Part shown: one piece after another, positions 1 to 64,000 of the stretch | Position numbering within the stretch: position 1 is the stretch's first letter | How the letters are laid out: each line of letters opens with the position of its first letter | Source: an uncultured Erysipelotrichaceae bacterium | GTDB lineage: Bacteria > Bacillota_I > Bacilli_A > RF39 > UBA660 | NCBI GenBank assembly: GCA_902793375.1 | Contig: CADBDE010000003.1 | Coordinates: 30,039 to 94,038, forward strand | Length of the DNA: 64,000 bases | Direction: 5' to 3' | Position numbers and translations under genes: made by a program | The notes under the pieces: generated by a model | Told to the model about the DNA's origin: nothing | Database searches by the model: none | What the model saw: only the letters and a program-made list of their open reading frames with translations

Positions 1-995
1 CACACTTTCATACCTTTAAATGCTTCTGATACTGGTCCTGATCCACTTATTGGAACACAACAAGAGAAAGTATTTGGATATTCATTAATCATTTTATAAG
101 CAAGAATTCCACCATGACTATGTCCTGAAAGTGCAATTCTATTCTTATCACCATTACATTTTTTAACTACTTCATCGGTTAATTCTTTTAATGCTTCCGT
201 TGTTCCTTTTTGATCATGACCACAAATATATGGCATTATTACTATTCCCTGTGGAGTTATTTCTTTCTTATCAATCATCCTAGGAAGTCCCTGCTTTAAA
301 GCTGTTGTAGCAGGAAGATTTCCAGCAGAATCTCCATGCATATAAAGAAGTACTGGTAATTTAATGTTTTCTGGATTCTTTGGAACATATACATATGTTT
401 CTATTGTTTTTCCATTCTTTGCAGTAAATTTCAAATAGTTTACTTCTCCATATTTTAAATCTTTAACTTCTACAGGTTTAGTATCACCAGATGAAGAACT
501 TGAAGGAAGAGAAATACTAGAATCTTTTCCTTTTAAAGCAGTTAAATCACTTTTTGCTTTTTCGTGTTTTTCATCGAATTGTTTTTCTAAAGAAGCGATT
601 TGGCTTTGATAATTACTTCTCTTATATTTTTCAGTATCCGAACTACCTTTTATACTATTCATTTTATTTGTTAATTCAGCAATTTGGGTATTGATATTCT
701 CTAATTCACCTATTTTACCAACCAATGCATCAGCTGAATTTATCATTCCCTTAAGTTCACTTGAAACGCTTGAAGAAATTGATGAATAAATTTGTCCTAT
801 TTCATCGAATTTACCCAATATTGTACTTTTATTAGAACTATCATAGTAATTATCTACTCCAGATTTTATAGTTTGTGTTTTGGAAGAAATTTCATTAACT
901 TTACTTATAATATTACTACAAGTAGAATTCATATTACCAATTTGTGGTTCAACACTAGATTTAAATTTTTTTAACTCTGCAGATATTTCTCCCAT
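1..995 (-). CDS. Partial CDS (C-terminus beyond the left window edge). Putative T7SS LXG-type polymorphic toxin: about 180-aa helical/coiled-coil N-terminal region, Ser-rich linker, then an alpha/beta-hydrolase (esterase/lipase-like) domain.
   Basis: Continuous minus-frame ORF from ATG at 995 (RBS aggagg just upstream) to position 1 with no stop. Translation begins MGEISAELKKFKSSVEPQIGNMNS.... It contains the nucleophile-elbow motif GHSHGG preceded by ETYVYVPKN...LLYMHGDSAG, as in esterases/lipases. It lies directly downstream of two small WXG100/Lap-like genes. Confidence 0.5.
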   Translation of the reverse strand, partial: MGEISAELKKFKSSVEPQIGNMNSTCSNIISKVNEISSKTQTIKSGVDNYYDSSNKSTILGKFDEIGQIYSSISSSVSSELKGMINSADALVGKIGELENINTQIAELTNKMNSIKGSSDTEKYKRSNYQSQIASLEKQFDEKHEKAKSDLTALKGKDSSISLPSSSSSGDTKPVEVKDLKYGEVNYLKFTAKNGKTIETYVYVPKNPENIKLPVLLYMHGDSAGNLPATTALKQGLPRMIDKKEITPQGIVIMPYICGHDQKGTTEALKELTDEVVKKCNGDKNRIALSGHSHGGILAYKMINEYPNTFSCCVPISGSGPVSEAFKGMKV

Positions 996-1004
996 AACTA
1001 CCTC

Positions 1005-1340
1005 CTATATAGCAATTTTATCGTCTATATGCTTATTAGCATTTTCTTCATATTCATTATAATTTTTAACTGAACTTTCTAGAAAGGCAATATCACCATC
1101 AAATCTTTCTATTTGTTCTTGAAAACCATTATATAATTCTTCAAAATTATTAAAAACAGAATTACTTGTTTTTGTTTCCCAATAATTTTTTAGATTATTA
1201 GTTTCTTTTTTTATATTTTCTAACTGATTATTTAATTTATCTCTTTCTTTTTTTAACCTGTTTAATTGTTCTGTTAATTTATCAGTATCAATTCTATTTT
1301 CATAGTTCATTTGCATCACTTCTTTCCATTTTAGTGGCAA
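1005..1340 (-). CDS. Small alpha-helical protein, LXG-associated (Lap/DUF3958-like) T7SS helper candidate. True start probably at an internal Met (about 1316 or 1310), because the annotated start overlaps the upstream gene by 41 nt.
   Basis: 111-aa coiled-coil-like sequence (LNRLKKERDKLNNQLENIKKETNNLKNYWE...) immediately upstream of the toxin gene. Gene size and position are typical of LXG partner proteins. Confidence 0.4.
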   Translation of the reverse strand: MPLKWKEVMQMNYENRIDTDKLTEQLNRLKKERDKLNNQLENIKKETNNLKNYWETKTSNSVFNNFEELYNGFQEQIERFDGDIAFLESSVKNYNEYEENANKHIDDKIAI

Positions 1341-1611
1341 AAGTATTATCTATGCCATTATGTTCAAGTGCATTCTTCTTTAGTAATGAGCCATTATCAT
1401 ACAAAAAATTAATAACTTGATCTAGATTATTAATGTGGGTGTTAAATGATACTAAGAAATTATGTCCGTCTGCTCCACCCCAAATACTTTCTATTTCACT
1501 AGATATATTGTTTAATTCTTTTTGTATGTTCATTATCTCCTCACTTCTATCTTGATAATAAACACCATTATCATATACTTTTCTACAATTTATTCTAATT
1601 CTATTTCCCAT
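1300..1611 (-). CDS. WXG100-family (EsxA-like) small secreted protein
   Basis: 103 aa, with a central W-x-G motif (SIWGGADGH) and helical flanks. Placed upstream of an LXG-like gene. Confidence 0.45.
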   Translation of the reverse strand: MGNRIRINCRKVYDNGVYYQDRSEEIMNIQKELNNISSEIESIWGGADGHNFLVSFNTHINNLDQVINFLYDNGSLLKKNALEHNGIDNTFATKMERSDANEL

Positions 1612-1616
1612 AATTA

Positions 1617-2687
1617 TTATCCTTCTTCCTTAATAATAATATTTGAATAAAGAGTTTTCTTTGCTTCATCTCCTAATGTCTTAGTTCCCTCTATAACAGA
1701 GAATGTATTAGACAAATCTTTTATTTCAGAAAGTAAAGTATCTTTATATTTTGAATCAGAAAGAATTTCTTCATAAGTTGCATTCGATGCAGTAGCAACT
1801 GTATCAACAAAATTTCTTGTAAAGTAAATAACATTATCATCTACTTTTTGAAGAGTTGAAGAACCAAAATAAATCTCTTTTAATTGATCTTGGAAATTAG
1901 TTTGTTTTGATAAGAAAGAATAAACATCTGCAATGCTTTTTGAAGAATCAAAAATTGTTGCATTCTTAAAGTTGTTTCTCAAATCATTATCAAAAATTGT
2001 AACTATTATTTTTGAAAAATCTGATACCATTGCACCTGAAGTATAAATTGATTTTAAATTAGTTTGAATTTCATTTTGATCCATATTAGATATTTTTTGT
2101 TTTAAATCATCACTAATATTAGGAGAACTTAATAGTTTTTCCTTAATTACAGATGCTGAATCAGTATTAAATAAATATTCATATAATTCACCATTAAATA
2201 TATTTTGAAATTCTTTAACAATACTTACATAATCATCATTTGTTAATTGAGCAGTTTCTGTTTCTGCTTTTTCATTTATATTTAAATCTTCATTTGAATT
2301 ATTAGACTCATAACTTCCTGTATTGACATTACCATTGTTTGAAGAGCCGCCTCCTGGAGTTGCTGAATAAGAACTGTAAGACGAATCCTCACTTTCTTCG
2401 GCACCACTTTCGTCAGCATCTTCTTGTTCTTGAGCAGATGCACTAATAAGACTAGATATATTCATTGCAAGTTTATCTGATTGTTGTAAAGCAGTCTGTA
2501 AACTTGCAATATAACCAGCACCTATTCCATTTGAAGTTAATGCTGAAAAACTACCACTTACATCAATTGATCCTAAATCAGCTGCCATAACAGCAGAATT
2601 CCAACTATTACATGCTTCTGTTAAACTTGATACATCAACACTTAAATCTTTGTCAGAAAGTTGTGAACTGTAATCATCATTTGCCAT
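1617..2687 (-). CDS. Hypothetical protein with N-terminal helical domain and acidic Ser/Asn-rich linker; possible T7SS-associated substrate or chaperone
   Basis: 356 aa. N-terminus LSVDVSSLTEACNSWNSAVMAADLG..., a low-complexity EDADESGAEESEDSSYSSYS stretch, and a C-terminal region of unknown fold. Same strand as the WXG/LXG genes and first in the cluster. Confidence 0.35.
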   Translation of the reverse strand: MANDDYSSQLSDKDLSVDVSSLTEACNSWNSAVMAADLGSIDVSGSFSALTSNGIGAGYIASLQTALQQSDKLAMNISSLISASAQEQEDADESGAEESEDSSYSSYSATPGGGSSNNGNVNTGSYESNNSNEDLNINEKAETETAQLTNDDYVSIVKEFQNIFNGELYEYLFNTDSASVIKEKLLSSPNISDDLKQKISNMDQNEIQTNLKSIYTSGAMVSDFSKIIVTIFDNDLRNNFKNATIFDSSKSIADVYSFLSKQTNFQDQLKEIYFGSSTLQKVDDNVIYFTRNFVDTVATASNATYEEILSDSKYKDTLLSEIKDLSNTFSVIEGTKTLGDEAKKTLYSNIIIKEEG

Positions 2688-2759
2688 ATTATCACCTATT
2701 TTAATATTAATTCATTTAACAAGATAAGTCAATTTTTTAATATAATTCTTTCATATATT

Positions 2760-3860
2760 TTACATAAACATTGCACAATATTCTTCATAAGTTATATTGT
2801 TTTCATTAATATATGTAGCAGCTTCTTCTCCTACAAATCTAAAATGCCAAGCTTCTGTACTATATCCAGTAATATCTTCTTTATCTTCTGGATATCGCAA
2901 AATAAAACCATATTTATATGCATTATTTAACATCCATTTATATTCTTTGGTAGTTTTAAATGGACTAGAAACCATTGATTTAATATCAAGAGCAAGCCCT
3001 GTTTGATGTTCTGAATAACCAGGTGTTGCTACATATTGATTAACATAATCCTGCCCATTACTCTTTAAATATGTTGCGTAAACATCTTGTTGACTTTCAT
3101 AACTTCTATAAGCAGACGTTATACCAAGTTTTAAACCATCTTTTAGCGATGCTGTACACAATTTATCATAAGCATTTTTAGCTTCCTCTGATAAATAATG
3201 CTCTCCATCTGTACATCTATCTACTTCAACAAGTTTAGTTGGTTTAAATGATGAATCTAATTTATTATATTTATTAACAATAACATTAATAGAATATTCT
3301 TTTATAATTTCTGGATCTTCATAGAATTTTTTATCTAATCCAATATTAACTTTAACAATTGTATCTTTATAATCTCCATTAAAATAATTCAAATATCTAT
3401 CAAACTTTTCAACTTTAAAGAAATTAAACTCTAAATAATTTGATATATCTTTTACAAATTTTTCACTTACTTTTGCATTTAATTCTTTACTATTCCATTT
3501 ATTAATAACATTTACATCCCCTGGAATGTATCCTAAATCTAACCATGTCTTTAAATTAACAAAGAAATCTTCATATTCGTAAAAATCAATAATTAAATAA
3601 CTACCAACATATTTTTTATCAAAAGTATCATCTTCTATTACTTCATCTAAAGTTTTTGAATAATCACTATCTAATACTCTTGAGGTTTCTCCTATTGAAT
3701 AAATTTTAAATGATGAAATAAAAGAATATCCTTTATTTTTTAGTTTAAATATACTTGTAACAGGATTTATTAATATTATTATTACTATTATTAATGCAAT
3801 AAAAACGATAATTCTTTTTTTAAGTCTTTTTTTTCTCTTTTTTTCTTCTCTATCTCTCAT
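2760..3860 (-). CDS. Membrane-anchored D-alanyl-D-alanine carboxypeptidase, peptidase M15B (VanY-like)
   Basis: N-terminal KKRKKRLKKR plus a TM helix. C-terminal SAYRSYESQQ...SEHQTGLALDI matches the VanY/M15 zinc-binding signature (SxHxxGxAxD). Confidence 0.75.
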   Translation of the reverse strand: MRDREEKKRKKRLKKRIIVFIALIIVIIILINPVTSIFKLKNKGYSFISSFKIYSIGETSRVLDSDYSKTLDEVIEDDTFDKKYVGSYLIIDFYEYEDFFVNLKTWLDLGYIPGDVNVINKWNSKELNAKVSEKFVKDISNYLEFNFFKVEKFDRYLNYFNGDYKDTIVKVNIGLDKKFYEDPEIIKEYSINVIVNKYNKLDSSFKPTKLVEVDRCTDGEHYLSEEAKNAYDKLCTASLKDGLKLGITSAYRSYESQQDVYATYLKSNGQDYVNQYVATPGYSEHQTGLALDIKSMVSSPFKTTKEYKWMLNNAYKYGFILRYPEDKEDITGYSTEAWHFRFVGEEAATYINENNITYEEYCAMFM

Positions 3861-3861
3861 A

Positions 3862-4518
3862 TTAATTCTTCCTTTCTATTTCATGATTAAACATAACTAG
3901 AATCATAATATATGCAAGTGATAATGCAAAACCTGCAATAGTATCACTCAAATAATGAACACCTAAATATATTCTACTAATACATATTAATATGATTAAG
4001 AATGATAATAATGAAATTAACAATACTTTTAGTCTTTTATTTTTTACAAACATATATATTAAATATATTAAAAAGCCATAAAAGAACGTTGAAACCATAG
4101 AATGCCCAGATGGAAAACTATAATTAGATTCTGTTATTAAATTATATCCAGTTGGTCTTGGTCTTTGAACAACAAATTTAATAAAATTATTAAGCATAAC
4201 AATAACTATAGTATTAATCATTAATACCATTGCAATCTTTTTGTTTTTCATAAACAAAAATAATAATAAGCAAATGATACCAATTATTACAATGCCTCCA
4301 CAAGCAGTAATTGTTTTCATAATTAAAGTCATTTCTTCACTTCTAAAATTCTCTACAAATACATTGTATGCCCAACTATCATATGAAGTAATTTCATATT
4401 GAAAAATATCTTTTAATATTAACAAAAAAACAATTATAGATACCGTAGCAATTATAATTGATTTATTTTTTTTATTAGATATGTTTTCCTTTTTCATAAT
4501 TATCTCCATACTAAACAA
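3862..4518 (-). CDS. PAP2-family membrane phosphatase (undecaprenyl-diphosphatase/BcrC-like)
   Basis: Multiple TM helices. PAP2 motifs KxxxxxxRP (QRPRPTGY), PSGH (FPSGHS) and SRxxxxxHxxxD (SRIYLGVHYLSD). Confidence 0.8.
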   Translation of the reverse strand: MFSMEIIMKKENISNKKNKSIIIATVSIIVFLLILKDIFQYEITSYDSWAYNVFVENFRSEEMTLIMKTITACGGIVIIGIICLLLFLFMKNKKIAMVLMINTIVIVMLNNFIKFVVQRPRPTGYNLITESNYSFPSGHSMVSTFFYGFLIYLIYMFVKNKRLKVLLISLLSFLIILICISRIYLGVHYLSDTIAGFALSLAYIMILVMFNHEIERKN

Positions 4519-4555
4519 ATTATATCAAAAAAAGTAGATTATTTCTACTTTTTAA

Positions 4556-5668
4556 TTATTTGATTCGTTTTCTTAAATATTCAACAAAACCTTCTAATAT
4601 TCTTTTATCATCATCTTTAATCCACTTAATATTATTTAAAATATTAACTGATTCATCATACATACTATTCATTAAAGTATTTGCATACTGGAAAGCACCA
4701 GATTTTTTAAAAATATCTCTTACTTTATCAATTTCTTCTTTTGATATATTCTCTTTCCCATAATACTTTAATAAATCATTTTTATATTCTTCTTTTTCAA
4801 CAGTATATGAGAATAAAATAGTTTGTTTATATTCTTTAATATCTGATCCTATTACTTTTCCCATATCATTATAAATGCCTAGTATATCATCTTGTATTTG
4901 GAAAGCAATACCTATTTTTTCACCAAATTCTTCTATTTCTTTTAATTTATCAGAATCTATTCCTCCAAGTATTAATCCAAGGTTAAGAGGCCCAACAATA
5001 GTGTAATATGCTGTTTTCAACTTATAAATAGTCATTATATTATCATATAAATTTGTATCTTTTAATTTGTATCTTCCATCAAAAGAAAGTTCTACATCAA
5101 TAAGTTCCCCTTCTATTGTTTTTAATACTATATCATTATAGTAATCTAGTATTTTTGCAAAGTTCTTATCATCTTTATAATATTTGATTATTTGTTTATT
5201 TGCTTCATAACAACCATAATCTCCCATACAAATAGCAATTGAATCTCCAGTTTTCTTAGCTAATTCATCATTATATTCTTTATTTAATGAATAATTATGA
5301 TAATGAATAGTTTCCTTTCCCCTTCTTAAATTATCTCCATCAATAATGTCATCATGAATTAAAACTGAAGTTTGAAATATTTCATAAGCAAGTGCAAGTG
5401 GATAACTATATTCTATATTCTTACATTGAGAAATCTTATAGCCAAGTGCAATTAAAAAACCTCTTACTAATTTCCCATCTCTATTTAAGTTACAAAATAA
5501 TCCCAAATTATCTTTTAAATATCCATTTTTATTTTTAATAACATTATCATTATATTTATTAATTACTTTTTCTAAATCACTTTTTATTTGTAAATAACTT
5601 TCATTGAACAATTCTAAATCACTTTTCATATATACCTCTTTATTTGAATATTCTTGGGACTCTATCAC
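4556..5668 (-). CDS. Polyprenyl diphosphate synthase (trans-isoprenyl diphosphate synthase family)
   Basis: First DDxxD motif in LIHDDIIDGDNLRRG and second DDxxD in FQIQDDILG. Confidence 0.85.
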   Translation of the reverse strand: MIESQEYSNKEVYMKSDLELFNESYLQIKSDLEKVINKYNDNVIKNKNGYLKDNLGLFCNLNRDGKLVRGFLIALGYKISQCKNIEYSYPLALAYEIFQTSVLIHDDIIDGDNLRRGKETIHYHNYSLNKEYNDELAKKTGDSIAICMGDYGCYEANKQIIKYYKDDKNFAKILDYYNDIVLKTIEGELIDVELSFDGRYKLKDTNLYDNIMTIYKLKTAYYTIVGPLNLGLILGGIDSDKLKEIEEFGEKIGIAFQIQDDILGIYNDMGKVIGSDIKEYKQTILFSYTVEKEEYKNDLLKYYGKENISKEEIDKVRDIFKKSGAFQYANTLMNSMYDESVNILNNIKWIKDDDKRILEGFVEYLRKRIK

Positions 5669-6716
5669 TAATTGTACTTAATATTTCATAATTAATTGTA
5701 TTACACTTTTCTGCAATATCATCTAAAGTAACATTTTCATTATCCCAAATATATACTTCATCCCCTACTTTAACATCTTTAACATCTGTTACATCAATCA
5801 TACAGCTATCCATACAAATAGTACCCAGTATTTTTACTTTTTGATTATGAATTACTACTTCTCCAATATTTGATAAAATCCTTCTTAATCCATCAGCATA
5901 TCCAATTGGAATAGTAGCAACCATCATTTTTTTGTTCGAAACAAACTTTTGGGAATAACTAATAGCTTCTCCTTCATCAAGTTCTTTTAGATATGTAATT
6001 TTTGTTTTTAATTTACATATTGGCTTAAAATCAAGTATGTCTTTGGCTCCAGGAAAAGATTCAAATCCATACATTATAATTCCTGCTCTAACTAAATTCG
6101 TACAATCATCTTTATATTTTAATAATCCATTAGATGCTTGTGAATGAACATATTTTATTGTACCAAATTCATAAATAATCTTTTTAACAGCTTTATTAAA
6201 TGTATCTAATTGTTTTAAAGTATATTTCTGATCATAATCTGCACTTGATAAATGAGTATATACTCCTTCAACAATAATGTTTTTATGCTTTTTTATAATC
6301 TTTATAAATTCATCAAGATTATTTAGTTTAATTCCAGTTCTATTCATACCTGTTTCAATTTCTAAATGAACTTTTACTTTTTCTTTCCATTTTATTAATT
6401 CATTTAGGAATTCAAATGAACTTATACCAATTATTAAATCATTTTCAATTATTTCATCTATTTCACTAATATCAGGTTGATTTAGAATTAAAACATCTTT
6501 TTGGTAACCAGTTTCTCTAATATCTATTCCTTCATCAACAATTGCTACTCCTACTATATTAAATTGATTTAATACATCAAGTTCTTTATTAATATAAGTA
6601 CCATATCCATTAGCTTTTATTACAGGGAGTATTTCTTTGTTTCCAACATACTTTTTAATTTTATTAATATTATTAATAAATTCATTTTTACTAACTTCCA
6701 TTACAGTAGCTCTCAT
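5640..6716 (-). CDS. alr: Alanine racemase
   Basis: PLP-lysine motif region VIKANGYGTY plus overall alanine racemase N-terminal barrel and C-terminal domain pattern (358 aa). Confidence 0.8.
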   Translation of the reverse strand: MRATVMEVSKNEFINNINKIKKYVGNKEILPVIKANGYGTYINKELDVLNQFNIVGVAIVDEGIDIRETGYQKDVLILNQPDISEIDEIIENDLIIGISSFEFLNELIKWKEKVKVHLEIETGMNRTGIKLNNLDEFIKIIKKHKNIIVEGVYTHLSSADYDQKYTLKQLDTFNKAVKKIIYEFGTIKYVHSQASNGLLKYKDDCTNLVRAGIIMYGFESFPGAKDILDFKPICKLKTKITYLKELDEGEAISYSQKFVSNKKMMVATIPIGYADGLRRILSNIGEVVIHNQKVKILGTICMDSCMIDVTDVKDVKVGDEVYIWDNENVTLDDIAEKCNTINYEILSTISDRVPRIFK

Positions 6717-6799
6717 AGTATCGCCTCTAATACTATTATATTATTAATAATAAAAAATAAAAAGAAAAACTCGAATTAAAAATCCGAGTTAATTTCATA

Positions 6800-6876
6800 T
6801 GGGGCGAAATAAGGGGATCGAACCCTTGCATACCGGAGCCACAATCCGGCGTGTTAACCACTTCACCAATTTCGCC
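6800..6876 (-). tRNA. tRNA-His (anticodon GTG), with encoded G-1 and CCA
   Basis: Reverse complement gGCGAAAT...ccggaTTGTGGCtccgg...GGTTCGATCCCC...ATTTCGC-C-CCA. It has a 7-bp acceptor stem, the extra 5-prime G typical of tRNA-His, anticodon loop TTGTGGC and a T-arm GGTTCGATCC. Confidence 0.85.
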
Positions 6877-7002
6877 AACATTTGTCTCAAAAGACTACTT
6901 TATTTTAGCAGTAATTAACTAAAATATCAAGTACTTTTTTTATCATGGCTATTCACCTATTCAATTATAATCACTTAACATATATTAGAACTAGGAGGAA
7001 TT

Positions 7003-7404
7003 ATGAATAATTATAATTATTTTGATCCATTAAATATTCCAAATAATGAAAATGCAAACAGTCTTTATGGAGCATATGAAGGATATTTAAAAGGAAATAT
7101 GTTTAGTAATCTATATGAAGAATATAAGGGTTATAAACCTGATGTATTAAGACCTGATAATGAAAAAGAACAAGAGTTATTTAACTTAAATCAAATAGGA
7201 TTTGCTTTACATGACATTAATCTATATTTAGATGTAAATCCAAACGACAATCAAATGCTTAGAATATTTGATAAATATAAGAATTTATATAATGAATTAT
7301 TTACACAATATGAAAATAAATATGGAGCAATTTGTGTAAATAATGTTAATAATAAAATTCCATTTGAATGGGAAAATTCAAGTTTCCCATGGGAGGGTAA
7401 ATAA
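7003..7404 (+). CDS. cotJB: Spore coat protein CotJB family (133 aa; the N-terminal extension may be a fused CotJA-like segment)
   Basis: IGFALHDINLYLDVNPNDNQMLRIFDKYKNLYNELFTQYENKYG matches the CotJB signature. It is translationally coupled (ATG overlapping the stop) to cotJC. Confidence 0.65.
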   Translation: MNNYNYFDPLNIPNNENANSLYGAYEGYLKGNMFSNLYEEYKGYKPDVLRPDNEKEQELFNLNQIGFALHDINLYLDVNPNDNQMLRIFDKYKNLYNELFTQYENKYGAICVNNVNNKIPFEWENSSFPWEGK

Positions 7405-7970
7405 TGTTTCAGTATCAAAAAAAATTACAATATCCAATTAATATAAAAAAGAAAGATTTAAAAATGGCAAAATACTTAGTAACTCAATATGGAGGATCTA
7501 ATGGTGAGCTTGGTGCTGCTTTAAGATATTTAAATCAAAGATATTCAATGCCTGATAATAGAGGAAAGGCACTTCTTACTGATATAGGAACAGAAGAATT
7601 AGCTCATGTTGAAATGATATCAACAATGATTTATCAATTAACAAAAGATGCAACGATTGAAGAGCTTGAAAGTGTTGGATTAGGTCCACATTATGCAGAA
7701 CATAGTAAAGGTCTATATCCAACTGATTCAAATGGAGTTCCATTTACAGTTGCATATTTTGCAACTACTGGAGATCCAATTGCAGATTTATACGAAGATA
7801 TGGCAGCAGAACAAAAAGCAAGAGCAGTATATGAAAATCTAATAAATATGACTGATGATAAAGATGTCATAAATCCATTAATATGGTTAAGACAAAGAGA
7901 AATAGTACATTTTAACATGTTTAAAGATTTAGTTAGTATATATGAAAAAGAAAAGAAAGTTAACTATTAA
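7404..7970 (+). CDS. cotJC: Spore coat protein CotJC (manganese-catalase-like ferritin fold)
   Basis: YQKKLQYPINIK...QYGGSNGELGAALRYLNQRYSMPD...TDIGTEELAHVEMI...DPIADLYEDMAAEQKARAVYE closely parallels B. subtilis CotJC. Confidence 0.85.
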   Translation: MFQYQKKLQYPINIKKKDLKMAKYLVTQYGGSNGELGAALRYLNQRYSMPDNRGKALLTDIGTEELAHVEMISTMIYQLTKDATIEELESVGLGPHYAEHSKGLYPTDSNGVPFTVAYFATTGDPIADLYEDMAAEQKARAVYENLINMTDDKDVINPLIWLRQREIVHFNMFKDLVSIYEKEKKVNY

Positions 7971-7978
7971 CTTTCTTT

Positions 7979-10933
7979 TTATTCATAAAAATCATCAAAT
8001 TTATTATCTTCCTCTGCTCCATTTTCAAGATTTAAATCAAATTGAGGTTTATTTTCTTCTGTTTGAACTCCCATATATTTATTTGTTTCCTCTTCTTTAA
8101 CTTTTCCTTGATTCAAATCTGAAAAATTAACAAAGTTTCCTGATTTCATATCTTCATAATAATCTTTATTATTTGTTGGACTAGTTATATTTCCATTAGT
8201 TGTAATATTATTCTCTTCTTTATTTTTTTGAACATCATCCAATATATTTTTTTGAAAGAACGATGAGTTATTTGTCATATTTTGTTGGTTATTATTACTT
8301 TGATTATCTATAAAAGTCCAATTTTTATTTGAATTCATTCCCATATTTGAATTATTCTGAATTCCAAAGCCGGTAGGATTATTATTAATTCCAAATCCTG
8401 CTGGATTATTATTTATTCCAAATCCCGTTGGATTAAATTGTTGATTTTGATTATTACCTTCATTACTTAAGGCAGCTGCAGAATTAGTAATGGCAGAAAG
8501 ATTATTCAATTTTTCAAAAGTTGGAAATTCATTAACAATCTCTCCATTTTTAATGCTCATATTATCAATAATCATATCATTATCTATAATACCAGTTGAA
8601 TTATTATCATTATTTTGTTTATCTTGATCTACACTATACATTGGTGCTCCAAATAATGTTTCTGAATTTTCATCTTTAGAACTTTCTCCATACATTGGTG
8701 CTCCAAACAATGTTTCACCACCATTATTAGAAGAACTATTATTAAAGAATGATCCAGTAGGTTGATTATTAGTAGGTATTTCACTATTCATTGGTCCACT
8801 AAACGATTGATTATTCATTTGTTGGTTCATTGGTCCTTGCATTGGTCCTCCATACATTTGATCATTCATTGGTGGGTTCATTGGTCCTTGCATTGGTCCT
8901 CCATACATTTGGTCATTCATTGGTGGGTTCATTGGTCCTTGCATTGGTCCTCCAAACATCTGGTCATTCATTGGTGGGTTCATTGGACCTTGCATTGCTC
9001 CTCCAAACATCTGGTCATTCATTGGTGGGTTCATTGGTCCTTGCATTGCTCCTCCATACATTTGGTCATTCATTGGCATGTTAATTGGTCCTTGCATTGG
9101 TCCTCCGAACACTTGGTCATTCATTGGCATGTTCATTGGTCCTTGCATTGGTCCTCCATACATTTGATCATTCATTGGCATGTTCATTGGTCCTTGCATT
9201 GGTCCTCCGAACATTTGATCATTCATTGGCATGTTCATTGGTCCTTGCATTTGATTGTTCATATTATAATTTCCACCAGTATTTGAATTTGCAACAGAAC
9301 TTCCACTCATAAGCATATCAATTCTATTTCTATCTTCATTATTATTTGCATTATTTTCAGGATGAAAATAATTCTGATACTTATCAAAATTTTGATTGCT
9401 TATATCTTGTCTTTCTGGTTTAAAATCATTATTCCACATACGCTTTCCCTCATTCTTTTTGTTTTTTTGATTTCCTCTATATTTTTCAGGCACATATTCT
9501 ATATTTTGTTCTTCTATTTCAGCATTACTTCCAATTGGTCTTCCAAGTAAAAAGCCATCATCTACTCCAGGTCTTATTTCATCAGTAACGACATAATCTA
9601 TAACTTGTTTTTGTTTTGGAGCTTCGTTTTTTAATACTCCAACATTTGATGATAATATCATATCATCTAGTTTACTTGAATCAACTGTTTTATTAATTTT
9701 TTCTTTCAATCCGGTAGAAACAGCAGCTGATCCTACTTTTGCATATTTTGTTTTTCCAGTTGATGTAATTATATTATTGATTGGTTTACTATTTCTAAGT
9801 TCAACCTTATCAATCATATCTGGATCACTTTCGAATAAAGACATTTTGTTTTGGAATTCTTCTTCCTCTTTTCTTTTCTTCATCCGATTATTATATACTT
9901 CATTATTCTTTATTTTTAATTCTTCGTGGCTTTCTTCATCGCCATCATCTTCTTCATTGTTTTCTAACTCACTTCTTGTTAAAGTTCCATCTTTTCGCCA
10001 CTCTTCAATTGGTTTCTCGCCCTTTTCCTCAAGCATTATATCATTAAACATCTTATCAAAATTAGGTAGTTCTTTTTTTATAACATCTGGATAAATGTTT
10101 TTAGAATTTTCTATTGCTTTTCTAACATCAAATATATCCATATATGGTCTATTATCATATACTGTATATGAAAAAGCTTGTTTTAAAAGTGTTAAACATA
10201 CATCAGGATACCTTGATCCTAGTGAAAATATTCTTTTATATTCACTAGTTATGTCTACGATGAAACTCATAATTCTTTCTTGAATAAATGATGTATACTT
10301 CATCTTCCTTCCTGTTTGTTTTTCAAACTTTGGAAGAGTTCCCATCATTATTGCTATTGTTTCATCTCTTGAAGGTTCTGGAACTTCAATTTTCTGAAAT
10401 CTTCTTGTAAAAGCTTTATCTCTTAAAATATATCTTTCATATTCTTCTGTCGTAGTAGCACCAATTACTTTTATGCTTCCTCTACCCAACCCCTCTTTAA
10501 AAATATTGGCAAAGTCCAATGATGAAGTTTCTGTTGATCCAATCAACATATGAATTTCATCTATAAATAATATTATTTTTTCTTTAGTTTTTAATTCATC
10601 AATCATTTTTTGAACTTTGCTTTCTCCACTTGGCATTGTTCCAAGTAAAGAAGCTGTTTTAATATTTAAAATTGTATATCCCTGTAAGGCATCAGGTACA
10701 TTGTTTTGTTGAATTCTATATGCTAATCCTTCAACAATAGCAGTTTTACCTATACCTGGTTTTCCAATTAAAATTGCAGATTTTTCAGGGGTTAATAGGA
10801 CTAAAATTAATTCTTTTATTTGCTGATCTCGCCCAATGGCAGGATCAGTAACATATTCATCTTTAGTGACATCTGTACCATAACGTTCAAGTACACTAAA
10901 ATTGGCTTCGAATTCCATTGTTTCCTTATCCAT
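7979..10933 (-). CDS. AAA+ ATPase with a single ClpA/ClpB D1-like module, followed by a long low-complexity C-terminal region (tandem 17-aa PMNMPMNDQMYGG repeats, FG and N/Q-rich tail)
   Basis: N-terminus DPAIGRDQQIKELILVLLTPEKSAILIGKPGIGKTAIVEGLAYRI...ILFIDEIHMLIG...RRFQKIEVPEPS matches the Clp/Hsp100 D1 Walker A/B and sensor regions. No Clp N-domain and no D2. About nine repeats of GGPMQGPMNMPMNDQMY, then NPTGFGINNNPAGFGINNNPTGFGIQNN. Confidence 0.7.
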   Translation of the reverse strand: MDKETMEFEANFSVLERYGTDVTKDEYVTDPAIGRDQQIKELILVLLTPEKSAILIGKPGIGKTAIVEGLAYRIQQNNVPDALQGYTILNIKTASLLGTMPSGESKVQKMIDELKTKEKIILFIDEIHMLIGSTETSSLDFANIFKEGLGRGSIKVIGATTTEEYERYILRDKAFTRRFQKIEVPEPSRDETIAIMMGTLPKFEKQTGRKMKYTSFIQERIMSFIVDITSEYKRIFSLGSRYPDVCLTLLKQAFSYTVYDNRPYMDIFDVRKAIENSKNIYPDVIKKELPNFDKMFNDIMLEEKGEKPIEEWRKDGTLTRSELENNEEDDGDEESHEELKIKNNEVYNNRMKKRKEEEEFQNKMSLFESDPDMIDKVELRNSKPINNIITSTGKTKYAKVGSAAVSTGLKEKINKTVDSSKLDDMILSSNVGVLKNEAPKQKQVIDYVVTDEIRPGVDDGFLLGRPIGSNAEIEEQNIEYVPEKYRGNQKNKKNEGKRMWNNDFKPERQDISNQNFDKYQNYFHPENNANNNEDRNRIDMLMSGSSVANSNTGGNYNMNNQMQGPMNMPMNDQMFGGPMQGPMNMPMNDQMYGGPMQGPMNMPMNDQVFGGPMQGPINMPMNDQMYGGAMQGPMNPPMNDQMFGGAMQGPMNPPMNDQMFGGPMQGPMNPPMNDQMYGGPMQGPMNPPMNDQMYGGPMQGPMNQQMNNQSFSGPMNSEIPTNNQPTGSFFNNSSSNNGGETLFGAPMYGESSKDENSETLFGAPMYSVDQDKQNNDNNSTGIIDNDMIIDNMSIKNGEIVNEFPTFEKLNNLSAITNSAAALSNEGNNQNQQFNPTGFGINNNPAGFGINNNPTGFGIQNNSNMGMNSNKNWTFIDNQSNNNQQNMTNNSSFFQKNILDDVQKNKEENNITTNGNITSPTNNKDYYEDMKSGNFVNFSDLNQGKVKEEETNKYMGVQTEENKPQFDLNLENGAEEDNKFDDFYE
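8812..9250. repeat. In-frame tandem DNA repeat, 51-bp period, about 8-9 copies, encoding the PMNMPMNDQMYGG protein repeats of the AAA+ gene
   Basis: Unit ttgcattggtcctccatacatttggtcattcattggtgggttcattggtcc is repeated head-to-tail with few substitutions (visible 8841-9250). Confidence 0.85.
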
Positions 10934-11354
10934 TGAACAAGCCTCCTATCATAGAACATTATAACACACGATTATGTATTTAATAAAGATAAAATAAAGA
11001 AAAAAAGAAACTTTTTTGTAGAAGATATCATATATCTAAATCTTCATCTTTACGATGAGCTAAAAATTTTGATGGTACTAAGGATTCTTTAATTGATGAA
11101 TCGCATAAATCTCTCTCAAAACACCCTAACGCTCAAACTGAATAAGAATTAAAATGGATTAAAGACATCTCTAATATTACTCTCCCTGAATTATATTGAA
11201 AAGTTGAAAGAAGTCATAGAAATGATCAATAAAGATTATATTCTTATCTAAAGTTCTATTCCTATGATAATTTATTACTTCAAATGAAAGTTTATCTTAA
11301 ACGTTCAAATAACATCATACTTGGTTGAATTTCTACTATTCAAAAAAAATCTAT

Positions 11355-11395
11355 TAGAAAAGCAATGCTAATGCACTGCTTTTGGTATTAATATT
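11355..11395 (-). terminator. Rho-independent terminator (bidirectional hairpin) downstream of the 11536..13923 operon
   Basis: Stem aaagcaatgc / gcactgcttt with loop taat and T/A runs on both sides. Confidence 0.45.
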
Positions 11396-11535
11396 TTTTC
11401 ATTTTTTTAGTATCACATCATTTACAATTATACAAAATAAAGAAAAAAGAAGCATTTTTTTGAAAGTGTATTCTATCACAAAACCAGTTTTTTATTAATG
11501 TCTACTTAGATGGGTACATTTCAAATAGTTTTTTA

Positions 11536-11736
11536 TTATCGACGTCTTACATTATCTTGAGATTCATAAGTAAAATTTCTTAACACTTCTTGTTTTTCTA
11601 TTTCTAAAAGCATTTTTATTTCTTCACTTGTTAATCCTTTTGCTTTTAAAACATATACCATCTCATCAGGTGGTAATTGTTTAATTACCTCTCTTATAGA
11701 TAGTTCTTTATAATTATCAACCATAAAACCCTCCAT
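11536..11736 (-). CDS. Small conserved protein (66 aa), paralog of 14044..14244. Start taken at MEGFMVDNY; the 83-aa track ORF has a spurious N-terminal extension.
   Basis: MEGFMVDNYKELSIREVIKQLPPDEMVYVLKAKGLTSEEIKMLLEIEKQEVLRNFTYESQDNVRRR is about 85% identical to the product of 14044..14244. It is placed 3 nt downstream of the large surface-protein gene. Confidence 0.55.
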   Translation of the reverse strand: MEGFMVDNYKELSIREVIKQLPPDEMVYVLKAKGLTSEEIKMLLEIEKQEVLRNFTYESQDNVRRR

Positions 11737-11790
11737 AAATAAACTGTATATAATACTATATATAATAATATAGTAATAATCAAGCACTTA

Positions 11791-13923
11791 TTAATTATTT
11801 TTAACTATTTTATGACATCTACGATTAATTGCTAAAAGTGTTCCAAAACTGATAAACAGTATAAAGCAATACTTTTTAATTGAATCATCAGTTGCTGGGT
11901 TATCAAGTACTTCATCTATTTTCCAGTTAACAGCTATTGTTACATTTTCAAACGGCATAGTAAATTTATTAAGCATTATAGATATTGTTCCATCTTCATT
12001 TTTTATTAAATCGTTTTCTTCAAAAGCTATTTCTTCTCCACTAGATGTTCTTACAATTATCTCCTTCAATTTTACTCCATTTTTAGAAGTAAGTTTAAAA
12101 GTTATTTCTTCTCCTCCTTTTGCATTATCTACAACTTCTATTTCCCCATTTTCATCTATTTCAGTATCTACTTTATAACTCAATTCACTAATTGGTATTG
12201 TTATTACAGGACGAACTCCACAGCCTAATTTAGTTTTATAATCATTAAGTATACTACCACATACAGATCTACTAGTTGTATCAAATCCTGCTCCACATAT
12301 GCCACCAGAACTATCTACAAATACAACTGAATTAACTCCTATTCCATTATTTGATCTATCATATCCTGCTCTTATCCAGTATGTTGTATTATATATAAAA
12401 CTATGTTTTTTCGCTAATAAGTCATTTAAAAAACCAAACTCATAATGTGGGGGTTGAATTGTTGGAGTTGCGCTACTCCACTCTTGATAAGGCAATGTTT
12501 TATTATTTAGCTTAGTTATTTCATTTATTTCATCTAATGTCAATAAATCAACGTCTGTAACATCAACACCATAAAAGTTTAAAGTAGTTTTGTATGATTT
12601 CAATTTTGTTAATATAGATGTCTCTGAATTATTATTTCCTAAAGTCAAATCATAAAAATATCCATCATATTTATCACCACTTGCTTCATCAACATAAAAA
12701 TCTACAAATGTATTAATATGTCCATTATAATATTGACGAGATTCTATATATATATCTCCTACTTGTGGATATAAATAATTGCCATCTTCATCCCAATGAG
12801 CACTTTTTGCTTCTTCATTTTGAGTTATTAAATCTGTTGAGATTTCTTGAGCTATAAAACAATAATTTGGAATATTATAATATCCTTCTCTTCTTGATTC
12901 AGCACCCAACGAAGTAGCTAAGTCTTGACAATATTCTTCATCAGTTCTATTATCACTAGAGTCTTTTTCTATTTTAATTTTTGATATTGTAGTACCTGTA
13001 TATAGATTATATTTTGATATCATTCTTACTTTTTCACTATCTTTTGATAATAAATAAAAATGTTCTTCACCACAGGCAATTTCATCACCTATTTCTTTTC
13101 CACTACCACTAATAACTTGACATTGCCATTTATCATGCTTTCCAAAATTTACTTCAACATATAATGATCCCATTGGTCTACTAGTAGACAAAGAAACAAA
13201 CTCATTTTCCAATGAATGAATATCATATTTTTCATATAAAATGTTTCCTTGATAGTCTTTTACAACAATTGAATCAACATAATTAAATTTGTCTGGAACT
13301 GCATAAAAATATACACTTTCATTTAATACATTAGTTAGTTCACTAACAGTTGTTGTTCCATTACCATTTATAGTTACATTAGTATCAAATTTAACACGGG
13401 TATAAAAGTTTCTATCCATTGAATCAACTATACTACAAGAAGAATTTCGACAACAACTTACAGTGCTTTTATCAGTAAATCTAAATTCATTTTCATTTGT
13501 TTTAAAGTAAAAATAATTATCAATAGATCCTTTATTATTATCATAATAATAAGAATAAAGAATACCTCCAAAGTTTGAATTAAGTGGAACCCAATCATGC
13601 GCTGACATGTCTATAAAAAAATTACTAGTTTTATTTTCATATATTACTTTATTACCAGTTATTTTTATAACTTCATTTTGAAAAGTATATCCTTCTACAT
13701 TTACTAAATATAAAAGTCCAGCTAGTTTTTCTGGAGTATTAATTAAGTAGTCATAATTTCCATAAAATGAAGAAACATCCCCCTTAACATTATTATAAGT
13801 ACTTGGATCAAACCAACTTGTATCTCTATAAGATGGATCATCTAACCAAGTATCTGCTTTCACCATTGTTGGTATAAAGAATAATGTTAATAATGTGACA
13901 ATTAAAAAAATTGCTTTTTTCAT
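11791..13923 (-). CDS. Secreted cell-surface protein (710 aa) with signal peptide, variable central domains and a conserved C-terminal module ending in an NPATD motif, hydrophobic segment and basic tail (putative cell-wall sorting/anchor signal)
   Basis: N-terminus MKKAIFLIVTLLTLFFIPTMVKA. C-terminus ...NWKIDEVLDNPATDDSIKKYCFILFISFGTLLAINRRCHKIVKNN. Last 130 aa are about 70% identical to the 14286..15998 product. Internal region CQVISGSGKEIGDEIACGEEHFY is shared with the paralog. Confidence 0.6.
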   Translation of the reverse strand: MKKAIFLIVTLLTLFFIPTMVKADTWLDDPSYRDTSWFDPSTYNNVKGDVSSFYGNYDYLINTPEKLAGLLYLVNVEGYTFQNEVIKITGNKVIYENKTSNFFIDMSAHDWVPLNSNFGGILYSYYYDNNKGSIDNYFYFKTNENEFRFTDKSTVSCCRNSSCSIVDSMDRNFYTRVKFDTNVTINGNGTTTVSELTNVLNESVYFYAVPDKFNYVDSIVVKDYQGNILYEKYDIHSLENEFVSLSTSRPMGSLYVEVNFGKHDKWQCQVISGSGKEIGDEIACGEEHFYLLSKDSEKVRMISKYNLYTGTTISKIKIEKDSSDNRTDEEYCQDLATSLGAESRREGYYNIPNYCFIAQEISTDLITQNEEAKSAHWDEDGNYLYPQVGDIYIESRQYYNGHINTFVDFYVDEASGDKYDGYFYDLTLGNNNSETSILTKLKSYKTTLNFYGVDVTDVDLLTLDEINEITKLNNKTLPYQEWSSATPTIQPPHYEFGFLNDLLAKKHSFIYNTTYWIRAGYDRSNNGIGVNSVVFVDSSGGICGAGFDTTSRSVCGSILNDYKTKLGCGVRPVITIPISELSYKVDTEIDENGEIEVVDNAKGGEEITFKLTSKNGVKLKEIIVRTSSGEEIAFEENDLIKNEDGTISIMLNKFTMPFENVTIAVNWKIDEVLDNPATDDSIKKYCFILFISFGTLLAINRRCHKIVKNN

Positions 13924-14043
13924 ATTACACCCTCACTTTATTATAATTCTATTATATATTATAATTATTAAAAACAACGTAACGAAATTATATTTTTAAT
14001 GTAAATGAGTGTAAAGAAAAACGAACTAAAATAGTTCGTTTTG

Positions 14044-14244
14044 TTATCTACATTTTACATTATCTTGAGATTCATAAGCAAAATTTCTTAATGCTTCTTG
14101 TTTTTCTATTTCTAGAAGCATTTTTATTTCTTCACTTGTTAATCCTTTTGCTTTCAATGCATCAATCATCTCATCAAGTGGTAATTGTCTAATTACCTCT
14201 CTTATAGATAATTCTTTATAATTATCAACCATAAAACCCTCCAT
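14044..14244 (-). CDS. Small conserved protein (66 aa), paralog of 11536..11736
   Basis: MEGFMVDNYKELSIREVIRQLPLDEMIDALKAKGLTSEEIKMLLEIEKQEALRNFAYESQDNVKCR. Confidence 0.55.
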   Translation of the reverse strand: MEGFMVDNYKELSIREVIRQLPLDEMIDALKAKGLTSEEIKMLLEIEKQEALRNFAYESQDNVKCR

Positions 14245-14285
14245 AAATATAACTGCACATAATACTATAAATAATCAAGCACTTA

Positions 14286-15998
14286 TTAATTATTTTTTGC
14301 TTTTTTATGGCATTTACGATTAATTGCTAAAAGTGTTCCATAACTGATAAATAAAATAAAGCAGTACTTTGCAATTTCATCATCAGTTGCTGGGTTATCA
14401 AGTACTTCATCTATTTTCCAGTTAGCTGTTATTGTTACATTTTCAAAAGGCATAACAAATTTATTATTCATTATTGTTACTGTTCCATCTTCGTTTTCAA
14501 TTAAATCTCCTTCAGTAAACTCTATTGTCGTTCCATTCTCGGTTGTTATTGTGATAGTAGATAATTTATATCCTTTTTTAGGAGACACTTTAAAACTTAT
14601 TGTTTCATTTCCTGCTGAATTATCTACTACTTCTATTTCACCATTGTTATCTGTTTCTGCAGCGATATTATATAAGATTTCATTTTTTGATAATGTAATT
14701 AAAGGTCTTAGTCCTGCTCCAACATCAACTGAACAGTACCCAGCATTACATATATCTCCCCAACTATCTACAAAGAAAGCATTACTTCCAGAATCTCTCG
14801 TTCTAGTCCAATATGTTGTAGCCCATATCCATGAATAATCATCTGGTATATGATCTTTTAAACTACCAATAATATTAAAATTAGCTCCAAAATGGTTTCC
14901 TTGTTGCCAATTTGATGTCCAATCATCAAGTGGTAATCTATTATTCGTTGTATTATATGTGAAATTATCTAAATCTTTTACAGTAATTAGATTGATATCA
15001 CTTATTCCAACATTTAAAGATTCTAAATATCTTTTATAAAACAATAATGAATTTGTCATTTTTTGATCATAACTATAATCTAATATAACATCTCGATAAT
15101 TATTATCGTTATATGATGAATTACTATCAAATGATCCCTGTCCTAACGGATTAGCGGTAAATGATCCATATTCAGGTAATTCAGCTACTCCTCTTACTGC
15201 TCCATGAGCTCCAATTGCTAACTCACTTTGTTTAACCATTTTTGATTCATTCATTTTTTTATAATAATATCCATAATAATAAATAACGGAATACTTAGTA
15301 TCTTTAAATTCAGAATAATGGATACTATATCCTTCTGCTATTTTTTGTTGATATTCTTCTGAACTTTGTATTTCATTAATATTTAACGAATGGTTTGAAT
15401 CTTCTGCCATGTGTATTTCTGTTGTATAAGAGTCATTTTTATAAAGTATAATATAAGTTGCATCATAGTAATACTCACCGTTAATTACTTCTCTAGTACT
15501 ATATCCTAATGTAATACTAATAGTACTTTTAGGAATAAAGCCTTCATTTTGAATAGCATCAATTACTTCAGGTAAATATAGTATTTCTCTATATGTTCTT
15601 GGTGTCCCATCAAGTTGAATTTTTTTATATGTAATCTCCATTTCTTTATAAAATGTATAATCCGTCTCGTTTTTTTGAAAATCATAAGCCGCTTTTTGTT
15701 CTGAATATCCAAGATTTAATAATTCTTGGGCTTTTTCATTATTACTATACCCAGGATAGCGTCCAGGAATAACGACATGATCAAATTGATTACCATCAAA
15801 TATATTATATTTTGCTAATAATCTTAGATTAGAATCATCTTTGTCAAATACGTAAAAGTGTTCCCCTCCACAATCAATTTCACTACCTAAATCATTTCCG
15901 TTTCCTGACACTACTCTACAGTGGCCTTCAGCATCTACAACTTTTGGTATAAAGAATAATGTTAATAATGTGACAATTAAAAAAAATACTTTTTTCAT
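14286..15998 (-). CDS. Secreted cell-surface protein (570 aa), paralog of 11791..13923, with the same C-terminal NPATD/hydrophobic/basic anchor
   Basis: N-terminus MKKVFFLIVTLLTLFFIPKVVDA. C-terminus ...NWKIDEVLDNPATDDEIAKYCFILFISYGTLLAINRKCHKKAKNN. DNA around the stop/start junction (14270-14340) duplicates 11788-11850. Confidence 0.6.
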   Translation of the reverse strand: MKKVFFLIVTLLTLFFIPKVVDAEGHCRVVSGNGNDLGSEIDCGGEHFYVFDKDDSNLRLLAKYNIFDGNQFDHVVIPGRYPGYSNNEKAQELLNLGYSEQKAAYDFQKNETDYTFYKEMEITYKKIQLDGTPRTYREILYLPEVIDAIQNEGFIPKSTISITLGYSTREVINGEYYYDATYIILYKNDSYTTEIHMAEDSNHSLNINEIQSSEEYQQKIAEGYSIHYSEFKDTKYSVIYYYGYYYKKMNESKMVKQSELAIGAHGAVRGVAELPEYGSFTANPLGQGSFDSNSSYNDNNYRDVILDYSYDQKMTNSLLFYKRYLESLNVGISDINLITVKDLDNFTYNTTNNRLPLDDWTSNWQQGNHFGANFNIIGSLKDHIPDDYSWIWATTYWTRTRDSGSNAFFVDSWGDICNAGYCSVDVGAGLRPLITLSKNEILYNIAAETDNNGEIEVVDNSAGNETISFKVSPKKGYKLSTITITTENGTTIEFTEGDLIENEDGTVTIMNNKFVMPFENVTITANWKIDEVLDNPATDDEIAKYCFILFISYGTLLAINRKCHKKAKNN

Positions 15999-16244
15999 AT
16001 CATACTCCTTAGATTTTATACTTTTATTATAAATGATAAATTTGAAAAACCATTAAATTAAAATAAATTTAAAATGTAAACCTGTAAAGTAAAAAAAGAG
16101 CTATAAGCTCTTTTTAATACAATATGGTGCGATACAAGAGCCTATTTTGAACACTTATATCCAAAAGAATAACTAATAAATATCAGTTCTATATATAATA
16201 GACCATATTTTTGAGTAATATCAACGATTTTTAGGACGTTTTTT

Positions 16245-16292
16245 TTGATTTTTTCGAAAAAATGTAGTATAGTATTAACCGTTTCGAAAAGG
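16245..16292 (+). promoter_or_regulatory. Sigma-A-type promoter for orf 16303..17700 with perfect 10-bp palindrome TTTTCGAAAA in the spacer and a second TTTCGAAAA copy in the leader (candidate operator)
   Basis: -35 TTGATT (16245-16250), 17-bp spacer, -10 TATAGT (16268-16273). Palindrome ttttcgaaaa at 16251-16260 and tttcgaaaa at 16282-16290. RBS aaaagggg before the ATG at 16303. Confidence 0.35.
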
Positions 16293-16302
16293 GGAAATAC
16301 TT

Positions 16303-17700
16303 ATGAAAATACAAATAAAAGATATAGAACTTATTTTTTCCAAAAATCAACAACAATTTATAGATGAGATTAAAACGATAATTCTAAACAACTATGAATT
16401 AATACTTGGTTGTTTAGGCGAAAACAAAACAATTGATATTTCTCAAGATGAATCTAATTTTAATGACACATTTTATTATATCGTTAAAGGAACGTATAAT
16501 GATGCTAATATTAGACGGTTACTTTATGATAAATTTTTTTTATTAAAACTTTATATTGAAGTTTTAATTAGAAGAAAAAATTATTCTAATATTTCAATAG
16601 ATCATAATCCGAATATAACTGATGAATTGTTATCTTCATTGATAGCATATAAATATTTTGAAACAAATGGATCTTTTGATGATTTTGTAGAATACCTAAA
16701 AGTTAGAAATACGGAAGAAACAATATTTGAATGGTTAAAAATTAATCAAAGATGGGAGACATATAATTACTTACTAAACATAGCATTAAATGGTTTAAAA
16801 GAAGAGGACGATGATTTTTTAACGCATGTAACTTATATAATAAGTTATTTTTCAAAAAAGGCCTTAGAATGCAACAAAAAGGAAAAAGCACCAAAAGTAG
16901 ATTATCCCAATATTTCTGATATAGAATTTGACCGTTTATTTTATGAATTTTTAAATTTTATTAATGCTCCAGATAGTTGGATAGATATTTATAATAGTCT
17001 TAAAGAGCAAAAATTATTAATTAGGGAACATGGGGTAACCGAATGTTTTCAAGATGAAGATGGAATATATAAGATTAAATTAGAAAATAGTAATGATTTA
17101 TTTGTTTTTTGTAATTTTGTTCATGAATTTATTCATTACATTTCAATGAAAGATGATTTTCTAAAAGCAGAAAAATTAATTGAAGAATTTCCTAGTATAT
17201 TTTTTGAAAAAATAGCTGCCGAATTTTTAACAATTAAAGGTTATCCAAATGTAATTATTGATATAATTGATGATGATAGAGATAGCAACAATTATTATAT
17301 AGTTACTTTTCCTTTATTTTTAAGAATATATGCCGATTTAATATATTATTTTAAAAATGGTAAAATAGAAAAAGAAAATATGATGGCTACATTGCAATCC
17401 TTTTTTGATGATGAAAGTAAACCATCTCGAACTGATTTAGAAAAACGTGCAGATGACTATTGCGATTTTCTAATAGATTTTTTTATTGAAGAAGGACTAC
17501 TATTTGGTTATCAATATTTATTTGATACTTATTTAGCAGAACAAGTATTAAATAAAAGAGAGCAAGATAATACAATAATTAAAAAAATGATTAATGTAAC
17601 TAATAATTTAGGAATGACAAGTGTTAAAGACATTCTAACTTTATTTGGTATTGAAAACACACTACAAGAAGAAGCAGCTAAAAAGTTAATAAAAAAATAA
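16303..17700 (+). CDS. Hypothetical protein with HExxH zinc-metallopeptidase-like motif
   Basis: 465 aa; the only recognizable motif is FVHEFIHYISM (HExxH) near residue 275. No signal peptide or TM helix. Confidence 0.45.
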   Translation: MKIQIKDIELIFSKNQQQFIDEIKTIILNNYELILGCLGENKTIDISQDESNFNDTFYYIVKGTYNDANIRRLLYDKFFLLKLYIEVLIRRKNYSNISIDHNPNITDELLSSLIAYKYFETNGSFDDFVEYLKVRNTEETIFEWLKINQRWETYNYLLNIALNGLKEEDDDFLTHVTYIISYFSKKALECNKKEKAPKVDYPNISDIEFDRLFYEFLNFINAPDSWIDIYNSLKEQKLLIREHGVTECFQDEDGIYKIKLENSNDLFVFCNFVHEFIHYISMKDDFLKAEKLIEEFPSIFFEKIAAEFLTIKGYPNVIIDIIDDDRDSNNYYIVTFPLFLRIYADLIYYFKNGKIEKENMMATLQSFFDDESKPSRTDLEKRADDYCDFLIDFFIEEGLLFGYQYLFDTYLAEQVLNKREQDNTIIKKMINVTNNLGMTSVKDILTLFGIENTLQEEAAKKLIKK

Positions 17701-17714
17701 AGGTAAAATTGAGT

Positions 17715-18905
17715 TTATCTCTCAAAGTCATCTTTTCCTTTGCTTAAATCCAACTCTTCAATATTATCATCATCTAAAACATTATCATCATACATGTCAT
17801 TAATAACATCAATATATTTATCATCTTTATCATACCAACTATGAAGTTTATCGTGTAAGAAGGATATTAATTTACTAAATTTATCCTTCCAATAATCTAT
17901 TGTATCTTTTAAATCTTGTATTTTAGATTTTAAAAATGATATTTCATTATTCTTTTCTTTAATTGTATCATTTAAAGTCTTAACTCTTAAATTAAGTACT
18001 TCATTGTTTTCAGTAAGAGTTTTAATCTTATTATTTTTATCTTTTAATTGTTCGTGAGCATTTACTAGTGTATTAGATAGAGTTTGTATTTTATCATATT
18101 CTTTATTAGTGTTATCTACTTGATTGATAAAGTCGATAAAAGTTTTTTTATCTTCTTTTGATAAAATATAATTATCTTTATTAAATCTAGATACTTTTAA
18201 TTTATCAATTTTATCTTTTATATCTTTGGAATTTTGTTTTAACTCCGAAGATTTTTTATTTGCTTGTTTTAGATTTTCGGTATTCTTTTCAATTTGCTTT
18301 TTCATTTCAATATAGTTATCCATATCAGATACATGAATATCTCTATTTCTACCTTTTTGTTTTTGTTTTAAAGTAGAGTCTAAACTATATACTTGATTAA
18401 ATTCTTCAATACATAAAGTTCTCATTTTATCTTGCAATCTTATTAAAGATTCTTTAGTAAATACATCAGATTTACCAACTTGTTTTTCCATACCATTTTT
18501 ATTTTTATATTTAATTGGAACTCCAACAATATGTAAATGTGGACTTGTTTCATCATAATGAATAATTGCACTAGCTACTTTAAAATTTGGAACAAGCATT
18601 TCTAAATCATCAACTTGTTTTTTATATACTTCTGACATTTTCTTTTTAAAGTTTTCATCTTTAGTATCCCAATATTCTTTATCTCCAAGTTCAAGTATTA
18701 TTTCACAAGCAAGATCTTTTTTCTCGTTATTAGATACATTTTCAAAATAATTATCTATCATACGACTAGGTCTAGATTGTTTAGAATTATATTCTAATCT
18801 TGCTTCTTCAAATTCACTTAAATAAAGTTCTTTTACATCATCAAGTGGAGAAGAAGTACCTCTTATTATTTCAATTAGTTCTTGATTATTAACATATTTT
18901 CTTTT
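17715..18905 (-). pseudogene. mob: MobV/Pre-family plasmid mobilization relaxase, 5-prime truncated. Annotated ORF is 17715..18761; the reading frame stays open upstream to a TGA at 18906-18908 with no start codon.
   Basis: HYDETSPHLHIVGVP matches the Mob_Pre HxDE...PHxH metal-binding motif. KDLACEIILELGDKEYW aligns to the KDAVL...TSDKDFF segment of pMV158 MobM. The N-terminal roughly 45 aa, including the catalytic region, are absent. In-frame upstream codons ...YVNNQELIEIIRGTSSPLDDVKELYLSEFEEARLEYNSKQSRPSR precede the annotated Met and stop at the repeat boundary. Confidence 0.65.
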
Positions 18906-18909
18906 TCAT

Positions 18910-18991
18910 ACAACAAAAAATCAATTCCATTTCTAGAATTGATATTTATTAGTAAATTGAACCTAAGTTCAACCAGATTCTTTAATGGTGC
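18910..18991. repeat. 82-bp direct repeat, copy 1, abutting the truncated mob gene
   Basis: acaacaaaaaatcaattccatttctagaattgatatttattagtaaattgaacctaagttcaaccagattctttaatggtgc is identical to 19769..19850 except one T/A difference. Confidence 0.85.
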
Positions 18992-19100
18992 GAGTGTCGT
19001 AGATATCTACAACTTTTCACAAGTACGGATGATATAAATATCACTCATTAAATACATTCTACCAAATAATAGAAAAGGTAGCAATATGTTTCATGCTACT

Positions 19101-19679
19101 TTATCTTTTTTTTGGAGAATCACTTTTTTGTTCTTTATGTGATTCTTCATAAAACCAATTTTTATCATAAGAATTATAACTATTTATATCTATCATTACA
19201 TTTTCACCAATGATTGGATTTAAAGACCATCCTTCTCCAAATGTGTGTTTACATCCATCTTTAAAATTTGACGAAAATTCTTGTTGTAATAATCTATATA
19301 ATTTTCTCAAATCTTCATTGCTTACCATTTTAATAGTATCACTTGTTATTCTTGTACCTTGTTCACATCTACCATAGTCTATTAAATTACCATTTCGTAA
19401 CATATATAAAACATATAATTCATTAGTATTTTCCACACATTGTTTAATATAGTTAATAAATTTTGTACATGCTTCATTAAATATATCTAAGTCACTACTA
19501 AATATGCTATTAGTTTCATCAGCTACATCAGGAAACATAGATTTAATCATATCAGCTGCTTTCTTATAATTTTCAAAACATTCATTTAGAAAAGGAACAA
19601 CAGGATCATTTTTATCTATACCTTTTTCATCGATTTCTTGTACTTTTTTAAATGTATCTTCCTTATTCATAGTCATCAC
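19101..19679 (-). CDS. Hypothetical protein (192 aa) inside the repeat-flanked cassette
   Basis: ORF with good codon usage and several Cys (CFENY, CTKF, CVENT, GRCEQG, CKHTF). No recognizable motif. Confidence 0.45.
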   Translation of the reverse strand: MMTMNKEDTFKKVQEIDEKGIDKNDPVVPFLNECFENYKKAADMIKSMFPDVADETNSIFSSDLDIFNEACTKFINYIKQCVENTNELYVLYMLRNGNLIDYGRCEQGTRITSDTIKMVSNEDLRKLYRLLQQEFSSNFKDGCKHTFGEGWSLNPIIGENVMIDINSYNSYDKNWFYEESHKEQKSDSPKKR

Positions 19680-19768
19680 TCATCCTTTAGATGTATTCAT
19701 TATAACACAGTTTTAAGATATTTTAACATTTTTTACATTTCTATTTCAAAATCATCCCTTTCTTTTAC

Positions 19769-19850
19769 ACAACAAAAAATCAATTCCATTTCTAGAATTG
19801 ATATTTATTAGTAAATTGAACCAAAGTTCAACCAGATTCTTTAATGGTGC
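19769..19850. repeat. 82-bp direct repeat, copy 2. Its last 6 nt are the 3-prime end (GCACCA) of tRNA-Leu.
   Basis: 81/82 identical to 18910..18991. The copies are 859 bp apart. Confidence 0.85.
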
Positions 19851-19930
19851 CTGAGGTGGGACTTGAACCCACACGGTGTCGCCACCATCGGATTTTGAGT
19901 CCGACACGTCTACCATTCCATCACTCAGGC
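19845..19930 (-). tRNA. tRNA-Leu (anticodon CAA) with long variable arm and encoded CCA
   Basis: Reverse complement gcctgag...tcggaCTCAAAAtccga...long variable arm tggtggcgacaccgtgt...GGTTCAAGTCCC...ctcaggc-a-cca. Anticodon loop is CTCAAAA. Confidence 0.85.
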
Positions 19931-19961
19931 GCAAAAATATTATAACATAAGATAATTAGTA

Positions 19962-19998
19962 ATGCAAAAAAATCTCTTTAATTAGAGATTTTTATTTG
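19962..19998 (-). terminator. Rho-independent terminator hairpin (bidirectional) overlapping the stop of 19982..21595
   Basis: aaaaaa-atctcttta-att-agagatt-tttatttg: stem aatctct/agagatt flanked by A-run and T-run. Confidence 0.5.
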
Positions 19999-21595
19999 AA
20001 TACTTTTCTATTATTTTTTCCGCTACTTTTATTCCATCAATTGCTGATGTTGTAATTCCTCCAGAATATCCTGCTCCTTCTCCTGCTGGATAAATTCCTT
20101 TTATATTTGATTCAAAAGAATCTCCTCTTTCCATCCTAACTGCAGATGATGTTCTACTTTCAATCCCTGCAAGTATCGTATCAGGATTTCCAAATCCTTT
20201 TATCTTATTATCAAAATCATCCATTGCTTCCTTAATTGCTTCATTGATATAATATGGAAATATTTCATTTAAATTAGCAAAAGAATACTTTCCTTTAAAC
20301 GAAGGATTAATACTTTTAAAATGATCACTTATTTTATTATTTTTATAATCTTCTAAAAGTTGTACTGGTATTTTACCATTACCTTTCCTAAAAGCAAGTG
20401 CTTCTAGTTTTCTTTGATATTCTATTCCATCAAGTGGATTTGGCCCAAAATCTTTTTTATCCACAGTTACAACAACTGCTGAGTTAGCATTTTCCCCATC
20501 TCTCTCATTATTACTCATTCCATTAATTATAATATGCCCTTCTTCACATGATGCATTAACAACATATCCTCCAGGACACATACAAAATGTATAAACTCCT
20601 CGATTATTAGATGCTTGATAAGTTAATTTATAACTTGCAGGAGGTAAGTCATCACTAAATTTACCATATTGACTTTTATTTATCATATCTTGCTTGTGTT
20701 GAACTCTAACACCAACCGCAAATGCTTTAGAATCCATATTTAATCCCTTATCATATAGCATTTTTATAGTATCTCTTGCACTATGACCAATAGCAAGAAT
20801 TAAACAGTCACATTTAATTCTTTTTCTTTTATTAATCACAATTGATTCTATCCTGTTATTCTCAACATATATATTTGTTAAACAAGAATGATACATTATT
20901 GTTCCACCTAAACTAATAATTCTATTCCTTAAATTTTTTATTACATCTTTTAATATATTACTTCCTATATGAGGTTTATTGGAAATAGATATTTCAGAAG
21001 GTGCTCCACATTTTATAAAAGTATCATATACTTTTTTAATTCTACCTTCTTTATCATTTACTAAAGTATTAAGTTTTCCGTCAGAAAACGTCCCTGCTCC
21101 ACCTTCTCCAAAACAAACATTACTTTCTTTATTAAGAGTCCCTTTTTTCCAAAATGTTTCAACTGAATTAGTTCTATCTTCTACTCTTTCCCCTCTTTCA
21201 ATAATAACTGGATTATATCCATTTTCTGCTAAAATAAGTGCACAAAAAAGCCCAGCAGGTCCTTCACCAACTATTACTGGTCTTTCCTTTAAAAGAACTC
21301 TTCCTTTTTTTATTTCTTTATAAATTACTTCTTCTATTTTAACTACATCATTTGATTTTACTTTATTTAATATTTTTTCTTCATCAAATAATTCTACATT
21401 TACTTCATATACAAATAAAACATTATTTTTGTCTCTTGCATCAATAGATTTTTTTACAATAATCATATCTTTCAAGTCTTTATAATTAATCTTTAACTTA
21501 GCAAGAACTTTCTTTTGTAAATAATCAAAAGTATCTTTTTTTATTTCAACTTTTATTTGTCTTACTCTAATCATCGCTAACACTCTTTCCTGCAA
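19982..21595 (-). CDS. FAD-dependent dehydrogenase (COG2509-like uncharacterized flavoprotein)
   Basis: Dinucleotide-binding motif VIVGEGPAGLFCALILAENG, then FGEGGAGTFSDGKL and C-terminal GEGAGYSGGITTSAIDG, typical of this family. Confidence 0.65.
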   Translation of the reverse strand: MQERVLAMIRVRQIKVEIKKDTFDYLQKKVLAKLKINYKDLKDMIIVKKSIDARDKNNVLFVYEVNVELFDEEKILNKVKSNDVVKIEEVIYKEIKKGRVLLKERPVIVGEGPAGLFCALILAENGYNPVIIERGERVEDRTNSVETFWKKGTLNKESNVCFGEGGAGTFSDGKLNTLVNDKEGRIKKVYDTFIKCGAPSEISISNKPHIGSNILKDVIKNLRNRIISLGGTIMYHSCLTNIYVENNRIESIVINKRKRIKCDCLILAIGHSARDTIKMLYDKGLNMDSKAFAVGVRVQHKQDMINKSQYGKFSDDLPPASYKLTYQASNNRGVYTFCMCPGGYVVNASCEEGHIIINGMSNNERDGENANSAVVVTVDKKDFGPNPLDGIEYQRKLEALAFRKGNGKIPVQLLEDYKNNKISDHFKSINPSFKGKYSFANLNEIFPYYINEAIKEAMDDFDNKIKGFGNPDTILAGIESRTSSAVRMERGDSFESNIKGIYPAGEGAGYSGGITTSAIDGIKVAEKIIEKYSNKNL

Positions 21596-22769
21596 TCATT
21601 CCAGATAGCCATGCAAACCCAAGATTGTATCCTCCACAATCTCCATCTACATCTAAAACTTCTCCAACGATATATAACCCCTTACATATTTTAGATTCAA
21701 AAGTCTTTGGATTTATTTCACTTGTATCTACTCCACCTGTACATACTTGAGAATCTATAAAAGATTTTGATCCAGATATTTCTAGTTTAAAATTTGATAA
21801 TTCGTTTACTAGTATTATTTTTTCATATTCACTTAAATCGTTCCATTTCTTTCCTGTCAACTGATTTTTATTTAAAATAGTTGCAATTAATTTATGATTT
21901 AATAAACTTTCCAAAAAACCTTCTAGATTATCTATAACATGTTTACTTCTTTCATCTAAAAAATCTCTCAAATTATTTATTTCTGGTAAAAAATTTATTC
22001 TTAAATATACTTCTTTATCTTCATCTAATGCTCTATTAGCAATTCCACTTAAGTTAAAAATACAAATTCCACTTACTCCAAAATCTGTAAGCATTATTTC
22101 CCCTTCTTCAGTTTTTTCCAAATTGTTATCAACATATATTTCAACTTTAGCACTATTTCTTACTCCTGCCCATTGTTTAAAATAATTTCCAACTCCTGTT
22201 AATTGAACCAAAGAAGGCATAACTTTAATAATATTATGTCCTAGTTTTTTACAAAATTTATATCCTAAATTTTCATCTTTATAATAAGAATTACTTCCAG
22301 TTGCTATTATTACTTTATCTGCTACAATAGATTCATTATCATTATATTTGATAATAAATCTATTGTTATCTTTCTTTATATCTTTTACATTTGAATTTGC
22401 TATTATATTAACATTATTAAACAAAGTATTATATAGTAAAGCATCTCTAACACTACTTGCTTCTTTAGACATAGGATAATAGTAACCATTTTTAATAGTA
22501 GGAACTATCCCAATTGTATTAAAGAAATCTAATACTTCATTTCTATTCTTTAAAGTATTAACTTCTTTTATAAAATTTTGATTTGTTGAATGAAAATGAT
22601 TATTATTAAAATCTTCATTCCAATAATTACATCTTCCATTTCCTGTTACAAGAATTTTTTTTGCGCTTTTATTAAATCTTTCTAAAATTGTTACATTATT
22701 AGAACCATTTTTGGCAAAATATCCTGCAACTAATCCACTTGCTCCTGCTCCTATTATTACTATTTCCAT
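21567..22769 (-). CDS. HI0933/YhiN-family NAD(P)/FAD-binding flavoprotein (BaiN-like)
   Basis: N-terminal IIGAGASGLVAGYFA Rossmann motif, VTGNGRCNYWN (GGxGRCN-type motif) and C-terminal GEVLDVDGDCGGYNLGFAWLSG, characteristic of the HI0933 family. Confidence 0.7.
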   Translation of the reverse strand: MEIVIIGAGASGLVAGYFAKNGSNNVTILERFNKSAKKILVTGNGRCNYWNEDFNNNHFHSTNQNFIKEVNTLKNRNEVLDFFNTIGIVPTIKNGYYYPMSKEASSVRDALLYNTLFNNVNIIANSNVKDIKKDNNRFIIKYNDNESIVADKVIIATGSNSYYKDENLGYKFCKKLGHNIIKVMPSLVQLTGVGNYFKQWAGVRNSAKVEIYVDNNLEKTEEGEIMLTDFGVSGICIFNLSGIANRALDEDKEVYLRINFLPEINNLRDFLDERSKHVIDNLEGFLESLLNHKLIATILNKNQLTGKKWNDLSEYEKIILVNELSNFKLEISGSKSFIDSQVCTGGVDTSEINPKTFESKICKGLYIVGEVLDVDGDCGGYNLGFAWLSGMIAGKSVSDD

Positions 22770-22782
22770 ATAATCACCTTAA

Positions 22783-23262
22783 CTATTCTTTACTTTTTTT
22801 AACAGACTTTTTTTCTTTATTTTTAGTTTCTTTTTTCTTTATAGTTTTTTTTGTAACATTCTTCTTTTTTGTTGCTTTAATTGGTTTTTCAATATTTATA
22901 ATATTTTCTTTTTCTATTTTTCTTTTTTTATTTTTATTGTGATTAATTAATGTATATAAATCATAACCAATACTTATTAATAATGCAATTAATAGAATAA
23001 AAGATAAAGTACCTAAATAATAAGAATCAACTACTTTGTCTGAAAGTATATCTTCTTTATCTGGTAATAACCAAAGTACTAAACCTCCTGAAAACAGTGT
23101 AATAATAAATAACAAGTATAATATGATTGTAATATTACTTAACTTTTGAATTAAATATTTAAGAATAATAAATCCAAGTACTACAAACAAAATAATTGTT
23201 AAAAAATTCTTGAAGAAAAATGCACTAATCATACAAAAAAAATAATTTATTGCATATATCAT
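22783..23262 (-). CDS. Hypothetical membrane protein with Lys-rich C-terminal tail
   Basis: Three predicted TM helices, then KKKNVTKKTIKKKETKNKEKKSVKKSKE. Confidence 0.4.
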   Translation of the reverse strand: MIYAINYFFCMISAFFFKNFLTIILFVVLGFIILKYLIQKLSNITIILYLLFIITLFSGGLVLWLLPDKEDILSDKVVDSYYLGTLSFILLIALLISIGYDLYTLINHNKNKKRKIEKENIINIEKPIKATKKKNVTKKTIKKKETKNKEKKSVKKSKE

Positions 23263-23825
23263 TATTCTTCCTCCTTGTACTTAGAATCATATAAATCTGT
23301 ATCATCTATTTGTTCTTTTATTTCCTCATACTTTGGTAATTCTTCTTTACTGGAAAGTCCAAAATAATCTAGAAAATCTCTTGTTGTTCTATACATAGTT
23401 GCTCTTCCTATTCCTTCACTTTTTCCAGCTTCACAAACAAATCCTTTAGCTACCAGTCTTCTAATCATTTCTCTTGAATTAATTCCTCTAATTGTATCAA
23501 CATCTTGCACGGTTACTGGTTCATTATATGCAATAATTGCTAAAGTTTCTAAAGCAGCTTGAGAAAGAGAATTTGTTTCAGGGTTTTCTATTAATTTTTG
23601 ATAATAATCTCTATGCTCTTTCTTTGTTGTTATTTTAAAACTATTACCTAAAAAACTTAATTGTATTCCATATTCTTCACTTTCATATCTATTACGAAGA
23701 GTATTTAATACTTCTTTTGCTTCTTCTTCTTTTAATTCTAGTATATCTTCTATTTGTTCAATAGTTAGTCCTTCGTCTCCAACTACAAATAAAAGTCCTT
23801 CAAGTATTCCTACGTATCTATTCAT
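23262..23825 (-). CDS. scpB: Segregation and condensation protein B
   Basis: GILEGLLFVVGDEGLTIEQI N-terminal winged-helix signature. Size 187 aa. Immediately downstream of scpA with a 4-nt overlap. Confidence 0.85.
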   Translation of the reverse strand: MNRYVGILEGLLFVVGDEGLTIEQIEDILELKEEEAKEVLNTLRNRYESEEYGIQLSFLGNSFKITTKKEHRDYYQKLIENPETNSLSQAALETLAIIAYNEPVTVQDVDTIRGINSREMIRRLVAKGFVCEAGKSEGIGRATMYRTTRDFLDYFGLSSKEELPKYEEIKEQIDDTDLYDSKYKEEE

Positions 23826-24577
23826 TTTGCTACCTCACAAATAATATCTCCATACTCTTCTTCTTGAGATATTTTAAGTTCATTTTGTTTTGCCATTTCT
23901 AATATTGCAAGAAATGTAACTACTACATACTCTTTATTTAAAACATCAAATAATTCTAAAAAATTTACACGCTTTTTATTATTTAATATTTTTCTTATGG
24001 AAATAGTTCTTTCTTCAACAGACATCTCTTTTTTTGTTATTTTTGTATGTAATGGTTGTTCAAGTTTCTTCCTTTCTAGGAATTTTTGAAATGCCTTTAG
24101 CAAGTCATCTAAAGAAACATCACTATTATTAATCATCATATTTGTATCACTATATTCTTTTAAATTTTCTGGAAGTCTTGTAAATATTTGTTTTCTTTCA
24201 TTTTCCAATATTTTAAAATCTTCTGTTAAATCTTTATACTTTTGATATTCAATTAATCTATTAACAAGATCTTGTTCTGGATCAACTTCTTCATCATCTT
24301 CCTCTTCTTCATGTCTTGGTAAAAGAAGTTTTGATTTCATTTCTAATAATTCACTAGCCATAACCAAATAACTACTTGCAATGTCTAGATTTAATCTTTC
24401 CATCTCATCTATAAACTTTAGATATTCATCTATTATTACTTCTATTTTTAAATTTAAAAGGTCCATTTTTTTCTCTTTTATTAAATGAAGTAATAAGTCC
24501 ATAGGACCTTCAAAATCATCTATTTTAAATGTTATTTCCATACCATCAATCCTTAATAAATATATTATAACATACAA
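23822..24577 (-). CDS. scpA: Segregation and condensation protein A
   Basis: FKIDDFEGPMDLLLHLIKEKKMDLLNLKIEVIIDEY matches the ScpA N-terminus. 251 aa. Confidence 0.85.
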   Translation of the reverse strand: MYVIIYLLRIDGMEITFKIDDFEGPMDLLLHLIKEKKMDLLNLKIEVIIDEYLKFIDEMERLNLDIASSYLVMASELLEMKSKLLLPRHEEEEDDEEVDPEQDLVNRLIEYQKYKDLTEDFKILENERKQIFTRLPENLKEYSDTNMMINNSDVSLDDLLKAFQKFLERKKLEQPLHTKITKKEMSVEERTISIRKILNNKKRVNFLELFDVLNKEYVVVTFLAILEMAKQNELKISQEEEYGDIICEVAK

Positions 24578-24613
24578 AACAAAAAAAGAATAATGTTTAG
24601 CATGAACATTATT

Positions 24614-25624
24614 CTATTTTATTATAAAATATTTTGAATAATAATTAGATAAGTAATTATCTGGATTATCACTATTCTCCAATCCCTTGAATCCTATAGC
24701 CACATATTTGATTTTTGAATCTTTATCTTCAAAAGTATAATTAATACATAGCATACTTCCTTCTAGTATATCATCAGCAATATACTCATCTTTTATAGTA
24801 TTTTTTTCATCATTTATACATAAACCACTTAATTGCTGTTTATTAATCAATGTATGAATATTATCTATTTCATTAAATTCTTCATCATAATAATCTATTA
24901 CAGGTAAATAATTCTTACTAATATTTTGATTTAATACATCTTTATTAGCTATAAAACCAGCATTTATTATTGAATTAGAAGATGTATCCTTTTTAGTAAC
25001 AGTTAAATCAATATTATCACTTTTATCATTAAATAATGAATTTAAACTATATGCATCATAATATTTGATTTGATAAAATGACTCGTTACCTGATTCATCA
25101 ATACCTTTAACGTTGATAAATCCATCATCTGTTTTTTCATATGTTAAATCACATTTGCCTGAATTATCAGTACACTCTATATCATCATAATTTTCTTTTT
25201 CATCTACAAATACAATTACATTATGTTTTGATGTTATTACAGGGTTTTCTCTATCTATGATTCCACTTATAACTTCTACAAATTCATTATTTCTATCTGA
25301 TGCTATATATCCTGTAATTCCTTGTTTTGTTTTTATTTTATACCAATAATAATCATCTTTATCAATATGTTCTAATACTGTAAAAATTTCACCTAAATAT
25401 ACAGTCCCTATATCTTTTGACTCAATAGTAGGTTCTTTTCTAATATTTAAAGCTTTAACTAATACTCTTATTTGGTTTTTGTTTATATCTCTTGGATTAC
25501 TTTGATTAAACTTTTCTTTTCCAGGCCAAAACAAAAATCCAACAATAAGGATTATTATGGCTAAAACAATATCTAAAATTAAACTTCTTCTCTTTGTTTC
25601 TATCATGATTATATTATATAGCAA
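24614..25624 (-). CDS. Hypothetical membrane-anchored protein
   Basis: Single N-terminal TM helix (LILDIVLAIIILIVGFLFW) followed by a 300-aa extracytoplasmic region with no recognizable motif. Confidence 0.4.
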   Translation of the reverse strand: MLYNIIMIETKRRSLILDIVLAIIILIVGFLFWPGKEKFNQSNPRDINKNQIRVLVKALNIRKEPTIESKDIGTVYLGEIFTVLEHIDKDDYYWYKIKTKQGITGYIASDRNNEFVEVISGIIDRENPVITSKHNVIVFVDEKENYDDIECTDNSGKCDLTYEKTDDGFINVKGIDESGNESFYQIKYYDAYSLNSLFNDKSDNIDLTVTKKDTSSNSIINAGFIANKDVLNQNISKNYLPVIDYYDEEFNEIDNIHTLINKQQLSGLCINDEKNTIKDEYIADDILEGSMLCINYTFEDKDSKIKYVAIGFKGLENSDNPDNYLSNYYSKYFIIK

Positions 25625-25638
25625 AACATCTAATTAAA

Positions 25639-25989
25639 TCAATCTTTTGGATTAAATATAAGTAAAAAAATGAATGAAAAGAAAATAACGGATACAATAC
25701 CTGCAGCTGTTAAGTCAAATGCACCTAGGAATAATCCAAAGAAGCCAACATCACTAGCACGTGCTAAAGCTCCATGTATCAAAGAATGTCCAAAAGAAGT
25801 AATTGGAACGTATGCACCGGGTCCAACATTATCTATAAACCAATCATAAATGCTAAATATATCTAAGAAAGCTCCAATTATTACAAAAAGACTAGTAATA
25901 TGTCCTGGAGTTAATTTAGTATTATCAAGAATTATTTGTCCAATTAAACAAACAATTCCTACAAATAAAAATGAATATAAATATGTCAT
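25639..25989 (-). CDS. spoVAEB: Stage V sporulation protein AEB (SpoVAEB)
   Basis: 116-aa polytopic membrane protein. Paralogous to the spoVAC product (shared GxxHSLIHGALA-type segment). Third gene after spoVAC-spoVAD. Confidence 0.65.
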   Translation of the reverse strand: MTYLYSFLFVGIVCLIGQIILDNTKLTPGHITSLFVIIGAFLDIFSIYDWFIDNVGPGAYVPITSFGHSLIHGALARASDVGFFGLFLGAFDLTAAGIVSVIFFSFIFLLIFNPKD

Positions 25990-26981
25990 ATTACACTCTC
26001 CAAACTAATAGCATGACTTATAGATAATATTGGATGTTTTTGATAAATAAAAGTTGGTGAAAATAATGCTCCTGTTGCTACAACTAATACTTTCTTAAGT
26101 ATTCCTTTTTCAATTAATGGAAAAATATAAGAATAATTAACAAGTGGAGAACAAGCAGGTCCACTTCCTCCTGCATGTACATTTTTCTGTTTATTTAAAT
26201 CATAAATCATAGTACCACTATCATTATAATTATTTAATAAATCTATTCCATATTCATCTTTTAAATAGTCTCTTAATATTCCCATTCCATATATTCCTAA
26301 ATCTCCGGTAATGATTAAATCATAATAATTTATATCTCTTTTTGTATCTTTTAAATGAGCTACTATTGTTTCTCCTGCTGCTACTGCCATATTAGCACCC
26401 ATATTATTTGCATCATTTTGACCCATATCACAAATTTTTCCAATTGTTCCACTCTCAACTTTTATTTTTGTTTTATGATTACAAAGCAAAATACTTGCTC
26501 CACCTGTTGTAGTAAACGTTGAACTAAGTGGCCTTGGTGCACCATATTCAATTGGATTTCTATATTGTTTTTCACTTGATAAATTATGAGAGGAAACGCT
26601 TACAATAGCATTCTTAATATAATCTTTTTCAATTAAAGAAGAAGCAATTATTACTCCTTCAGTAAATGTTGAACAAGCACTATATATTCCAAGATGTGGT
26701 ATATTGAACTTTTTAATTCCATAACTTGTAGCAGTTATTTGATTTAGTAAATCTCCTCCAATAATTAAAGATATTTCTTTACTACTTTTTCTCGCCTTTC
26801 TTAACAAAATATCCACTGATTCTTCTAATAATCTCACTTCAGCATCTTCAAAACTTTTCTCACCAATATATAAGTTATCATAACTTTTATCAAATTTATG
26901 TCCAAGTGGTCCCTTTTTCTCATATGGTCCTGTTACACAAGAAGTATTTTCTACATAAACATTATCAAATTTAAACGTCAT
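25986..26981 (-). CDS. spoVAD: Stage V sporulation protein AD (thiolase-fold SpoVAD)
   Basis: MTFKFDNVYVENTSCVTGPYEKKGPLG...YDLIITGDLG...GGSGPACS; 331 aa, matches SpoVAD length and thiolase-like fold motifs. Confidence 0.8.
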   Translation of the reverse strand: MTFKFDNVYVENTSCVTGPYEKKGPLGHKFDKSYDNLYIGEKSFEDAEVRLLEESVDILLRKARKSSKEISLIIGGDLLNQITATSYGIKKFNIPHLGIYSACSTFTEGVIIASSLIEKDYIKNAIVSVSSHNLSSEKQYRNPIEYGAPRPLSSTFTTTGGASILLCNHKTKIKVESGTIGKICDMGQNDANNMGANMAVAAGETIVAHLKDTKRDINYYDLIITGDLGIYGMGILRDYLKDEYGIDLLNNYNDSGTMIYDLNKQKNVHAGGSGPACSPLVNYSYIFPLIEKGILKKVLVVATGALFSPTFIYQKHPILSISHAISLESVI

Positions 26982-26982
26982 A

Positions 26983-27420
26983 TCAAAAACCTCCTATATA
27001 TCGTATACTTCCAAATAAAACTGCAGACACAATTCCATACACAATTACTGATCCAGCAAGTTTCAACATGTTACAACCAATTCCATAAATTGGACCTTCT
27101 CTTTTATAATCAAGTCCAGCACTCATTACTGAATGAGCAAATCCTGTTATTGGAATTATAAGACCACATTTTGCAAAATTAACCCATTTGTCAAAAAAAC
27201 CTAAAGCAGTAAAAAGACAAGCTAATATAATAAAAGTTAAAAGCATAAATGTGGCTGCATCTTTAGAAGAAATATCAAAAGTAAATTGATAAAAATCAGA
27301 TAAAAGATGAGCAAATACTCCCATAAATCCACCAACTAAGAAAGAAATAACAGAATTTGCAATTCTATTTTCTTTTGGTTTATTACTATCAACTATTCTC
27401 TTATAGTCTTTCTTTTCCAT
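26983..27420 (-). CDS. spoVAC: Stage V sporulation protein AC (SpoVAC)
   Basis: 145-aa membrane protein with GFAHSVMSAGLDYKREGPIYGIG. First gene of the spoVAC-AD-AEB tricistron. Confidence 0.7.
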   Translation of the reverse strand: MEKKDYKRIVDSNKPKENRIANSVISFLVGGFMGVFAHLLSDFYQFTFDISSKDAATFMLLTFIILACLFTALGFFDKWVNFAKCGLIIPITGFAHSVMSAGLDYKREGPIYGIGCNMLKLAGSVIVYGIVSAVLFGSIRYIGGF

Positions 27421-27462
27421 ATAATCACCACTAGTATTTTTAACAATAAAAAAAATAATATA

Positions 27463-28119
27463 CTAACATGTAATATTATCTTTTATTTTTTTTAATATTT
27501 TGCTCTCTTTTCTAGATACTTGTACTTGGGATATACCTAACTCCCTAGACGTTTCTATTTGACTTTTATCTTTAAAATATCTAATTTCAATTAGTTTTCT
27601 TTCATCATCTGGAAGTTGTTCTATTTCTTCTTTTAATGCAAGAATATCTTCATCATATCCCTTTTCGATATATGCTTCATAATCATAAAGATTAACATCA
27701 TTTTCATCTGATAAATCACAATCCATACTTTTTACTGTTAAGGATAAATTAATAGCATTAACAATATCACTTACAGAAACTTCTAAATAGCTAGCTAATT
27801 CTTCTATACTAGGTTCTTTAGAATTAACCTGTGTTAAATATTCTTTTACTCTTGATATAGATCGTATTAATTTATCATTATCATAGTTTCTTTTAATTGT
27901 TCTATTTTCTCTAATATATTTTAGTATTTCTCCCTTAATATAAAAATGAGCATAAGTAGAAAACTTAGCAATACTATCTTCTTTATAGTTTTCAAAAGCT
28001 TTTTGAAGTCCAATATTTCCTACTTGATATAAATCTTCTAAATCTTCTTCATTATAACAATATTTTTTAGCTATTCCATATATTAAGTTTTTAAACAGCT
28101 CTACTGTTTCATTATCCAT
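27463..28119 (-). CDS. sigF: Sporulation sigma factor, SigF-like (sigma-70 group 3)
   Basis: Region 4 LGISQVQVSRKESKILKKIK is nearly identical to B. subtilis SigF LGISQVQVSRLEKKILKQIK. Region 2 LYQVGNIGLQKAFENYK...FSTYAHFYIKGEILKYIR. Located directly upstream of spoVA genes, as in spoIIA-spoVA loci. Confidence 0.7.
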   Translation of the reverse strand: MDNETVELFKNLIYGIAKKYCYNEEDLEDLYQVGNIGLQKAFENYKEDSIAKFSTYAHFYIKGEILKYIRENRTIKRNYDNDKLIRSISRVKEYLTQVNSKEPSIEELASYLEVSVSDIVNAINLSLTVKSMDCDLSDENDVNLYDYEAYIEKGYDEDILALKEEIEQLPDDERKLIEIRYFKDKSQIETSRELGISQVQVSRKESKILKKIKDNITC

Positions 28120-28189
28120 TCATTTCACCTTTTCTTATAAACAAATATAGAACAATTTATAAAAAAAATATACACATTCGACAAAACTA

Positions 28190-28224
28190 GCTAAAAAAAG
28201 TATTCGACAAAAATCGAATACTTA
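28190..28224 (-). terminator. Rho-independent terminator after the glycosyltransferase gene
   Basis: Hairpin gtattcga-caaaaa-tcgaatac (28199-28222). The A-run on the plus strand at 28192-28198 gives a U-run in the minus transcript. Confidence 0.5.
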
Positions 28225-29193
28225 TTCTTTATCTTCTAAATTTTTATCTATTATATATCTTGGTCTTTGTTTAGTTTCACTATATATCTTACCAATATAT
28301 TCCCCAATTATTCCAATAGATAACATTTGTATTCCTGCAATTAACCAAATAGATCCCACAATAAACGTCCAACCAGCAACTGTCTGTCCAAGAAGTTTAA
28401 CAATAAGACAATATAACAGCATAATAATACTTAAAACAAATATTACTACTCCAATACTTAATACCATTCTTATTGGTTTAATACTAAATGAAGTAATTCC
28501 ATCCCAAGCAAAACTCATCATTTTTTTTAATGGATATTTTGACTTTCCAGCAAATCTTTTCTTTCTTTCATAATAAACTACGTCTGATTTAAATCCTACT
28601 AAAGGAAACATTCCTCTTAAAAATAAGTTTACTTCATTAAAATTAGAGAAAGCATCAAGTGCTTTTTTGCTTGTCAATCTATAGTCAGCATGGTTATATA
28701 CAATATCTACTCCCATAAACTTCATAAACTTATAAAATCCTTGAGCAGTAATTCTTTTGAAAAAAGAATCTTTTTTTCTTGAACTTCTTACACCATAAAC
28801 TACTTCAGAGCCATCATAATACTTATCAATCATCTCATCCATAGCATTTACATCATCTTGCAAATCGGCATCCATACTTATAACAATATCTGCATATTCT
28901 TTTGCAGTCATTAATCCCGCTAATAATGCATTTTGATGTCCTTCGTTTTTAGATAAAGAAATACCTGTAAACATCTTATCTTTTCTATTAATATCACTAA
29001 TTATTTTCCAAGTATTATCATGTGATCCATCATTTACAAACATTACTTTGCTATTACCAGATATCTTTTTTTTCTTAATTAATGATTCAAGTTTTTTCTT
29101 TAATTCTTTTATTGTTTCATTTAATACTTCCTCTTCATTAAAACATGGAACAACAACATACAAAGTATTTCCTCTTTTCATACAATCACTCAC
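28222..29193 (-). CDS. Family 2 glycosyltransferase, polyprenyl-phosphate sugar transferase type (GtrB/ArnC-like) with C-terminal TM helices
   Basis: LYVVVPCFNEEEVLNETI...VNDGSHDNT...ISMDADLQDD (DxD) GT-A signatures plus two C-terminal TM segments. Confidence 0.8.
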   Translation of the reverse strand: MSDCMKRGNTLYVVVPCFNEEEVLNETIKELKKKLESLIKKKKISGNSKVMFVNDGSHDNTWKIISDINRKDKMFTGISLSKNEGHQNALLAGLMTAKEYADIVISMDADLQDDVNAMDEMIDKYYDGSEVVYGVRSSRKKDSFFKRITAQGFYKFMKFMGVDIVYNHADYRLTSKKALDAFSNFNEVNLFLRGMFPLVGFKSDVVYYERKKRFAGKSKYPLKKMMSFAWDGITSFSIKPIRMVLSIGVVIFVLSIIMLLYCLIVKLLGQTVAGWTFIVGSIWLIAGIQMLSIGIIGEYIGKIYSETKQRPRYIIDKNLEDKE

Positions 29194-29238
29194 TAACTAA
29201 AAATATTATATCACTTAAAAACAAAAGTAAGAAACTAT

Positions 29239-29547
29239 TTATTTCTTACTTTTTCTTTTTCCTAAATGTCTAATTTTATAATATAATGCGGGTAAAAACA
29301 ATGAAATTATTGATCCAGTTACAACATAATTTATTACAAATTCATTAGATAATTCTTCATTCCATACAAAGTATCTTTTAATAATTAATACTAATATTAT
29401 TAATAATATATTAAGTATTACTGTAGCTTTTAAATAATAACCAAGGATTTCAAAAAAATCATATCCTTCTTCCATGAGAAATCTTTTAAATATATGAAGT
29501 AAAGTTATTAATAATGCTACAGAAAAAAAACATATTAATTGTCCCAT
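29239..29547 (-). CDS. Small polytopic membrane protein (possibly GtrA-like flippase-associated)
   Basis: 102 aa, 3-4 hydrophobic helices and a basic C-terminus. Adjacent to the GtrB-like gene. Confidence 0.3.
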   Translation of the reverse strand: MGQLICFFSVALLITLLHIFKRFLMEEGYDFFEILGYYLKATVILNILLIILVLIIKRYFVWNEELSNEFVINYVVTGSIISLFLPALYYKIRHLGKRKSKK

Positions 29548-29555
29548 ATTACCTC

Positions 29556-29942
29556 TTACTCAACCACTGTTTTCCAAAGTAAATGTTTATTACAATAAGC
29601 ATATAAAACCATTCCAGGAACATAATCAAATTCTTCTTTAACTTGTTCCCCTGGTTTATAATACTTTACAATTTCTTTATCTTCGTATGATGCTGAAATC
29701 CATTCAATATAATGATCTTCTTCCATTACATGATTTACTAATACTTCTATAACATCCCCATATTTTTCATATGTTGGAACATGTTTTTCAACTGCTCCAT
29801 CACTACTGTTTGCAGTTAAAGTTTTCATGTTTTCTCCGCAACATATAATTCCACAATTATCGCAATTACAATCTTCTATAACTCTTACTATTGCACCACA
29901 TTTCATGCACTTTTTAATAACTAATTCTCTCATATTAAACAC
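29556..29942 (-). CDS. dfx: Desulfoferrodoxin (class I superoxide reductase)
   Basis: N-terminal desulforedoxin-like Cys cluster (CMKCGAIV...CDNCGIICCGE) and the SOR signature EKHVPTYE, with downstream His/Cys ligands (HVMEEDHYIEW...YAYCNKH). Confidence 0.85.
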   Translation of the reverse strand: MFNMRELVIKKCMKCGAIVRVIEDCNCDNCGIICCGENMKTLTANSSDGAVEKHVPTYEKYGDVIEVLVNHVMEEDHYIEWISASYEDKEIVKYYKPGEQVKEEFDYVPGMVLYAYCNKHLLWKTVVE

Positions 29943-30023
29943 CTCACAAATTCAATATACCTTTTTTTTGTAATTTAATCAAGTATATATTATTTATACT
30001 TTTTCAAAAATCCTTTCTATAAA

Positions 30024-30052
30024 GATAAAAGTCACTTATACGTGACTTCTAT
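30024..30052 (-). terminator. Rho-independent terminator downstream of the small peptide gene
   Basis: Hairpin aagtcac-ttatac-gtgactt followed (minus sense) by ttttatcttt. Confidence 0.45.
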
Positions 30053-30180
30053 TCTTCTTTTTTCTCTTTTTTTACTTCTTGCCCTTTATTCTTATTTTTT
30101 CTAATAAACCCAAGAGTTACTACTGAAGCAACAGCTGCTAAAGCAGCTCCAACTCCAATTGCTACTTTTTTCTTACTCAT
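30046..30180 (-). CDS. Small hydrophobic peptide (44 aa) with Lys-rich tail
   Basis: MSKKKVAIGVGAALAAVASVVTLGFIRKNKNKGQEVKKEKKEE, RBS aggaggt upstream, own terminator. Not in the ORF track because it is under 60 aa. Confidence 0.35.
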
Positions 30181-30269
30181 AAATACCTCCTATATAAGTT
30201 TCTTATATATAATATTATAAAATAAGCATTATAATTTTACAACAAGTCAAACATATTTATATGTAAACT

Positions 30270-30989
30270 TTACTTAAAAAATGGTTTCTTGTTTAAAACT
30301 TTTACGTGTTGTTTTACATCAAGATAATTATCAGCTCTATCAATCATTACATATCCTAAATCTGGAGAATGATTTGTATTATATGGATTTACTATTGATG
30401 GAAGCGCAATAATAATTTTATTGTTATAAACAAATTCCTCAAATCTATTTTTTCCACCAATTAACACTAGATCCTTGTCATAATTCTTAATTATACTATT
30501 AAGTCTTATACTTGGATCATATGTGTGACCTTTATAAGTCATTATTTCCCCATCATTAAATCCAAGATTATTTTGCTTACCATATGTACATTTTAATAAT
30601 GTATCATTGTAAACCACCCTATCAAATCCTAAATCCTCTATATCTTCTCTTTTTCTAGATAACTCTTTATTCATATTAATAAGATTTCTTTTTAATACAT
30701 AAATCTCAGTAGCTCCAGATAACACTTTATATCTTATATTAACATTTTTAGGAAGAATATTTGCTACTCTATCTATTTCTTCTTCAACTTTTCTTCTATT
30801 TTCAATATTTTTTTTAGAAAAGTTATACATCCCTCCACAAATAACAATATTATTACATTTATTATTTTCACATTCTTCTATTAATTTATTAAATTGTTCT
30901 ACTGTAAATTGGTCATCATCTTTGCTTTTTCCAAATGATGGATTAGCAATAAAACATGATATTCTATTCATTATATTACCTCCTTTCAT
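30270..30989 (-). CDS. Hypothetical protein, possibly a degenerate calcineurin-like metallophosphoesterase
   Basis: Layout resembles the MPE fold (ISCFIANPSFG...NIVICGGMYNF...VLIGGKNRFEE), but the canonical metal-ligand His/Asp residues are mostly replaced. Confidence 0.3.
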   Translation of the reverse strand: MKGGNIMNRISCFIANPSFGKSKDDDQFTVEQFNKLIEECENNKCNNIVICGGMYNFSKKNIENRRKVEEEIDRVANILPKNVNIRYKVLSGATEIYVLKRNLINMNKELSRKREDIEDLGFDRVVYNDTLLKCTYGKQNNLGFNDGEIMTYKGHTYDPSIRLNSIIKNYDKDLVLIGGKNRFEEFVYNNKIIIALPSIVNPYNTNHSPDLGYVMIDRADNYLDVKQHVKVLNKKPFFK

Positions 30990-31045
30990 TAGAGCTTTTA
31001 AATTGTATCACAAAACAAAAAACGAGTCAATTATGACTCGTTATA

Positions 31046-31573
31046 TTATTCTACTAAATCTAATGTTTGATATTCGTATGTTTTGTACTTTTCTCTTGTA
31101 TAGTTTCCTTGAGTAACAGTTGCAGTTCTTATATCTCCTTCATCAGTTCTAACTTTAAGTTTATCTCCCTTTTTTAGTATAACGTTTTCAGGAGCAACAT
31201 ATATTAGATTTTTCTTAGTTCCATAAAACTTAACTTTTACATATGTTTCTTGATTAGAATTAACTTTTATTATTCTTTTTGTTTTTTTAGCTGCATTTGT
31301 TTTTTTAGTTTTCTTTGCTTGTTTCTTTTTAACAACAACTATTTTATCTTCATCATCATCTTCATCTAATAAAAACTTATTAGTTTTCTTTACAGTAGTA
31401 TATCTACTATCTCTCATCTTATACATAATTCCTATAAGAATTGTCCATATAATTGTTAAGAATAAAATAATTGCTAAACATATTAATAATTTATCAACAT
31501 TTGAAATACTACCATTTTCCACTACATCTAAAAACATAATTTCACCAAAACCTTTCCCTTTTTTATGTCGCAT
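31046..31573 (-). CDS. Hypothetical membrane-anchored protein with Lys-rich linker and small C-terminal beta-rich domain
   Basis: TM helix LLICLAIILFLTIIWTILIGIMY, then KKKQAKKTKKTNAAKKTKR, then C-terminal VKVKFYGTKKNLIYVAPENVILKKGDKLKVRTDEGDIRTATV. Confidence 0.35.
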   Translation of the reverse strand: MRHKKGKGFGEIMFLDVVENGSISNVDKLLICLAIILFLTIIWTILIGIMYKMRDSRYTTVKKTNKFLLDEDDDEDKIVVVKKKQAKKTKKTNAAKKTKRIIKVNSNQETYVKVKFYGTKKNLIYVAPENVILKKGDKLKVRTDEGDIRTATVTQGNYTREKYKTYEYQTLDLVE

Positions 31574-31609
31574 ATTATATCATATTTTTTTTATTTTGTC
31601 TAGTTTTTA

Positions 31610-32731
31610 TTATTTCCTAGTCTTTTTATAATTTTCTATATTAAGTATTTTACATTTGTGTTCGTTAATTTCTTCAACCTGTTCAGTATAAAACAAATTA
31701 GACTTTATAATATTTTTTATATTATTATAATTCATTTTATCTATAAAAGAATGATTTAACACATCTTTATAATTCTTTTTATCTTCATTAACAATATCAA
31801 TATCTAATGAATCAATTAGTTGGTATTGAACTAGTTTATCTTGTATTCCATATTTCATTCCTACAATAGTTACTATTTCTCTTTCTGATAATATGCCTTT
31901 TTCTTTATGCTCATCAAAATAGTCTTCAATTTCTCCACCTAATATATTAAATCTATTTGATTCATTTACATCAACATATTTATCCCATCTTTTTGAAACA
32001 TATTTATATTTAACAATTACATCTTTTAGCAATTCTTTATTAACACAAATGTAATCAGATAACATTTCATCATAAATTCTTATTGCCTCAATTAAAGCAT
32101 TATATATTCCTTTTTCTTCTAATTCTTCAAGTGATTGGTATTGTTTATGAAGTATTCTATCAAGAGCATAATAGTCATCAATAAATAACTCATTAATCAT
32201 TTTCTTAGCATAAAAATCTGTTACAATTTTATTATTTTTGTATAAATCAAAAACATACCAAAATCCAAGTCCCACATCACTTTGAAATTCATAATCATCC
32301 TTTTCAAAATATTTTGCATGTTCAACTTGTAATCTTAAAGCTGTATAAAGAACATTTCTCATTAATTCGTATTGATAATATCTATCATCATTTTTAGATT
32401 TTAATAAATTTCTCATTATAATTGATATCTCTATTATATTATCATTATCATCAGTATTTTTTGTATAATAATCTACACAGTTACATAAAAAATCTAAATT
32501 ATTATTAAATTTTTTAATAAGAAATCTGATAAATCCAGTATCAGTTTTTACTTTATTAGAGCAATAGAAATACATTTTGTAATCATTAGATACATTTAAT
32601 ACTCTTTCCATAAAATACTTATTATTTTCTAATTGCTCAATAGGAAAATCTGATATGTCTTTACCATCTATATAATCATTAACTAATTTATTAATATCAA
32701 CAGCCATAAGAACCCCCACAAAATTGTTCAT
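31610..32731 (-). CDS. Hypothetical protein (373 aa)
   Basis: Long ORF with coding-like composition. No recognizable motif. Confidence 0.4.
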   Translation of the reverse strand: MNNFVGVLMAVDINKLVNDYIDGKDISDFPIEQLENNKYFMERVLNVSNDYKMYFYCSNKVKTDTGFIRFLIKKFNNNLDFLCNCVDYYTKNTDDNDNIIEISIIMRNLLKSKNDDRYYQYELMRNVLYTALRLQVEHAKYFEKDDYEFQSDVGLGFWYVFDLYKNNKIVTDFYAKKMINELFIDDYYALDRILHKQYQSLEELEEKGIYNALIEAIRIYDEMLSDYICVNKELLKDVIVKYKYVSKRWDKYVDVNESNRFNILGGEIEDYFDEHKEKGILSEREIVTIVGMKYGIQDKLVQYQLIDSLDIDIVNEDKKNYKDVLNHSFIDKMNYNNIKNIIKSNLFYTEQVEEINEHKCKILNIENYKKTRK

Positions 32732-32908
32732 TATTATATCATAATAATTATTATTTGTCTATATAAAAGAAGCTTATTATTTAACAAGCTTCTTAACACA
32801 TGCTCTTGAATGATTAATAAAATCAATTGAATTGAATATTTCTTAATATAGATAAAAACATTTATCATTGAGCATTTTTAAAGTCAAAAAAAGAAACTCA
32901 CGTTTCTT

Positions 32909-33784
32909 TTATAAATATCTTTTTCTTTTAGTTCTATTCATAGTTTGTTTATAAAAGTCATCTTCTACTAACTCGAGACCTTCTTTTGAAATAAGAGAAT
33001 CTTCTATTCCATTTATAATTTTATTTCTAATATCAATAGCGTTTCTAACTTCTTTAATATCAGTATTATAGTAATCTACTATATCTTTTACAAATCTTTC
33101 TTTACGCTCTAATCTTCTAATTGATTCTTCCATAATTTCATTAGTAAGTGGATGTAGATTAGATTCTTCGACTATCTTTCTTAATTTGTTTTGCTCTTTT
33201 TCTAAGTCAAATGTATTAATAATATCTAGACTAGGGATTTCATTACCACTTATAGATACTAATGAATTACCATCAATTGTTATAATTCTATTTCCACATT
33301 TAATTCCATCTTTATTAAATTCATATAATTTGTTATTGTCTTTTAAACAAATTCTATCAAGTCCTAAACCAAAACTTGCAATTTCTTTTCCATATTTATC
33401 ACAATATTTAGTTCTTACTCCATTCATTATATCGTGCCTATGAACATTTTCAAAAGATTCATAACCAGGTTCTAATCCAATATTATTTGACAAATTAATA
33501 TAATCTCCATTATTCAATAAATAATCTAAAGATATATCATGCCTAATATATTTAACTGTTCTATTATAATCATCTTTTGTTTCTTCTTCGTTATAATTAA
33601 TCTTTATATTTGTTTGATGTCCTAATGAATCAGTTACTTTAAACTCATTACCATGTTTTTCGTAATTATATTTAACACCATTTAACTCTACTTCTCCATT
33701 AAGTTCATTAATATCAGTAGTTACCCCCATTCTTCCAATAATTCCTGCTATTTCTTTTAATCCAAGATCAATAAATAATTCCAT
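32909..33784 (-). CDS. Hypothetical protein (291 aa)
   Basis: ORF only; basic C-terminus RTKRKRYL. Confidence 0.4.
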   Translation of the reverse strand: MELFIDLGLKEIAGIIGRMGVTTDINELNGEVELNGVKYNYEKHGNEFKVTDSLGHQTNIKINYNEEETKDDYNRTVKYIRHDISLDYLLNNGDYINLSNNIGLEPGYESFENVHRHDIMNGVRTKYCDKYGKEIASFGLGLDRICLKDNNKLYEFNKDGIKCGNRIITIDGNSLVSISGNEIPSLDIINTFDLEKEQNKLRKIVEESNLHPLTNEIMEESIRRLERKERFVKDIVDYYNTDIKEVRNAIDIRNKIINGIEDSLISKEGLELVEDDFYKQTMNRTKRKRYL

Positions 33785-33797
33785 AAAACCTCCACTG

Positions 33798-34724
33798 TTA
33801 CCTTACTATTATAATACTATTATTATTATTTAAAAGCTTTTTTTTCTTTTCTTTATTAATATGTTTCATAAATAAATCTTTTATTGCTTGATTCATTTTA
33901 TTTTCTCTTTCATCTTTCATAGGACATTCATTAGATAATTCTAAATTCTTACAAGAATAATTATTATTAACAAACTTAAAATAATTAGTAATAAACTCTT
34001 TAGCTGAAAGCTTTTCAATCATTTTAATAAATTTAATAAATTCATTCTTTTTATTTGGCATATATTTTTCAAATTGTTTATAAATTGCAATTAAATGTTC
34101 TTCATTAAATTCGAGTCTACTAACAACATTTTCTTTATAAAATGAAGGAACTGGTATCATTCCAATATTAGTTAAAAATTCTTTTCCTAACTCTTCCTCT
34201 GTATAATTATTCTTTACAAATTCTACTGGTCCATTTCCATCAAGTATAAACATATATCTATTAAATATTATTGGTATTTTTATATTAATATTTTTATCAT
34301 ATTCACTTATTTCGCTATACTCATAATATGCATCATTAATATCATTTAATGTTTCTAAATCAAAATCATTAACATGAATGTCACTCCTAAGAAGTTTATT
34401 CACATTTTTGTAATTGTCTAACTTTTTAGTCATTTTATAAGTATCTTTTTTTACTTTATCAGAAAAATAATCTGATTTTATAAAGTCTTCAATTACTTTA
34501 GAATATGTTGGATCTATATAAGGTCTTCTAATAATATAATAAATATATAAATCAAGAGCATTATTAACTATTCTTCCATTATCTTCTAACTTTTTTCCAT
34601 CTAAGAATTTACATATACTAATTAATTTTTCTACAGTTAAATCTGCATCAGGAAACAATACTTTTCTACAAAAATCATCATATGTATATTGTCCTACAAG
34701 GCTAGGAGTCATATTATCACTCAT
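33798..34724 (-). CDS. Hypothetical protein (308 aa)
   Basis: ORF only. Confidence 0.4.
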   Translation of the reverse strand: MSDNMTPSLVGQYTYDDFCRKVLFPDADLTVEKLISICKFLDGKKLEDNGRIVNNALDLYIYYIIRRPYIDPTYSKVIEDFIKSDYFSDKVKKDTYKMTKKLDNYKNVNKLLRSDIHVNDFDLETLNDINDAYYEYSEISEYDKNINIKIPIIFNRYMFILDGNGPVEFVKNNYTEEELGKEFLTNIGMIPVPSFYKENVVSRLEFNEEHLIAIYKQFEKYMPNKKNEFIKFIKMIEKLSAKEFITNYFKFVNNNYSCKNLELSNECPMKDERENKMNQAIKDLFMKHINKEKKKKLLNNNNSIIIVR

Positions 34725-34800
34725 TTCTAAAAAAACTATGTAGATACAATACCTACATAGTTATCTATAATATCATATTCAGATAATTGAATCAAGACAA

Positions 34801-35373
34801 TTAAATATTAGAAAAAGCTGGTTTTAATACTTTTTTAGGGCTTCCTAATGATAAAACATAATCTTTACTTCCCATTACGTGTTCTTGTAAAACTGAAGTA
34901 TCTTTTATTCTTCCTGCATAATCATAAGTAGGAAGAAGAATATATTTTGATTGAAGTATTTGAGGAATTTTCTGTTCATTTAATCTAATTTCATATTTTC
35001 TATCATATTGTTTAGATTGTTTTATTAATTCATATGATGTTTCAATATTAGAATCTTTTAATTTTGAAACTAATTTCTTTAATTCTTGTTCACTTTTTTC
35101 TTTATATAAATCTGTTTTTAAAGCTAAATGTGGTAATAAATTAATTGTATAAACAATACCAAATTGTGCTATTAACATAGTTATGATCTTTTTAATATCT
35201 CCTTTATAGATTAGACAATCCAATCCTAAAAATACTGGAAGATTAATCTTAGCCCAATCTCCTTTATTATTTCTAGTTATTTTTTTTATAGAAAATTTTT
35301 CATTTACATTCTTAACTGCACATATTAAATCATAATTAATTAAAACATTCATAATAATTCCCTCAAAGTGCAA
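34801..35373 (-). CDS. Hypothetical protein (190 aa)
   Basis: ORF only, located 43 nt downstream of the Macro-domain gene. Confidence 0.4.
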   Translation of the reverse strand: MHFEGIIMNVLINYDLICAVKNVNEKFSIKKITRNNKGDWAKINLPVFLGLDCLIYKGDIKKIITMLIAQFGIVYTINLLPHLALKTDLYKEKSEQELKKLVSKLKDSNIETSYELIKQSKQYDRKYEIRLNEQKIPQILQSKYILLPTYDYAGRIKDTSVLQEHVMGSKDYVLSLGSPKKVLKPAFSNI

Positions 35374-35416
35374 TTATTATAACAAAAAAAATATAATTAT
35401 TCAAATATAACGAGTA

Positions 35417-35941
35417 TTAATCTAATAATACTCTTATTTGATCGTATTCATGTTTTGTAAAAGCACATAATCTAACATTTATTTCATAATCTTTATTATC
35501 CTCAATAAATTTATTGTATGCTTTGATACACTCTCTAGCAGACTCTATAGTTGGATTAGATAATTTTCCTCCAAATATTCCTGAACTAATAAGTGGAAAA
35601 GATATACTATGAAGATTATTTTCTTTTAAAATTTTTAAAGAATTGAAATAAGCATTAAATAATTTATTAAAAGCATCAGGAGTCCTGTTAAAATCTGGTC
35701 CTACTGCATGAATAATATATTTAGCATTAGTTATATTAAATGCTGGTGTTATTACTGCCTCTCCATCATTTAATGGAATTTGATATTTGCTACAAGCAGT
35801 AGTTAACTCTTTGTATCCTGCTCTTGAAAAAATAGCTCCACAAACTCCACCACCACTTGCTAAATATTTATTTGCAGCGTTTACTATCGCATCTACTTCT
35901 TCATCAACACAAGAAGCATTAATAAACTCTAATTTACTCAT
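35417..35941 (-). CDS. Macro-domain protein (ADP-ribose binding / O-acetyl-ADP-ribose deacetylase, YmdB-like)
   Basis: IVNAANKYLASGGGVCGAIF, IHAVGP and ISFPLISSGIFGG are the three canonical Macro-domain motifs. Confidence 0.8.
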   Translation of the reverse strand: MSKLEFINASCVDEEVDAIVNAANKYLASGGGVCGAIFSRAGYKELTTACSKYQIPLNDGEAVITPAFNITNAKYIIHAVGPDFNRTPDAFNKLFNAYFNSLKILKENNLHSISFPLISSGIFGGKLSNPTIESARECIKAYNKFIEDNKDYEINVRLCAFTKHEYDQIRVLLD

Positions 35942-36044
35942 ATTCTACCTTTTTGTCTCCTTTTATTGTATATAATACACTTATTATTATCTAATCTTAC
36001 ATCACTATTTATTGAAATAGCATCTACTTATATTAAGTATAACA

Positions 36045-36084
36045 TTTAAAAAGCAATTAGAATACTAATTGCTTTATTTTTTTA
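36045..36084 (-). terminator. Hairpin terminator (bidirectional) overlapping the stop of 36074..37339
   Basis: aagcaattag-aatac-taattgctt followed by attttttt on the plus strand, and by an A-run on the other side. Confidence 0.45.
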
Positions 36085-37339
36085 CTCTAACATAACTTGT
36101 AAACCATTTGTTAAAATCTTCTTTTGAATTTGAGTACTTTAAGTCATCATTACTTTCAGCATCTGTATATGCAAGTATTTCTCCTTTATAGATTATCATT
36201 ACTGAAGGAGCATATTTTACTTTTTCAAATAATCTTGAATTTTTATATATTTTTAATCCAATATTATAAATATAAAGATCATTTTCTTTTGCAAGAGCCA
36301 AGATATTGTTTTCTAAACTTACTTCTCCTTCTATACTAGAATAGCAAAAGTCTCCATTAGTTAGTAATATAACAAATGATTCCTTATTATCAAGCATTTG
36401 ATTTATTTTTTTTCCATACTCTACTGATTTATTATCTATTTTTTCTTCTATTTCTGTTGCTTTATCAGTTCCTGCAAAAGCAGTATATTCACTTTTATAT
36501 TCGTATAGATTTAGTTCCTCTATTCCTTTTCCAGAAGCATTATTATAATATTTATCATCTATATAGATAGGTAATTCTATCTCTTTTTTTATTTCTTTTA
36601 ATTCATCAAATTTTATTTCATGATATGGAACTGTACTAAAATCATAACCATCTTCTGTTTTATTAACTTTTATATCATTTTTTCCTTCATAATACCAATA
36701 ACCACCAATATTATATATTTTAGTTTCGTCCCATCCAAGTGATACAAGAAATGCTTTAGTCATTCCAGCATATCCTCCACCACCACACATTAAAAAAATT
36801 ACTTTATCTTTTGGAAATAGTTCTTCTATAATACTTAATGATTCTTCATAATTCGGAACATAATTACCATTTTCATCAACACCAAATAAAGTTTTTCCAG
36901 AATAAGTACTTCCTACTACTTCAGGAAGACCTTCAACTGGTACTATATAAGGAAGTGGTATTACTTCAAATCCTTTAATATATCCTGATAAAAATCTATC
37001 CCCTCCAATATTTTCATATTGAGCTGGATCATCTAACATTCTCATGTCTCTATATACTGAATCACTTCTATTTAAATATTCATCTATATTAGATTCATTA
37101 ATATTTTTATCTATTCCAAGCTGTCCACGCTCTCCTCCAGTTACTTCAGGAAGTGGAAGAGGTTTTAAATTTCCTTCATTACCATTTTCAGTATTATTTG
37201 ATTTATTATTTGATGTTAATAAAAATATAACTCCAATTACTATTAGTAAAACTGAAGCAATTATAGCAATAATACCTTTATTAAATTTCTTTTTTGTTGG
37301 ATCAGTAATTATTTCTTCATTATTATTCACAATATACAT
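36074..37339 (-). CDS. Hypothetical membrane-anchored extracytoplasmic protein (421 aa)
   Basis: N-terminal TM helix IIAIIASVLLIVIGVIFLL, then a large domain with CGGGGYAG and a C-terminal thioredoxin-like pattern (FVILLTNGDFCYSSIE) that is only weakly suggestive. Confidence 0.35.
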   Translation of the reverse strand: MYIVNNNEEIITDPTKKKFNKGIIAIIASVLLIVIGVIFLLTSNNKSNNTENGNEGNLKPLPLPEVTGGERGQLGIDKNINESNIDEYLNRSDSVYRDMRMLDDPAQYENIGGDRFLSGYIKGFEVIPLPYIVPVEGLPEVVGSTYSGKTLFGVDENGNYVPNYEESLSIIEELFPKDKVIFLMCGGGGYAGMTKAFLVSLGWDETKIYNIGGYWYYEGKNDIKVNKTEDGYDFSTVPYHEIKFDELKEIKKEIELPIYIDDKYYNNASGKGIEELNLYEYKSEYTAFAGTDKATEIEEKIDNKSVEYGKKINQMLDNKESFVILLTNGDFCYSSIEGEVSLENNILALAKENDLYIYNIGLKIYKNSRLFEKVKYAPSVMIIYKGEILAYTDAESNDDLKYSNSKEDFNKWFTSYVRVKK

Positions 37340-37384
37340 CTCCTATCCTCTTATAGATTATAATATCACAAATAAAAAATTAAA

Positions 37385-37422
37385 AAAGTGGAAATATTAT
37401 TTTCCACTCTTTTATTTTATAA
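37385..37422 (-). terminator. Rho-independent terminator after 37426..38034
   Basis: agtggaaaa-tatt-attttccact with T-runs on both sides. Confidence 0.5.
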
Positions 37423-37425
37423 ATG

Positions 37426-38034
37426 CTATTTTCTTTTCCAAAATGGTCTTTTTGTTAATTTTTTTGGTTCTTCTTTTACTACTTCTTCATTAGTTTTTTC
37501 TTTTAGGTCAGCAAATATAGATACGTCAAATTTTTCTCCTGATAGAATTGCATCTTTGAAGTCATCAAAAGTTTCTGGTCCTTCAAAAGATATGCCATCT
37601 TTTTTCATTTTAGAAATGAAACTATTGTAATTTATGAAACCTTGTCTGTCATATGGATATTTATGTTCATTAGCTCTTTCACCATTTAGGAAACTTGTAA
37701 CTTCACCAGTATAGCAACGAACTACATCTTTGATTGGGTTTGCATTTTCTTTAAAATGATTTTCTTCATCAACATCATTTTTATTGTATACAAGACCAAG
37801 TTCCAAATTCATTTTAATAGTATCATATGGTTTTTGTCTTGCGTAATACTCTGCAGCATCACGAAATATAAACTTTACAGTCCCAATAAAATCATCTTGA
37901 TAAAAACTATTCATTCTTTCTGTAACTATGTTCTTATCTGTTCTAACTTCACCATTGTTAAAGAAACTTACATACGCATCATCATTAGATACACTTGCTT
38001 CTTGTAATTCCTCAAGTAACGTTTTTCCAAACAT
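37426..38034 (-). CDS. Hypothetical cytoplasmic protein (202 aa)
   Basis: ORF only. Divergently oriented to the LysR gene. Confidence 0.4.
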   Translation of the reverse strand: MFGKTLLEELQEASVSNDDAYVSFFNNGEVRTDKNIVTERMNSFYQDDFIGTVKFIFRDAAEYYARQKPYDTIKMNLELGLVYNKNDVDEENHFKENANPIKDVVRCYTGEVTSFLNGERANEHKYPYDRQGFINYNSFISKMKKDGISFEGPETFDDFKDAILSGEKFDVSIFADLKEKTNEEVVKEEPKKLTKRPFWKRK

Positions 38035-38143
38035 TTTTTAACCTCCTTCTATAATTTTTGTTTGATAGGCCCCCAAACAAACTTGTATTATATTCAGTTT
38101 TGTGGTATAATCAAATACAAATTTTTTATGGGTTGTATAACCT

Positions 38144-39040
38144 GTGGTTATGGGGGTTTTTATGAATACTAGTTTAGATCTTTATAAAGCATTTTATTAT
38201 GTTGCAAAAAACAAAAGCATTACACAAGCATCAAATGAAATGATGATAAGCCAACCTGCTGTTAGTAAGTCAATTAAAGTATTAGAAAGAGACTTAAATG
38301 TTATTTTATTTAATAGAAATAAAGATGGTGTTTCACTAACTAATGCAGGAGATATTTTATACAATAAAATTAATAAAGCTATGGAATTAATTGTATCAGC
38401 TGAAGAAGATATAACAAGCATTAATACACTTGAAAAAGGAACAATTAATATTGGAGCAGGAAATACAATAATGCAAAGATATTTGATGCCATACATAAAA
38501 GAATTTCATGAGAAATATCCACATATTAATGTAATTGTACATACTGTTGTTACTGAAGAATTAATTAAAAAAGCACAACTTGGACTTATTGATATAGTGT
38601 TTACTCACCTACCTAATACAATCCCAAATAACTTTAATATATTAAAGATAAAAGAATTACATGATATCTTAGTAGTTAATAAAGATAGTAAATATATAGA
38701 TAAAACAATAAGTAAAAAAGAAATTAAGAAATTACCACTAGTTTTACTTCCATTTAATGCAAGTAATAGAAAAAATTTCAACAAGTTCTGTGCAAAAAAT
38801 AATATTGTTATTAATCCATTAATGGAAATAGGAAATGATTTAATTATTGAAGACTGTGCACAAAATGGATTAGGAGTTGGATTAGTAGTTAAAGAATATG
38901 TTCAAAATAAATTAGATAATAAAGAATTATTTGAATTAAAGACATCATTTGATATAGAACCAAAATATTTAGTATGTTTAATAGAACAAAATAGAATGAA
39001 CAATATAACAGTTAAAAAATTTGTAGAACTTTTAAAATAG
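38144..39040 (+). CDS. LysR-family transcriptional regulator (likely start at the MNTSLDLYK Met, 38162)
   Basis: N-terminal HTH YYVAKNKSITQASNEMMISQPAVSKSIKVLERDLNVILFNR plus a 200-aa substrate-binding domain, as in LysR-type regulators. Confidence 0.8.
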   Translation: MVMGVFMNTSLDLYKAFYYVAKNKSITQASNEMMISQPAVSKSIKVLERDLNVILFNRNKDGVSLTNAGDILYNKINKAMELIVSAEEDITSINTLEKGTINIGAGNTIMQRYLMPYIKEFHEKYPHINVIVHTVVTEELIKKAQLGLIDIVFTHLPNTIPNNFNILKIKELHDILVVNKDSKYIDKTISKKEIKKLPLVLLPFNASNRKNFNKFCAKNNIVINPLMEIGNDLIIEDCAQNGLGVGLVVKEYVQNKLDNKELFELKTSFDIEPKYLVCLIEQNRMNNITVKKFVELLK

Positions 39041-39082
39041 AATAAAAATATGATATAATTAAGATAATCTTGGGGTGATTAT

Positions 39083-39547
39083 ATGAATAAAATAAACATA
39101 TATTTATCAAGTTTTGTACCAGATAATATGAAGTTTTTAGTAGAGTTTTTAAACTATGAATATGGTTATTTAAAAACTCATTATTATGAAGTATCATTTG
39201 AACTAGGAGAAGAAAAATCAAATACAATTAAAATAACTGGAATAAAAGAATTAGATGAAGTACTTCCTTATTTTGAAAGTGTTTTTAAAAAAGGAAGTAT
39301 TAAAGATCGTAAATTAGATGAAGAAACAACAAATGATGTTATTAAATTATTATGTAAAGAATTATTAGATAAAAATGAAAATAAAATCACTCTAGAAAAA
39401 GAAGTTAAAATAAACTTAGATAAACAAGATAATACCTCTTTTGAAGAAATTGAAAATCCCAATATCAGTAATGATAGTTTTAACAGCTATCTTTTTAGTA
39501 AAAGAAGTTTTAATAATTATTTAAAATCAAAGAGAGAGTTTAAATAA
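39083..39547 (+). CDS. Hypothetical protein (154 aa)
   Basis: ORF downstream of lysR; 3-nt gap to the next ORF (operon-like). Confidence 0.4.
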   Translation: MNKINIYLSSFVPDNMKFLVEFLNYEYGYLKTHYYEVSFELGEEKSNTIKITGIKELDEVLPYFESVFKKGSIKDRKLDEETTNDVIKLLCKELLDKNENKITLEKEVKINLDKQDNTSFEEIENPNISNDSFNSYLFSKRSFNNYLKSKREFK

Positions 39548-39549
39548 CT

Positions 39550-41247
39550 ATGCAACAAGAATTAAATAGAATAATTGATTATATCAATTCAAGAACTGAT
39601 TGGGGAAAACTTGAAAAAATGAGGTTTGCTTACATTGAATTAGGTAAGCTTGTACATAAAGACGTATTTTTCTTTTACACAATACAAAATAATTTATTAA
39701 ATGGAAAAGAAGATTTTCAATATGATATAAATACTATTGATGAAATGGTTAATTCTACTAATAGATTTGACTACAAAGTAATATGTAAAAATAGTGCAGA
39801 TATGCTTAAATACATATTTGATCATGTTGGAATAGAATGTGAATTAAGAAAAACTATTAAAACTGAAATTTATAAAAGTGATGATAAAGAAGTTATAATA
39901 AATCACTACTTCATTGTGGCAGTTGATGAAGACAATAAAAAGTATATTATGACATTAAATCCTGATATATATAATATTAAAATTAGTAAAAAAACATCTC
40001 ACTTTGGTACTAAAATACCTTATAAAGTATATGAGACTATAACTAATGAAAAAGGAGAAAAAGAAAAAGTTCTTACACAAGTTTATGAAGGTGAAGAAAT
40101 AGATGGTACTCCTCTTTCTGTTGATGAATTAAAAGCACTTGATGAAAAGATTGGTTATAATTTTATTAATTATAACGGAAGACTTGTTTACACAGATGAA
40201 CTACTAGATGCCTTAGAAAAAAGTTATAAATATAACACAAAATTATTAAATGATGGAGAATACTTCAACATGGTTAGTTGTGATACTCCATTCTATTATG
40301 ATATTTGTAATCTATTAAATGGTAAAAAATCTTTAGAAGAAATTCTTGGAAGTGATAAAGTACCTACTAAAGAAGAAATAGATGATTCTTATATAGATTA
40401 TGAAAACTTATCTTTAGATGAAAAAACATTAAGTGATTTAAAATTATTTATTCTATTTGAAGTAATTATGGAAATATATAATAGATACAAAATAGGATTA
40501 GATGAATATATATTAGATGACTATAAAGATAAATTAGAAGATAAAGATTATGTTAATATGTTAGAAGCATTTAGAAAAAACTTTAGTGATAAAAACTATA
40601 CTAATCTTGGTCCTTATAATCCAATTATGGAATTCAAAAAAACTATTTTAATGATGAAAACAATAGATAATATTATTGAAAAAGGAAACAAGATAGATAG
40701 AAAACAAGATATTAAAGACTTAAGTAATGCTTTAAAAAATGTATTATTAATATTTGTTCCAGAAATGTACTTACCTAGTACTGAAGAAAGATTAAATAGT
40801 TCATATATTACTAATAAGATTATTAAATCATTTGAAAAAATATTTGATATTGGACATATTGGAGAATTTAACAAGCTTGAACTAGCAGAACAAATTGATT
40901 TAATAAAGGAAATACTTTTAAGAGTATTTACTGATCCAAAATTAAATATACCAGATCCTAATGTTCCAGGATATAAAACAGAAAAAAGTCCATTATTTAA
41001 TAGAGTATATTCTACAGTATTATTTAATAAAGAAACAAATGATCCATATTATTTAATGATTGTAAGAAATCCAGCATTACAAATGGATATAAATGAAGGA
41101 TCTGTTCCAATAGTATTTGATTTAAAAAGAAATACATTAACAACTGATATATCTTTAACTGATATATTTGATTCATTCTATATTATTAAAGATCGTGACT
41201 TTAATTTAATGATTGAACAAATAGAAACACAAAATATAAATAAATAA
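39550..41247 (+). CDS. Hypothetical protein (565 aa)
   Basis: Long ORF. No recognizable motif. Confidence 0.4.
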   Translation: MQQELNRIIDYINSRTDWGKLEKMRFAYIELGKLVHKDVFFFYTIQNNLLNGKEDFQYDINTIDEMVNSTNRFDYKVICKNSADMLKYIFDHVGIECELRKTIKTEIYKSDDKEVIINHYFIVAVDEDNKKYIMTLNPDIYNIKISKKTSHFGTKIPYKVYETITNEKGEKEKVLTQVYEGEEIDGTPLSVDELKALDEKIGYNFINYNGRLVYTDELLDALEKSYKYNTKLLNDGEYFNMVSCDTPFYYDICNLLNGKKSLEEILGSDKVPTKEEIDDSYIDYENLSLDEKTLSDLKLFILFEVIMEIYNRYKIGLDEYILDDYKDKLEDKDYVNMLEAFRKNFSDKNYTNLGPYNPIMEFKKTILMMKTIDNIIEKGNKIDRKQDIKDLSNALKNVLLIFVPEMYLPSTEERLNSSYITNKIIKSFEKIFDIGHIGEFNKLELAEQIDLIKEILLRVFTDPKLNIPDPNVPGYKTEKSPLFNRVYSTVLFNKETNDPYYLMIVRNPALQMDINEGSVPIVFDLKRNTLTTDISLTDIFDSFYIIKDRDFNLMIEQIETQNINK

Positions 41248-41256
41248 AAGACTAAA

Positions 41257-41469
41257 TTATCTAAATTTAGTCTTTTTATATTTATTTAAATCAAATCCAT
41301 TATTAATTGCTATTTGTATAACTTCTATACTATCTGCTCTTTCTATTTCAGATATGTCTATTAAAGCAGCGCCAAATCCACCAACAAAATAGGCTCCTTC
41401 AAAATAATTGATTAAATCATTTCTTAATCTTTCAATATCAATATCATTAATATCTATATCTTCTATCAT
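41257..41469 (-). CDS. Small hypothetical protein (70 aa)
   Basis: ORF only. It could instead be the downstream part of the frameshifted flavodoxin region in another frame. Confidence 0.25.
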   Translation of the reverse strand: MIEDIDINDIDIERLRNDLINYFEGAYFVGGFGAALIDISEIERADSIEVIQIAINNGFDLNKYKKTKFR

Positions 41470-41919
41470 AATATCCCTATTTATTATTAACTTCCTTTAT
41501 TAATTCTTTTACTTCTTCTTTTTTTGTATTATCTTCAAAAGTTACTTTTTTCTTAGTAACAAGTTTAACTATTGTTCTTCCAAAAATCCCATCTTCTTAG
41601 AATTAGTTCCACCTTCGAAATAGAAAAATGGAGTATCTTCTAGTTTATTATCTTTAATCATTTTATCGATATTAATATCCTTTTTAGGAGTTAATCCAAC
41701 TCCAAAAACAATTAACTTTTTAGAGTTTATTTTTTTAATCTTTTTAACTCCTTTAATTATTCCTCCCATAATCCATCCACCATGAATAACTAAGTCATAA
41801 TTATTTACTTCTTTAACACTTTTTAGTTCTTTTAAATCACATTTTAATTCTTCGCTAATCCACTCTGCATATTTTTTAGTGAATCCAGTTTTACTTTGAT
41901 AAGTCACTAATACTTTCAT
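41470..41919 (-). pseudogene. Flavodoxin-like protein, apparently frameshifted. ORF 41569..41919 (116 aa) stops prematurely; the C-terminal 38 codons continue in another frame down to about 41471.
   Basis: MKVLVTYQSKTGFTKKYAEWI is a flavodoxin-like N-terminus. After ...KKMGFLEEQ-stop, an alternate frame reads EDGIFGRTIVKLVTKKKVTFEDNTKKEEVKELIKEVNNK, a plausible flavodoxin C-terminus. The switch lies at an A5 homopolymer (41575-41585). Confidence 0.4.
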
Positions 41920-42937
41920 AATAATTCTCCTGTTTTAATAAATCTTTTCTAATCTTTCTTGGTCCTCTAATTGCTTTTATACCTAAACTATTTAAATATT
42001 TAAATGTATAATCTTCTTTATCTAATCTTTTTAATAATTTAAGTTTCATAACACGATTAATAATTAAATTATCATCTTTATAATCATATGGCATATTAAC
42101 TACTGTTGCTTTACACTTATACATTACTTTTGAGTATGGCTCTGCTACATAAAGATATACTATATCATCAACATGTATATCACTTGATTGTTTCCATATT
42201 ACTTCATCAGTATCATTAAAGCAGTTAATTACATCATAATACTTAGGATTAGCAGGAACTATCCATGCTTCTTTTTCATCAATAATATTATAAGATTCAT
42301 CTATTAATTTAAATATTTCTTTATCACTTAAAGTATCATTTAAAATAATAGTAATCCAATCTTTTTTATTCATATGATATGCTTTATAAAACCCTTTTTG
42401 TTTTAATAAATCTAATATTTTTTCTTCATTTAATTTAACATTTATTATTTCTACTTCTCCACTACCATCATCTATTTTAGATAGATCAATATTCATAATA
42501 ATTGCATACCATTTATCATTATTTTTATTTCTATATACTCCACACCCAGGAGTTTTCTCCCATAAGAATTCTGGATCATTATTATATTTATCTTTAATAT
42601 ATTTATTAATTCTATTTGTTTGATTATTAATAAAATAATTTGTTTCGAAACATTTACTTTTAATATCTATTAATATTTCTTTATAAGAGTCTCTTACTTT
42701 ATTTACAAATTCTCCATTCATTTTAGATTTTAATCCTAAATATTCTTCATCTATTTGTAAATCAATTACTTTACCATTAAGAGCTCCCATATTATTAATA
42801 GTAATAATTGCATTAAAGTCATCATTTAAAAACTTTTTTTCATAAACATAATTATTATTACTCTTTTTAAATCCATATGCTTCTAACTTTTTAAAATCAA
42901 CACTTGCTCTTTTAAATACTTCTTCTTCTATATTCAT
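41891..42937 (-). CDS. Two-domain protein: MmcQ/YjbR-like predicted DNA-binding domain fused to a C-terminal EVE (PUA-like) domain
   Basis: YHMNKKDWITIILNDTLSDKEIFKLIDESY matches the YjbR signature (HMNKKHW...L). C-terminal WIVPANPKYYDV...IWKQSS...DIVYLYVAEPYSKVMY matches the EVE pattern. Confidence 0.5.
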   Translation of the reverse strand: MNIEEEVFKRASVDFKKLEAYGFKKSNNNYVYEKKFLNDDFNAIITINNMGALNGKVIDLQIDEEYLGLKSKMNGEFVNKVRDSYKEILIDIKSKCFETNYFINNQTNRINKYIKDKYNNDPEFLWEKTPGCGVYRNKNNDKWYAIIMNIDLSKIDDGSGEVEIINVKLNEEKILDLLKQKGFYKAYHMNKKDWITIILNDTLSDKEIFKLIDESYNIIDEKEAWIVPANPKYYDVINCFNDTDEVIWKQSSDIHVDDIVYLYVAEPYSKVMYKCKATVVNMPYDYKDDNLIINRVMKLKLLKRLDKEDYTFKYLNSLGIKAIRGPRKIRKDLLKQENYYESISDLSK

Positions 42938-43071
42938 TAATTATCATCCTCGTAATAATAATCGTCTTCTTCTAAATCTTCTTCTCCAAAGTCTTCAGGA
43001 CTATAATCTCCACTTCTTACCTCTTCTTTTTCTTCTTCATCATAAGAATTAAAAAATTCAAACAATCCCAT
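42937..43071 (-). CDS. Small acidic peptide (44 aa) ending in an EEDDYYYEDD tail
   Basis: MGLFEFFNSYDEEEKEEVRSGDYSPEDFGEEDLEEDDYYYEDDN. The tail matches the C-terminus of the 50927..51904 product (...EEDDYYYEDD). Its stop overlaps the start of the downstream gene. Confidence 0.3.
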   Translation of the reverse strand: MGLFEFFNSYDEEEKEEVRSGDYSPEDFGEEDLEEDDYYYEDDN

Positions 43072-43091
43072 AATAACCTCCAGTTATTTTT

Positions 43092-44198
43092 TTATTTAAC
43101 CATTTGTAAATATATTCTTTCTTTATCAAAATAAATATCTTTAGTATCATTATATATTTTACTAATACTATCTATCTTATCAGTAAAGATTTTTATATTT
43201 GAATCCTTCATTTCTTCAAATTTAGATGAAATATTATCTTTCATATCCTGACTTTTATTCTTTAAATCTTCTCCACCTTTATTAAACCAAGAATCTATTT
43301 TTTTATCCTTTAAAAAAGATACTTTTTCTGAAAGACCACCAAGAGCTTTTCCAGTATTTCCAATTCCTGATAATACATTTCCTTGTAAAGACTTATTAGC
43401 TTCATTTTTTACAAATTCATAAGCTTTATTATAATTATCTATGTATTCATTACTAAGTGTTATTAATTCTTCTTTTCTAGATGAAAGATATTCTTTTTGG
43501 AAATTTTCTAAAAGCATTATTTCCATAAAAGAGGCAAAAGAATAAACATATAACGATAATCTATAATATGAAAAATCTTGTTCTAATTCATCTTGATTTT
43601 CATTTATAGATTTATTTGTTTTTAAAAATCCACTTTTTTTAATATCATCTGCTATTTGTTTTTGATAAAAATTTATATTTTTCATAGCAGTTCTTTTAAT
43701 ATCTAACATTTGATTATAATTATTATCAATATACTGTTCATCTTCCCAATTATATTTATAATCTACTATTACTCTATTTAAAGTTTTTAGATCTCCTTCT
43801 ATTTCTGCTTGTTTATCATTATCTAAAAAAGATAATATATCTTTACTAATTTCTTTAATTTCATTTACATCTTTTTCTATTTCTGCTAAAGAAATAGTAA
43901 TCATAATTGTAGCAGGATTAAATCCCATTTTATTTAAGTCTTTAGCTTTAGATTTATTTTTTGGATCTTTAAAGAAATCAATAACTGATTTAGGGCCTTC
44001 AAAATTATTTATTTTAAATACTTTATTATCATTATTATTATCATTTTGTTTAAATGCTTCATGATATTCTTTAAATTCTTCATTGATATCAGATAAGTTT
44101 GATAATAAAACTGAAAAACTATCTTTATCAATTTCTTCTTTTTTTACACTTGATAATATATAATTAGAATCTTCTATAATACTTTTATTATCTTCCAT
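43092..44198 (-). CDS. Hypothetical protein (368 aa)
   Basis: ORF only; coiled-coil-rich. Confidence 0.4.
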   Translation of the reverse strand: MEDNKSIIEDSNYILSSVKKEEIDKDSFSVLLSNLSDINEEFKEYHEAFKQNDNNNDNKVFKINNFEGPKSVIDFFKDPKNKSKAKDLNKMGFNPATIMITISLAEIEKDVNEIKEISKDILSFLDNDKQAEIEGDLKTLNRVIVDYKYNWEDEQYIDNNYNQMLDIKRTAMKNINFYQKQIADDIKKSGFLKTNKSINENQDELEQDFSYYRLSLYVYSFASFMEIMLLENFQKEYLSSRKEELITLSNEYIDNYNKAYEFVKNEANKSLQGNVLSGIGNTGKALGGLSEKVSFLKDKKIDSWFNKGGEDLKNKSQDMKDNISSKFEEMKDSNIKIFTDKIDSISKIYNDTKDIYFDKERIYLQMVK

Positions 44199-44542
44199 AG
44201 TTTCCTCCTAACTGTCTACAATGTTATTATAGCATATAAAAAGAAGAATACTTAACTATTCTTCTTAATTAATAATCACCATGATTATCTTAAATCTCAA
44301 TTTCATTTAATATTCTATTTAAGTATTCATAGTTTCTTATTTCATGAATACCAAAATACTTTTTACCCATATCTTTAATTGATATTCCACATAAATATAG
44401 TTTTTTCCTATCTATAATAATAAACCTATCATGAAATGAATTATTATGAATAAAAGTAACATTATGATATTCTTTTTCATACTTTTCTTTTAATACATTA
44501 TCTATATTTGCAGATACAATAATTATTTTTTTATCTATATTC

Positions 44543-45370
44543 TTAATTATTTTTCTTATACTTAAACAAGTATGATGGACGATGTCCTTCTCCTGTTTTC
44601 ATCTTATTTGTTTTTTCAACTTTATTAGCTATAATACGACGAAATGCAGGATCTAATAGTTTCTTATTTAGTATTACTTCATATACTTGTTGTAATTCTC
44701 CTAATGTAAAATACTCAGGCATCATGTTAAATACTATATCTGTATAATTTGCTTTATTTTTAATTCTTTCAATTGCAGATAAAATTACTAAATCATGATC
44801 GAATGCTAGGTATTTATTTTCTTTAGTAACAAATTGATAACGATCTGTTGTTCTTTCTCTTAATTCTTTCTTAATACTAAAATCAATTATTTCTTCATTA
44901 TTACTTAATGTTAATGTTACAACATTTTTTTCTTCTTTTATGGAAATGATGTTAAACCATGATGCATGTTCTACTTTTTCTTCTAATTTTTCTTTATCTA
45001 TTAATGCAACAAAAGAAGTTGATACAACTCTTAATCTTGGATCTCTATCAATTCTATCAAAAGTATATAATTGTTCTAAATAAATATTAGAAAGATTTGT
45101 TTCTCTTTTTAATACTCTTCTTGCACATTCTTCAAGTGTTTCATCTTTAGGATTTAAAAATCCTCCAGGCAAGCACCATTTATCTTTGTATGGATAGTCT
45201 TTCCTTTTTACCAATAAAACACTCATCATTTTCTTATCATTTTTACGATAATTATTTGTATCTTCATTAGAAACACTTATTATTGCTATATCAGTAGTCA
45301 TAGATAATTTTTCATACATACTTGAGTCATAATCTTTTAAAAACTCTTCTTCTGTTTTATATTCTTTCAT
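44543..45370 (-). CDS. nrtR: NrtR-type Nudix-related transcriptional regulator of NAD metabolism
   Basis: N-terminal Nudix fold with degenerate Nudix box (LLVKRKDYPYKDKWCLPGGFLNPKDETLEECARRVLKRETNL), plus about 100 C-terminal residues (winged-helix-like) in a 275-aa protein. Last gene of an NAD salvage operon. Confidence 0.65.
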   Translation of the reverse strand: MKEYKTEEEFLKDYDSSMYEKLSMTTDIAIISVSNEDTNNYRKNDKKMMSVLLVKRKDYPYKDKWCLPGGFLNPKDETLEECARRVLKRETNLSNIYLEQLYTFDRIDRDPRLRVVSTSFVALIDKEKLEEKVEHASWFNIISIKEEKNVVTLTLSNNEEIIDFSIKKELRERTTDRYQFVTKENKYLAFDHDLVILSAIERIKNKANYTDIVFNMMPEYFTLGELQQVYEVILNKKLLDPAFRRIIANKVEKTNKMKTGEGHRPSYLFKYKKNN

Positions 45371-45412
45371 CTTGCACCTCTTTTATACAAATTGATTATA
45401 ACATAAAAAGGA

Positions 45413-45889
45413 TTATTTTATAATTTTTAATAATTCTTTTTTTATAATTTCAATAATATATTTTTTATTATTTGCTCTATTATCTTTTATAGCAACAACT
45501 TCTTTAGTATAAAACTTATTATTATCTCTATCATAAATACTTATATATATTTTATTATTATTATTAACTATATTTCTTTTATCTATCCTGTTTATTTGAC
45601 CAGTTATTCCTACTCCATAATTTGAACTTGTAAAATCGCTTATATTTTTACTCATTTCATTAGCTGTTTCTTTTGAATAAACAGTATACTTATCAATTAC
45701 TTTTTTATTAACACCCATTTTTATTTTATATTCATTTGAGTACGTTACTGCACTATATTTAAAAACTTCACTAGATCCTTCTATATTTGTTATCTCGTTT
45801 GCAAGAAATCCTCCTGTACAAGACTCCATTGTAGATATTGTTTTATTTAGTTTAATTAGTCTTTTTACTATTTCTTTCATATAAACCAT
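45413..45889 (-). CDS. pncC: CinA-type nicotinamide-nucleotide amidohydrolase (PncC domain)
   Basis: TMESCTGGFLANEITNIEGSSEVFKYSAVTYSNEYK matches the CinA C-terminal domain signature (ESCTGG...GSS...VTYSN). Confidence 0.75.
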   Translation of the reverse strand: MVYMKEIVKRLIKLNKTISTMESCTGGFLANEITNIEGSSEVFKYSAVTYSNEYKIKMGVNKKVIDKYTVYSKETANEMSKNISDFTSSNYGVGITGQINRIDKRNIVNNNNKIYISIYDRDNNKFYTKEVVAIKDNRANNKKYIIEIIKKELLKIIK

Positions 45890-46415
45890 TCTTTTTAATA
45901 TAGTTTAATACTTTAGGATCTAAGAATTCATTTTTATTATTAACTCTTACACCAGTAGAAGATAAATCAAGACTTGGATAATTATCTAATACGATAAAAT
46001 TATCTTTATTATATTTCTCTAAATATTTATTTATATCTATACCATTTCTATTCATAATAATAATTTTATATTTTAATAGTTCTTGATAATTTTTCCATTT
46101 ATCAAAATTAATAATATTATCAGCACCCATAATTAAATATAAATCATGATTATATTTTTTTGATAATTCTTGCATTAATAAATAAGTATATGAAATATCA
46201 TTGTGTTCACAATCAATATGAATTTTATCAGTTTCAAAAAACTTTAACATATTAATTCGATGTTTAATATCTACTAAATCTTGTTTATTCCAATAATTTT
46301 GAGTTGCTACTATTAAAATTTGATCTACATAGTTATTATCTAATAAATAATTAACTAAATGGATATGTCCCTTATGAACTGGATTAAAGCTTCCTATAAA
46401 TACCCCTAATCTCAT
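45852..46415 (-). CDS. nadD: Nicotinate-nucleotide adenylyltransferase
   Basis: LGVFIGSFNPVHKGHIHLV is the (H/T)xGH nucleotidyltransferase motif of NadD. 187 aa. Confidence 0.85.
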   Translation of the reverse strand: MRLGVFIGSFNPVHKGHIHLVNYLLDNNYVDQILIVATQNYWNKQDLVDIKHRINMLKFFETDKIHIDCEHNDISYTYLLMQELSKKYNHDLYLIMGADNIINFDKWKNYQELLKYKIIIMNRNGIDINKYLEKYNKDNFIVLDNYPSLDLSSTGVRVNNKNEFLDPKVLNYIKKNGLYERNSKKTN

Positions 46416-46423
46416 ATTATCAC

Positions 46424-47188
46424 CTATTTCTTTGCCTTTACCTCACCATATTGATATGATTGCATTAATTCTAATTTAAATTTATTTAAAGTATGTTTTT
46501 TATCAATTAATGCTTTTACTTTAGGATTTTCACATTCACCAGTTCTTAAATAATTATCAAGTGTTGCATAAGTAAACCCTAAATTATCTTCATCAGTTTT
46601 ACCACATAATCCGTCAGATGGTGTTTTATAAACTAAATCGTATGGGAGTCCAAGTTCTAATCCTACTTTTCTTACTTCATCTACAGTTAAATTAGCAAGT
46701 GGTGCAACATCACCAGCTGAATCTCCATAGCGTGTAGAGTAACCTACCCAATCTTCTGATAAATTGCATGTGTTAATTACTCTTCCATTTAAAGATTGAC
46801 TAACAGCATATAAAGTTGTCATACGTGTTCTTGGTGGAATATTAATAATTGTCTGATTAGTAAGTTCTTTTATTCCAAGTTTTTTTAATTCATTTAAAGT
46901 TTCTTTTTTAACATCATCAACGATATCTTTAATATTAATAGTAATATTTTTAATATCTAAAAAATCACATACTCTTTTAGAATCAGCAATATCAGCTTGA
47001 TAACCATTTGGCATCAATACACCAATTACTCTATCTTTACCTATTGCCCTAGCACATAAAGCTGCTGTTACTGTAGAATCTTTACCACCTGAAATACCTA
47101 TAATGGCATTACAATCTTTTCCATTTTCATTAAACCAATTTCTTAACCATTCTAATAATTCTTTAGTTACTTTTTTTTCATCAAACAT
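46424..47188 (-). CDS. nadE: NH3-dependent NAD+ synthetase
   Basis: IGISGGKDSTVTAAL is the PP-loop SGGxDS motif. Length of 254 aa fits NadE. Confidence 0.85.
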   Translation of the reverse strand: MFDEKKVTKELLEWLRNWFNENGKDCNAIIGISGGKDSTVTAALCARAIGKDRVIGVLMPNGYQADIADSKRVCDFLDIKNITINIKDIVDDVKKETLNELKKLGIKELTNQTIINIPPRTRMTTLYAVSQSLNGRVINTCNLSEDWVGYSTRYGDSAGDVAPLANLTVDEVRKVGLELGLPYDLVYKTPSDGLCGKTDEDNLGFTYATLDNYLRTGECENPKVKALIDKKHTLNKFKLELMQSYQYGEVKAKK

Positions 47189-47190
47189 AT

Positions 47191-48018
47191 TTACATCTCC
47201 TTTTTACATTTTTCATAACCTTCAACAACAAAATAGTCATAACTTATAATTCCTTCAGTAAAATAATTAAAACTATTTATAGTTGTTTCAACTGTTTTCC
47301 ACAAAGTTACTTCAACTCCGTACACATCATATATTTCAGCTTTGTAAAAATTTCTTAAAAATTTAAAATTATTTTTTATATAATTACTAATCTCTTTATA
47401 AGCATCTATATCTTCTTTTAATTCATCATAACGATTATCAGTAGCACATCCTCTTAATTGGATATAACGTATATTTTTATTTGATGATAATTCTTTTATC
47501 ATATCTATTATTTCATTTTTATTGTATCTATTTACTACTATCCCAATACGATAATTCCTGTTTATAAATTTATTAATATCATTTAAATTTATAGTCTTTT
47601 TCACTTCTGTAATTTTAAGATTTGTTTCATCATTTAATGAGTGTACTGAATAACTTATTGTTCCATTTAAACTTTCTAATTCTTTTTTCTTTTCTATTGC
47701 TAATAAACCATTTGTTCTTATTCCAACGATAAAGTCTTTTGATTTTAAATATTCTATTAATTCTAAAAGATATTTGTATAATAATGGATCAGTGTTTTGC
47801 CCAGTTAAGTATATTTTTTTTATATTGTTTTTCTTACATATATCTAAATAATTATCAAAGTTTTTCCATTTTTTAAAATGAACATTTAAATAATTACTTT
47901 TTAAGCATTTAATATCCTTTCCTAAGCAAAAGAAACATTTATAATTACATGGTCCTTGCAAATTTATATTTGCAAATACTGGATTTTCTCTTTCTCTATT
48001 TTTATACATAAATATCAC
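47191..48018 (-). CDS. Radical SAM domain protein of unknown function, embedded in the NAD operon
   Basis: CNYKCFFC is a CxxxCxxC cluster at residues 25-32, followed by IYLTGQNTDPLL (SAM-binding glycine-rich-like). 275 aa. Confidence 0.65.
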   Translation of the reverse strand: MIFMYKNRERENPVFANINLQGPCNYKCFFCLGKDIKCLKSNYLNVHFKKWKNFDNYLDICKKNNIKKIYLTGQNTDPLLYKYLLELIEYLKSKDFIVGIRTNGLLAIEKKKELESLNGTISYSVHSLNDETNLKITEVKKTINLNDINKFINRNYRIGIVVNRYNKNEIIDMIKELSSNKNIRYIQLRGCATDNRYDELKEDIDAYKEISNYIKNNFKFLRNFYKAEIYDVYGVEVTLWKTVETTINSFNYFTEGIISYDYFVVEGYEKCKKEM

Positions 48019-48590
48019 TTCTTTTTTAAATAATTTTTACCTTTTTCAAGTGCATATATAGAATTTAATCCTCCTATATATCCTTTTTCTATGAGACAAT
48101 CGATTTCTTCAAAATCAACAAGTATATATTTTATAAATTCACCCTTATCTAGTTTTTGTTCTTTAACTTTTTTACAATGAAGTGCTACAAAGTAATGGTT
48201 ATATGCTTCTGAACAAGCTTGATCTTGATAAAAGCTTCCAAGCGATACAAACTCATCAGTTGTATATCCAGTCTCTTCTAATAGTTCTCTTTTTGCTGCA
48301 TCAAGAGCGGTTTCATTTTTTTCGATGTATCCAGCAGGAAGACCAACATCAACTGTTCTTTTAGTAAACACTCTTGGTTCTACTGCAAGTATTACTTTAT
48401 TATCTTCAGTAATAGGAAGAATAATAGATGCACTACCGCTTCCTCCATTTTTAAGTATTTTTTCTCTTTTTATTATTTCTCCATTATTAAGCTTACATTC
48501 ATAAGTTTTTGTTGTAAGAAAGTTACCACTTTCTGTTTCAATCATTTGAAGTGTCTTTAATTCATTAAAGTACTTTTCTATTTGGTTCAT
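48015..48590 (-). CDS. Nudix hydrolase (ADP-ribose pyrophosphatase-like)
   Basis: Nudix box GYIEKNETALDAAKRELLEETGY (Gx5Ex7REUxEExGU). Confidence 0.75.
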   Translation of the reverse strand: MNQIEKYFNELKTLQMIETESGNFLTTKTYECKLNNGEIIKREKILKNGGSGSASIILPITEDNKVILAVEPRVFTKRTVDVGLPAGYIEKNETALDAAKRELLEETGYTTDEFVSLGSFYQDQACSEAYNHYFVALHCKKVKEQKLDKGEFIKYILVDFEEIDCLIEKGYIGGLNSIYALEKGKNYLKKK

Positions 48591-50061
48591 TTCTTTTCAC
48601 CAACTTCTTGGCTTCCTCAATCATATCTTTTTTAAAGTTTACATAATTTTCTGTTCCATCTACATAATACTCATGAGGCATTACTGTTCTTTTAACCTCA
48701 GGATATAGTGTATCCATTTCTTTATTACAGTAATCTTTCTTTTCTAAAATACTTGGATCTTTATATACTAATTCTCCATTTATAAATATTGGTTTTTGTA
48801 ATTCAACTAAATCAAAGTTATCTATTGTAGTACTCTTTAAAAAGTCAGTTACACTTACTATTGTTAATTCTCTTTCATTTACTTTTTCATTATGTCTTGC
48901 TAGGACATCTGCTAATGCATAACCTGTTTTTTTATCGTATGCTCTATAAAGTTTCTTATAATCTGGATTTACTATTTTAATTGTGTCATTACTTAATTTA
49001 ATCTTTGGTACCCAAACACCTTTTTCTTTTCTCCAAGCTACTTCTTTATAAACACAACCCATTCTTCCTTCTGGTTTTGAAATGTTATCTCCTACTCCTA
49101 AGCTATCAAACTTAGCTCCTTGAGCAATTAATGTTTCTATTGTTTCAGCAGTAAGACCATTACTTAAACATATTTTAGCTTGTGGAAAACCTGCTTCATC
49201 TAACATTCTTCTTGCTTCTTTAGATAAGTATGCTAAGTCTCCTGAATCAATTCTAATTCCTATATGATTCGTATCAAGTCCATTTTCTTTCATATATTTA
49301 AATGTTTTAATAGCATTTGGAATACCACTTCTTAAAGTATCTATTGTGTCAACTAGTAATATACAGTTATTTGGATATGTTTTAGCATATTCAATAAATG
49401 ATTCTAATTCAGTTTCATAAGACTCTATCCATGAATGTGCTTGTGTTCCCATTGCTTTCATATTTAACATATTTGCAGCGATTATATTACTTGTTCCAAC
49501 ACATCCTGCCATAATACCATAGATTGATGCATCTATTGCAGCTTCGCAGCCATCAGCTCTTCTTGCACCAAACTCCATTACTCCAACATTTTTTGGTGTT
49601 GCTTCAATTATTCTTCTTGCACCAGTTGCATGTTCCATCGCACCATTTACTATTGATAATAAAGCTGTTTCTACAATTTGAGCTTCTATTAATGGAGCTT
49701 TTACTGTTACGATTGGCTCATTAGGAAACACTGGAGTTCCATCAGGTACTGCATATATGTCTCCAGTAAACTTAAATTTTTTTAAATAATTGATAAAATC
49801 TTCATCATAACCTTTTCTTCTAAAATAATCTAATTCTTGTTCACCAAACTTAAAGTTTTCGATAAATGGAATTACTTTATCAAGCCCTGCCATAATAGCA
49901 TATCCACCATTATTTGGAACTTTTCTAAAGAAAACATCAAATACTGCTTCTTCATCTTTCTTACCACTTTTTAAATAACCATTAGCCATTGTGAATTCAT
50001 ATTCATCATCCATTAATGTATAGTTTCTAGGAAGTCTTTCATATCCATTATAAATTTCCAT
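48565..50061 (-). CDS. pncB: Nicotinate phosphoribosyltransferase
   Basis: 498 aa; N-terminal LMDDEYEFTMANGYL and central MEFGARRA...GTQAHSW match NAPRTase family signatures. Confidence 0.85.
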   Translation of the reverse strand: MEIYNGYERLPRNYTLMDDEYEFTMANGYLKSGKKDEEAVFDVFFRKVPNNGGYAIMAGLDKVIPFIENFKFGEQELDYFRRKGYDEDFINYLKKFKFTGDIYAVPDGTPVFPNEPIVTVKAPLIEAQIVETALLSIVNGAMEHATGARRIIEATPKNVGVMEFGARRADGCEAAIDASIYGIMAGCVGTSNIIAANMLNMKAMGTQAHSWIESYETELESFIEYAKTYPNNCILLVDTIDTLRSGIPNAIKTFKYMKENGLDTNHIGIRIDSGDLAYLSKEARRMLDEAGFPQAKICLSNGLTAETIETLIAQGAKFDSLGVGDNISKPEGRMGCVYKEVAWRKEKGVWVPKIKLSNDTIKIVNPDYKKLYRAYDKKTGYALADVLARHNEKVNERELTIVSVTDFLKSTTIDNFDLVELQKPIFINGELVYKDPSILEKKDYCNKEMDTLYPEVKRTVMPHEYYVDGTENYVNFKKDMIEEAKKLVKRNEPNRKVL

Positions 50062-50062
50062 A

Positions 50063-50680
50063 TTATATACCTCTTTTCTTTTTAGCTAAAACTTTTATTC
50101 CATTAGCTTTCATTTCTTCTATTGCTCTTTTTGTTACTTCGTCAGCATCATGCCCTGGCGCATCATAAGTATCGATTCCATCTTCTGCTACATAGATATC
50201 AATATCTCTATCTAATTGATCAAATAGATTTCTTAATGTAATTCCTCCATTTTTAACACATACTTCTGATAGGCATCCCATAAGAAGTACTGTTTTAAGA
50301 TTTTTTAAACGATCTATAAAATCCATAAATCCTGGTGCAAATACGAAGTTTGTACTATTTTTAGTATAGTCATATGAACAATCTTTATAATCTTCTAGCT
50401 CATCAATTAACATTGGCTCTTCTGTATCTATAGAACAGTGTTCACCAAATGTTTTGTATTCAACTGAACCTTTATGATGCAAATCTCTTATAATTGCAAT
50501 TGCTTTGTTATCATCTTCTTTATAAGATTTTAAAAGTTCATGTTGTCTTCTTACTACCCTCATAATTGATGGTGCAGCAAGAGCTCCTTTCACTACGAAT
50601 CCTTTAACCATATCTATGTTTATGGCTAAGTGTTCAATTTTTAATTCTTGTTCTTGATTTGTTTTGTTATTAATTATCAT
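50063..50680 (-). CDS. pncA: Isochorismatase-family cysteine hydrolase, nicotinamidase-like
   Basis: Catalytic-triad context IDMVKGFV (Asp), K at about position 113, and LLMGCLSEVCV (Cys), as in PncA/isochorismatase hydrolases. First gene of the NAD operon. Confidence 0.65.
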   Translation of the reverse strand: MIINNKTNQEQELKIEHLAINIDMVKGFVVKGALAAPSIMRVVRRQHELLKSYKEDDNKAIAIIRDLHHKGSVEYKTFGEHCSIDTEEPMLIDELEDYKDCSYDYTKNSTNFVFAPGFMDFIDRLKNLKTVLLMGCLSEVCVKNGGITLRNLFDQLDRDIDIYVAEDGIDTYDAPGHDADEVTKRAIEEMKANGIKVLAKKKRGI

Positions 50681-50699
50681 TTTTCATCTCTCCTCTTTT

Positions 50700-50815
50700 T
50701 AACAACTTGTTAATAACATTAGGTATAAAAAAAGTAAATATTTCACACCTGTTATTAACATTATATTAATAACAAACAAAAATGTCAATACTCTTTTTAA
50801 CATTTTGTTAAAAAG
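50700..50815 (-). promoter_or_regulatory. Promoter/operator region of the NAD salvage operon with three palindromic elements (candidate NrtR operators)
   Basis: TGTTAATAACA at 50708-50718; its exact reverse complement TGTTATTAACA at 50750-50760; and TTTAACATTTTGTTAAA at 50796-50812. All lie within 140 bp upstream of the pncA start. Confidence 0.4.
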
Positions 50816-50926
50816 ATATACATTCTACTGTAAAGCAAACAAAAACAATTGCATCAATTATTGGGGAAATGATGAATTTGAAATAAAAGTGAGGCAATTA
50901 AAAAAAGTTATATAAATATAACTCTT

Positions 50927-51904
50927 TTAATCATCTTCATAATAATAATCATCTTCTTCCATATTTTCTTCTTCAAAATGGAATGGCTCATATTCACCTT
51001 TTTTAACTAAATCTTCTTCCCAAGACATTAAAGTAGTATCATTTTTTGATTTAGAATTATTAAATAATTTATATAAGAATCCAAAAAATAAAGTTTTCTT
51101 TATTTTCTTTTCATTTTCTTTTTTTGCTTTTTCTAATTCTTTTAAATTTTTTTCTAATTCATTTATTTCATTACTTATTTTATCAAATTTATCATAAATA
51201 AACGAATCATCAAATACATATGTATATCCTTCATCTTCATATTCTTCTTTTGGTTTTAATTTCTCTTCAGCTTTCTTTCTTTTTCTTTCTTCAATTACAT
51301 TTTTTCCTTCTTCAATTTTATCAAGTAATTCATTATAATCATCTATTGTATAATTTAAATAATCACAAGAATATCTTAGTGCAGATCTTAATTTATATAT
51401 ATTTTTTTCGTCAATAAAATCTTCTAATTTTTTAATATAATTTAAGTATTTTTTGTCATCTTTAAACGTCACCGTAAACATCAAAACATTTAAGTATTTT
51501 TTGTTTTCATAGTAAGTATTTTTTATTAATTCAACAATTTCTTTAATTCGTTCAATATTCTTTTTATATTCTACTAACATTCTTTCTTTTTCATATATCA
51601 TTTTTAATGACATTAATAAAGCATATACATGTTTACAATATTTATCCGTACTTTTGTGATATTCACACTCACAAGAAACATCGACAATATTATCATTATC
51701 AAAATCAATTGATACTTTATATTCTTTAGTACCTTCTACTAATCCAGATACTTTATTATTTGACTTATGAATGGCTTTTACTCTATCAATAGAATAATAA
51801 TTCTTTCCTCTTGACTTTATAATTTCTCTAAATAAATAATCATATTTCGTATTATTTAAATCATACATTTTTTCATCATAAGTTACTTTATCTAATTTCT
51901 TCAT
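50927..51904 (-). CDS. SWIM zinc-finger domain protein with acidic Tyr-rich C-terminus
   Basis: VSCECEYHKSTDKYCKHVYALL fits the SWIM CxCxnCxH zinc-finger pattern. C-terminus EENMEEDDYYYEDD. Confidence 0.5.
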   Translation of the reverse strand: MKKLDKVTYDEKMYDLNNTKYDYLFREIIKSRGKNYYSIDRVKAIHKSNNKVSGLVEGTKEYKVSIDFDNDNIVDVSCECEYHKSTDKYCKHVYALLMSLKMIYEKERMLVEYKKNIERIKEIVELIKNTYYENKKYLNVLMFTVTFKDDKKYLNYIKKLEDFIDEKNIYKLRSALRYSCDYLNYTIDDYNELLDKIEEGKNVIEERKRKKAEEKLKPKEEYEDEGYTYVFDDSFIYDKFDKISNEINELEKNLKELEKAKKENEKKIKKTLFFGFLYKLFNNSKSKNDTTLMSWEEDLVKKGEYEPFHFEEENMEEDDYYYEDD

Positions 51905-51986
51905 AGAATCATCTCAATAATTATTATATCATATTAAAAAATAAGGGGATTTAAAAAAACTTAAGATTTATACTTAAGTCAAAATA

Positions 51987-52517
51987 CTATTTCACATTTC
52001 CAATTCTTTTTACATAGTCTTTATAAATTTTAAAAAATTCTTTAGCATCAAAATAATAACTATCAATATTAAATTCTCTCTTTATAATACCTCTATTTGT
52101 ACATAGTTTTATTATGCAATCTCCACTTAAATCAATATTTTTTGATAATTCAATAAACTCTCTAGAATCATTTAATCCTGAAATATTAATAGGAAAAGTA
52201 GCAGAAAATAATTTAGATACACCTGTTATATTTTTACCGGTTCTACTAGTAATCTCACTTAATAATGTTGGATTTATATTTATTTTATATTCTTTTTCTC
52301 CTTTTACTATTTTTATACTATTAATAGATATTGGAAGTCTTGATTTATTTTCTATAAGCAAATCAAAAATATAAATATATTTATCCTTAATATAATTTCT
52401 AGTATATGAATTGATAATTAAATTAATATTTTTGTGATTACACTTATAAGTATAAATAGCATTACCTAACGATAAGACAAAAGCTAATATTGCAATAATG
52501 ATTGAAATTATTTCCAT
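51987..52517 (-). CDS. Hypothetical membrane-anchored protein (176 aa)
   Basis: N-terminal TM helix IISIIIAILAFVLSLG. No other motif. Confidence 0.35.
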   Translation of the reverse strand: MEIISIIIAILAFVLSLGNAIYTYKCNHKNINLIINSYTRNYIKDKYIYIFDLLIENKSRLPISINSIKIVKGEKEYKININPTLLSEITSRTGKNITGVSKLFSATFPINISGLNDSREFIELSKNIDLSGDCIIKLCTNRGIIKREFNIDSYYFDAKEFFKIYKDYVKRIGNVK

Positions 52518-52541
52518 ATTTTTTTACCTCCATTTTTATTT

Positions 52542-53462
52542 CTATTTATTGGTGTCATATTTATCAACTATTTTTATCAAGTCATTTTTTAAATTTTCTA
52601 TTTTTATCTCATATTCTTTTTTCGACTTTACTTCTTTATGAATGCAATTATTTATAATTCTTATTGCCTCTTTTTGCTGATCAGTACCATTCTCCTCAAT
52701 ATATTTACAAAAGTTATCATTTAAAGAATTTAGTTTGTTATCCATTAAATCATATTTCTTAATAGTATCTTCATCTTTATTAAAAAAACTAATGAGATTA
52801 TTTGAATCAAAATATTCTTTCAAAATGTGTATAGATTCCTCATTTTCTCTTGAAAACATTTTATCTATTTCATTTGTTGATTCATTATATTTTTGCTCTA
52901 TATAATTAATTTTTTCGTTTATTTTATCAAAAGAATATTGAATTCTAGGCTTTGATAATATGATTGATTCTATTCTCTTTTTTGATATTTTATTATATAC
53001 TTCATAGAAAATATCATTAATAATTATTCGTAATTTTTCAATAATTTTGAAATCAATAAACATCTCAAATAACATAGTATCATCTTCATCATCTTTAAAA
53101 AAATGATTTACTTGGTCTCTTATATATTTAATTATTTTATAAAAATTTGATTTGTAATTTGGTTGATTATAGTATTTTTTATCAGTTGCATAAAACTCTT
53201 TGTTTATAAAAAGTTCAAAGTCATTAAAACGCTTACATTTTCCAAATAAATCTTTTGAATTTTTTATAGAATTTAACAGGTTATATATAGAAGAACAATA
53301 AACTTTATATACCCTGTTTCTTTCAGTCATAGTGTCAATAGATAATTCTTTGTCATCAAATTCAACATATATTTTAGATAGTGTATTAGATAATTCTACA
53401 AAATCTTGAATTCTTAAAATACGTTTTATTTGTTTATTTGAATATGTCATAATATACCTCAC
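52542..53462 (-). CDS. Hypothetical protein (306 aa), all-helical; possible Abi-like gene by context only
   Basis: ORF only. Located in the defense-type island. Confidence 0.3.
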   Translation of the reverse strand: MRYIMTYSNKQIKRILRIQDFVELSNTLSKIYVEFDDKELSIDTMTERNRVYKVYCSSIYNLLNSIKNSKDLFGKCKRFNDFELFINKEFYATDKKYYNQPNYKSNFYKIIKYIRDQVNHFFKDDEDDTMLFEMFIDFKIIEKLRIIINDIFYEVYNKISKKRIESIILSKPRIQYSFDKINEKINYIEQKYNESTNEIDKMFSRENEESIHILKEYFDSNNLISFFNKDEDTIKKYDLMDNKLNSLNDNFCKYIEENGTDQQKEAIRIINNCIHKEVKSKKEYEIKIENLKNDLIKIVDKYDTNK

Positions 53463-53547
53463 TTTAATGTAATATTATATCATAAACTAGAATAACTTTT
53501 TTTCAAATTTATTATATAATTTTTTTATACAATTTATAATAAATAAT

Positions 53548-53580
53548 TAAAAACCGATGATAATCATTCATCGGTTATTT
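53548..53580 (-). terminator. Rho-independent terminator after the KAP NTPase gene
   Basis: aaccgatga-taatcat-tcatcggtt followed (minus sense) by ttttaattattt. Confidence 0.5.
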
Positions 53581-55476
53581 TCATAGTAATTCAAATTTTT
53601 CAGATAAAATGCTTAATAAATAATTTATAGCTTCTTTTTTTGTAACGCCATACTTATCTTTTTCCAATTTGTTAATACCATTTATTAATTCTTCAAATGA
53701 TTCTTTATCACTATCATAATACTCCTTCATATTTCCATTATTATATATTCTATCTATGCAATACTTAAAATAGTATATATTTTTATTATTACTTTTATCA
53801 ATATTACTTATTATTCTTTCTATATTCAATTTTGATAAAAAACCTTTCACATTAAAAAAGTAATTATAATTTTCACTTTCTCGAATATAATTATATAATT
53901 TTATTCCCCAATCATCATCAGTTAATATATTATCAAGAGAATCTTTATTAATATTGATATTTTTGTTTTTACTTGCTATTTTTAATCTTTCTATATTTTT
54001 ATTATAAGTATTCAATACCTTCTCATCTCTAATGATTTGCTCATAATTTATGTAATACTTTCTATCAAGATTTTTATCTATCTTATCTTCCATAATAGTT
54101 ATTATCTCATCAATAAGTTTAGTTTCAAAATTCAAATTCTGTAATGCTGATAATGTTACAATTATTTTTGGGAAAACACCACATGTATATAAATCATTGC
54201 TTAATTCATCTTTTAATGAATTTAATAGTTCATGCAATTTATCATCATCTAATTCCCAATAAATCTTTAATTTTGAAAATGCATTATCTGTATTTTCAAA
54301 GTCAGTTTCATTACTATTAATATATTCATCTATCGTACTCTCTATTTCTTTTATATCCACATCTTTATTTAGAATATAGTCATCAACAAACTTAAATGCT
54401 ACAAAATACATAAGCATGCTCTGATGTTCATCATCACCAAAACATGTTGTTTGATATTTTATTCCACCAGACCAATTCAACATTTTATTACCTGCTTTAA
54501 TATTAATAATATCAATAATAAAATTAATATATATTTTTGAATACATTTCTTTTTTTAATTTTAATTTAGCTTCATTTATTTTTAAAAACAGTTCATAAAA
54601 ATCTTCGAATATACATTTTATTGTTCTTAAATTGCTACAAGTATATAAGTTGGTTTCATTAATCAATATTTTTTTATGTTCCTTTAAAAACATAAAGTAA
54701 TCTTTATCATATTTATATATATCAATCAACCTATCTATTATTGTATCTAAATTAGGATTATATTTATAAGTTTTACCAATTAGTTTTTCTTTAATAATCC
54801 TGTAATTATAATTTATTTCATATAAACGATTCACTCTTTCTTTTACAGTAGAAATAGTCGGTGTAGTATTATCAATTTTATTACCAAAAAAATCTTTATT
54901 TTCAGGATCTTCATAATTAATGCTTGATTGCATCGTAGATATAAGTTTCAATTCATAGTTCTTATCAAAATCTATTTTACCAATTTCATTTTCATTTGCA
55001 ATTATAACTACTTTTATACCATTATGTTCAACGAATGAATTAATATATGCTAAGCACACATTAATATCTAAATTTACTCTTTCTAAATCATCAAATATTA
55101 ATAAATAATTTTTTAAATCACATTTTTCATTTAGTTTTCCAAACACTTCTGAATAATCTAAATCTAGTTTTAGTATTTTAGCTGCACTAAAACCAATTGA
55201 AAGCATTTTTGAATACTTTCCTGTGATTTGTAAATAAATATTGGCAGATATTATATCTAGAGAATCTACACCATATAATGATATGTATATAGGTTTCTTA
55301 AATTTTAAAGATGGTTTTTTCCCATTACTTTTAATATCATCATTTAATTTTGGAATCAATTCTTCTTTAACAAAATGTGTTTTCCCTGATCCCCAGTCTC
55401 CATCAATTAATACAGCATAATTTATTCTGTCATTTACTATATATTTTTTTATTTCTTCTATTAAATCTAAATTCAT
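53581..55476 (-). CDS. KAP-family P-loop NTPase
   Basis: AVLIDGDWGSGKTHFV is the KAP-type GxWGxGKT Walker A; LIFDDLER is the Walker B region. 631 aa. Confidence 0.7.
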   Translation of the reverse strand: MNLDLIEEIKKYIVNDRINYAVLIDGDWGSGKTHFVKEELIPKLNDDIKSNGKKPSLKFKKPIYISLYGVDSLDIISANIYLQITGKYSKMLSIGFSAAKILKLDLDYSEVFGKLNEKCDLKNYLLIFDDLERVNLDINVCLAYINSFVEHNGIKVVIIANENEIGKIDFDKNYELKLISTMQSSINYEDPENKDFFGNKIDNTTPTISTVKERVNRLYEINYNYRIIKEKLIGKTYKYNPNLDTIIDRLIDIYKYDKDYFMFLKEHKKILINETNLYTCSNLRTIKCIFEDFYELFLKINEAKLKLKKEMYSKIYINFIIDIINIKAGNKMLNWSGGIKYQTTCFGDDEHQSMLMYFVAFKFVDDYILNKDVDIKEIESTIDEYINSNETDFENTDNAFSKLKIYWELDDDKLHELLNSLKDELSNDLYTCGVFPKIIVTLSALQNLNFETKLIDEIITIMEDKIDKNLDRKYYINYEQIIRDEKVLNTYNKNIERLKIASKNKNININKDSLDNILTDDDWGIKLYNYIRESENYNYFFNVKGFLSKLNIERIISNIDKSNNKNIYYFKYCIDRIYNNGNMKEYYDSDKESFEELINGINKLEKDKYGVTKKEAINYLLSILSEKFELL

Positions 55477-55633
55477 TTTATCCTCCTAAAAAGAAAAATT
55501 CTATACTTTAATGTATAGAAATCTATAATTACATTATACTACTTTTTCCAATAAATGTCTGAAATAATTATAAATAAAAAAAGTATCATATTAATAATAA
55601 TTAGTTACATTATTCTTTTAATTTTTAAAATAA

Positions 55634-56638
55634 CTATTTTATTATTTCTTTCACAATTTCTTCTCCATGTGTTTTTACTTTAATTTCAGGAAGTATATTA
55701 GAATTTTTTAATTCATCAAGAGTCTCTGGTCTAATTTCAACTAATTTATCTAACTCTTCATTAGTAAACACATAATAAGCAGGAATCCCCATTTCACTAG
55801 ATCTATTCTTTCTTAATTCAATTAACCTATCCTTTAAATCATCTACAACTGTAACTGTATTGTTATTACAATATTTCTCTTTATAGTAATTATAGTAATC
55901 AACAACATCATTTGATGATATATCTAAATAATACTGTGCAATTGATTCCATATCTTTTTTATATTCAATTGGATCAAGTCTATCTCTATGATCAATTTCA
56001 TATTGAATTTGTCTTGTTAATGAATCAGCACGAAGAACTTTATACTTCATATCACTTGGAGCTTTACTAGTATTTAATATTGTATCTTGATTAGCAGCTA
56101 CTACCAATACTCTTCTATAATACTCATAATTACTTGATGCAAACATTTTTTTAATTGTAGAAGTATTCTTTTCCCATATCTTTCTCAAAACTTCTCTTTG
56201 AGCTTCTACTTGCGTTAAAGGAGAATTCATTCCTTTTTTAATTATCTTTCCATTAATATTTAGTTCTCTTATAAAATCTCCTTTTTCATTAACAGTAATA
56301 TTTCCAACAAGATTTTTACATTCAACATAATAAATAAATACAGGAGTAATAATAACATAATCTATTTGTGCAGTTAAATCTTCATATTTAACTTTTATAT
56401 CTCTTAAAATATACATACCAATATTAGATTTCTTTAATTGATATGCTATTTCATTTTCTCCATCTAATCCCTTTTTAATAATATATAATTCACTTAATAA
56501 TTCTTCATTATTAGGATATTCTTCATTTAATCTTTTTAAAGCATCATATCTATCTTGTAAATCACTATTCTCTTTATAAAAAACTGTATCTTTAAATCTA
56601 AATGCTTCTATACTACTTAATAAACCCATTTTTACCAC
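55634..56638 (-). CDS. NERD-domain nuclease-related protein with C-terminal HRDC/HTH-like tail
   Basis: GENEIAYQLKKS...LRDIKV...AQIDYVIITPVFIYYVECKNLVGNITV fits the NERD core (QIDhhhh...G.hhhE.KN). Confidence 0.65.
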   Translation of the reverse strand: MVKMGLLSSIEAFRFKDTVFYKENSDLQDRYDALKRLNEEYPNNEELLSELYIIKKGLDGENEIAYQLKKSNIGMYILRDIKVKYEDLTAQIDYVIITPVFIYYVECKNLVGNITVNEKGDFIRELNINGKIIKKGMNSPLTQVEAQREVLRKIWEKNTSTIKKMFASSNYEYYRRVLVVAANQDTILNTSKAPSDMKYKVLRADSLTRQIQYEIDHRDRLDPIEYKKDMESIAQYYLDISSNDVVDYYNYYKEKYCNNNTVTVVDDLKDRLIELRKNRSSEMGIPAYYVFTNEELDKLVEIRPETLDELKNSNILPEIKVKTHGEEIVKEIIK

Positions 56639-56837
56639 CCAACTGAATTATAGCATATTTATTTGTAATTAACCTAGTTATTTTCTCTATCCATGAATAT
56701 TAAATAATTCTAGATTGTATCACAAGCATTTAAAAAAAAAGCAAAATGTTTATCAGTTATACATATATTTTTCAGAAAATAGTATATAAGTTCATAACTT
56801 AAATAAATAAAATATAAAAAAAGCTAGACTTAAAAAT

Positions 56838-57635
56838 CTAATTTTTTTCCTTCTCGCTATTCTTATTGCTAAGTAAACTTCCTATTCTTATCTTTCTTTT
56901 TTCTAATTGTTTCTTATATATTTCATCCTCTAAAATAATTTCAATAGCACTTTTTAGTAATTTAAATTGTTCATTGCATTCTTCTTCAGACAAGTTATGA
57001 ACTCCATCACTTAGTAGCGAGTATAAAACATTATATCCAGTACTTTTTAGCATTTCATTTAAAAGATTTTCCTTAACAAGTTGTTTTATAATATCTTTTG
57101 TTTTCATGCCGGTAAAATCTGTTTTGCTTTTATTTTTTGCTTTTTCTATTAAGGATTCAAAAACTCTTCTCAAATAAACAACTGACGCAATGTTCAAATT
57201 ATTTTCTTTAGATTTAATTGATAGAAGATAATATTCCTTCTCAGATTCATCCAACTCTTTGATGATATTATCATTTATTTCTTTGCTAAAATACATTGAG
57301 GATGGATATTGTCCAAATTTTACTAAGTTTCCCTTTCCTAAAGTTTCAAATGATACTTTAAAACTATGATTATACTCACATGAAAAATCATAAATTAATA
57401 ATTCATTATTATGTACGATTAGCGCTTCATTCACGCTTTTACTTAAATAATAACCAGCTGTAGTTACATCTGAGCATTTGAATATTCTTTTTTCTTTGCA
57501 TCTTGGACAATACAATTCAACTTTGATAGACTTACTATAAGTTGGAAAAAGAAACTCAAAATCTTCTGATTTAACATTTATTTCTGATCCAATTGCTTTT
57601 AATAATAAATCTTCATTTATTATTTTATCATTCAT
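56838..57635 (-). CDS. Hypothetical protein with N-terminal C4 zinc-ribbon and C-terminal helical domain (possibly DUF4145-like)
   Basis: CPRCKEKRIFKCS...(20 aa)...CEYNH zinc ribbon. C-terminal LLNEMLKSTGYNVLYSLLSDGVHNL is reminiscent of the DUF4145 R..GN..AH helix. Last gene of the MTase-REase-MazG-NTPase operon (20-nt gap). Confidence 0.3.
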   Translation of the reverse strand: MNDKIINEDLLLKAIGSEINVKSEDFEFLFPTYSKSIKVELYCPRCKEKRIFKCSDVTTAGYYLSKSVNEALIVHNNELLIYDFSCEYNHSFKVSFETLGKGNLVKFGQYPSSMYFSKEINDNIIKELDESEKEYYLLSIKSKENNLNIASVVYLRRVFESLIEKAKNKSKTDFTGMKTKDIIKQLVKENLLNEMLKSTGYNVLYSLLSDGVHNLSEEECNEQFKLLKSAIEIILEDEIYKKQLEKRKIRIGSLLSNKNSEKEKN

Positions 57636-57655
57636 ATTTTTATCACTCCTAATTT

Positions 57656-59389
57656 TTAATAACTATTATTATTATTTATATATTTACTTAAATATTTTCT
57701 TAGCCCTTCATCACACACATAAATATATGTCCCAAGCATACCCCTAAGCATCATTGTTCTGTAGATATTCAATACATATTCTAACAATTCTTCATCTGTT
57801 GTATTGGCTTTACCTTTAGCATCAAAATAATTTTTTCTATCAGTAATAAATTCTTTTGTTTTTAAATCATACCTTAACTCATTTCCTATTATTAATCCTA
57901 CATAATTTAAATCAAATCCTTGAGTTGTATGAATACTTCCAATTTCATTTACTGAATTTGGAGAATTAATCCAATCTGTCGCTTTCGAATTCCATATATA
58001 TTTGAATCCATCAATTTCTATATCAAATATTCCATTTTCAAAATTATTCTTTATTTCTTTTTTGTCCCAATACAAATGTAGTCTTTTACCTTTACTATTC
58101 CATTTCCATGCATATCCAGCAACATTTCTACACAAACCAAATTCAGAATCTTTTTTTATAATATCTTGAACCATTTCATTAACATCATCAAACATTTTTA
58201 AATCATATTTATTGAATTTTATCTTCTTTATTGGTGGTTTATCACTAAAAATCGATTTAACATAATCAACATATTCTTCTCCACCTGCAATACATCTCAA
58301 TTGAGCAGTCAATTTATATGTTTTATAGTTTTTTCTTTGCATTAATTCATAAAATTTTTCTTTTCTTATATCTGTTGGTTTTATCGATTGATCTTCATCA
58401 TAGAAAAATATTTGATATTTACTTTTTTTCAATACCCAATCTAGTTCTGTTCCTTCTTTTCCTAAACCCATTTTTCTATTATTCTCATCAAAAGTACAAT
58501 ATTGTGTTAAATTTTTTCTTCTTCTAAGCCTATGAGCTTCATCTACAATTAATACATCATATATTTCATTTGATTTACCAATATCATGTGGACTTAATAC
58601 CATTCTGGAGTTTAACCCTTTAATGTGTTTAAAAACATTCCTTAAAGTAGTTCTTAAATTATCCATTGGTATAACTAAACCTATTTTTAAGTCATCGATA
58701 GCATCATTAATTTTTAATATATCAGAAAGGTTTTGTTCAACTTGATCTTCTTCTATTTCAATTGTTTTTTTATCTTTTGCCTGCATCAATAATTTAAGAA
58801 TATAAATACCTAAAATAGTTTTTCCAGTACCAGCTCCACCCTCAACTACAAATGTGGCCGGTTCTTTTGTGTTAACATAATCTGCTAAATCTGATAATAT
58901 ACTATTAACAATCATATATTGATCAATAGTTAAGGATTTGTATGGAGAATATTTAAACAAATCTGTATTTTCAATCATTCTCAAATCATTCTTAACAAGG
59001 CCTTTTGTTTTTAATTGAATCCATATTTCTCGAAATTTATCTTCATACATTTTTCTTTGATAATAATCATGGTTTTGTAATCCACCATTCCCATTTTGCA
59101 ATAAATATTTATTATCAGCAGACATATATTTTATTAAAAAAGACTCAAGATCTAAGATAGATGATTTATTAAATGTATCATCTCCTATAATGCTTATCTT
59201 ATCTAAATTTCTTCTTACTTCATTCGCCCAATGCTGATTTGATCTAATACTAGCATCAGTAGTTTCTCCAATATAAGCTTCTTCCTTATTGTTAATTATA
59301 TAAACTACCGGCCAATTACTTCCATATTTTTCATTTTTTAGAACATTAGAAGTACCAGCATTAAACATCTTAGTAATAATCTCTGCCAT
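57656..59389 (-). CDS. GIY-YIG nuclease-like N-terminal domain fused to a DUF2075/Schlafen-like SF1-type P-loop NTPase (Nhi-like architecture)
   Basis: N-terminus VVYIINNKEEAYIGETTDASIRSNQH resembles GIY-YIG (Y...YIG...R...QH). Core FVVEGGAGTGKTILG (Walker A) and VLIVDEAHRLRRR (Walker B, DEAH-like). 577 aa. 11-nt gap from the MazG gene. Confidence 0.6.
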   Translation of the reverse strand: MAEIITKMFNAGTSNVLKNEKYGSNWPVVYIINNKEEAYIGETTDASIRSNQHWANEVRRNLDKISIIGDDTFNKSSILDLESFLIKYMSADNKYLLQNGNGGLQNHDYYQRKMYEDKFREIWIQLKTKGLVKNDLRMIENTDLFKYSPYKSLTIDQYMIVNSILSDLADYVNTKEPATFVVEGGAGTGKTILGIYILKLLMQAKDKKTIEIEEDQVEQNLSDILKINDAIDDLKIGLVIPMDNLRTTLRNVFKHIKGLNSRMVLSPHDIGKSNEIYDVLIVDEAHRLRRRKNLTQYCTFDENNRKMGLGKEGTELDWVLKKSKYQIFFYDEDQSIKPTDIRKEKFYELMQRKNYKTYKLTAQLRCIAGGEEYVDYVKSIFSDKPPIKKIKFNKYDLKMFDDVNEMVQDIIKKDSEFGLCRNVAGYAWKWNSKGKRLHLYWDKKEIKNNFENGIFDIEIDGFKYIWNSKATDWINSPNSVNEIGSIHTTQGFDLNYVGLIIGNELRYDLKTKEFITDRKNYFDAKGKANTTDEELLEYVLNIYRTMMLRGMLGTYIYVCDEGLRKYLSKYINNNNSY

Positions 59390-59400
59390 AGTACCACTTC

Positions 59401-59715
59401 CTACAATTTATTATATTTAGTGCTAACACCTTTAGCTTTTTCTACAGGATATTTTCTAGCGGTTTTTCCCATTTTATCTAAAACAATTTGTTTAGGATCA
59501 ACACCAAGCTTGTCTGCCATTAATAAACAATAATTAATAACATCTGCTAATTCTTCTTTTACTTCATCTAAATTATATTCACTATTCCATTGAAAACATT
59601 CTAAAAGTTCTCCAGCTTCAATACATATACTTTTAGCTAAATTCTCTGGAGAATGGAATTGATCCCAATCTCTTTCTCTTGTAAATTCAACGACTTTATT
59701 TGATAAATCTTTCAT
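59401..59715 (-). CDS. MazG-like nucleotide pyrophosphohydrolase (all-alpha NTP-PPase)
   Basis: RDWDQFHSPENLAKSICIEAGELLECFQW and EELADVINYCLLMADKLGVD match the two EExxE/D helices of MazG-family NTP pyrophosphatases. 104 aa. Confidence 0.75.
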   Translation of the reverse strand: MKDLSNKVVEFTRERDWDQFHSPENLAKSICIEAGELLECFQWNSEYNLDEVKEELADVINYCLLMADKLGVDPKQIVLDKMGKTARKYPVEKAKGVSTKYNKL

Positions 59716-59724
59716 ATATATCTC

Positions 59725-60813
59725 CTATGCAGTAACTCTATAACTTACTGGTGTCATTTTCATATTTATTATTTCTTTATATGTATAAGTTTTATAATTA
59801 GGAAATTCCGAATTAACATTAGTAACCATGTACAAAATATAATTATCTTTATGTTCATTCATAAATTTCAATTCTCCTGATGATAAGTTAAATACTTCTT
59901 TATTACTTTGAGTAGCTTTTACTTCAATATATTTCTTTACACCATCTTCAATATATTCAATATCATATGGCGAAAATTTATAAGTTTTACTTGTATGAAA
60001 TAAATCATTATCTTCTAGCAACTTAGATTTTAGTAACTCATATACAAATTCTTCACCCTTTAAACCATTACTACTTCTTGTTCTATTTATTTCTTCAATT
60101 TCAATATCTTCTTTACCGGTTACCAAATTTCGTTTACATGTAACTACAACATTATTTTCATAAGAAAAGCTATCATCTATTTTTAATTTTTGTCCTACAC
60201 CTTTACCTTCTTTAAAAACGCTTGTTAATAAAATTCCTTTGGGTCCAACTAATTTTATTAAAAAATTTAATGTACGGGTTTCAGAATAGTAAACAAACCC
60301 ATTAACTACAAAAGCATAATCACCATTTTCTTCCATTATTTTGTCGAGTATTAATCTATTATTAATATTAAAACCATCTTTTCTATAATCAAAAGAAATT
60401 GGATAATGAATCATTAATCTTCCTAAATGAGTATTACTATTATGTGACGCGTTAATTATATTGGCTGTCTCAGAAGTTTCTTCTTTTATATACATACAAT
60501 ATGAGGCATCAACATCTAATTTTTCACCATTAACTAATATATTATCAAAAACAAATATATCTGTAACATTTGTTTTATTTTTTTCATTTTTTCTGCAAGC
60601 ATCTATTAAATCATCAGGAATTTTATTATCATCCACCCTACAATTCATATCACGTAATTGTAATATATCGTTTCTCCATTTATTTGGATTTTTACTTTGA
60701 TTAAGTTCTGTTTCCACACTAGCTGTGTGACCTTTTTTATAGTTATTATACATCCCATATCTAAGTGATGTTTCGGATATTTTAAATTTTAATTCTTTCA
60801 TAATAATCTCCAA
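59725..60813 (-). CDS. Putative Type II restriction endonuclease, PD-(D/E)xK fold, cognate to the adjacent C5-MTase
   Basis: C-terminal SPYDIEYIED...KYIEVKAT gives a P-Y-D ... E-V-K arrangement, the PD-(D/E)xK catalytic motif. Start codon abuts the MTase stop. Confidence 0.5.
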   Translation of the reverse strand: MEIIMKELKFKISETSLRYGMYNNYKKGHTASVETELNQSKNPNKWRNDILQLRDMNCRVDDNKIPDDLIDACRKNEKNKTNVTDIFVFDNILVNGEKLDVDASYCMYIKEETSETANIINASHNSNTHLGRLMIHYPISFDYRKDGFNINNRLILDKIMEENGDYAFVVNGFVYYSETRTLNFLIKLVGPKGILLTSVFKEGKGVGQKLKIDDSFSYENNVVVTCKRNLVTGKEDIEIEEINRTRSSNGLKGEEFVYELLKSKLLEDNDLFHTSKTYKFSPYDIEYIEDGVKKYIEVKATQSNKEVFNLSSGELKFMNEHKDNYILYMVTNVNSEFPNYKTYTYKEIINMKMTPVSYRVTA

Positions 60814-60814
60814 A

Positions 60815-61918
60815 CTAGCCTAACCAATCCTCATCTATTTCTTTTAATTGATTAAATATATGATCCAAAAGAATATAGACTAAATTTACATCCCAACCAT
60901 TTCCTGCTCTTTTTGATAATTGAGTATAAGACTGATTTCCAAATACTATATCAACTTTTCTACCAACACCATCTAGTCCTTCAAGACCCATAAGTCTAAA
61001 TTGCTCTGTAACAGACATTTTTCTAACAACTTCTTTATTTCCATGTGGCTCTATAACCCTTAAAGCATTATGTTCTGGCATTGTAATGGTAATTGAATAA
61101 CCATCTGTTTTTATTTTTTTATTATATACATCAAAACATAATGCTTTCTTTACTTTAAAACTATCTACATTATGTTTTTCTTTAAGATGTTTAATTTGTT
61201 TATCAGACAAATACATTTCTCTTGGAACATATCCATCCGGATCTAGAAAATCTGCCATAAGCTTTCCATTGTGAATTTCATTAGGAACCATTGAAAAATC
61301 TACTGGTAGCCCTCCTAATCTTGCAAACATCCATACTCTTTCTCTGTTTTGAGGCACACCATAATCTTTACTATTTAATAATGCAACTCTTAGAGGTGAA
61401 TCTTTACCACCACTTGTATATCCCATATCTATAAGCATATTATCCATTTGTTTTCTTGTAGACTCAAACTTTTTTGAAAAAAATCCTTTAACATTTTCTA
61501 ATAAAATATATTTTGGTTTTTTTGCTTCACATATTCTCATAATATGTTGAAATAAAGTTCCCCTACCATATGGATCATCTACACCTTTTTGCATTCCAGC
61601 AGTTGAAAAAGGTTGGCAAGGAAATCCTCCCATAAAAATATCAAAATCTGGGACATCATCTGGATTAAGCTTTGTAATATCACCAAAATTCTTAATATTT
61701 TTTCCATCTTTATTTTTGTGATTTAAATCATATAATTCACAAGCATATTTATCTATTTCAGAATAACCAATTATTTCAAAATCAAAATTTGGATACTTTC
61801 CTTTTAGTCGATCTAAAGCAAAATGCCCCCCGCCATAACCTGCAAATCCTTCAAATACTTTTAATTTTTTCCTTTTTTTGTTTGCCATGACAAACCTCCT
61901 AAATTGTTTTACATACAA
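60815..61918 (-). CDS. DNA (cytosine-5)-methyltransferase
   Basis: Motif I VFEGFAGYGGG, motif IV GGFPCQPFSTAG, motif VI ENVKGF, motif VIII QNRERVW. Confidence 0.9.
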   Translation of the reverse strand: MYVKQFRRFVMANKKRKKLKVFEGFAGYGGGHFALDRLKGKYPNFDFEIIGYSEIDKYACELYDLNHKNKDGKNIKNFGDITKLNPDDVPDFDIFMGGFPCQPFSTAGMQKGVDDPYGRGTLFQHIMRICEAKKPKYILLENVKGFFSKKFESTRKQMDNMLIDMGYTSGGKDSPLRVALLNSKDYGVPQNRERVWMFARLGGLPVDFSMVPNEIHNGKLMADFLDPDGYVPREMYLSDKQIKHLKEKHNVDSFKVKKALCFDVYNKKIKTDGYSITITMPEHNALRVIEPHGNKEVVRKMSVTEQFRLMGLEGLDGVGRKVDIVFGNQSYTQLSKRAGNGWDVNLVYILLDHIFNQLKEIDEDWLG

Positions 61919-61971
61919 TTATATCATATAATTATTTAAAGTCTTTAATTTTTTAATGATAGATTATATAA

Positions 61972-62994
61972 TTAAATACTAAAGTTACTAAAGAAATCAT
62001 CTTTCACATTTGCACGACGAGATCTATTACGCAACTTCATAAGAGCTTTTGATTCAATTCGGAGTATTGCTTTAGGTGTTACACCAAACTCTTCAGCGAT
62101 TTCTTTAAGCGTTCTTGGTTTCCCATCTCCAATTCCAAACCTTAGTCTCAATACTTTTTCTTCTCTATCAGTTAAAGTTAGTAAAATAGCATCCAATCTT
62201 TCATCATCGACACCCACTAAATCATATAATTTATTAAACGTTAATAATTCTTCTTGTTCTTGTTGCTCTTTTTCTACCGCTTCTTCAGATATATTCTCAC
62301 CTAATTCATTTAAAGCAGTTGAAGCATATTTTACAAACTTTATTGTTTTTCTTGTTTTATTTTTATATTCTTCACATAATATTTTTTCATTATTTAAATA
62401 AGTATCATCACGTGTAACAAACAAAACATCATATTTTGAATTACATAATAACGATTCCCATATATATTCATCACAAATAGTTAAACTTTTATATCCTCCC
62501 TTATCACTTCTTGGTACTCCACCTAAATTGTTTCTCTTTATTGCTTCATTATAAGCAAAATCATTGTCTTTGATTATTATTGTGTGACTATTTTCAATGA
62601 TCTTATTAAACATACTAAGCACAATATCTTTGTTTTCATCATTTATCATTTTTTCTATTTCATTTTTTAATGGAATATAACTTTCTTTTATTTTAGAAAC
62701 TAATTTAGCATTATCCTTATTTAGTTCAGTTATTTTTTCTGTAAAAATCCCAAGCGGTTCTAAATTAAACATGTTATTTGTGATTTGTTTCTCTTTTGAT
62801 TCAACTTTATCAAATAATCCTTTTAACTCTGTAACCCTATTTCTTTTGAATTCTCTTATAACTTGTTCGGTAATTATCAAATTATTTGATGATGATAGTT
62901 TATCTAGTATTTCTTTATTTTCTTCTTTATATCGATAAAAATCCAAATATTTATTAGTATCAATAAAAATTTTAAGCATATTTGCCACCACCAA
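61972..62994 (-). CDS. Fusion protein: N-terminal PIN-like nuclease domain plus C-terminal sigma-70 region-4 helix-turn-helix
   Basis: N-terminus KIFIDTNKYLDFY (PIN Asp-1 motif). Later LFVTRDDTY (PIN distal acidic motif). C-terminus EKVLRLRFGIGDGKPRTLKEIAEEFGVTPKAILRIESKALMKLR is a textbook sigma-70 region 4 (RpoD/SigA-like 4.2 HTH). Confidence 0.5.
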   Translation of the reverse strand: MVVANMLKIFIDTNKYLDFYRYKEENKEILDKLSSSNNLIITEQVIREFKRNRVTELKGLFDKVESKEKQITNNMFNLEPLGIFTEKITELNKDNAKLVSKIKESYIPLKNEIEKMINDENKDIVLSMFNKIIENSHTIIIKDNDFAYNEAIKRNNLGGVPRSDKGGYKSLTICDEYIWESLLCNSKYDVLFVTRDDTYLNNEKILCEEYKNKTRKTIKFVKYASTALNELGENISEEAVEKEQQEQEELLTFNKLYDLVGVDDERLDAILLTLTDREEKVLRLRFGIGDGKPRTLKEIAEEFGVTPKAILRIESKALMKLRNRSRRANVKDDFFSNFSI

Positions 62995-63143
62995 TTACAT
63001 TATATCATAAAGAAAAGTCATATTTCTATTCAATTATTGCATACTTATATTTTTTTATAATAATATCTACCTTTTGACAAAAATAATGATAATAACTATT
63101 TTATCATTAGATTTGTCAGAACAAAAAAAGAACATTTCTGTTC

Positions 63144-64000
63144 TTATCTTTTAAGTTTTAAACTATATTCTTCTACTACTTCTTCGTTAGTTTTATTAAA
63201 TTGTTTAACAAATACTTTTTCTCCCATAAATAATCTTCTATAATTTGATTCATTTACTTTAAGTCCTTTTGCTTCTAAGAAACTATTTCTTGCTTTAGAT
63301 AAAGTAAGACTTTGCATTAAATGTTTTGGTTCTCTAACAAGAATACTATGAAGTCCTAATGAACTATAAAAAGAAAGCTTTTCTTTAATAGATTCACTAC
63401 TTAAAGTAACAATACCTGGATACCTTTTTATTATATCTTTAACATTATCATCTTGATAATCACATTCTTTTATAGTTTTTATTTTTTCTTTAATCTTATC
63501 AGGACTCATACTAAACAACGTTCTTTGATGAGAATAGAGTCTTATTGCTTCTTCTTTAGTAAATCCAAGTTCACTAAGTAAATTTATTCTTTCAATAATA
63601 GATTCTTTTGTATATCCAAGTATTGCTGGATTAATTCTTAATATTGAATATATTGCTTCTCTTTTAAATCCAATATCTATTAGATCATTTATTTTATTAT
63701 ATAATGTATCATTGGTAAAAAGTAAAAGAGTTGGTGTTCTTTTAAATACTTTTAAAGCATCTTCTTCACTCATTCCAAAAGATTTATAAAGATCTAATCT
63801 ATTTTTAATATAATTAGATGAACGAGATAATAAAGCAGGAGATTTCTTAACCATTCCTATTACTTCTTCTTTAGTGTATCCTAAGGATAAAAAATAATTA
63901 AATGATTCATCTACTTTATTTTTAAATGCAAGAACATTAGGAGCAAGAATAATCATCTTTTTAATATCTTCTTTTGAAAATCCTAAAGATAATAAATGTT
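63144..64000 (-). CDS. mTERF-like repeat protein (partial; the reading frame continues beyond the right window edge, so the true N-terminus is outside the window)
   Basis: At least six tandem repeats of about 30-35 aa of the type LSLGYTKEEVIGMVKKSPALLSRS / LYKSFGMSEEDALKVFKRTPTLLLFT / LIDIGFKREAIYSILRINPAILGYT / LSELGFTKEEAIRLYSHQRTLFSMS. These match the mTERF motif (L..LGfs.e.i.k.l...P.lL..s). The frame upstream of the annotated Met (63956) stays open to 64000 and continues with HLLSLGFSKEDIKKMIIL. Confidence 0.55.
   Translation of the reverse strand, partial: HLLSLGFSKEDIKKMIILAPNVLAFKNKVDESFNYFLSLGYTKEEVIGMVKKSPALLSRSSNYIKNRLDLYKSFGMSEEDALKVFKRTPTLLLFTNDTLYNKINDLIDIGFKREAIYSILRINPAILGYTKESIIERINLLSELGFTKEEAIRLYSHQRTLFSMSPDKIKEKIKTIKECDYQDDNVKDIIKRYPGIVTLSSESIKEKLSFYSSLGLHSILVREPKHLMQSLTLSKARNSFLEAKGLKVNESNYRRLFMGEKVFVKQFNKTNEEVVEEYSLKLKR

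Follow-up and report, generated by a model that had tools for sequence, protein, structure and literature searches.

[quoted passage not shown] Sequence comparisons support the view that the operon is built for T7SS export of the esterase. The T7SS substrate module proposed in a preliminary description of this DNA is retained here, since two WXG100 genes lie upstream of the effector gene, the gene order is homologous to that behind EssC in a distant relative, and the targeting domain is polymorphic in its C-terminal partners.

Organisation of the operon

The open reading frames (ORFs) at 1–2687 on the minus strand can be read as a single operon, X-Wa-Wb-Est. Gene X (1617–2687) encodes a protein of 356 aa belonging to a family without a name. 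It is followed by Wa (1300–1611; 103 aa), by Wb (1005–1316; 103 aa) and by the effector (esterase) gene Est (1–994, codons 1–331 of 406), all on the minus strand. The four genes of the preliminary description were all found at these coordinates, and the S-I-W-G-G motif that it mentions is present in the 103-aa ORF at 1300–1611.

The third ORF (1005–1340) yields 111 aa from a TTG start at 1340 and 103 aa from an ATG at 1316. Judged from the sequence, the ATG is the more likely start, and the gene is called so in public contigs; the start of Wb overlaps the end of Wa. The esterase gene begins with ATG at 994, preceded by an AGGAGG ribosome-binding site, and is cut by the left edge of the window. 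Its C-terminus does lie beyond this edge, as had been supposed: the full public protein (P0001, 100% identical) has 406 aa, 331 of which are inside the window and 75 outside.

Where the genes do not overlap, they are separated by gaps of 5 to 10 nt. The intergenic stretch that separates the operon from the VanY-type gene (2690–2759, minus strand), read directly from the sequence, contains a promoter-like site (TTGACT-17-TAATAT) and a ribosome-binding site (AGGTGA) 5′ of the 356-aa gene. Together with the short gaps and overlaps, these elements are consistent with one operon. The promoter-like site is a consensus match only (found also at L001 8264–8292 in a consensus scan), and in the promoter/terminator scan such matches were no commoner than in shuffled sequence; the scan is uninformative in DNA as rich in AT as this. 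The organism belongs to an uncultured, very AT-rich (25% G+C) Bacilli lineage of the gut or rumen.

The WXG100 pair

By profile and structure matches, Wa and Wb are genuine members of the WXG100 family. Wb is recognised by PF06013 (WXG100) with 32.3 bits (cut-off 27.3), by NCBIfam ESAT6_2 with E = 3e-13, under the cut-off of that model, and by TIGR03930 with E = 2e-8. Wa alone reaches 21.6 bits against PF06013, under the 27.3 cut-off, and the joint profile of Wa and Wb matches solved EsxA/EsxB chains over their full length (E = 5e-10 to 1e-5). The earlier assignment of the 103-aa product as WXG100-like is upheld by this structure match. The third gene, previously taken for a coiled-coil protein, is actually the stronger WXG100 match of the two.

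In Wa the turn motif is W-G-G, and an HxxxD motif (HNGID) lies near the C-terminus. In Wb the turn motif has degenerated to W-E-T with the loss of Gly, and the C-terminal motif is YxxxE (YNEYE). The turn Trp is present in 13 of the 14 aligned WXG100 sequences, and the motifs of both proteins are conserved across homologs. WxG and YxxxD/E act together as a composite signal, and the substrates of T7SS include PE/PPE hydrolases, for example LipY (PMC7028111); candidate substrates usually adjoin one or two small WXG100-like genes (PMC11217815). Upstream WXG100/Lap partners had been predicted for this locus. The WXG100 part of the prediction holds, as the effector gene is directly preceded by two such genes. 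Lap partners of the DUF3130/DUF3958 type are not supported: the profiles of these families in Pfam and NCBIfam match none of the four operon proteins.

The N-terminal domain of the effector

Residues 1–155 of the effector form three helices (6–50, 56–113 and 120–155) with Tyr51-x-Ser at the first turn. This all-helical part, about 155–170 aa long, is followed by a Ser-rich disordered linker (residues 156–180). The AlphaFold model has a pLDDT of 87 for the whole protein; the N-terminal domain modelled alone consists of three long helices (pLDDT 91, pTM 0.78). The described combination of a helical N-terminal region with a GHSHGG hydrolase domain is borne out by this model and by GHSHGG at residues 291–296. 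The effector sequence shows no hydrophobic signal sequence at its N-terminus.

The effector had been called LXG-type, and this assignment has to be withdrawn: by HMM and profile comparisons the N-terminal domain is not a member of the Pfam LXG family. PF04740 (LXG) fails to match the esterase at E ≤ 1 and ten distantly related proteins of the domain family at E ≤ 5, nor do the NCBIfam LXG models match. The conserved L-x-G motif is absent from the helical domain, and Y-x-S/G stands in its place; across 140 sequences turn residue 51 is mostly Y (108 sequences), less often F (15) or W (7), followed by x-S/G. The fold matches include no LXG entry and consist of generic long-helix bundles such as BAR domains. 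Against PDB sequences the domain profile yields low-complexity coiled-coil matches only, LapA4 (8gmh_C) appearing at E = 2.9, which is not meaningful. No relationship with the WXG100 pair is detected by hhalign (probability 1.9%).

An exhaustive profile search places the N-terminal domain in 188 proteins. Among the 106 matches listed with at least 330 aa, the domain is joined to an esterase in 84 and to another C-terminal part in 22; the latter comprise six NlpC/P60-like proteins and eight with a shared Gly-rich hydrophobic region, and about four of the 22 are probably coiled-coil false positives. That the N-terminal domain is fused to several C-terminal domains unrelated to one another points to a role in trafficking.

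The esterase domain

Residues 181–406 constitute an alpha/beta-hydrolase esterase domain (PF00756, 37.1 bits against a cut-off of 22). The catalytic set includes the oxyanion HG at 220–221, the nucleophile Ser293 (GHSHG), the acid Glu339 and His374, the last lying past the window edge. Ser293 and HG220–221 do not vary, position 339 holds an acidic residue (E or D) in 16 of 17 sequences, and His374 is conserved, with a one-column shift in three sequences. Conservation of these residues suggests that the predicted enzyme is catalytically intact.

The best match is PDB 3doh, both by sequence profile (E = 1.5e-22) and by Foldseek fold search (E = 1.5e-12). This fold match, with PF00756 above its cut-off, agrees with the alpha/beta-hydrolase (esterase) domain proposed earlier. 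The label of lipase toxin domain is not supported: the nearest families comprise short-chain carboxylesterases, CE1 feruloyl/acetyl-xylan esterases and esterases of the PHB-depolymerase type, and lipases appear only far down the lists. From these comparisons the predicted cargo is best described as a generic carboxylesterase akin to the CE1 and PHB-depolymerase esterases. Some enzymes of the closest families that the searches name are described as extracellular. A scan of the species-representative genome collection with the esterase patterns gave no match.

Protein X

Protein X begins with a helical segment containing a near-invariant Trp29, continues with an acidic Ser/Gly-rich low-complexity linker (about residues 90–150) and ends with ~200 aa that make up a conserved C-terminal domain. 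No part of it is hydrophobic in a way that would suggest a signal peptide or membrane span, and it has no match in Pfam, NCBIfam or PDB sequences. The family is small (18 matches) and always adjoins a WXG100 pair. X is homologous (E = 6e-13) to a 456-aa gene product of a distant relative (locus L015), encoded between an 83-aa gene after EssC and the WXG100 pair. X is a candidate T7SS accessory protein or co-substrate. Its function as an immunity protein was ruled out, since X stays in place with a different effector (L015) or without an effector (L098).

Relatives and the link to T7SS

The order of genes in L015 is EssC, the 83-aa gene, homologs of X, Wa and Wb, the effector gene P0182, DUF4176 and two more WXG100 genes. 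The EssC protein reaches 1016 bits against TIGR03928 (cut-off 778). P0182 (768 aa) carries the N-terminal domain with remote similarity (E = 2.5e-6). The segment X-WXG100-WXG100-effector is homologous gene for gene to the operon, with the order agreeing in all four. In L014 two small genes (97 and 110 aa), to the first of which Wa is homologous, precede an effector of 1107 aa.

The 64-kb window and the ~10 kb of public contig past the esterase gene contain neither EssC nor another T7SS core gene. Two candidates in the window were ruled out as T7SS parts: a 984-aa AAA protein, whose ATPase is AAA/STAND-like and not FtsK/SpoIIIE, and large unannotated ORFs at 8–18 kb; a Mob_Pre gene and tRNA-Leu suggest an integrated element. 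An EssC candidate (P0286) occurs in L017, from a low-G+C genome from the same kinds of source; this locus (G+C 26%, tetranucleotide correlation 0.99 with the window), the closest EssC-bearing contig of similar composition, is tied to the window by composition only and may come from another organism. L017 itself contains no WXG100 gene, and the pair of that lineage must therefore be located outside it.

Wa and Wb could alternatively be effector-specific Lap-type chaperones of the esterase, with X as a dedicated chaperone similar to EsaE, rather than generic components. Their position immediately 5′ of the effector gene is that of lap genes in LXG loci (PMC10730906, PMC11217815), the L014 pair likewise lies directly upstream of its effector, and the second pair further downstream in L015 indicates that several pairs can coexist in one locus. 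However, L098 retains X-Wa-Wb without any esterase, a single trio stands before as many as three different esterase paralogs, the orphan esterase paralog P0006 has no partner genes or WXG100 neighbours, and the EssC locus L017 lacks a pair. Wa is also better conserved between species (72%) than the effector (51–54%). Such dedicated chaperones are considered rather doubtful. Tentatively, X-Wa-Wb appears closer to a generic part of the secretion system that several effectors share, given its retention in L098 without an esterase and the orphan P0006 without partners of its own.

The downstream region and the immunity gene

Any immunity gene had been expected to the left of the window. In the extended public contig the esterase gene is followed instead by tRNA-Gln, 82 nt downstream, and then by a class Ic Glx-tRNA synthetase gene (‘glnS’). 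The 187-nt gap behind the esterase gene contains tRNA-Gln, and a small ORF considered there was ruled out for this reason. No plausible immunity ORF was found directly 3′ of the esterase gene on the public contig; this absence applies to the locus and its neighbourhood, and such a gene could be located elsewhere in the genome. In relatives the cassette occupies the same chromosomal position (VanY ... glnS) and contains one to three tandem esterase paralogs, which abut and leave no space for immunity genes. Given the lack of an immunity gene and the one to three abutting paralogs, the esterase is probably harmless to its producer and unlikely to be an antibacterial toxin of the classic, self-toxic kind.

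A classic antibacterial polymorphic toxin, the reading of the preliminary description, would be a T7SSb-delivered esterase attacking lipids or cell-wall esters of competitors, with the immunity gene located elsewhere or the target absent in the producer. The architecture with upstream WXG100 partners does resemble that of LXG toxins, the N-terminal domain elsewhere bears toxin-like cargo (the Gly-rich hydrophobic regions and the cysteine peptidases of NlpC/P60-like type), relatives have duplicated and diversified effector genes, as is typical of toxin arrays, and T7SS lipase toxins exist, namely TslA and TslM (PMC10730906, PMC13560087). Against this, tRNA-Gln and glnS follow the toxin domain where LXG loci have the immunity gene (PMC10730906), and the tandem paralogs leave no room for one. 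The locus is stable and syntenic on the chromosome rather than a variable island, and the enzyme belongs to a generic carboxylesterase family and not to a known toxin lipase family. The toxin interpretation appears unlikely.

Proposed mechanism

For the favoured T7SS substrate operon, X-Wa-Wb-Est would be transcribed from its own promoter. Wa and Wb, assigned by family and motifs, would pair as WXG100 helical hairpins; their W-x-G turn and C-terminal H/YxxxD/E resemble the export signals of EsxA/EsxB-type proteins. The esterase, which has no Sec signal, could stack its three-helix domain with the small helical partners to give a composite targeting signal for the EssC ATPase. For this step fold, context and domain polymorphism were observed, and on this basis we infer binding and export. 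LXG domains with Lap proteins and PE with PPE are precedents for composite targeting. X would act as a conserved accessory, either an adaptor/chaperone or a co-secreted protein, and not as an immunity protein.

The cargo, an apparently intact Ser-Glu/Asp-His carboxylesterase, would be active outside the cell. It would more probably hydrolyse environmental esters, including those of diet or plant polymers and host-derived or foreign envelope esters, in analogy to the export of immunity-less PE/PPE hydrolases such as LipY by mycobacteria.

It is very improbable that the esterase is unsecreted (cytoplasmic or cell-associated, with the N-terminal part as an oligomerisation coiled coil and incidental WXG100 adjacency): the domain does match generic helical bundles and coiled-coil families only, the available contig has no T7SS core gene and P0006 stands alone, but the adjacency of two WXG100 genes recurs in distant relatives even with another C-terminal domain, the L015 module is right behind EssC, the closest esterase families include enzymes described as extracellular, and the fusions of the domain argue for trafficking.

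Beyond the T7SS substrate operon itself, a broader proposal is made tentatively, as possible rather than probable. This small-genome lineage would export arrays of immunity-less carboxylesterases by a T7SSb-type machine for feeding on diet or host esters or for envelope remodelling, and not for killing; a hitherto undescribed Y-x-S helical domain family and the WXG100 heterodimer would provide targeting, with X as a new accessory of this T7SS variant.

Significance and comparison with known systems

To our knowledge, almost all T7SSb effectors studied in Bacillota are antibacterial toxins with immunity proteins, recognised via the LXG profile. The operon pairs a familiar secretion logic with a targeting domain missed by current profiles, a carboxylesterase cargo, no immunity gene and the extra protein X. 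If confirmed, it would widen the sequence definition of T7SS substrates and show that profile-based surveys undercount them. It would also provide a Bacillota parallel to mycobacterial PE/PPE hydrolases, suggest that commensals of the gut and rumen employ T7SS for nutrition or against or for a host, and give a handle on an uncultured lineage so far known from metagenome bins only.

The small proteins share with EsxA/EsxB (PF06013) a length of ~100 aa, the full-length structure match, the central Trp and the C-terminal H/YxxxD/E. They differ in that Wb lacks the Gly of W-x-G, Wa alone is below the Pfam cut-off and both genes are away from any essC on the available contig. The cargo resembles Thermotoga maritima EstA (3doh) and LC-Est1C (3wyd), its best sequence and fold matches, in the alpha/beta-hydrolase core and GxSxG nucleophile; identity is ~20%, and these enzymes have other N-terminal domains of their own, none of them T7SS-targeting.

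LXG toxins with Lap proteins (S. intermedius TelA-C, B. subtilis YxiD) also combine a ~170-aa helical N-terminal domain with a variable C-terminal enzyme, and one or two genes for small helical partners directly precede their effector gene. In both cases one N-terminal domain is joined to varied C-terminal domains across genomes, and a distant member is found next to essC. Unlike these toxins, the operon has neither a PF04740 match nor an L-x-G motif (Y-x-S/G instead), its partners are WXG100 and not DUF3130/DUF3958 proteins, and it includes the extra conserved ~350-aa X, no immunity gene and a stable syntenic locus.

TslA and TslM, the ‘reverse’ lipases of S. aureus T7SSb (PMC10730906, PMC13560087), likewise associate an ester hydrolase with a helical targeting domain and two small helical partner genes. 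In TslA, however, the lipase occupies the N-terminal part and the targeting domain the C-terminal part, whereas the esterase described here has the usual order; the immunity lipoprotein TilA is encoded next to the TslA toxin domain, and no counterpart is present here. By the sequence and fold lists, the enzyme groups with carboxylesterases, CE1 and PHB-depolymerase esterases.

LipY-type PE/PPE hydrolases of ESX-5 (PMC7028111) belong to the T7SSa of Actinomycetota; the operon has no PE/PPE sequence similarity and no recognised EspG-type chaperone, and its esterase is of another family. The two systems agree in joining a helical T7SS targeting domain to an alpha/beta-hydrolase without an immunity protein, in partner helices that supply the WxG and YxxxD/E signal, and in the proposed role in lipid or ester nutrient acquisition or envelope maintenance.

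Organization of the Operon

Four genes are densely packed on the minus strand at window positions 1–2687, overlapping or separated by gaps of 5–10 nt; the preliminary description of these genes is accurate. X (1617–2687, 356 aa) is preceded by a promoter-like sequence (TTGACT-17-TAATAT) and the ribosome-binding site AGGTGA. It is followed by Wa (1300–1611, 103 aa), which contains S-I-W-G-G, and by Wb (ORF 1005–1340), for which the ATG at 1316 (103 aa), as called on public contigs, is the likeliest start. The effector gene starts with the ATG at 994, downstream of an AGGAGG ribosome-binding site, and runs to the left window edge with 331 codons inside the window. This gene, initially described as large, is actually small: P0001, a database protein identical to its product, is complete at 406 aa, which places just 75 residues outside the window. 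The protein is also encoded on a 251-kb NCBI contig and on contig k141_588752 of ENA ERZ27280399.

WXG100 Proteins Wa and Wb

Wb, previously labeled a coiled-coil protein, scores above the Pfam WXG100 cut-off (32.3 vs. 27.3 bits); Wa scores under it (21.6 bits). The Wa and Wb families can be aligned with each other and with WXG100 genes from a genuine T7SS locus. Their joint profile matches solved EsxA/EsxB structures from S. agalactiae, B. anthracis, Geobacillus, S. aureus and M. tuberculosis end to end (E = 5e-10 to 1e-5). The hairpin Trp is found in 13 of the 14 aligned sequences. The turn motif W-G-G is kept by Wa; the Wb of this operon has W-E-T, and its distant homologs have W-A-G. A conserved C-terminal motif occupies an equal alignment position in both families (HxxxD in Wa, YxxxE/D in Wb). 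The composite T7SS signal is described as a WxG turn that pairing brings next to a YxxxD/E motif (PMC7028111). Judged by sequence, both Wa and Wb belong to the WXG100 proteins.

Structure of the Effector

In confident AlphaFold models (pLDDT 87 for the whole effector; 91, with pTM 0.78, for residues 1–168), the N-terminal part forms three long helices (6–50, 56–113 and 120–155), followed by a Ser-rich disordered linker (156–180) and a compact α/β-hydrolase domain (181–406). The N-terminus is hydrophilic, and no Sec signal sequence is visible in it.

The hydrolase domain scores above the PF00756 cut-off, and NCBIfam yields only partial matches to the catalytic domains of extracellular PHA depolymerases. 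The best solved relatives include a Thermotoga esterase (3doh; profile E = 1.5e-22, Foldseek E = 1.5e-12), LC-Est1C, CE1 feruloyl/acetyl-xylan esterases, PHB-depolymerase-family esterases and S9 peptidases. No feature marks the effector out as the lipase that had been proposed. The catalytic residues, i.e., the oxyanion HG (220–221), Ser293 in GHSHG and His374, are conserved in the family, as is an acid at position 339, which 16 of the 17 sequences have as E or D. The enzyme is therefore expected to be active.

The N-terminal domain was originally taken for an LXG domain. Neither PF04740 nor NCBIfam LXG profiles match it, even at E ≤ 5 among ten distant members. No genuine match was obtained among PDB sequences, and Foldseek returned nothing under E = 0.05, with BAR domains ranking top. 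Alignment with the WXG100 pair by hhalign gave a probability of 1.9%. The first helical turn carries a conserved Tyr51 followed by x-S/G (Y in 108, F in 15 and W in 7 of 140 sequences), which occupies the motif site of WXG and LXG proteins, yet differs as a motif. None of these tests identifies the domain as LXG; it is treated as a separate family, LXG-like in appearance and use.

Downstream Flank and Lack of a Neighbouring Immunity Gene

Any immunity gene was expected to lie to the left of the window. On the public contig extending the window in this direction (L001), tRNA-Gln(CTG) (11303–11377) lies 82 nt past the end of the esterase gene, outside the window and directly upstream of glnS. 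The 552-aa product of glnS is a class Ic Glx-tRNA synthetase (Pfam tRNA-synt_1c). On this contig, the interval from the esterase stop to glnS contains no credible ORF.

A scan of species-representative genomes with the glnS protein revealed the closest relatives (76–90% identity) among uncultured bins named “Bacilli bacterium”, “Clostridium sp.” and “Erysipelotrichaceae” from sheep and cattle rumen, rabbit, deer and human gut; the genome of one complete relative is 1.31 Mb. In seven of these relatives, the cassette, or at minimum the esterase genes, is located just 5′ of glnS. The complete trio of X, Wa and Wb was detected in five of them (contigs L018, L020, L021, L024 and L030), and only esterase genes were detected near glnS in L019 and L025. 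All seven carry one to three tandem esterase paralogs with the N-terminal domain, abutting or overlapping, which leaves no space for immunity genes.

LXG loci normally have their immunity gene immediately 3′ to the toxin domain, and immunity proteins accompany antibacterial lipases (PMC10730906). The esterase locus departs from this toxin–immunity arrangement.

Some features of the relatives deserve separate mention. The tandem paralogs of close relatives are diverged and number two or three (L018 1521–5593, L019 2–2516, L020 3284–5826). In one of them (L018 1521–3083, 521 aa), the helical domain is separated from the esterase by a long acidic insert. The bin labels of the nearest relatives are inconsistent, ranging from “Bacilli bacterium” even to “Tenericutes”/“Mycoplasmatota”.

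Domain Polymorphism and the EssC-Linked Cassette

Among 1.84 billion representative proteins searched exhaustively by HMM, 188 carry the N-terminal domain. Among the listed hits of at least 330 aa, the domain is fused to the esterase in 84 of 106 and to something else in 22. An NlpC/P60-like Cys/His peptidase region is common to 6 of these 22, and a Gly-rich, hydrophobic region followed by repeats to another 8; a few of the non-esterase hits are probably coiled-coil false positives. This polymorphism and the cassette described next both speak for a T7SS trafficking function of the domain.

P0182 (768 aa, E = 2.5e-6) is a distant member encoded in the T7SS locus L015 of a distant relative. The locus includes, in order, EssC (1531 aa; FHA and two FtsK/SpoIIIE domains), an 83-aa gene in the EsaB/YukD position, a 456-aa gene, 96-aa and 110-aa WXG100 genes, P0182, a DUF4176 gene (E = 2e-24) and two further WXG100 genes. 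EssC scores 1016 bits with TIGR03928 (“type VII secretion protein EssC”), whose curated cut-off is 778. Because the 83-aa gene has no profile match, we infer only from its size and place that it is an EsaB/YukD counterpart. Homology to the operon follows the same order: the 456-aa protein corresponds to X (6e-13), the 96-aa protein to Wa (5e-8), the 110-aa protein to Wb (3e-8) and P0182 to the esterase N-terminal domain (E = 4e-4 in the cassette comparison). Thus, the entire cassette, beyond the effector alone, has a T7SS-linked counterpart. WXG100-like genes (97 and 110 aa) likewise stand ahead of P0183 (1107 aa), another distant member. This linkage agrees with published work in which, across diverse T7SS variants, candidate substrates adjoin one or two small WXG100-related genes (PMC11217815).

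No EssB, EsaA or EssA is recognisable in L015; the locus is possibly an additional T7SS variant like those catalogued in PMC11217815. Two paralogous cytoplasmic-looking proteins of about 317 aa are encoded ahead of essC (L015 1011–2939). A 272-aa single-pass membrane protein and a 369-aa protein with a weak Peptidase_C39-like region are encoded past the WXG100 genes (13492–15421).

Neither the 64-kb window nor the ~10 kb of public contig past the esterase gene contains a T7SS core gene. The contig L017 (NCBI bin GCA_947627675.1), close to the window in composition (G+C 26.1%, tetranucleotide correlation 0.99), encodes EssC (1049 bits for TIGR03928). It may belong to another organism, because its gene neighbours are similar to those of more distant clade members.

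Role of X, Wa and Wb

Several arrangements suggest that X-Wa-Wb is a shared, generic module and not a set of chaperones private to a single effector. The strongest hint of a function independent of the esterase is provided by a relative's contig with the order PAP2-VanY-X-Wa-Wb-glnS and no esterase gene (L098 2679–4342). Elsewhere, a single trio precedes as many as three different esterases. Conversely, the esterase paralog P0006 (409 aa, 47% identical, with the same N-terminal domain; L004 10001–11230) is solitary. It is convergent with glmS, behind its own terminator and promoter, and its upstream genes (a DnaC-like protein, a 315-aa membrane protein and a Lys-rich 96-aa protein) are unrelated. 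P0006 is encoded on public contigs from two of the samples that also yielded the contig of the window, and is probably a paralog within the same organism. The same reading draws on L015, where the trio counterpart stands directly after EssC and the 83-aa gene, and on the EssC locus of L017, which has no adjoining WXG100 gene.

The X family comprised 18 members in the first search, and neither Pfam and NCBIfam nor the PDB sequences gave a match to X. Its persistence when the cargo changes or is missing rules X out as an immunity protein. Purely conjecturally, it might serve as an adaptor, chaperone or co-substrate.

Other Features of the Window

Positions 7979–19930 are a probable integrated element beside tRNA-Leu(CAA) (19845–19930). 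The element carries a 984-aa AAA/STAND-like ATPase (7979–10933), a Mob_Pre relaxase-like gene (17715–18761) and large ORFs of 710 aa (11791–13923), 570 aa (14286–15998, with a weak Flg_new_2 repeat) and 465 aa (16303–17700), all three with no Pfam family above threshold. The AAA gene likewise adjoins cotJ in a related species (L011). Sporulation genes at 7003–7970 and 22783–28119 include cotJB/cotJC, spoVAC/spoVAD/spoVAEB and a sporulation-type sigma factor.

A run of genes of 421, 183, 304, 291, 365, 175 and 233 aa without a Pfam family (28000–37400) lies near a Macro-domain gene and a glycosyltransferase; these genes bear no resemblance to those of the L015 T7SS locus. A LysR regulator together with 154-aa and 565-aa genes lacking a Pfam match (38144–41247) directly adjoins the esterase cassette in another species (L009/L010); in the window this trio lies 36 kb from the cassette. 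Defence-type genes follow one another at 53581–62994: a KAP-family P-loop NTPase (53581–55476), a NERD and HRDC protein (55634–56638), a Schlafen-like helicase (57656–59389), a NOV_C-domain protein (59725–60813), a C-5 cytosine methylase (60815–61918) and a PIN_8 and sigma-70 region 4 protein (61972–62994).

Proposed Mechanism and Likely Role

The operon would yield the esterase, a WXG100 pair and X as an accessory protein. Through its three-helix domain, the esterase could bundle with the small helical partners into a rod that would offer EssC the W-x-G turn together with the H/YxxxD/E motifs. EssC could then export the complex, and the esterase would work extracellularly. Dietary or plant esters, host esters and foreign envelope esters are candidate substrates for hydrolysis. 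A role harmless to the producer is considered more likely than that of a classic interbacterial toxin. The best analogues of the esterase would be ESX-5 PE/PPE hydrolases such as LipY, which are exported without immunity proteins and are thought to function in nutrient uptake or envelope maintenance (PMC7028111).

Comparison with Known Systems

The preliminary reading is supported as regards a T7SS substrate module, but not as regards PF04740 membership or DUF3130/DUF3958 partners. The esterase module belongs neither to PF04740, nor to the DUF3130/DUF3958 Lap families, nor to the TslA type. In comparison with TslA and TslM, the domain order and the enzyme family are different, and immunity is lacking here (PMC10730906, PMC13560087). 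In the papers retrieved by a full-text search on LXG, esterase and type VII secretion, no such effector is described. The module is unsurprising in principle; it extends the recognisable repertoire of T7SS substrates, adds an uncharacterised conserved partner protein and poses the question of non-antagonistic T7SS use among gut commensals. In its manner of working, it would be akin to both LXG/Lap effector modules and PE/PPE hydrolases.

What the first reader, a model, noticed from the sequence alone, without database searches (positions are those of the whole stretch)
7979..10933. Clp/Hsp100 D1-only AAA+ ATPase carrying a prion-like repeat tail
The N-terminal 230 aa are an unmistakable ClpA/ClpB first AAA module, but the protein lacks a Clp N-domain, middle domain and D2. 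Instead it is followed by a roughly 700-aa disordered region. That region has about nine perfect tandem 17-aa repeats (GGPMQGPMNMPMNDQMY, encoded by 51-bp DNA repeats at 8812-9250), FG repeats (NPTGFGINNNPAGFGI) and N/Q-rich stretches. A Met/Pro/Gln/Asn-rich, FG-containing low-complexity domain on a disaggregase-like ATPase is highly unusual in bacteria. The repeat tract is also a likely site of length polymorphism.
Basis: seen in the sequence. Interest (0 to 1): 0.6.

Follow-up and report, generated by a model that had tools for sequence, protein, structure and literature searches.

The report
Clp-derived single-ring ATPase with disordered tail
An uncultured gut bacterium encodes a real, conserved protein that joins half of a Clp/Hsp100 chaperone motor, without its substrate-gripping loop, to a 670-residue floppy tail made of short conserved docking motifs and fast-evolving Met/Pro/Asn/Gln repeats; this design has not been described and its function is unknown.

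Summary
Window 7979-10933 (- strand) is one 984-aa ORF. Residues 1-313 are a Clp/Hsp100 D1-type AAA+ module. Residues 314-984 are predicted disordered.

The tandem array is 9.1 copies of 51 bp at 92% identity, so it is not perfect.

The interpretation needs three corrections.
- The core keeps Walker A, Walker B, sensor-1 and the Arg fingers. It has lost the N-domain, M-domain and D2, and its pore-1 loop "KYR" is replaced by a shorter loop without an aromatic residue. A classical threading disaggregase is therefore doubtful.
- The tail is not featureless. About 12 short motifs are conserved across 72 relatives and end in an acidic-aromatic tip (FDDFYE). Between them lie low-complexity blocks whose repeat units differ between species but whose composition is kept.
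- The protein belongs to a large unnamed family found here only in uncultured gut Bacilli/Mycoplasmatota MAGs. Most members are the 310-330-aa core alone. Long tails arose in one derived clade, at the C-terminus in one branch and the N-terminus in another.

Near-identical contigs carry 9, 7 or 4 repeat units. This is true polymorphism or assembly collapse.

Best reading: a ring ATPase hub whose tail recruits partners. The mechanism is inferred. Verdict: new variant of a known kind, interest 0.6.

The parts
7979..10933 (-). Whole gene, 984 aa plus stop. It has its own roughly 600-bp upstream intergenic region and is convergent with cotJC, with 8 bp between the stop codons.
9995..10933 (-). Conserved folded core, aa 1-313. 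It comprises the Clp/Hsp100 D1-type AAA+ large and small subdomains plus a family-specific C-terminal helix (NIYPDVIKKEL...EEKGEKPIEEWR).
10742..10765 (-). Walker A, GKPGIGKT (aa 57-64).
10616..10648 (-). Pore-1-loop equivalent, LLGTMPSGESK (aa 96-106). It aligns to the canonical AGAKYRGEFEER, is 3 residues shorter and has no aromatic residue.
10550..10573 (-). Walker B, ILFIDEIH (aa 121-128), with the catalytic Glu kept.
10394..10462 (-). Sensor-1 GATT (aa 158-161) and the Arg-finger pair in AFTRRFQ (aa 174-180).
10184..10249 (-). Lid segment TSEYKRIFSLGSRYPDVCLTLL (aa 229-250). It carries a 13-residue family-specific insertion before the counterpart of the canonical R(F/Y)LPDKAIDL.
9824..9994 (-). 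Acidic, variable linker (aa 314-370).
9302..9823 (-). Proximal cluster of conserved short motifs (aa 371-544): PDMIDK..KPI, AKVGS..GLKEKIN..LDDMILSS, VVTDEIRPGVDDGFLLGRPI, NEGKRMWNN..RQDISNQNFDKYQNYFH and RIDMLM.
8789..9251 (-). Tandem array of 51 bp x 9.1, a 17-aa unit PMQGPMN(M/P)PMNDQM(Y/F)GG (aa 561-715). Met is 38/155 and Pro 28/155, there are no K/R, and one aromatic residue falls every 17 aa. GC is 43% against 25% for the window. Copy number is 9, 7 or 4 in otherwise identical contigs.
8636..8716 (-). Two copies of the conserved motif E(T/S)LFGAPMY (aa 740-766). Relatives carry 1-4 copies.
8489..8563 (-). Conserved motif NMSIKNGEIVNEFPTFEKLNNLS (aa 791-815). AF2 draws a weak beta-hairpin here.
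8347..8435 (-). Repeat of 27 bp x 3.3 encoding NNNP(T/A)GFGI (aa 834-858), inside the N/Q-rich segment aa 804-930. It is not conserved in the closest orthologues, which have other repeats at this position.
8234..8326 (-). Conserved motifs KNWTFID (aa 870-876) and FFQKNILDD (aa 892-900).
7982..8170 (-). Conserved C-terminal module (aa 922-984): NKDYYEDMKSGNFVNFSDLNQGKVKEEETNKYMGV ... KPQFDLNLE ... acidic run ... FDDFYE-COOH. The DLNL(D/E) motif and the acidic-aromatic tip are also kept in relatives whose tails are only 70-110 aa.
10955..10975 (-). Candidate promoter with an extended -10 (TGTTATAAT) about 25 nt upstream of the RBS. The same element is present in the orthologous loci L001 and L002. 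The coordinates are approximate, read from the sequence.
   Evidence: sequence reading, not a functional test

Best explanation
The gene encodes a lineage-specific paralogue of the Clp/Hsp100 ATPases that has been reduced to the first nucleotide-binding module (D1).

The core keeps everything needed to bind and hydrolyse ATP. It also keeps the trans-acting arginine fingers, so it most likely works as a ring oligomer. It has lost the parts that make ClpB/ClpC a threading machine: the N-domain, the M-domain, D2 and the aromatic pore-1 loop.

In this clade a roughly 670-residue disordered arm is attached to the core. The arm is a string of about 12 conserved short linear motifs that ends in an acidic-aromatic tip. 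The motifs are separated by rapidly turning-over, uncharged Met/Pro/Gly/Asn/Gln blocks with regularly spaced Tyr/Phe.

My reading is that the arm takes the place of the missing N-domain and adaptors. Its motifs, some present in several copies, recruit partner or client proteins to the ATPase ring. The low-complexity blocks set the reach and self-association of the arms, so a hexamer would be a multivalent hub. ATP turnover then remodels or releases what is bound, rather than processively unfolding it.

What is shown: domain identity, motif retention and loss, predicted disorder, conservation of motifs and composition, family distribution and evolutionary order.

What is inferred: oligomerisation, partner recruitment and remodelling. 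No partner has been identified.
For: Core identity and losses:
- Clp D1 matches come from sequence and from fold.
- An alignment with canonical ClpB/C shows Walker A, Walker B, sensor-1 and RR kept. It also shows KYR replaced by a shorter non-aromatic loop and no M-domain or D2, in all nine family members aligned.
- The core is under strong constraint. It is 54-89% identical across 59 species-level loci and has 150+ invariant columns.

Tail:
- AF2 pLDDT is below 50 for 311-984, against 65-87 for the core.
- Motifs are conserved in 51-72 of 72 C-tail proteins, except three that are limited to the window's subclade (alignment).
- The low-complexity blocks keep their composition while the repeat unit and period differ between orthologues, from 12 to 23 aa.
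- The array has 43% GC in a 25% GC genome. Met is 25% against 2.3% and Pro 18% against 2.0% in the other ORFs of the window, which runs against mutational bias.
- The distal tip is kept in long tails, in 70-110-aa tails (DYFFD, DDFFFE), and as (N)RFIFSDD[YF]Y[DE] at the far N-terminus of 46 of 51 N-terminal-arm variants.

Paralogue, not replacement: canonical Clp genes lie 2-3 genes away in L006, L040 and L048.

Regulation: there is no CtsR or CIRCE operator, and an extended -10 is conserved.
Against: - No partner, substrate or phenotype is known, and nothing here tests oligomerisation or ATPase activity.
- Most family members lack any tail, so the core must have a tail-independent function that remains unidentified.
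- About 20 of 72 C-tail proteins have no uncharged low-complexity block, so that block is not essential to the family's function.
- AF2 monomer models give no confident docking of the tip onto the core, either in the full-length protein or in a 380-aa short-tail homologue. Intramolecular regulation therefore has no support.
- Non-aromatic pore loops do not strictly exclude translocation.
- Synteny offers no operon partner for the tailed forms.
Confidence: 0.45

Rival explanations
1. ATP-controlled condensate scaffold. The Met/aromatic sticker-and-spacer blocks drive phase separation or gelation of the hexamer. The ATPase, and possibly reversible Met oxidation, tunes assembly and dissolution. 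The conserved motifs recruit clients into the condensate.
For: - The composition is uncharged and G/P/Q/N/M-rich, with one Tyr/Phe exactly every 17 aa and 24.5% Met.
- The same kind of block, built from different repeat units, occurs in about 45 of 72 relatives. Some are FG-type (FGMPDQGFGM, GFGPPPQNSFGMDP) and some GY-type.
- There is precedent for each ingredient. The Met-rich low-complexity domain of yeast Pbp1 forms condensates that melt on Met oxidation (PMC8394241). The hexameric ATPase Rho of the gut bacterium B. thetaiotaomicron forms functional condensates (PMC13269538, abstract).
Against: - This rests purely on composition.
- Pro is 18% in the array.
- About 20 of 72 tailed relatives and all N-terminal-arm and core-only members lack such blocks. 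Condensation cannot be the family's core function.
- N-rich low complexity is common in AT-rich Mycoplasmatota-like genomes (PMC6400439).
Confidence: 0.2
2. It is still an unfoldase or disaggregase. A single D1 ring threads substrates using Met/Pro pore loops, and the tail acts as a built-in adaptor that captures aggregated or specific clients.
For: It is homologous to the D1 of ClpB/ClpC/Hsp104. The ATPase and Arg-finger residues are intact. An Hsp20 gene lies nearby in 6 of 59 loci.
Against: - The pore-1 aromatic residue is lost and the loop is shortened in all members.
- There is no D2, which is the main motor in ClpB/Hsp104, and no M-domain for Hsp70 coupling. There is also no ClpP-binding loop, which sits in D2. 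These roles are established knowledge of the family.
- No CtsR or CIRCE heat-shock operator is present.
- Canonical Clp paralogues coexist with it.
Confidence: 0.15
3. Sporulation or spore-coat assembly factor. The ATPase with its sticky arm acts in the mother cell together with CotJ proteins.
For: cotJC and cotJB lie convergently next to the gene in the window. The pair recurs within 1-5 genes in about 20 of 59 family loci, including members with different architectures (L002, L009, L010, L012).
Against: - The orientation is convergent, so the genes are not co-transcribed.
- glmS is equally often adjacent, which suggests inherited gene order rather than a functional link.
- The conserved promoter element looks sigma-A-like.
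- No other sporulation genes were seen in the ORFs scanned.
- No homologue was found in cultured spore-formers.
Confidence: 0.1
4. The low-complexity parts of the tail are neutral slippage products of an AT-rich genome, and only the core matters, perhaps with a few motifs. A variant of this rival is that the repeat array or the fusion is an assembly artefact.
For: - The N-rich segments, for example aa 815-900 at 26.7% GC, match the genome's bias.
- Repeat units turn over quickly and copy number varies.
- The 7- and 4-copy versions come from k141 assemblies, whose k-mer is shorter than the array.
Against: - The 17-aa array is GC-rich (43% against 25%) and enriched 9-11-fold in Met and Pro, against the bias.
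- Compositionally similar blocks sit at the same position in many orthologues.
- The motifs are conserved.
- The identical 984-aa protein is on 4 contigs, one of them 251 kb.
- The fused architecture is shared by more than 70 proteins.
Confidence: 0.1

Closest known systems
ClpB / ClpC / ClpA / Hsp104 (class I Clp/Hsp100 unfoldases), D1 module
   Same: There is clear homology of aa 1-300 to D1, at about 31-45% identity, in both sequence and fold. Walker A, Walker B, sensor-1, the Arg fingers and the lid subdomain are all kept.
   Different: There is no N-domain, M-domain, D2 or ClpP loop. The pore-1 KYR is replaced by a shorter non-aromatic loop, and the lid carries a 13-aa insertion. Scores are 5-7 times below the NCBIfam equivalog cut-offs. 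The family forms a separate, long-branched clade, with an identity gap of at least 54% within the family against at most 47% to canonical Clp.
Rho termination factor with a prion-like or disordered insertion (C. botulinum Rho; B. thetaiotaomicron Rho condensates)
   Same: It is a bacterial ring ATPase that carries a long low-complexity disordered region, found in gut or AT-rich Firmicutes/Bacteroidota lineages. In B. thetaiotaomicron Rho that region drives functional condensation (PMC13269538, PMC4703818, PMC6400439).
   Different: Rho has a RecA-type fold and a known RNA substrate, and its IDR is an insertion in the N-terminal domain. Here the motor is AAA+ Clp-D1, no nucleic-acid-binding domain is present, and the IDR is a terminal arm studded with conserved motifs.
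Met-rich prion-like low-complexity domains (yeast Pbp1/ataxin-2, TDP-43 CTD)
   Same: It has a very high Met content in an uncharged polar context: 38 Met in 155 aa. The literature links such domains to phase separation that is sensitive to Met oxidation (PMC8394241; PMC9312190).
   Different: Those domains are eukaryotic and are not attached to an ATPase. The array here also has 18% Pro and strictly periodic aromatic residues. No experiment has been done.
p97/Cdc48 C-terminal tail and other AAA+ proteins with terminal docking motifs (from my own knowledge, not tested here)
   Same: An AAA+ ring carries a flexible terminal extension that ends in an acidic-aromatic motif (p97 ...DDDLYG), which recruits cofactors. 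The window protein ends ...EEDNKFDDFYE, and this tip is conserved.
   Different: The p97 tail is short, the protein has two rings plus an N-domain, and its partners (PUB/PUL domains) are eukaryotic. No partner is known here, so the resemblance is a lead only.

Membership tests
Class I Clp/Hsp100 unfoldase (ClpA/ClpB/ClpC/ClpE/ClpL) | Two tandem AAA+ modules (D1 + D2) | tested here: not met
   The NCBIfam, PDB and Pfam matches cover only aa 6-255. There is no AAA_2/D2 match and the rest of the protein is disordered.
Class I Clp/Hsp100 unfoldase (ClpA/ClpB/ClpC/ClpE/ClpL) | N-terminal Clp_N repeat domain (or a zinc finger in ClpE) | tested here: not met
   The protein starts 5-10 residues before the D1 'LERYG.D(L/V)T' segment, and there is no Clp_N hit.
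Class I Clp/Hsp100 unfoldase (ClpA/ClpB/ClpC/ClpE/ClpL) | Coiled-coil M-domain inserted at the end of D1 (ClpB/ClpC) | tested here: not met
   In the alignment with five canonical proteins, the family sequence continues with NIYPDVIKKEL... where the M-domain begins.
Class I Clp/Hsp100 unfoldase (ClpA/ClpB/ClpC/ClpE/ClpL) | Aromatic pore-1 loop in D1 (KYRGEFE) | tested here: not met
   GAKYRGEFEER aligns to GTMP-SG--ESK. No aromatic residue is present in any of the 9 family members aligned.
Class I Clp/Hsp100 unfoldase (ClpA/ClpB/ClpC/ClpE/ClpL) | Score above the curated equivalog cut-off | tested here: not met
   Scores are 162-178 bits against cut-offs of 885-1232.
AAA+ ATPase, Clp-D1 lineage (homology only) | Walker A, Walker B with catalytic Glu, sensor-1, Arg finger(s) and alpha-helical lid | tested here: met
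   GKPGIGKT, ILFIDEIH, GATT and AFTRRFQ are present and the lid helices are modelled at pLDDT 70-95. The Pfam AAA score is 48.9 bits against a cut-off of 21.2.
AAA+ ATPase, Clp-D1 lineage (homology only) | Ring (hexamer) assembly and ATP hydrolysis | not testable with these tools
   This is inferred only from the conserved Arg fingers. It needs SEC-MALS or EM and an ATPase assay.
Prion-like (Q/N-rich) domain | At least 30 Q+N in an 80-residue window (the Michelitsch-Weissman criterion, recalled from memory) | tested here: met
   The maximum is 34 of 80, in windows starting at aa 804-850. The criterion is NOT met in the 17-aa repeat array, which is about 25% N+Q and 18% Pro.
Prion-like (Q/N-rich) domain | Self-propagating amyloid or heritable conformer | not testable with these tools
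   No PLAAC or PAPA run was available and no experiment was done.
FG-repeat (nucleoporin-like) cohesive domain | Many FG dipeptides spaced by polar, uncharged linkers | tested here: inconclusive
   The window protein has only three GFGI copies, and they are absent from its closest orthologues. Distant relatives P0066 and P0069 carry tens of FG/GFG units.
Met-rich prion-like low-complexity domain (Pbp1-type) | Unusually Met-rich, uncharged low-complexity region | tested here: met
   There are 38 Met in 155 aa, only 8 charged residues (all Asp) and Met every 2-4 residues. Redox sensitivity was not testable.
Known anti-phage defence ATPases (PADLOC) | A significant match to a defence-system model, plus system partners | tested here: not met
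   Only generic P-loop matches were found (IetA/TRIP13, 22-28 bits, over about 80 residues) and no partner genes are present.

The most novel reading that the evidence does not exclude
The tailed proteins are self-contained, ATP-driven condensate organisers. Six Met/aromatic sticker-and-spacer arms per ring phase-separate, and reversible Met oxidation may switch this on and off. The conserved motifs load specific clients, and the Clp-derived ring uses ATP to fluidise or dissolve the assembly. This would be a bacterial system in which scaffold and remodeller sit in one polypeptide. It would have evolved repeatedly within one gut lineage, with arms at the N- or C-terminus and with FG-, GY- or PM-type repeats.
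Probability: 0.15. Interest if true: 0.85.

Novelty: new variant of a known kind. Interest (0 to 1): 0.6.

Why it matters
Clp/Hsp100 ATPases are among the best-studied protein machines, and all characterised bacterial class I members have two rings with aromatic pore loops. This finding concerns a large, strongly conserved and so far unnamed offshoot that keeps only D1 and has given up the substrate-gripping loop. It is annotated only as 'AAA family ATPase' or, wrongly, as a Clp protease subunit. That raises the question of what a lone D1 ring does.

The tailed subclade adds a natural experiment in the evolution of disordered regions. Docking motifs stay fixed, repeat blocks are replaced freely but keep their composition, and the same kind of distal tip appears on arms attached to either end of the core. 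If the tail does drive assembly or client recruitment, the protein would be a tractable bacterial model for ATPase-regulated low-complexity scaffolds. It would also point to cell biology specific to abundant but uncultured gut Bacilli/Mycoplasmatota.

In practical terms, the 51-bp array is a strain-level length marker and a place where short-read assemblies may go wrong.

Tried and rejected
- Stand-alone tail gene. The tail (aa 317-984) was searched against 1.84 billion representative proteins and gave only 33 hits. The real hits are the same fused family or fragments that start at an internal Met (P0140, P0141, P0143). The rest are compositional matches. A motif scan of 59 loci found tail motifs only inside fused genes.
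- Genetic-code artefact (UGA=Trp truncating relatives). Stops are mostly TAA/TAG and no ORF continues past them.
- Heat-shock regulon membership. No CtsR or CIRCE operators were found upstream in the window, and only two weak CtsR-like matches in 59 loci. The generic promoter/terminator scan was no better than shuffled sequence.
- Defence or phage origin. PADLOC gave only generic P-loop hits.
- Operon partner from synteny. The recurrent neighbours are cotJC/cotJB (convergent), glmS, a 133-aa 4-TM protein and a zinc-ribbon membrane protein. The last two occur only next to core-only members, and neither has an informative Pfam match. Hsp20 occurs in 6 loci. No partner emerged for the tailed forms.
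- Cis-docking of the acidic-aromatic tip onto the core. AF2 on the full-length protein and on a 380-aa short-tail homologue with 33 sequences leaves the tip at pLDDT below 50. This is unsupported but not excluded, because only monomers were modelled.
- Names and literature. Cluster look-up returned no names. Four full-text searches found no description of a D1-only Clp family or of this architecture.
- Rfam. Only two tRNAs were found in the window and nothing in the gene.
- PLAAC/PAPA scores were not computed. I did not trust remembered parameter tables, so I used transparent composition measures instead.

Full report
OBSERVATION. Window 7979-10933 on the - strand is a single 984-aa ORF. It has an ATG start, an AGGAGG ribosome-binding site and about 600 bp of non-coding DNA upstream. 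Tandem Repeats Finder reports a 51-bp unit in 9.1 copies at 92% identity (score 674) at 8789-9251. It also reports a 27-bp unit in 3.3 copies at 8347-8435. Read in frame, the first array is nine 17-aa units, PMQGPMN(M/P)PMNDQM(Y/F)GG, plus a degenerate tenth (aa 561-715). The units differ at several positions, so they are not 'perfect'. The second array encodes three NNNP(T/A)GFGI units. The + strand ORFs across the array (8762-9286 and others) are antisense by-products of the repeat.

THE CORE.
- Pfam finds only a generic AAA domain (aa 54-179).
- NCBIfam ClpA, ClpB and ClpV models match aa 6-217 at E 1e-47 to 1e-52. The scores are 162-178 bits, far below the full-length cut-offs of 885-1232.
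- The best PDB sequence matches are ClpB, Hsp104, ClpC and ClpA, always to their first AAA module.
- Foldseek with the AF2 model gives the same answer: about 270-300 aligned columns at about 31% identity.
- AF2 folds aa 1-310 with pLDDT 65-87. In a 380-aa homologue the core reaches pLDDT 95.

I aligned nine family members with five canonical Clp proteins taken from the fetched loci. These features are kept:
- Walker A (GKPGIGKT)
- Walker B with its Glu (ILFIDEIH)
- sensor-1 (GATT)
- the Arg-finger pair (AFTRRFQ)
- the lid

These features are lost or changed:
- There is no N-domain. The protein starts a few residues before the D1 'LERYG.DVT' segment.
- There is no M-domain coiled coil and no D2.
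- The pore-1 loop AGAKYRGEFEER is replaced by GTMP-SG--ESK. It is three residues shorter and has no aromatic residue, in all nine family members aligned.
- The lid has a 13-residue insertion before SRYPD.

The ATPase chemistry and the trans-acting fingers therefore argue for an active ring. The elements that define a Clp threading machine are gone.

THE TAIL. Residues 311-984 are below pLDDT 50 almost throughout. There are small rises at 410-430, 790-800 and 925-955.

Composition of the tail is N 17%, G 9%, M 8%, E 7%, P 7% and Q 7%, with net charge -40. The 17-aa array has 38 Met and 28 Pro in 155 residues, no Lys or Arg, and eight Asp. One Tyr or Phe falls exactly every 17 residues. The criterion of at least 30 Q+N per 80 residues is met only at about aa 804-930.

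The array has 43% GC in a 25% GC window. Met, Pro and Gln are 5-11 times above the level in the other 67 ORFs, so mutational bias does not explain it. The N-rich flanks (26.7% GC) could be bias-driven. N/Q-rich disorder is known to be frequent in Mycoplasma-like genomes (PMC6400439).

The tail is not featureless. An alignment of 15 full-length relatives and a regex census of 72 C-tail proteins show conserved short motifs:
- EEWR (72/72)
- LDDxLLS (67/72)
- LLGRPI (60/72)
- one to four copies of E(T/S)LFGAPMY (60/72)
- DIFGQL (54/72)
- RIKNGKIVDEFPTF (63/72)
- KxWTFID (51/72)
- FVNFxDLNxGK (65/72)
- DLNLE (51/72)
- a C-terminal acidic-aromatic tip, FDDF(Y/F)E (62/72)

Between the motifs, about 45 of 72 proteins carry at least 200 residues of uncharged G/P/Q/N/M sequence with 5-14% aromatic residues. 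The repeat units differ, however: GPMGGPMNGPM, MPPQNNGYY, GYGPQGNYGPYQ, FGMPDQGFGM and GFGPPPQNSFGMDP, with periods of 12-23. About 20 proteins have no such block. The motifs are therefore the constant element, and the low-complexity blocks are a variable but compositionally constrained one.

REPEAT COPY NUMBER. P0001 (950 aa) and P0002 (899 aa) are identical to the window protein except for 2 and 5 missing units. Their contigs show 0 mismatches in 3 kb on each side and in-register deletions. Both come from k141 assemblies, whose k-mer is shorter than the 463-bp array. Collapse therefore cannot be separated from real polymorphism. The 9-unit protein is found identically on 4 contigs, one of 251 kb. 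This argues against the window version being an artefact.

THE FAMILY. The first search returned thousands of relatives. The closest are unnamed or called 'AAA family ATPase [Bacilli bacterium]'. A second search shows some labelled 'ATP-dependent Clp protease ATP-binding subunit'.

In one genome per species (GTDB), 59 loci carry a family member with a core 54-89% identical to the window core. All are metagenome-assembled genomes, mostly from human, rabbit, goat, roe deer, chicken and mouse guts. They are labelled Bacilli, Tenericutes/Mollicutes, Mycoplasmatota or Erysipelotrichaceae, and a few carry other bin labels such as Muribaculaceae or Clostridia. One is Candidatus Pelethosoma. The next hits, at 47% identity or less, are ordinary ClpB/C/E.

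About 40 of the 59 members are the core alone, at 302-336 aa. A neighbour-joining tree places these basally. It places all extended forms in one derived clade with sub-branches:
- long C-terminal tails (window, L001, L002)
- short C-tails of 70-110 aa that keep only EEKG..W, DLNL(D/E) and the acidic-aromatic tip (L003, L004; alignment A3)
- a group ending DDDIEIL
- forms with a 250-620-aa acidic N-terminal arm and the core at the C-terminus

Of 51 N-terminal-arm proteins, 46 begin with (N)RFIFSDD(Y/F)Y(D/E). An aromatic-acidic tip thus sits at the end distal to the core in both orientations.

The tail by itself finds only 33 proteins among 1.84 billion representatives. These are fused family members, fragments starting at an internal Met, or compositional matches. 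The core-only loci carry no separate gene with the tail motifs. The fusion is therefore genuine and lineage-specific. The core is ancestral and the arm is an accretion.

CONTEXT. The gene is convergent with cotJB-cotJC (7003-7970), with 8 bp between the stops. Beyond them lie alanine racemase, polyprenyl synthetase, PAP2 and VanY. Upstream are an 83-aa ORF and two surface-like proteins.

Across the 59 loci:
- cotJC/cotJB recur within 1-5 genes in about 20.
- glmS lies downstream in 21.
- A 133-aa four-TM protein overlaps the stop codon of 14 core-only genes.
- A zinc-ribbon membrane protein follows 6.
- Hsp20 is nearby in 6.
- A canonical Clp gene is 2-3 genes away in 3.

The tailed forms have no co-directional partner. 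No CtsR or CIRCE operator is present. A TGTTATAAT extended -10 is shared by the window, L001 and L002. PADLOC gives only generic P-loop hits.

MECHANISM. This section is inference. The core is very strongly conserved and has intact catalytic and finger residues. That points to an ATP-hydrolysing ring. Loss of D2, the M-domain and the aromatic pore loop points away from processive threading.

The arm has repeated, conserved docking motifs and a conserved distal tip. That is the signature of a recruitment platform. I therefore favour a multivalent hub that brings partners to a remodelling ring, at confidence about 0.45. Within that, the anatomy is near-certain and the mechanism is not.

The rivals are:
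- an ATP- and possibly redox-tuned condensate scaffold, supported only by composition and by analogy to Pbp1 and to B. thetaiotaomicron Rho
- a residual unfoldase with a built-in adaptor
- a sporulation-linked factor, based on cotJ synteny
- neutral low complexity or an artefact

AF2 gave no confident docking of the tip on the core.

COMPARISON AND NOVELTY. By homology the core belongs to the Clp-D1 lineage of AAA+. By the defining features of class I Clp/Hsp100 it is not a member. Two rings, the N-domain, the M-domain, the aromatic pore loop and the curated score were each tested and not met. I found no paper or curated model describing a D1-only Clp family or this architecture. I rate it a new variant of a known kind.

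LIMITS. No experiment was done and no genome-wide co-occurrence analysis was run. The tree is a simple NJ tree, the motif counts use hand-written patterns, and the disorder call rests on AF2 confidence and composition.

Noticed in passing
window 7003-7970 (+), and loci L002, L009, L010, L012, L013 and others: cotJB (PF12652) and cotJC (Mn-catalase family) sit convergently against the 3' end of the AAA gene. The same pair recurs within 1-5 genes in about 20 of 59 family loci from MAGs labelled Bacilli/Mycoplasmatota. That hints these reduced gut lineages may sporulate.
   Followed up: partly
loci L013, L014, L018, L019, L023-L025, L028, L029, L032, L037, L040, L043, L048 (+1 gene): In 14 loci the AAA gene (core-only or with a short N-terminal extension) is followed by a roughly 133-aa protein with about four transmembrane helices; in L013 its start overlaps the AAA stop codon. 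It has no Pfam match. In 6 other loci a zinc-ribbon plus TM protein takes that place. These may be membrane partners of the tail-less ATPases.
   Followed up: partly
window 17715-18761 (-), near the tRNA at 19848-19930: A 348-aa ORF has a partial Mob_Pre (plasmid recombination/relaxase) match followed by a coiled coil. It may be a remnant of an integrated mobile element next to a tRNA gene.
   Followed up: no
window 11791-13923 (-) and 14286-15998 (-): Two large proteins of 710 and 570 aa, the first with an N-terminal signal-like segment and a C-terminal hydrophobic anchor. Neither has a significant Pfam family (only a weak Flg_new_2 match). They look like lineage-specific surface proteins just upstream of the AAA gene.
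   Followed up: no
window 8762-9286, 8830-9084 and 9085-9312 (+): ORFs of 174, 84 and 75 aa on the opposite strand, with HWS/LVLALVL repeats. They exist only because the 51-bp array lacks stop codons in antisense frames, and they are not genes.
   Followed up: yes
proteins P0049/P0050 (relatives), C-terminal half: Some family tails carry long Arg/Asp/Tyr-rich repeats (…RNRPRDDRYFDSDYDMRRGPDPRDGYPGYDRY…) instead of Met/Pro/Gln blocks. This is a quite different, highly charged kind of low complexity at the same position.
   Followed up: no
loci L006, L040, L048: A canonical two-ring Clp ATPase gene (709-772 aa) lies 2-3 genes downstream on the opposite strand from the D1-only gene. The two paralogues therefore coexist and are sometimes linked.
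   Followed up: partly
window about 10955-10975 (-), and L001/L002 upstream regions: A conserved TGTTATAAT (extended -10) lies about 25 nt before the RBS in three orthologous loci, and no CtsR or CIRCE heat-shock operators are present.
   Followed up: partly

Follow-up and report, generated by a model that had tools for sequence, protein, structure and literature searches.

A two-cassette array of probable sortase-B-type surface proteins and a small helical protein near tRNA-Leu(CAA) in an uncultured lineage of gut Bacilli

Results and Discussion

The window, i.e., the whole 64-kb stretch of DNA analyzed here, carries on its minus strand two consecutive cassettes, each consisting of a gene for a large surface protein (L1 or L2) and a gene for a small protein (s1 or s2). 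We consider it reasonably probable that the locus is an array of two cassettes of sortase-B-type surface proteins, accompanied by a small protein that is not dedicated to them, located in a variable tRNA-flanking spot and reshaped by recombination. The original prediction had taken the strict pairing of the two genes as a sign of a functional couple. This view was not borne out, as tandem L arrays of other lineages lack the small gene and s occurs elsewhere without L. The locus is an ordinary variable surface-protein locus that leaves current understanding unchallenged, and a shared position in the tRNA-flanking spot together with cassette recombination best accounts for the apparent couple.

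In the proposed scheme, the host is an uncultured, spore-forming, low-GC lineage of gut Bacilli with a two-cassette array of the paralogous genes L1 and L2. The L proteins would be exported through their N-terminal signal peptides, and a class B sortase from another part of the genome would, as the most likely mechanism, cleave them after Thr and link them to peptidoglycan, where they may act as carbohydrate-binding adhesins. Each L gene has its own promoter-like region and is followed, with no terminator in between, by an s copy, s1 being closed by a terminator-like hairpin. The small protein would not be a dedicated partner of L, and L genes and mobile elements would have accumulated in the variable spot beside tRNA-Leu(CAA).

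Organization of the locus

The ORF listing gave the order L1 (570 aa), s1, L2 (710 aa), and s2 on the minus strand, in agreement with the two modules described originally. The features of the array are as follows.

15998..14286, minus strand: L1 ORF, secreted surface protein, 570 aa
15930-15998, minus strand: L1 signal peptide (aa 1-23)
aa 70-250 of L1, minus strand: clade-specific middle
14679-15011, minus strand: L1 C-type-lectin-like region (about aa 330-440)
14409-14678, minus strand: L1 InlB-B-repeat-like domain (about aa 441-530)
14289-14396, minus strand: L1 sorting signal (aa 535-570), with NPATD at 14382-14396
14044..14232, minus strand: s1, 62-aa acidic helical protein (MVDNYK...KCR); as a 66-aa ORF, 14244..14044
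14237-14242, minus strand: ribosome-binding site GGAGGG of s1
13923..11791, minus strand: L2 ORF, 710-aa paralogue of L1
13855-13923, minus strand: L2 signal peptide
13129-13851, minus strand: extra N-terminal domain of L2 (aa 25-265), common to a few family members; the middle of L2 is of the mainstream type for the family
11794-11901, minus strand: L2 sorting signal (aa 675-710)
11536..11724, minus strand: s2, 62-aa paralogue of s1, ending in RRR versus KCR in s1; as a 66-aa ORF, 11736..11536
11729-11734, minus strand: GGAGGG of s2

The two small proteins share 57 of 66 residues (86%, E 2e-41), matching the figure of about 85% given previously. The 66-aa ORFs exist as listed, but the most probable translation start is the second ATG (Met5; MVDNYK..., at 14232 in s1 and 11724 in s2) to give 62 aa, because GGAGGG lies 4 nt upstream of it, within the codons of 'MEGF', and public gene calls use this ATG. 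An 83-aa form of s2 starting with GTG was rejected as an artefact of the ORF listing. The 64-kb window contains no further copies of s or L beyond two of each, and no remnant of a third s was found upstream of L1.

Mosaic divergence of the two cassettes

DNA repeats link the two cassettes at 11775-12031 and 14270-14526 (86%), at 11531-11741 and 14039-14249 (92%), and at 13853-14031 and 15928-16106 (74%); the first pair covers the duplication that had been noticed near the junction (11788-11850 and 14270-14340). The C-terminal module shared by L1 and L2 is real and extends, with 41% identity, over about 360 residues rather than the roughly 130 first proposed. The signal peptides are identical at 18 of 24 positions. 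An N-terminal segment containing Cys residues, L1 26-105, matches L2 267-348, so that the extra N-terminal domain of L2, claimed to span roughly 250 aa, measures about 240 aa.

The synonymous divergence (dS) between L1 and L2 was 0.8-1.2 in the middle, 0.13 at codons 505-544, and 0.19 in the signal peptide, and that between the s copies was 0.23; the tail (codons 545-570) gave 0.57, the estimates for such short segments being based on few sites. The ends of the cassettes (the signal peptide together with the region preceding it, and s together with the last ~65 codons of L) are thus far less diverged at synonymous sites than the middles, which makes recombination or gene conversion between cassettes the likeliest cause of the low divergence there. 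L1 and L2 are, to judge from these comparisons, old mosaic paralogues. Cassette number and order vary among close relatives.

A recent, simple tandem duplication of the L-s unit, after which the exposed middle of L came under fast diversifying selection and no recombination between old paralogues took place, would account for two units that directly abut with similar ends and for a dN/dS of 0.75 in the B-repeat as against about 0.27 in the tail and in s. It is nevertheless quite improbable, since synonymous divergence is also elevated several-fold in the middle. Moreover, the middle and the extra domain of L2 are closer to other family members, whereas the middle of L1 is clade-specific, and the relative L011 pairs an L1 orthologue with an s2-type copy, which indicates reshuffling.

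The L family and its sorting signal

About 100 protein clusters make up the L family. They come from uncultured Bacilli of gut and rumen and have a common layout of signal peptide, putative C-type-lectin-like domain, putative InlB B-repeat, NPxT(G/x), hydrophobic stretch, and basic tail. Direct reading of the sequences gave N-terminal Sec signal peptides, MKKVFFLIVTLLTLFFIPKVVDA/EG and MKKAIFLIVTLLTLFFIPTMVKA/DT. Foldseek with L1 yielded nothing significant in the PDB. The closest known counterparts of the putative C-type-lectin-like region are the C-terminal domain of Legionella Lcl (PDB 8Q4E) and the N-terminal domain of the Thomasclavelia ramosa IgA peptidase (PDB 9QA6); the latter, the top match, has a domain of this type that is related to Lcl (PMC12237041). 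The InlB B-repeat model PF18998 (Flg_new_2) scored 23.1 bits with L1, just below the cut-off of 23.6, and was undetected in L2; unlike internalins, L1 and L2 have no LRR/internalin domains. The L proteins are probably sugar-binding, adhesin-like proteins of the cell surface. The greater part of their length lies outside any Pfam or NCBIfam model, and L represents a well-modelled yet unannotated family of probable sortase-B-anchored, lectin-like adhesins of uncultured gut and rumen Bacilli.

Both L proteins end in ...NWKIDEVLDNPATDD, a hydrophobic stretch, and a basic tail, i.e., the tripartite signal DNPATDD + YCFILFIS(Y/F)GTLLAI + NR(K/R)CHK..KNN. The suggestion that this C-terminus is a sorting signal with a non-canonical NPATD motif was strengthened: N, P, and T are each at least 90% conserved among 100 family members, the adjacent columns are not, and 78 of the 100 tails combine NP.[TS] with a hydrophobic stretch and a K/R tail, NPKTG being the commonest form. 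The sequence comparisons support a signal of the class B sortase type. L shares with class B substrates such as B. anthracis IsdC (DNPKTGDE) a signal peptide, NPxT, flanking Asp, a short hydrophobic segment, and a basic tail, and DNPATDDE of L1 and L2 closely resembles that B. anthracis SrtB signal, whose flanking Asp residues are important for activity (PMC11987632). L1 and L2 are unrelated to NEAT/haem-uptake proteins.

Relatives of L carry NPKTG or NPETG. In the relative L032, an NPKTG family member is encoded at a distance of 3 kb from a class B sortase gene (TIGR03064, 193.6 bits against a cut-off of 153.75; Pfam Sortase, 4e-15), which overlaps another gene, encoding an NPETG protein. Scans by motif and SrtB homology were positive only in L032 among all loci, and gave no sortase in the 64-kb window or in the compared contigs of its clade. 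L1 and L2 differ from class B substrates with NPXTG in having NPATD, no match to an anchor HMM (no NCBIfam match at E <= 0.1, including TIGR01167, NF033846, and TIGR03063), and no adjoining sortase, and their cleavage is a prediction. Among the relatives of L, weak, sub-threshold matches to NF033846 ('NPXTG-anchored protein') were obtained, and one protein, P0037, passed the cut-off of TIGR01167 (LPXTG_anchor).

The lack of an anchor HMM match and of a sortase in the clade, together with the replacement of Gly after Thr by Asp or Ile in the window clade (NPATD/NPQTI), could mean that the motif is a relic there and that L1 and L2 are type I membrane proteins held by a C-terminal helix without sortase processing; the AF2 model gives L1 residues 538-569 as a single long helix. 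We regard this as unlikely. N, P, and T are retained in L1, L2, and their orthologues (60-67% identical) while the surroundings change, and Gly follows Thr in only about half of the NPxT tails of the family. The hydrophobic stretch of L has about 15 residues, a length typical for sorting signals. Furthermore, the flanking Asp residues match those that B. anthracis SrtB needs, and PMC11987632 describes class B targets as 'variations of NPXTG or NPQTN', i.e., as variable at the position after Thr. As a probable class B sorting signal, the natural NPxT-Asp variant could be of interest to sortase B engineers.

The small protein s

The dN/dS of s was 0.14-0.3 against its paralogue and orthologues, and s is under purifying selection. 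Its AF2 model consists of three short helices and one long helix (pLDDT 80.7), and the protein carries a net negative charge; from sequence and model, s is predicted to be an acidic, cytoplasmic, helical protein. The fold proposals made for it, HTH or anti-sigma-like, did not hold up, in that no known fold could be assigned by profile or Foldseek searches. Pfam, NCBIfam, PHROGs, and PADLOC gave only a sub-threshold match to Pex14_N and noise such as SpxO and MerR_1, and Foldseek of the model against the PDB gave no match below E = 1. The acidic character of the would-be recognition helix and the net negative charge of s weaken the idea of HTH DNA binding.

A profile search of PDB sequences with s retrieved designed repeat proteins and Pex14 (E 0.007) only. 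Pex14_N (PF04695) scored 21.9 bits with s (cut-off, 23.2), covering profile positions 18-45 only; a 28-residue helix-turn-helix segment (LKxKGLTxEEI) of this three-helix domain matches all s homologues with E about 1e-4. The match lies below the gathering score, covers less than half of s, and concerns a eukaryotic peroxisomal family. Homology was rejected: LKxKGLTxEEI also matches designed helical repeat proteins, and the likeness is therefore attributed to a generic helix-capping pattern. Identity with a SinI-type antirepressor or an Sda-type kinase inhibitor was likewise rejected (hhalign probabilities of 0.9% and 1.2%, respectively, against the B. subtilis sequences). WXG100 genes occur near the array in L005. 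Because of these genes, the YESQD tail of s1 and s2 was considered as a type VII secretion signal (YxxxD), and this was dismissed as L005, L006, and L009 do not retain the Tyr. Our tentative best guess is that s is a protein-protein interaction or regulatory module. Whatever its role, it offers a clear case of a micro-protein that is both conserved and under selection.

Association between L and s

The idea that s serves the neighbouring L as a dedicated cytoplasmic partner, either regulating its expression or acting as a chaperone or targeting factor on the signal peptide or basic tail of the precursor, draws on the alternation of L and s in the source species and its nearest relatives and on the lack of a terminator separating them. 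Both s copies are also intact, under purifying selection, far more conserved than L, and maintained beside L in these organisms, and a local functional link is conceivable. Beyond them, however, the pairing is not conserved. There are about 100 L-family clusters versus 8 close and 5 distant s clusters, and s was not found in the 19 L loci from species genomes or in L012-L014. Within the clade, L009 has s beside an LtaS-like gene and no L, and in L005 it is the LtaS-like gene, not s, that follows L. NUDIX/HAD or Rce1-like genes are the neighbours of the distant s homologues. The species-genome collection, which does not contain this species, yielded no s, and one distant match in JGI metagenomes was unlinked to L. 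A dedicated partnership is therefore unlikely, and we ascribe the adjacency of L and s to their shared position beside tRNA-Leu together with cassette duplication and recombination.

More speculatively, and with little expectation that it is correct, the cassette ends and s may serve as recombination handles to swap, add, or delete adhesin cassettes at tRNA-Leu(CAA), and s may be a new cytoplasmic factor tied to NPxT-Asp class B substrates, e.g., by binding basic tails or tuning expression.

The tRNA-Leu(CAA) site

The region upstream of L1 contains the following features.

19845..19930, minus strand: tRNA-Leu(CAA), ancestral left neighbour of the s/L array
16131..19844: insertion between the tRNA and L1, a decayed integrative mobilisable element outside the L/s module
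17715-18761: MobV (Mob_Pre) relaxase gene, N-terminally truncated, 1.7 kb upstream of L1
within the insertion: a 192-aa ORF, and a 465-aa ORF on the plus strand
16093..16115, minus strand: hairpin with U-run upstream of L1

The tRNA-Leu(CAA) gene adjoins s or the array in L005, L006, L010, L016, and L040; in the window, it borders the insertion. In our reading, s is a small core gene that is normally found beside this tRNA, in several lineages directly downstream of it. The hairpin at 16093..16115 was assigned as the tRNA terminator because the same sequence directly follows tRNA-Leu(CAA) in L010. A 6-nt repeat, GCACCA, occurs at 19845-19850 and 16125-16130; no long repeat of the tRNA 3' end that could mark an island border was found, allowing for as many as 3 mismatches per 25 nt.

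Given the relaxase gene and the adjoining tRNA gene, the L/s cassettes might be seen as cargo of a mobile element. This is very improbable: relatives have tRNA-Leu directly followed by s/L without the relaxase, and L1 is downstream of the right junction of the insertion (GCACCA followed by the tRNA-terminator sequence) and therefore outside the insertion. In addition, the relaxase is truncated, no near-identical DNA was found in plasmid and phage collections, and no relatives of s and L were found in viral contigs.

Promoters and terminators

Putative transcription signals of the cassettes are as follows.

16088-16083 (TTTACA) and 16031-16026 (TATAAT), minus strand: L1 promoter-like region, following the hairpin at 16093..16115
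14018..14042, minus strand: terminator-like hairpin with U-run, directly behind the stop codon of s1 (fold -10.4 kcal/mol, z -4.9)
13940..14015, minus strand: L2 promoter-like region, TTTACA-17-TATAAT at 14015-13987; consensus match only

In the alignment, the hairpin after s1 is homologous to that upstream of L1, with compensatory changes (GAGC/GCTC versus GAAC/GTTC), and a hairpin after s is kept in L005, L006, and L010. No stable hairpin was detected in the 116 nt after the s2 stop codon, no terminator between L and s, and no known RNA element such as a riboswitch upstream of L. A second TATAAT upstream of L2 (13956-13951) aligns with a hexamer that is invariant in 7 of 7 aligned relatives. 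In L009-L011, a -10-like element, TGATATAAT, lies directly upstream of s, and s may therefore also be transcribed on its own.

Anatomy of the duplicated array

A tandem duplication of a two-gene module, as stated in the original prediction, was borne out by the ORF list, by three direct repeats, and by comparison of the encoded proteins. The module consists of a large predicted surface-protein gene (L1 or L2 of the L family) and the tiny gene that comes after it (s1 or s2 of the s family).

Features of the array in the window
15998..14286, minus strand, L1, 570 aa (ORF list)
14244..14044, minus strand, s1 as listed ORF
14018-14042, hairpin after s1 (-10.4 kcal/mol, z -4.9)
13923..11791, minus strand, L2, 710 aa (ORF list)
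11736..11536, minus strand, s2 as listed ORF

The direct repeats paired 11531-11741 with 14039-14249 (92%), 11775-12031 with 14270-14526 (86%), and 13853-14031 with 15928-16106 (74%). The s1 and s2 proteins were identical at 57 of 66 residues, and protein alignment of L1 and L2 gave 41% identity across about 360 C-terminal residues; their signal peptide was also common to both. Since residues 267-348 of L2 matched the Cys-containing N-terminal segment of L1, L2 carries about 240 extra N-terminal residues. The small gene was present and duplicated as predicted, but its proposed length of 66 aa probably does not hold: GGAGGG is located 4 nt upstream of the second ATG, within the "MEGF" of the original prediction, and this ATG is the start used in public gene calls, so that the s protein is most likely 62 aa long (MVDNYK...).

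Divergence of the two copies

For the L1-L2 pair, synonymous divergence was 0.8-1.2 in the middle, 0.55-0.72 in the C-terminal region of C-type-lectin-like and InlB B-repeat-like domains (codons 425-504), 0.13 in codons 505-544, and 0.19 in the signal peptide, and that between s1 and s2 was 0.23, all of these being rough estimates from short segments. The middle and the extra domain of L2 were akin to other family members, and the middle of L1 was clade-specific. In one relative (locus L011), an s2-type copy follows the L1 orthologue, and s2 was nearly identical to the s gene of another (L005). This divergence gradient, the mosaic middles, and the distribution of s types suggest that L1 and L2 are old mosaic paralogues whose ends were homogenised or exchanged by recombination, which fits better than a recent clean duplication. 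Judged by sequence, the array is of a kind already known, namely, tandem, diversifying, putative adhesin genes with sortase-type anchors in a variable tRNA-flanking region.

L family and its probable sorting signal

A word-indexed search yielded about 100 L homologue clusters, whose sources were without exception gut and rumen MAGs assigned to uncultured Bacilli, "Tenericutes", or Clostridia. The NPATD sorting signal originally proposed for L1 and L2 was supported at the level of the family. In the alignment of 100 L sequences, NPxT was found just ahead of the C-terminal hydrophobic stretch, with N, P, and T each at least 90% conserved. NP.[TS] was present in 78 of the 100 tails, most frequently as NPKTG, and the others mostly had variants such as VPITG and NSETS; Gly followed Thr in only about half of the tails. 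In a sheep-rumen Bacilli MAG (locus L032, 12797-14909), a class B sortase gene (TIGR03064, 193.6 bits versus a cut-off of 153.75; Pfam Sortase, 4e-15) overlaps by 8 nt the 3′ end of the gene for an NPETG protein of 451 aa; 3 kb upstream of this pair is an L-family gene whose product ends in NPKTG. L relatives matched the NCBIfam "NPXTG-anchored protein" model weakly, and one cleared the LPXTG_anchor model; neither L1 nor L2 matched the anchor models. The class B sortase of B. anthracis requires for activity the Asp residues flanking D-NPKTG-DE (PMC11987632), and L1 and L2 share the flanking Asp in D-NPATD-DE/S, although they have Asp instead of the Gly that follows Thr in the class B NPXTG signal. 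The evidence thus supports reading the L sorting signal as a variant form of the class B (NPXTG/NPQTN) type already known. No sortase was found within the 64-kb window or the clade contigs examined. L032 itself represents a compact neighbourhood of sortase B and substrate in an uncultured lineage.

Small protein and its association with L

Only eight clusters of close s homologues were found among 5.8 billion proteins. An exhaustive profile search extended this set by five more remote small proteins (42-77 aa), which have the first approximately 50 residues of s in common. The dN/dS of s was 0.14-0.3 in every comparison, indicating that s is a real gene. Its product is acidic and without a signal peptide, and is therefore predicted to be cytoplasmic. 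The AF2 model (pLDDT 80.7) consisted of three short helices and one long helix, and the conserved positions were core hydrophobics and a KGLT helix cap. HTH and anti-sigma-like folds had been named as ones to look for in s, and searches of Pfam, PDB, PHROGs, and PADLOC assigned no family: there was no fold match in PDB and no hit in PHROGs or PADLOC. Pex14_N was rejected, as the match was sub-threshold and confined to a 28-residue segment, which also matched designed helical repeats; SinI and Sda were ruled out by profile comparison. Judged by its sequence, s is unlikely to be a DNA binder, and it is an uncharacterised micro-protein within the array.

The functional coupling of L and s that the original prediction drew from their strict pairing was not supported. 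Within the clade, the order L-s-L-s was found in L010 and L011. In other lineages, L genes form tandem arrays of three or four with 20-85-nt gaps and without the small gene, and the s profile had no match at 19 L loci from species genomes. In further relatives within the clade, s precedes the first L (L006), is arranged as s-L-sulfatase with no s 3′ of L (L005), or has an LtaS-like sulfatase gene after it and no L (L009). Distant s homologues are located between HAD and NUDIX genes or adjoin Rce1-like and NifU genes. The LtaS-like protein encoded 3′ of the s/L array (L005, 2185-7481; L009, 996-2945) is a sulfatase-domain membrane protein, and in L005 the WXG100-type genes after it suggest a type VII secretion cluster.

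tRNA-Leu(CAA) flank and mobile element

The tRNA-Leu(CAA) gene is located directly 5′ of s or of the array in L005, L006, and L010, and before a distant s homologue in L016.

Features of the tRNA flank in the window
19845-19930, tRNA-Leu(CAA), the same tRNA as in relatives
16131-19844, 3.7-kb insertion after tRNA-Leu(CAA), a decayed integrative mobilisable element at the tRNA 3′ end
17715-18761, MobV/Mob_Pre relaxase in the insertion, without about 100 N-terminal residues
16303-17700, plus strand, 465-aa ORF in the insertion, no family match
within 16131-19844, 192-aa ORF in the insertion

GCACCA, the end of the tRNA, was present at both insertion junctions, and the second copy (16125-16130) is followed by the sequence and hairpin found after the tRNA in L010. 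This junction, together with the tRNA adjacency across relatives, indicates that the tRNA-Leu flank is the home site of s, at which L genes and mobile elements would have accumulated. In L040, an element encoding a Mob_Pre relaxase (60% identity to that of the window) as well as a serine recombinase separates the same tRNA from s; this related element is intact. An att-like junction inside the window insertion suggests that two elements accreted in tandem.

Transcription signals

Transcription signals were inferred at the consensus level only. A hairpin with a U-run and promoter-like hexamers were found 5′ of each L gene. The hairpin after s1 and the tRNA terminator 5′ of L1 are homologous, with compensatory changes, and the hairpin 3′ of s is kept in relatives. 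No terminator was found between L and s, so that read-through from L to s is likely. A -10-like element (TGATATAAT) immediately 5′ of s in L009-L011 suggests that s may also be expressed alone. In L005 (1-292) and L006 (738-1023), the s ribosome-binding site starts no more than about 10 nt from the 3′ end of tRNA-Leu(CAA), which is too close for a promoter to fit in between, and s there would need co-transcription with the tRNA. No known RNA family was present. In the approximately 600 nt from s2 to the AAA+ gene (10934-11535), neither an ORF of at least 40 aa nor an Rfam match was found, and s2 was not followed by a stable terminator.

Host and genome context

The window has a G+C content of about 25%. 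It encodes, at 25639-28119 and 7003-7970, a SpoVAC-SpoVAD-SpoVAEB operon with an adjoining sigma-70-family factor, together with CotJB and CotJC (Mn catalase family), which indicates that the source organism is an endospore former. The closest named relatives of its SpoVAD were uncultured "Bacilli bacterium" MAGs (72% identity). Several gut metagenome assemblies contained identical loci, and near-identical DNA was absent from the plasmid and phage collections searched. The window is chromosomal DNA of a spore former.

The gene at 7979-10933 encodes a ClpA/ClpB-like AAA+ protein with the first ATPase module only, followed by a very long low-complexity tail rich in Q, N, M, P, and G. The tail contains nine copies of a 51-nt repeat (GPMQGPMNMPMNDQM...), with repeats at 8789-9251 and 8347-8435, and the protein was 899, 950, and 984 aa long across metagenome copies of the same locus.
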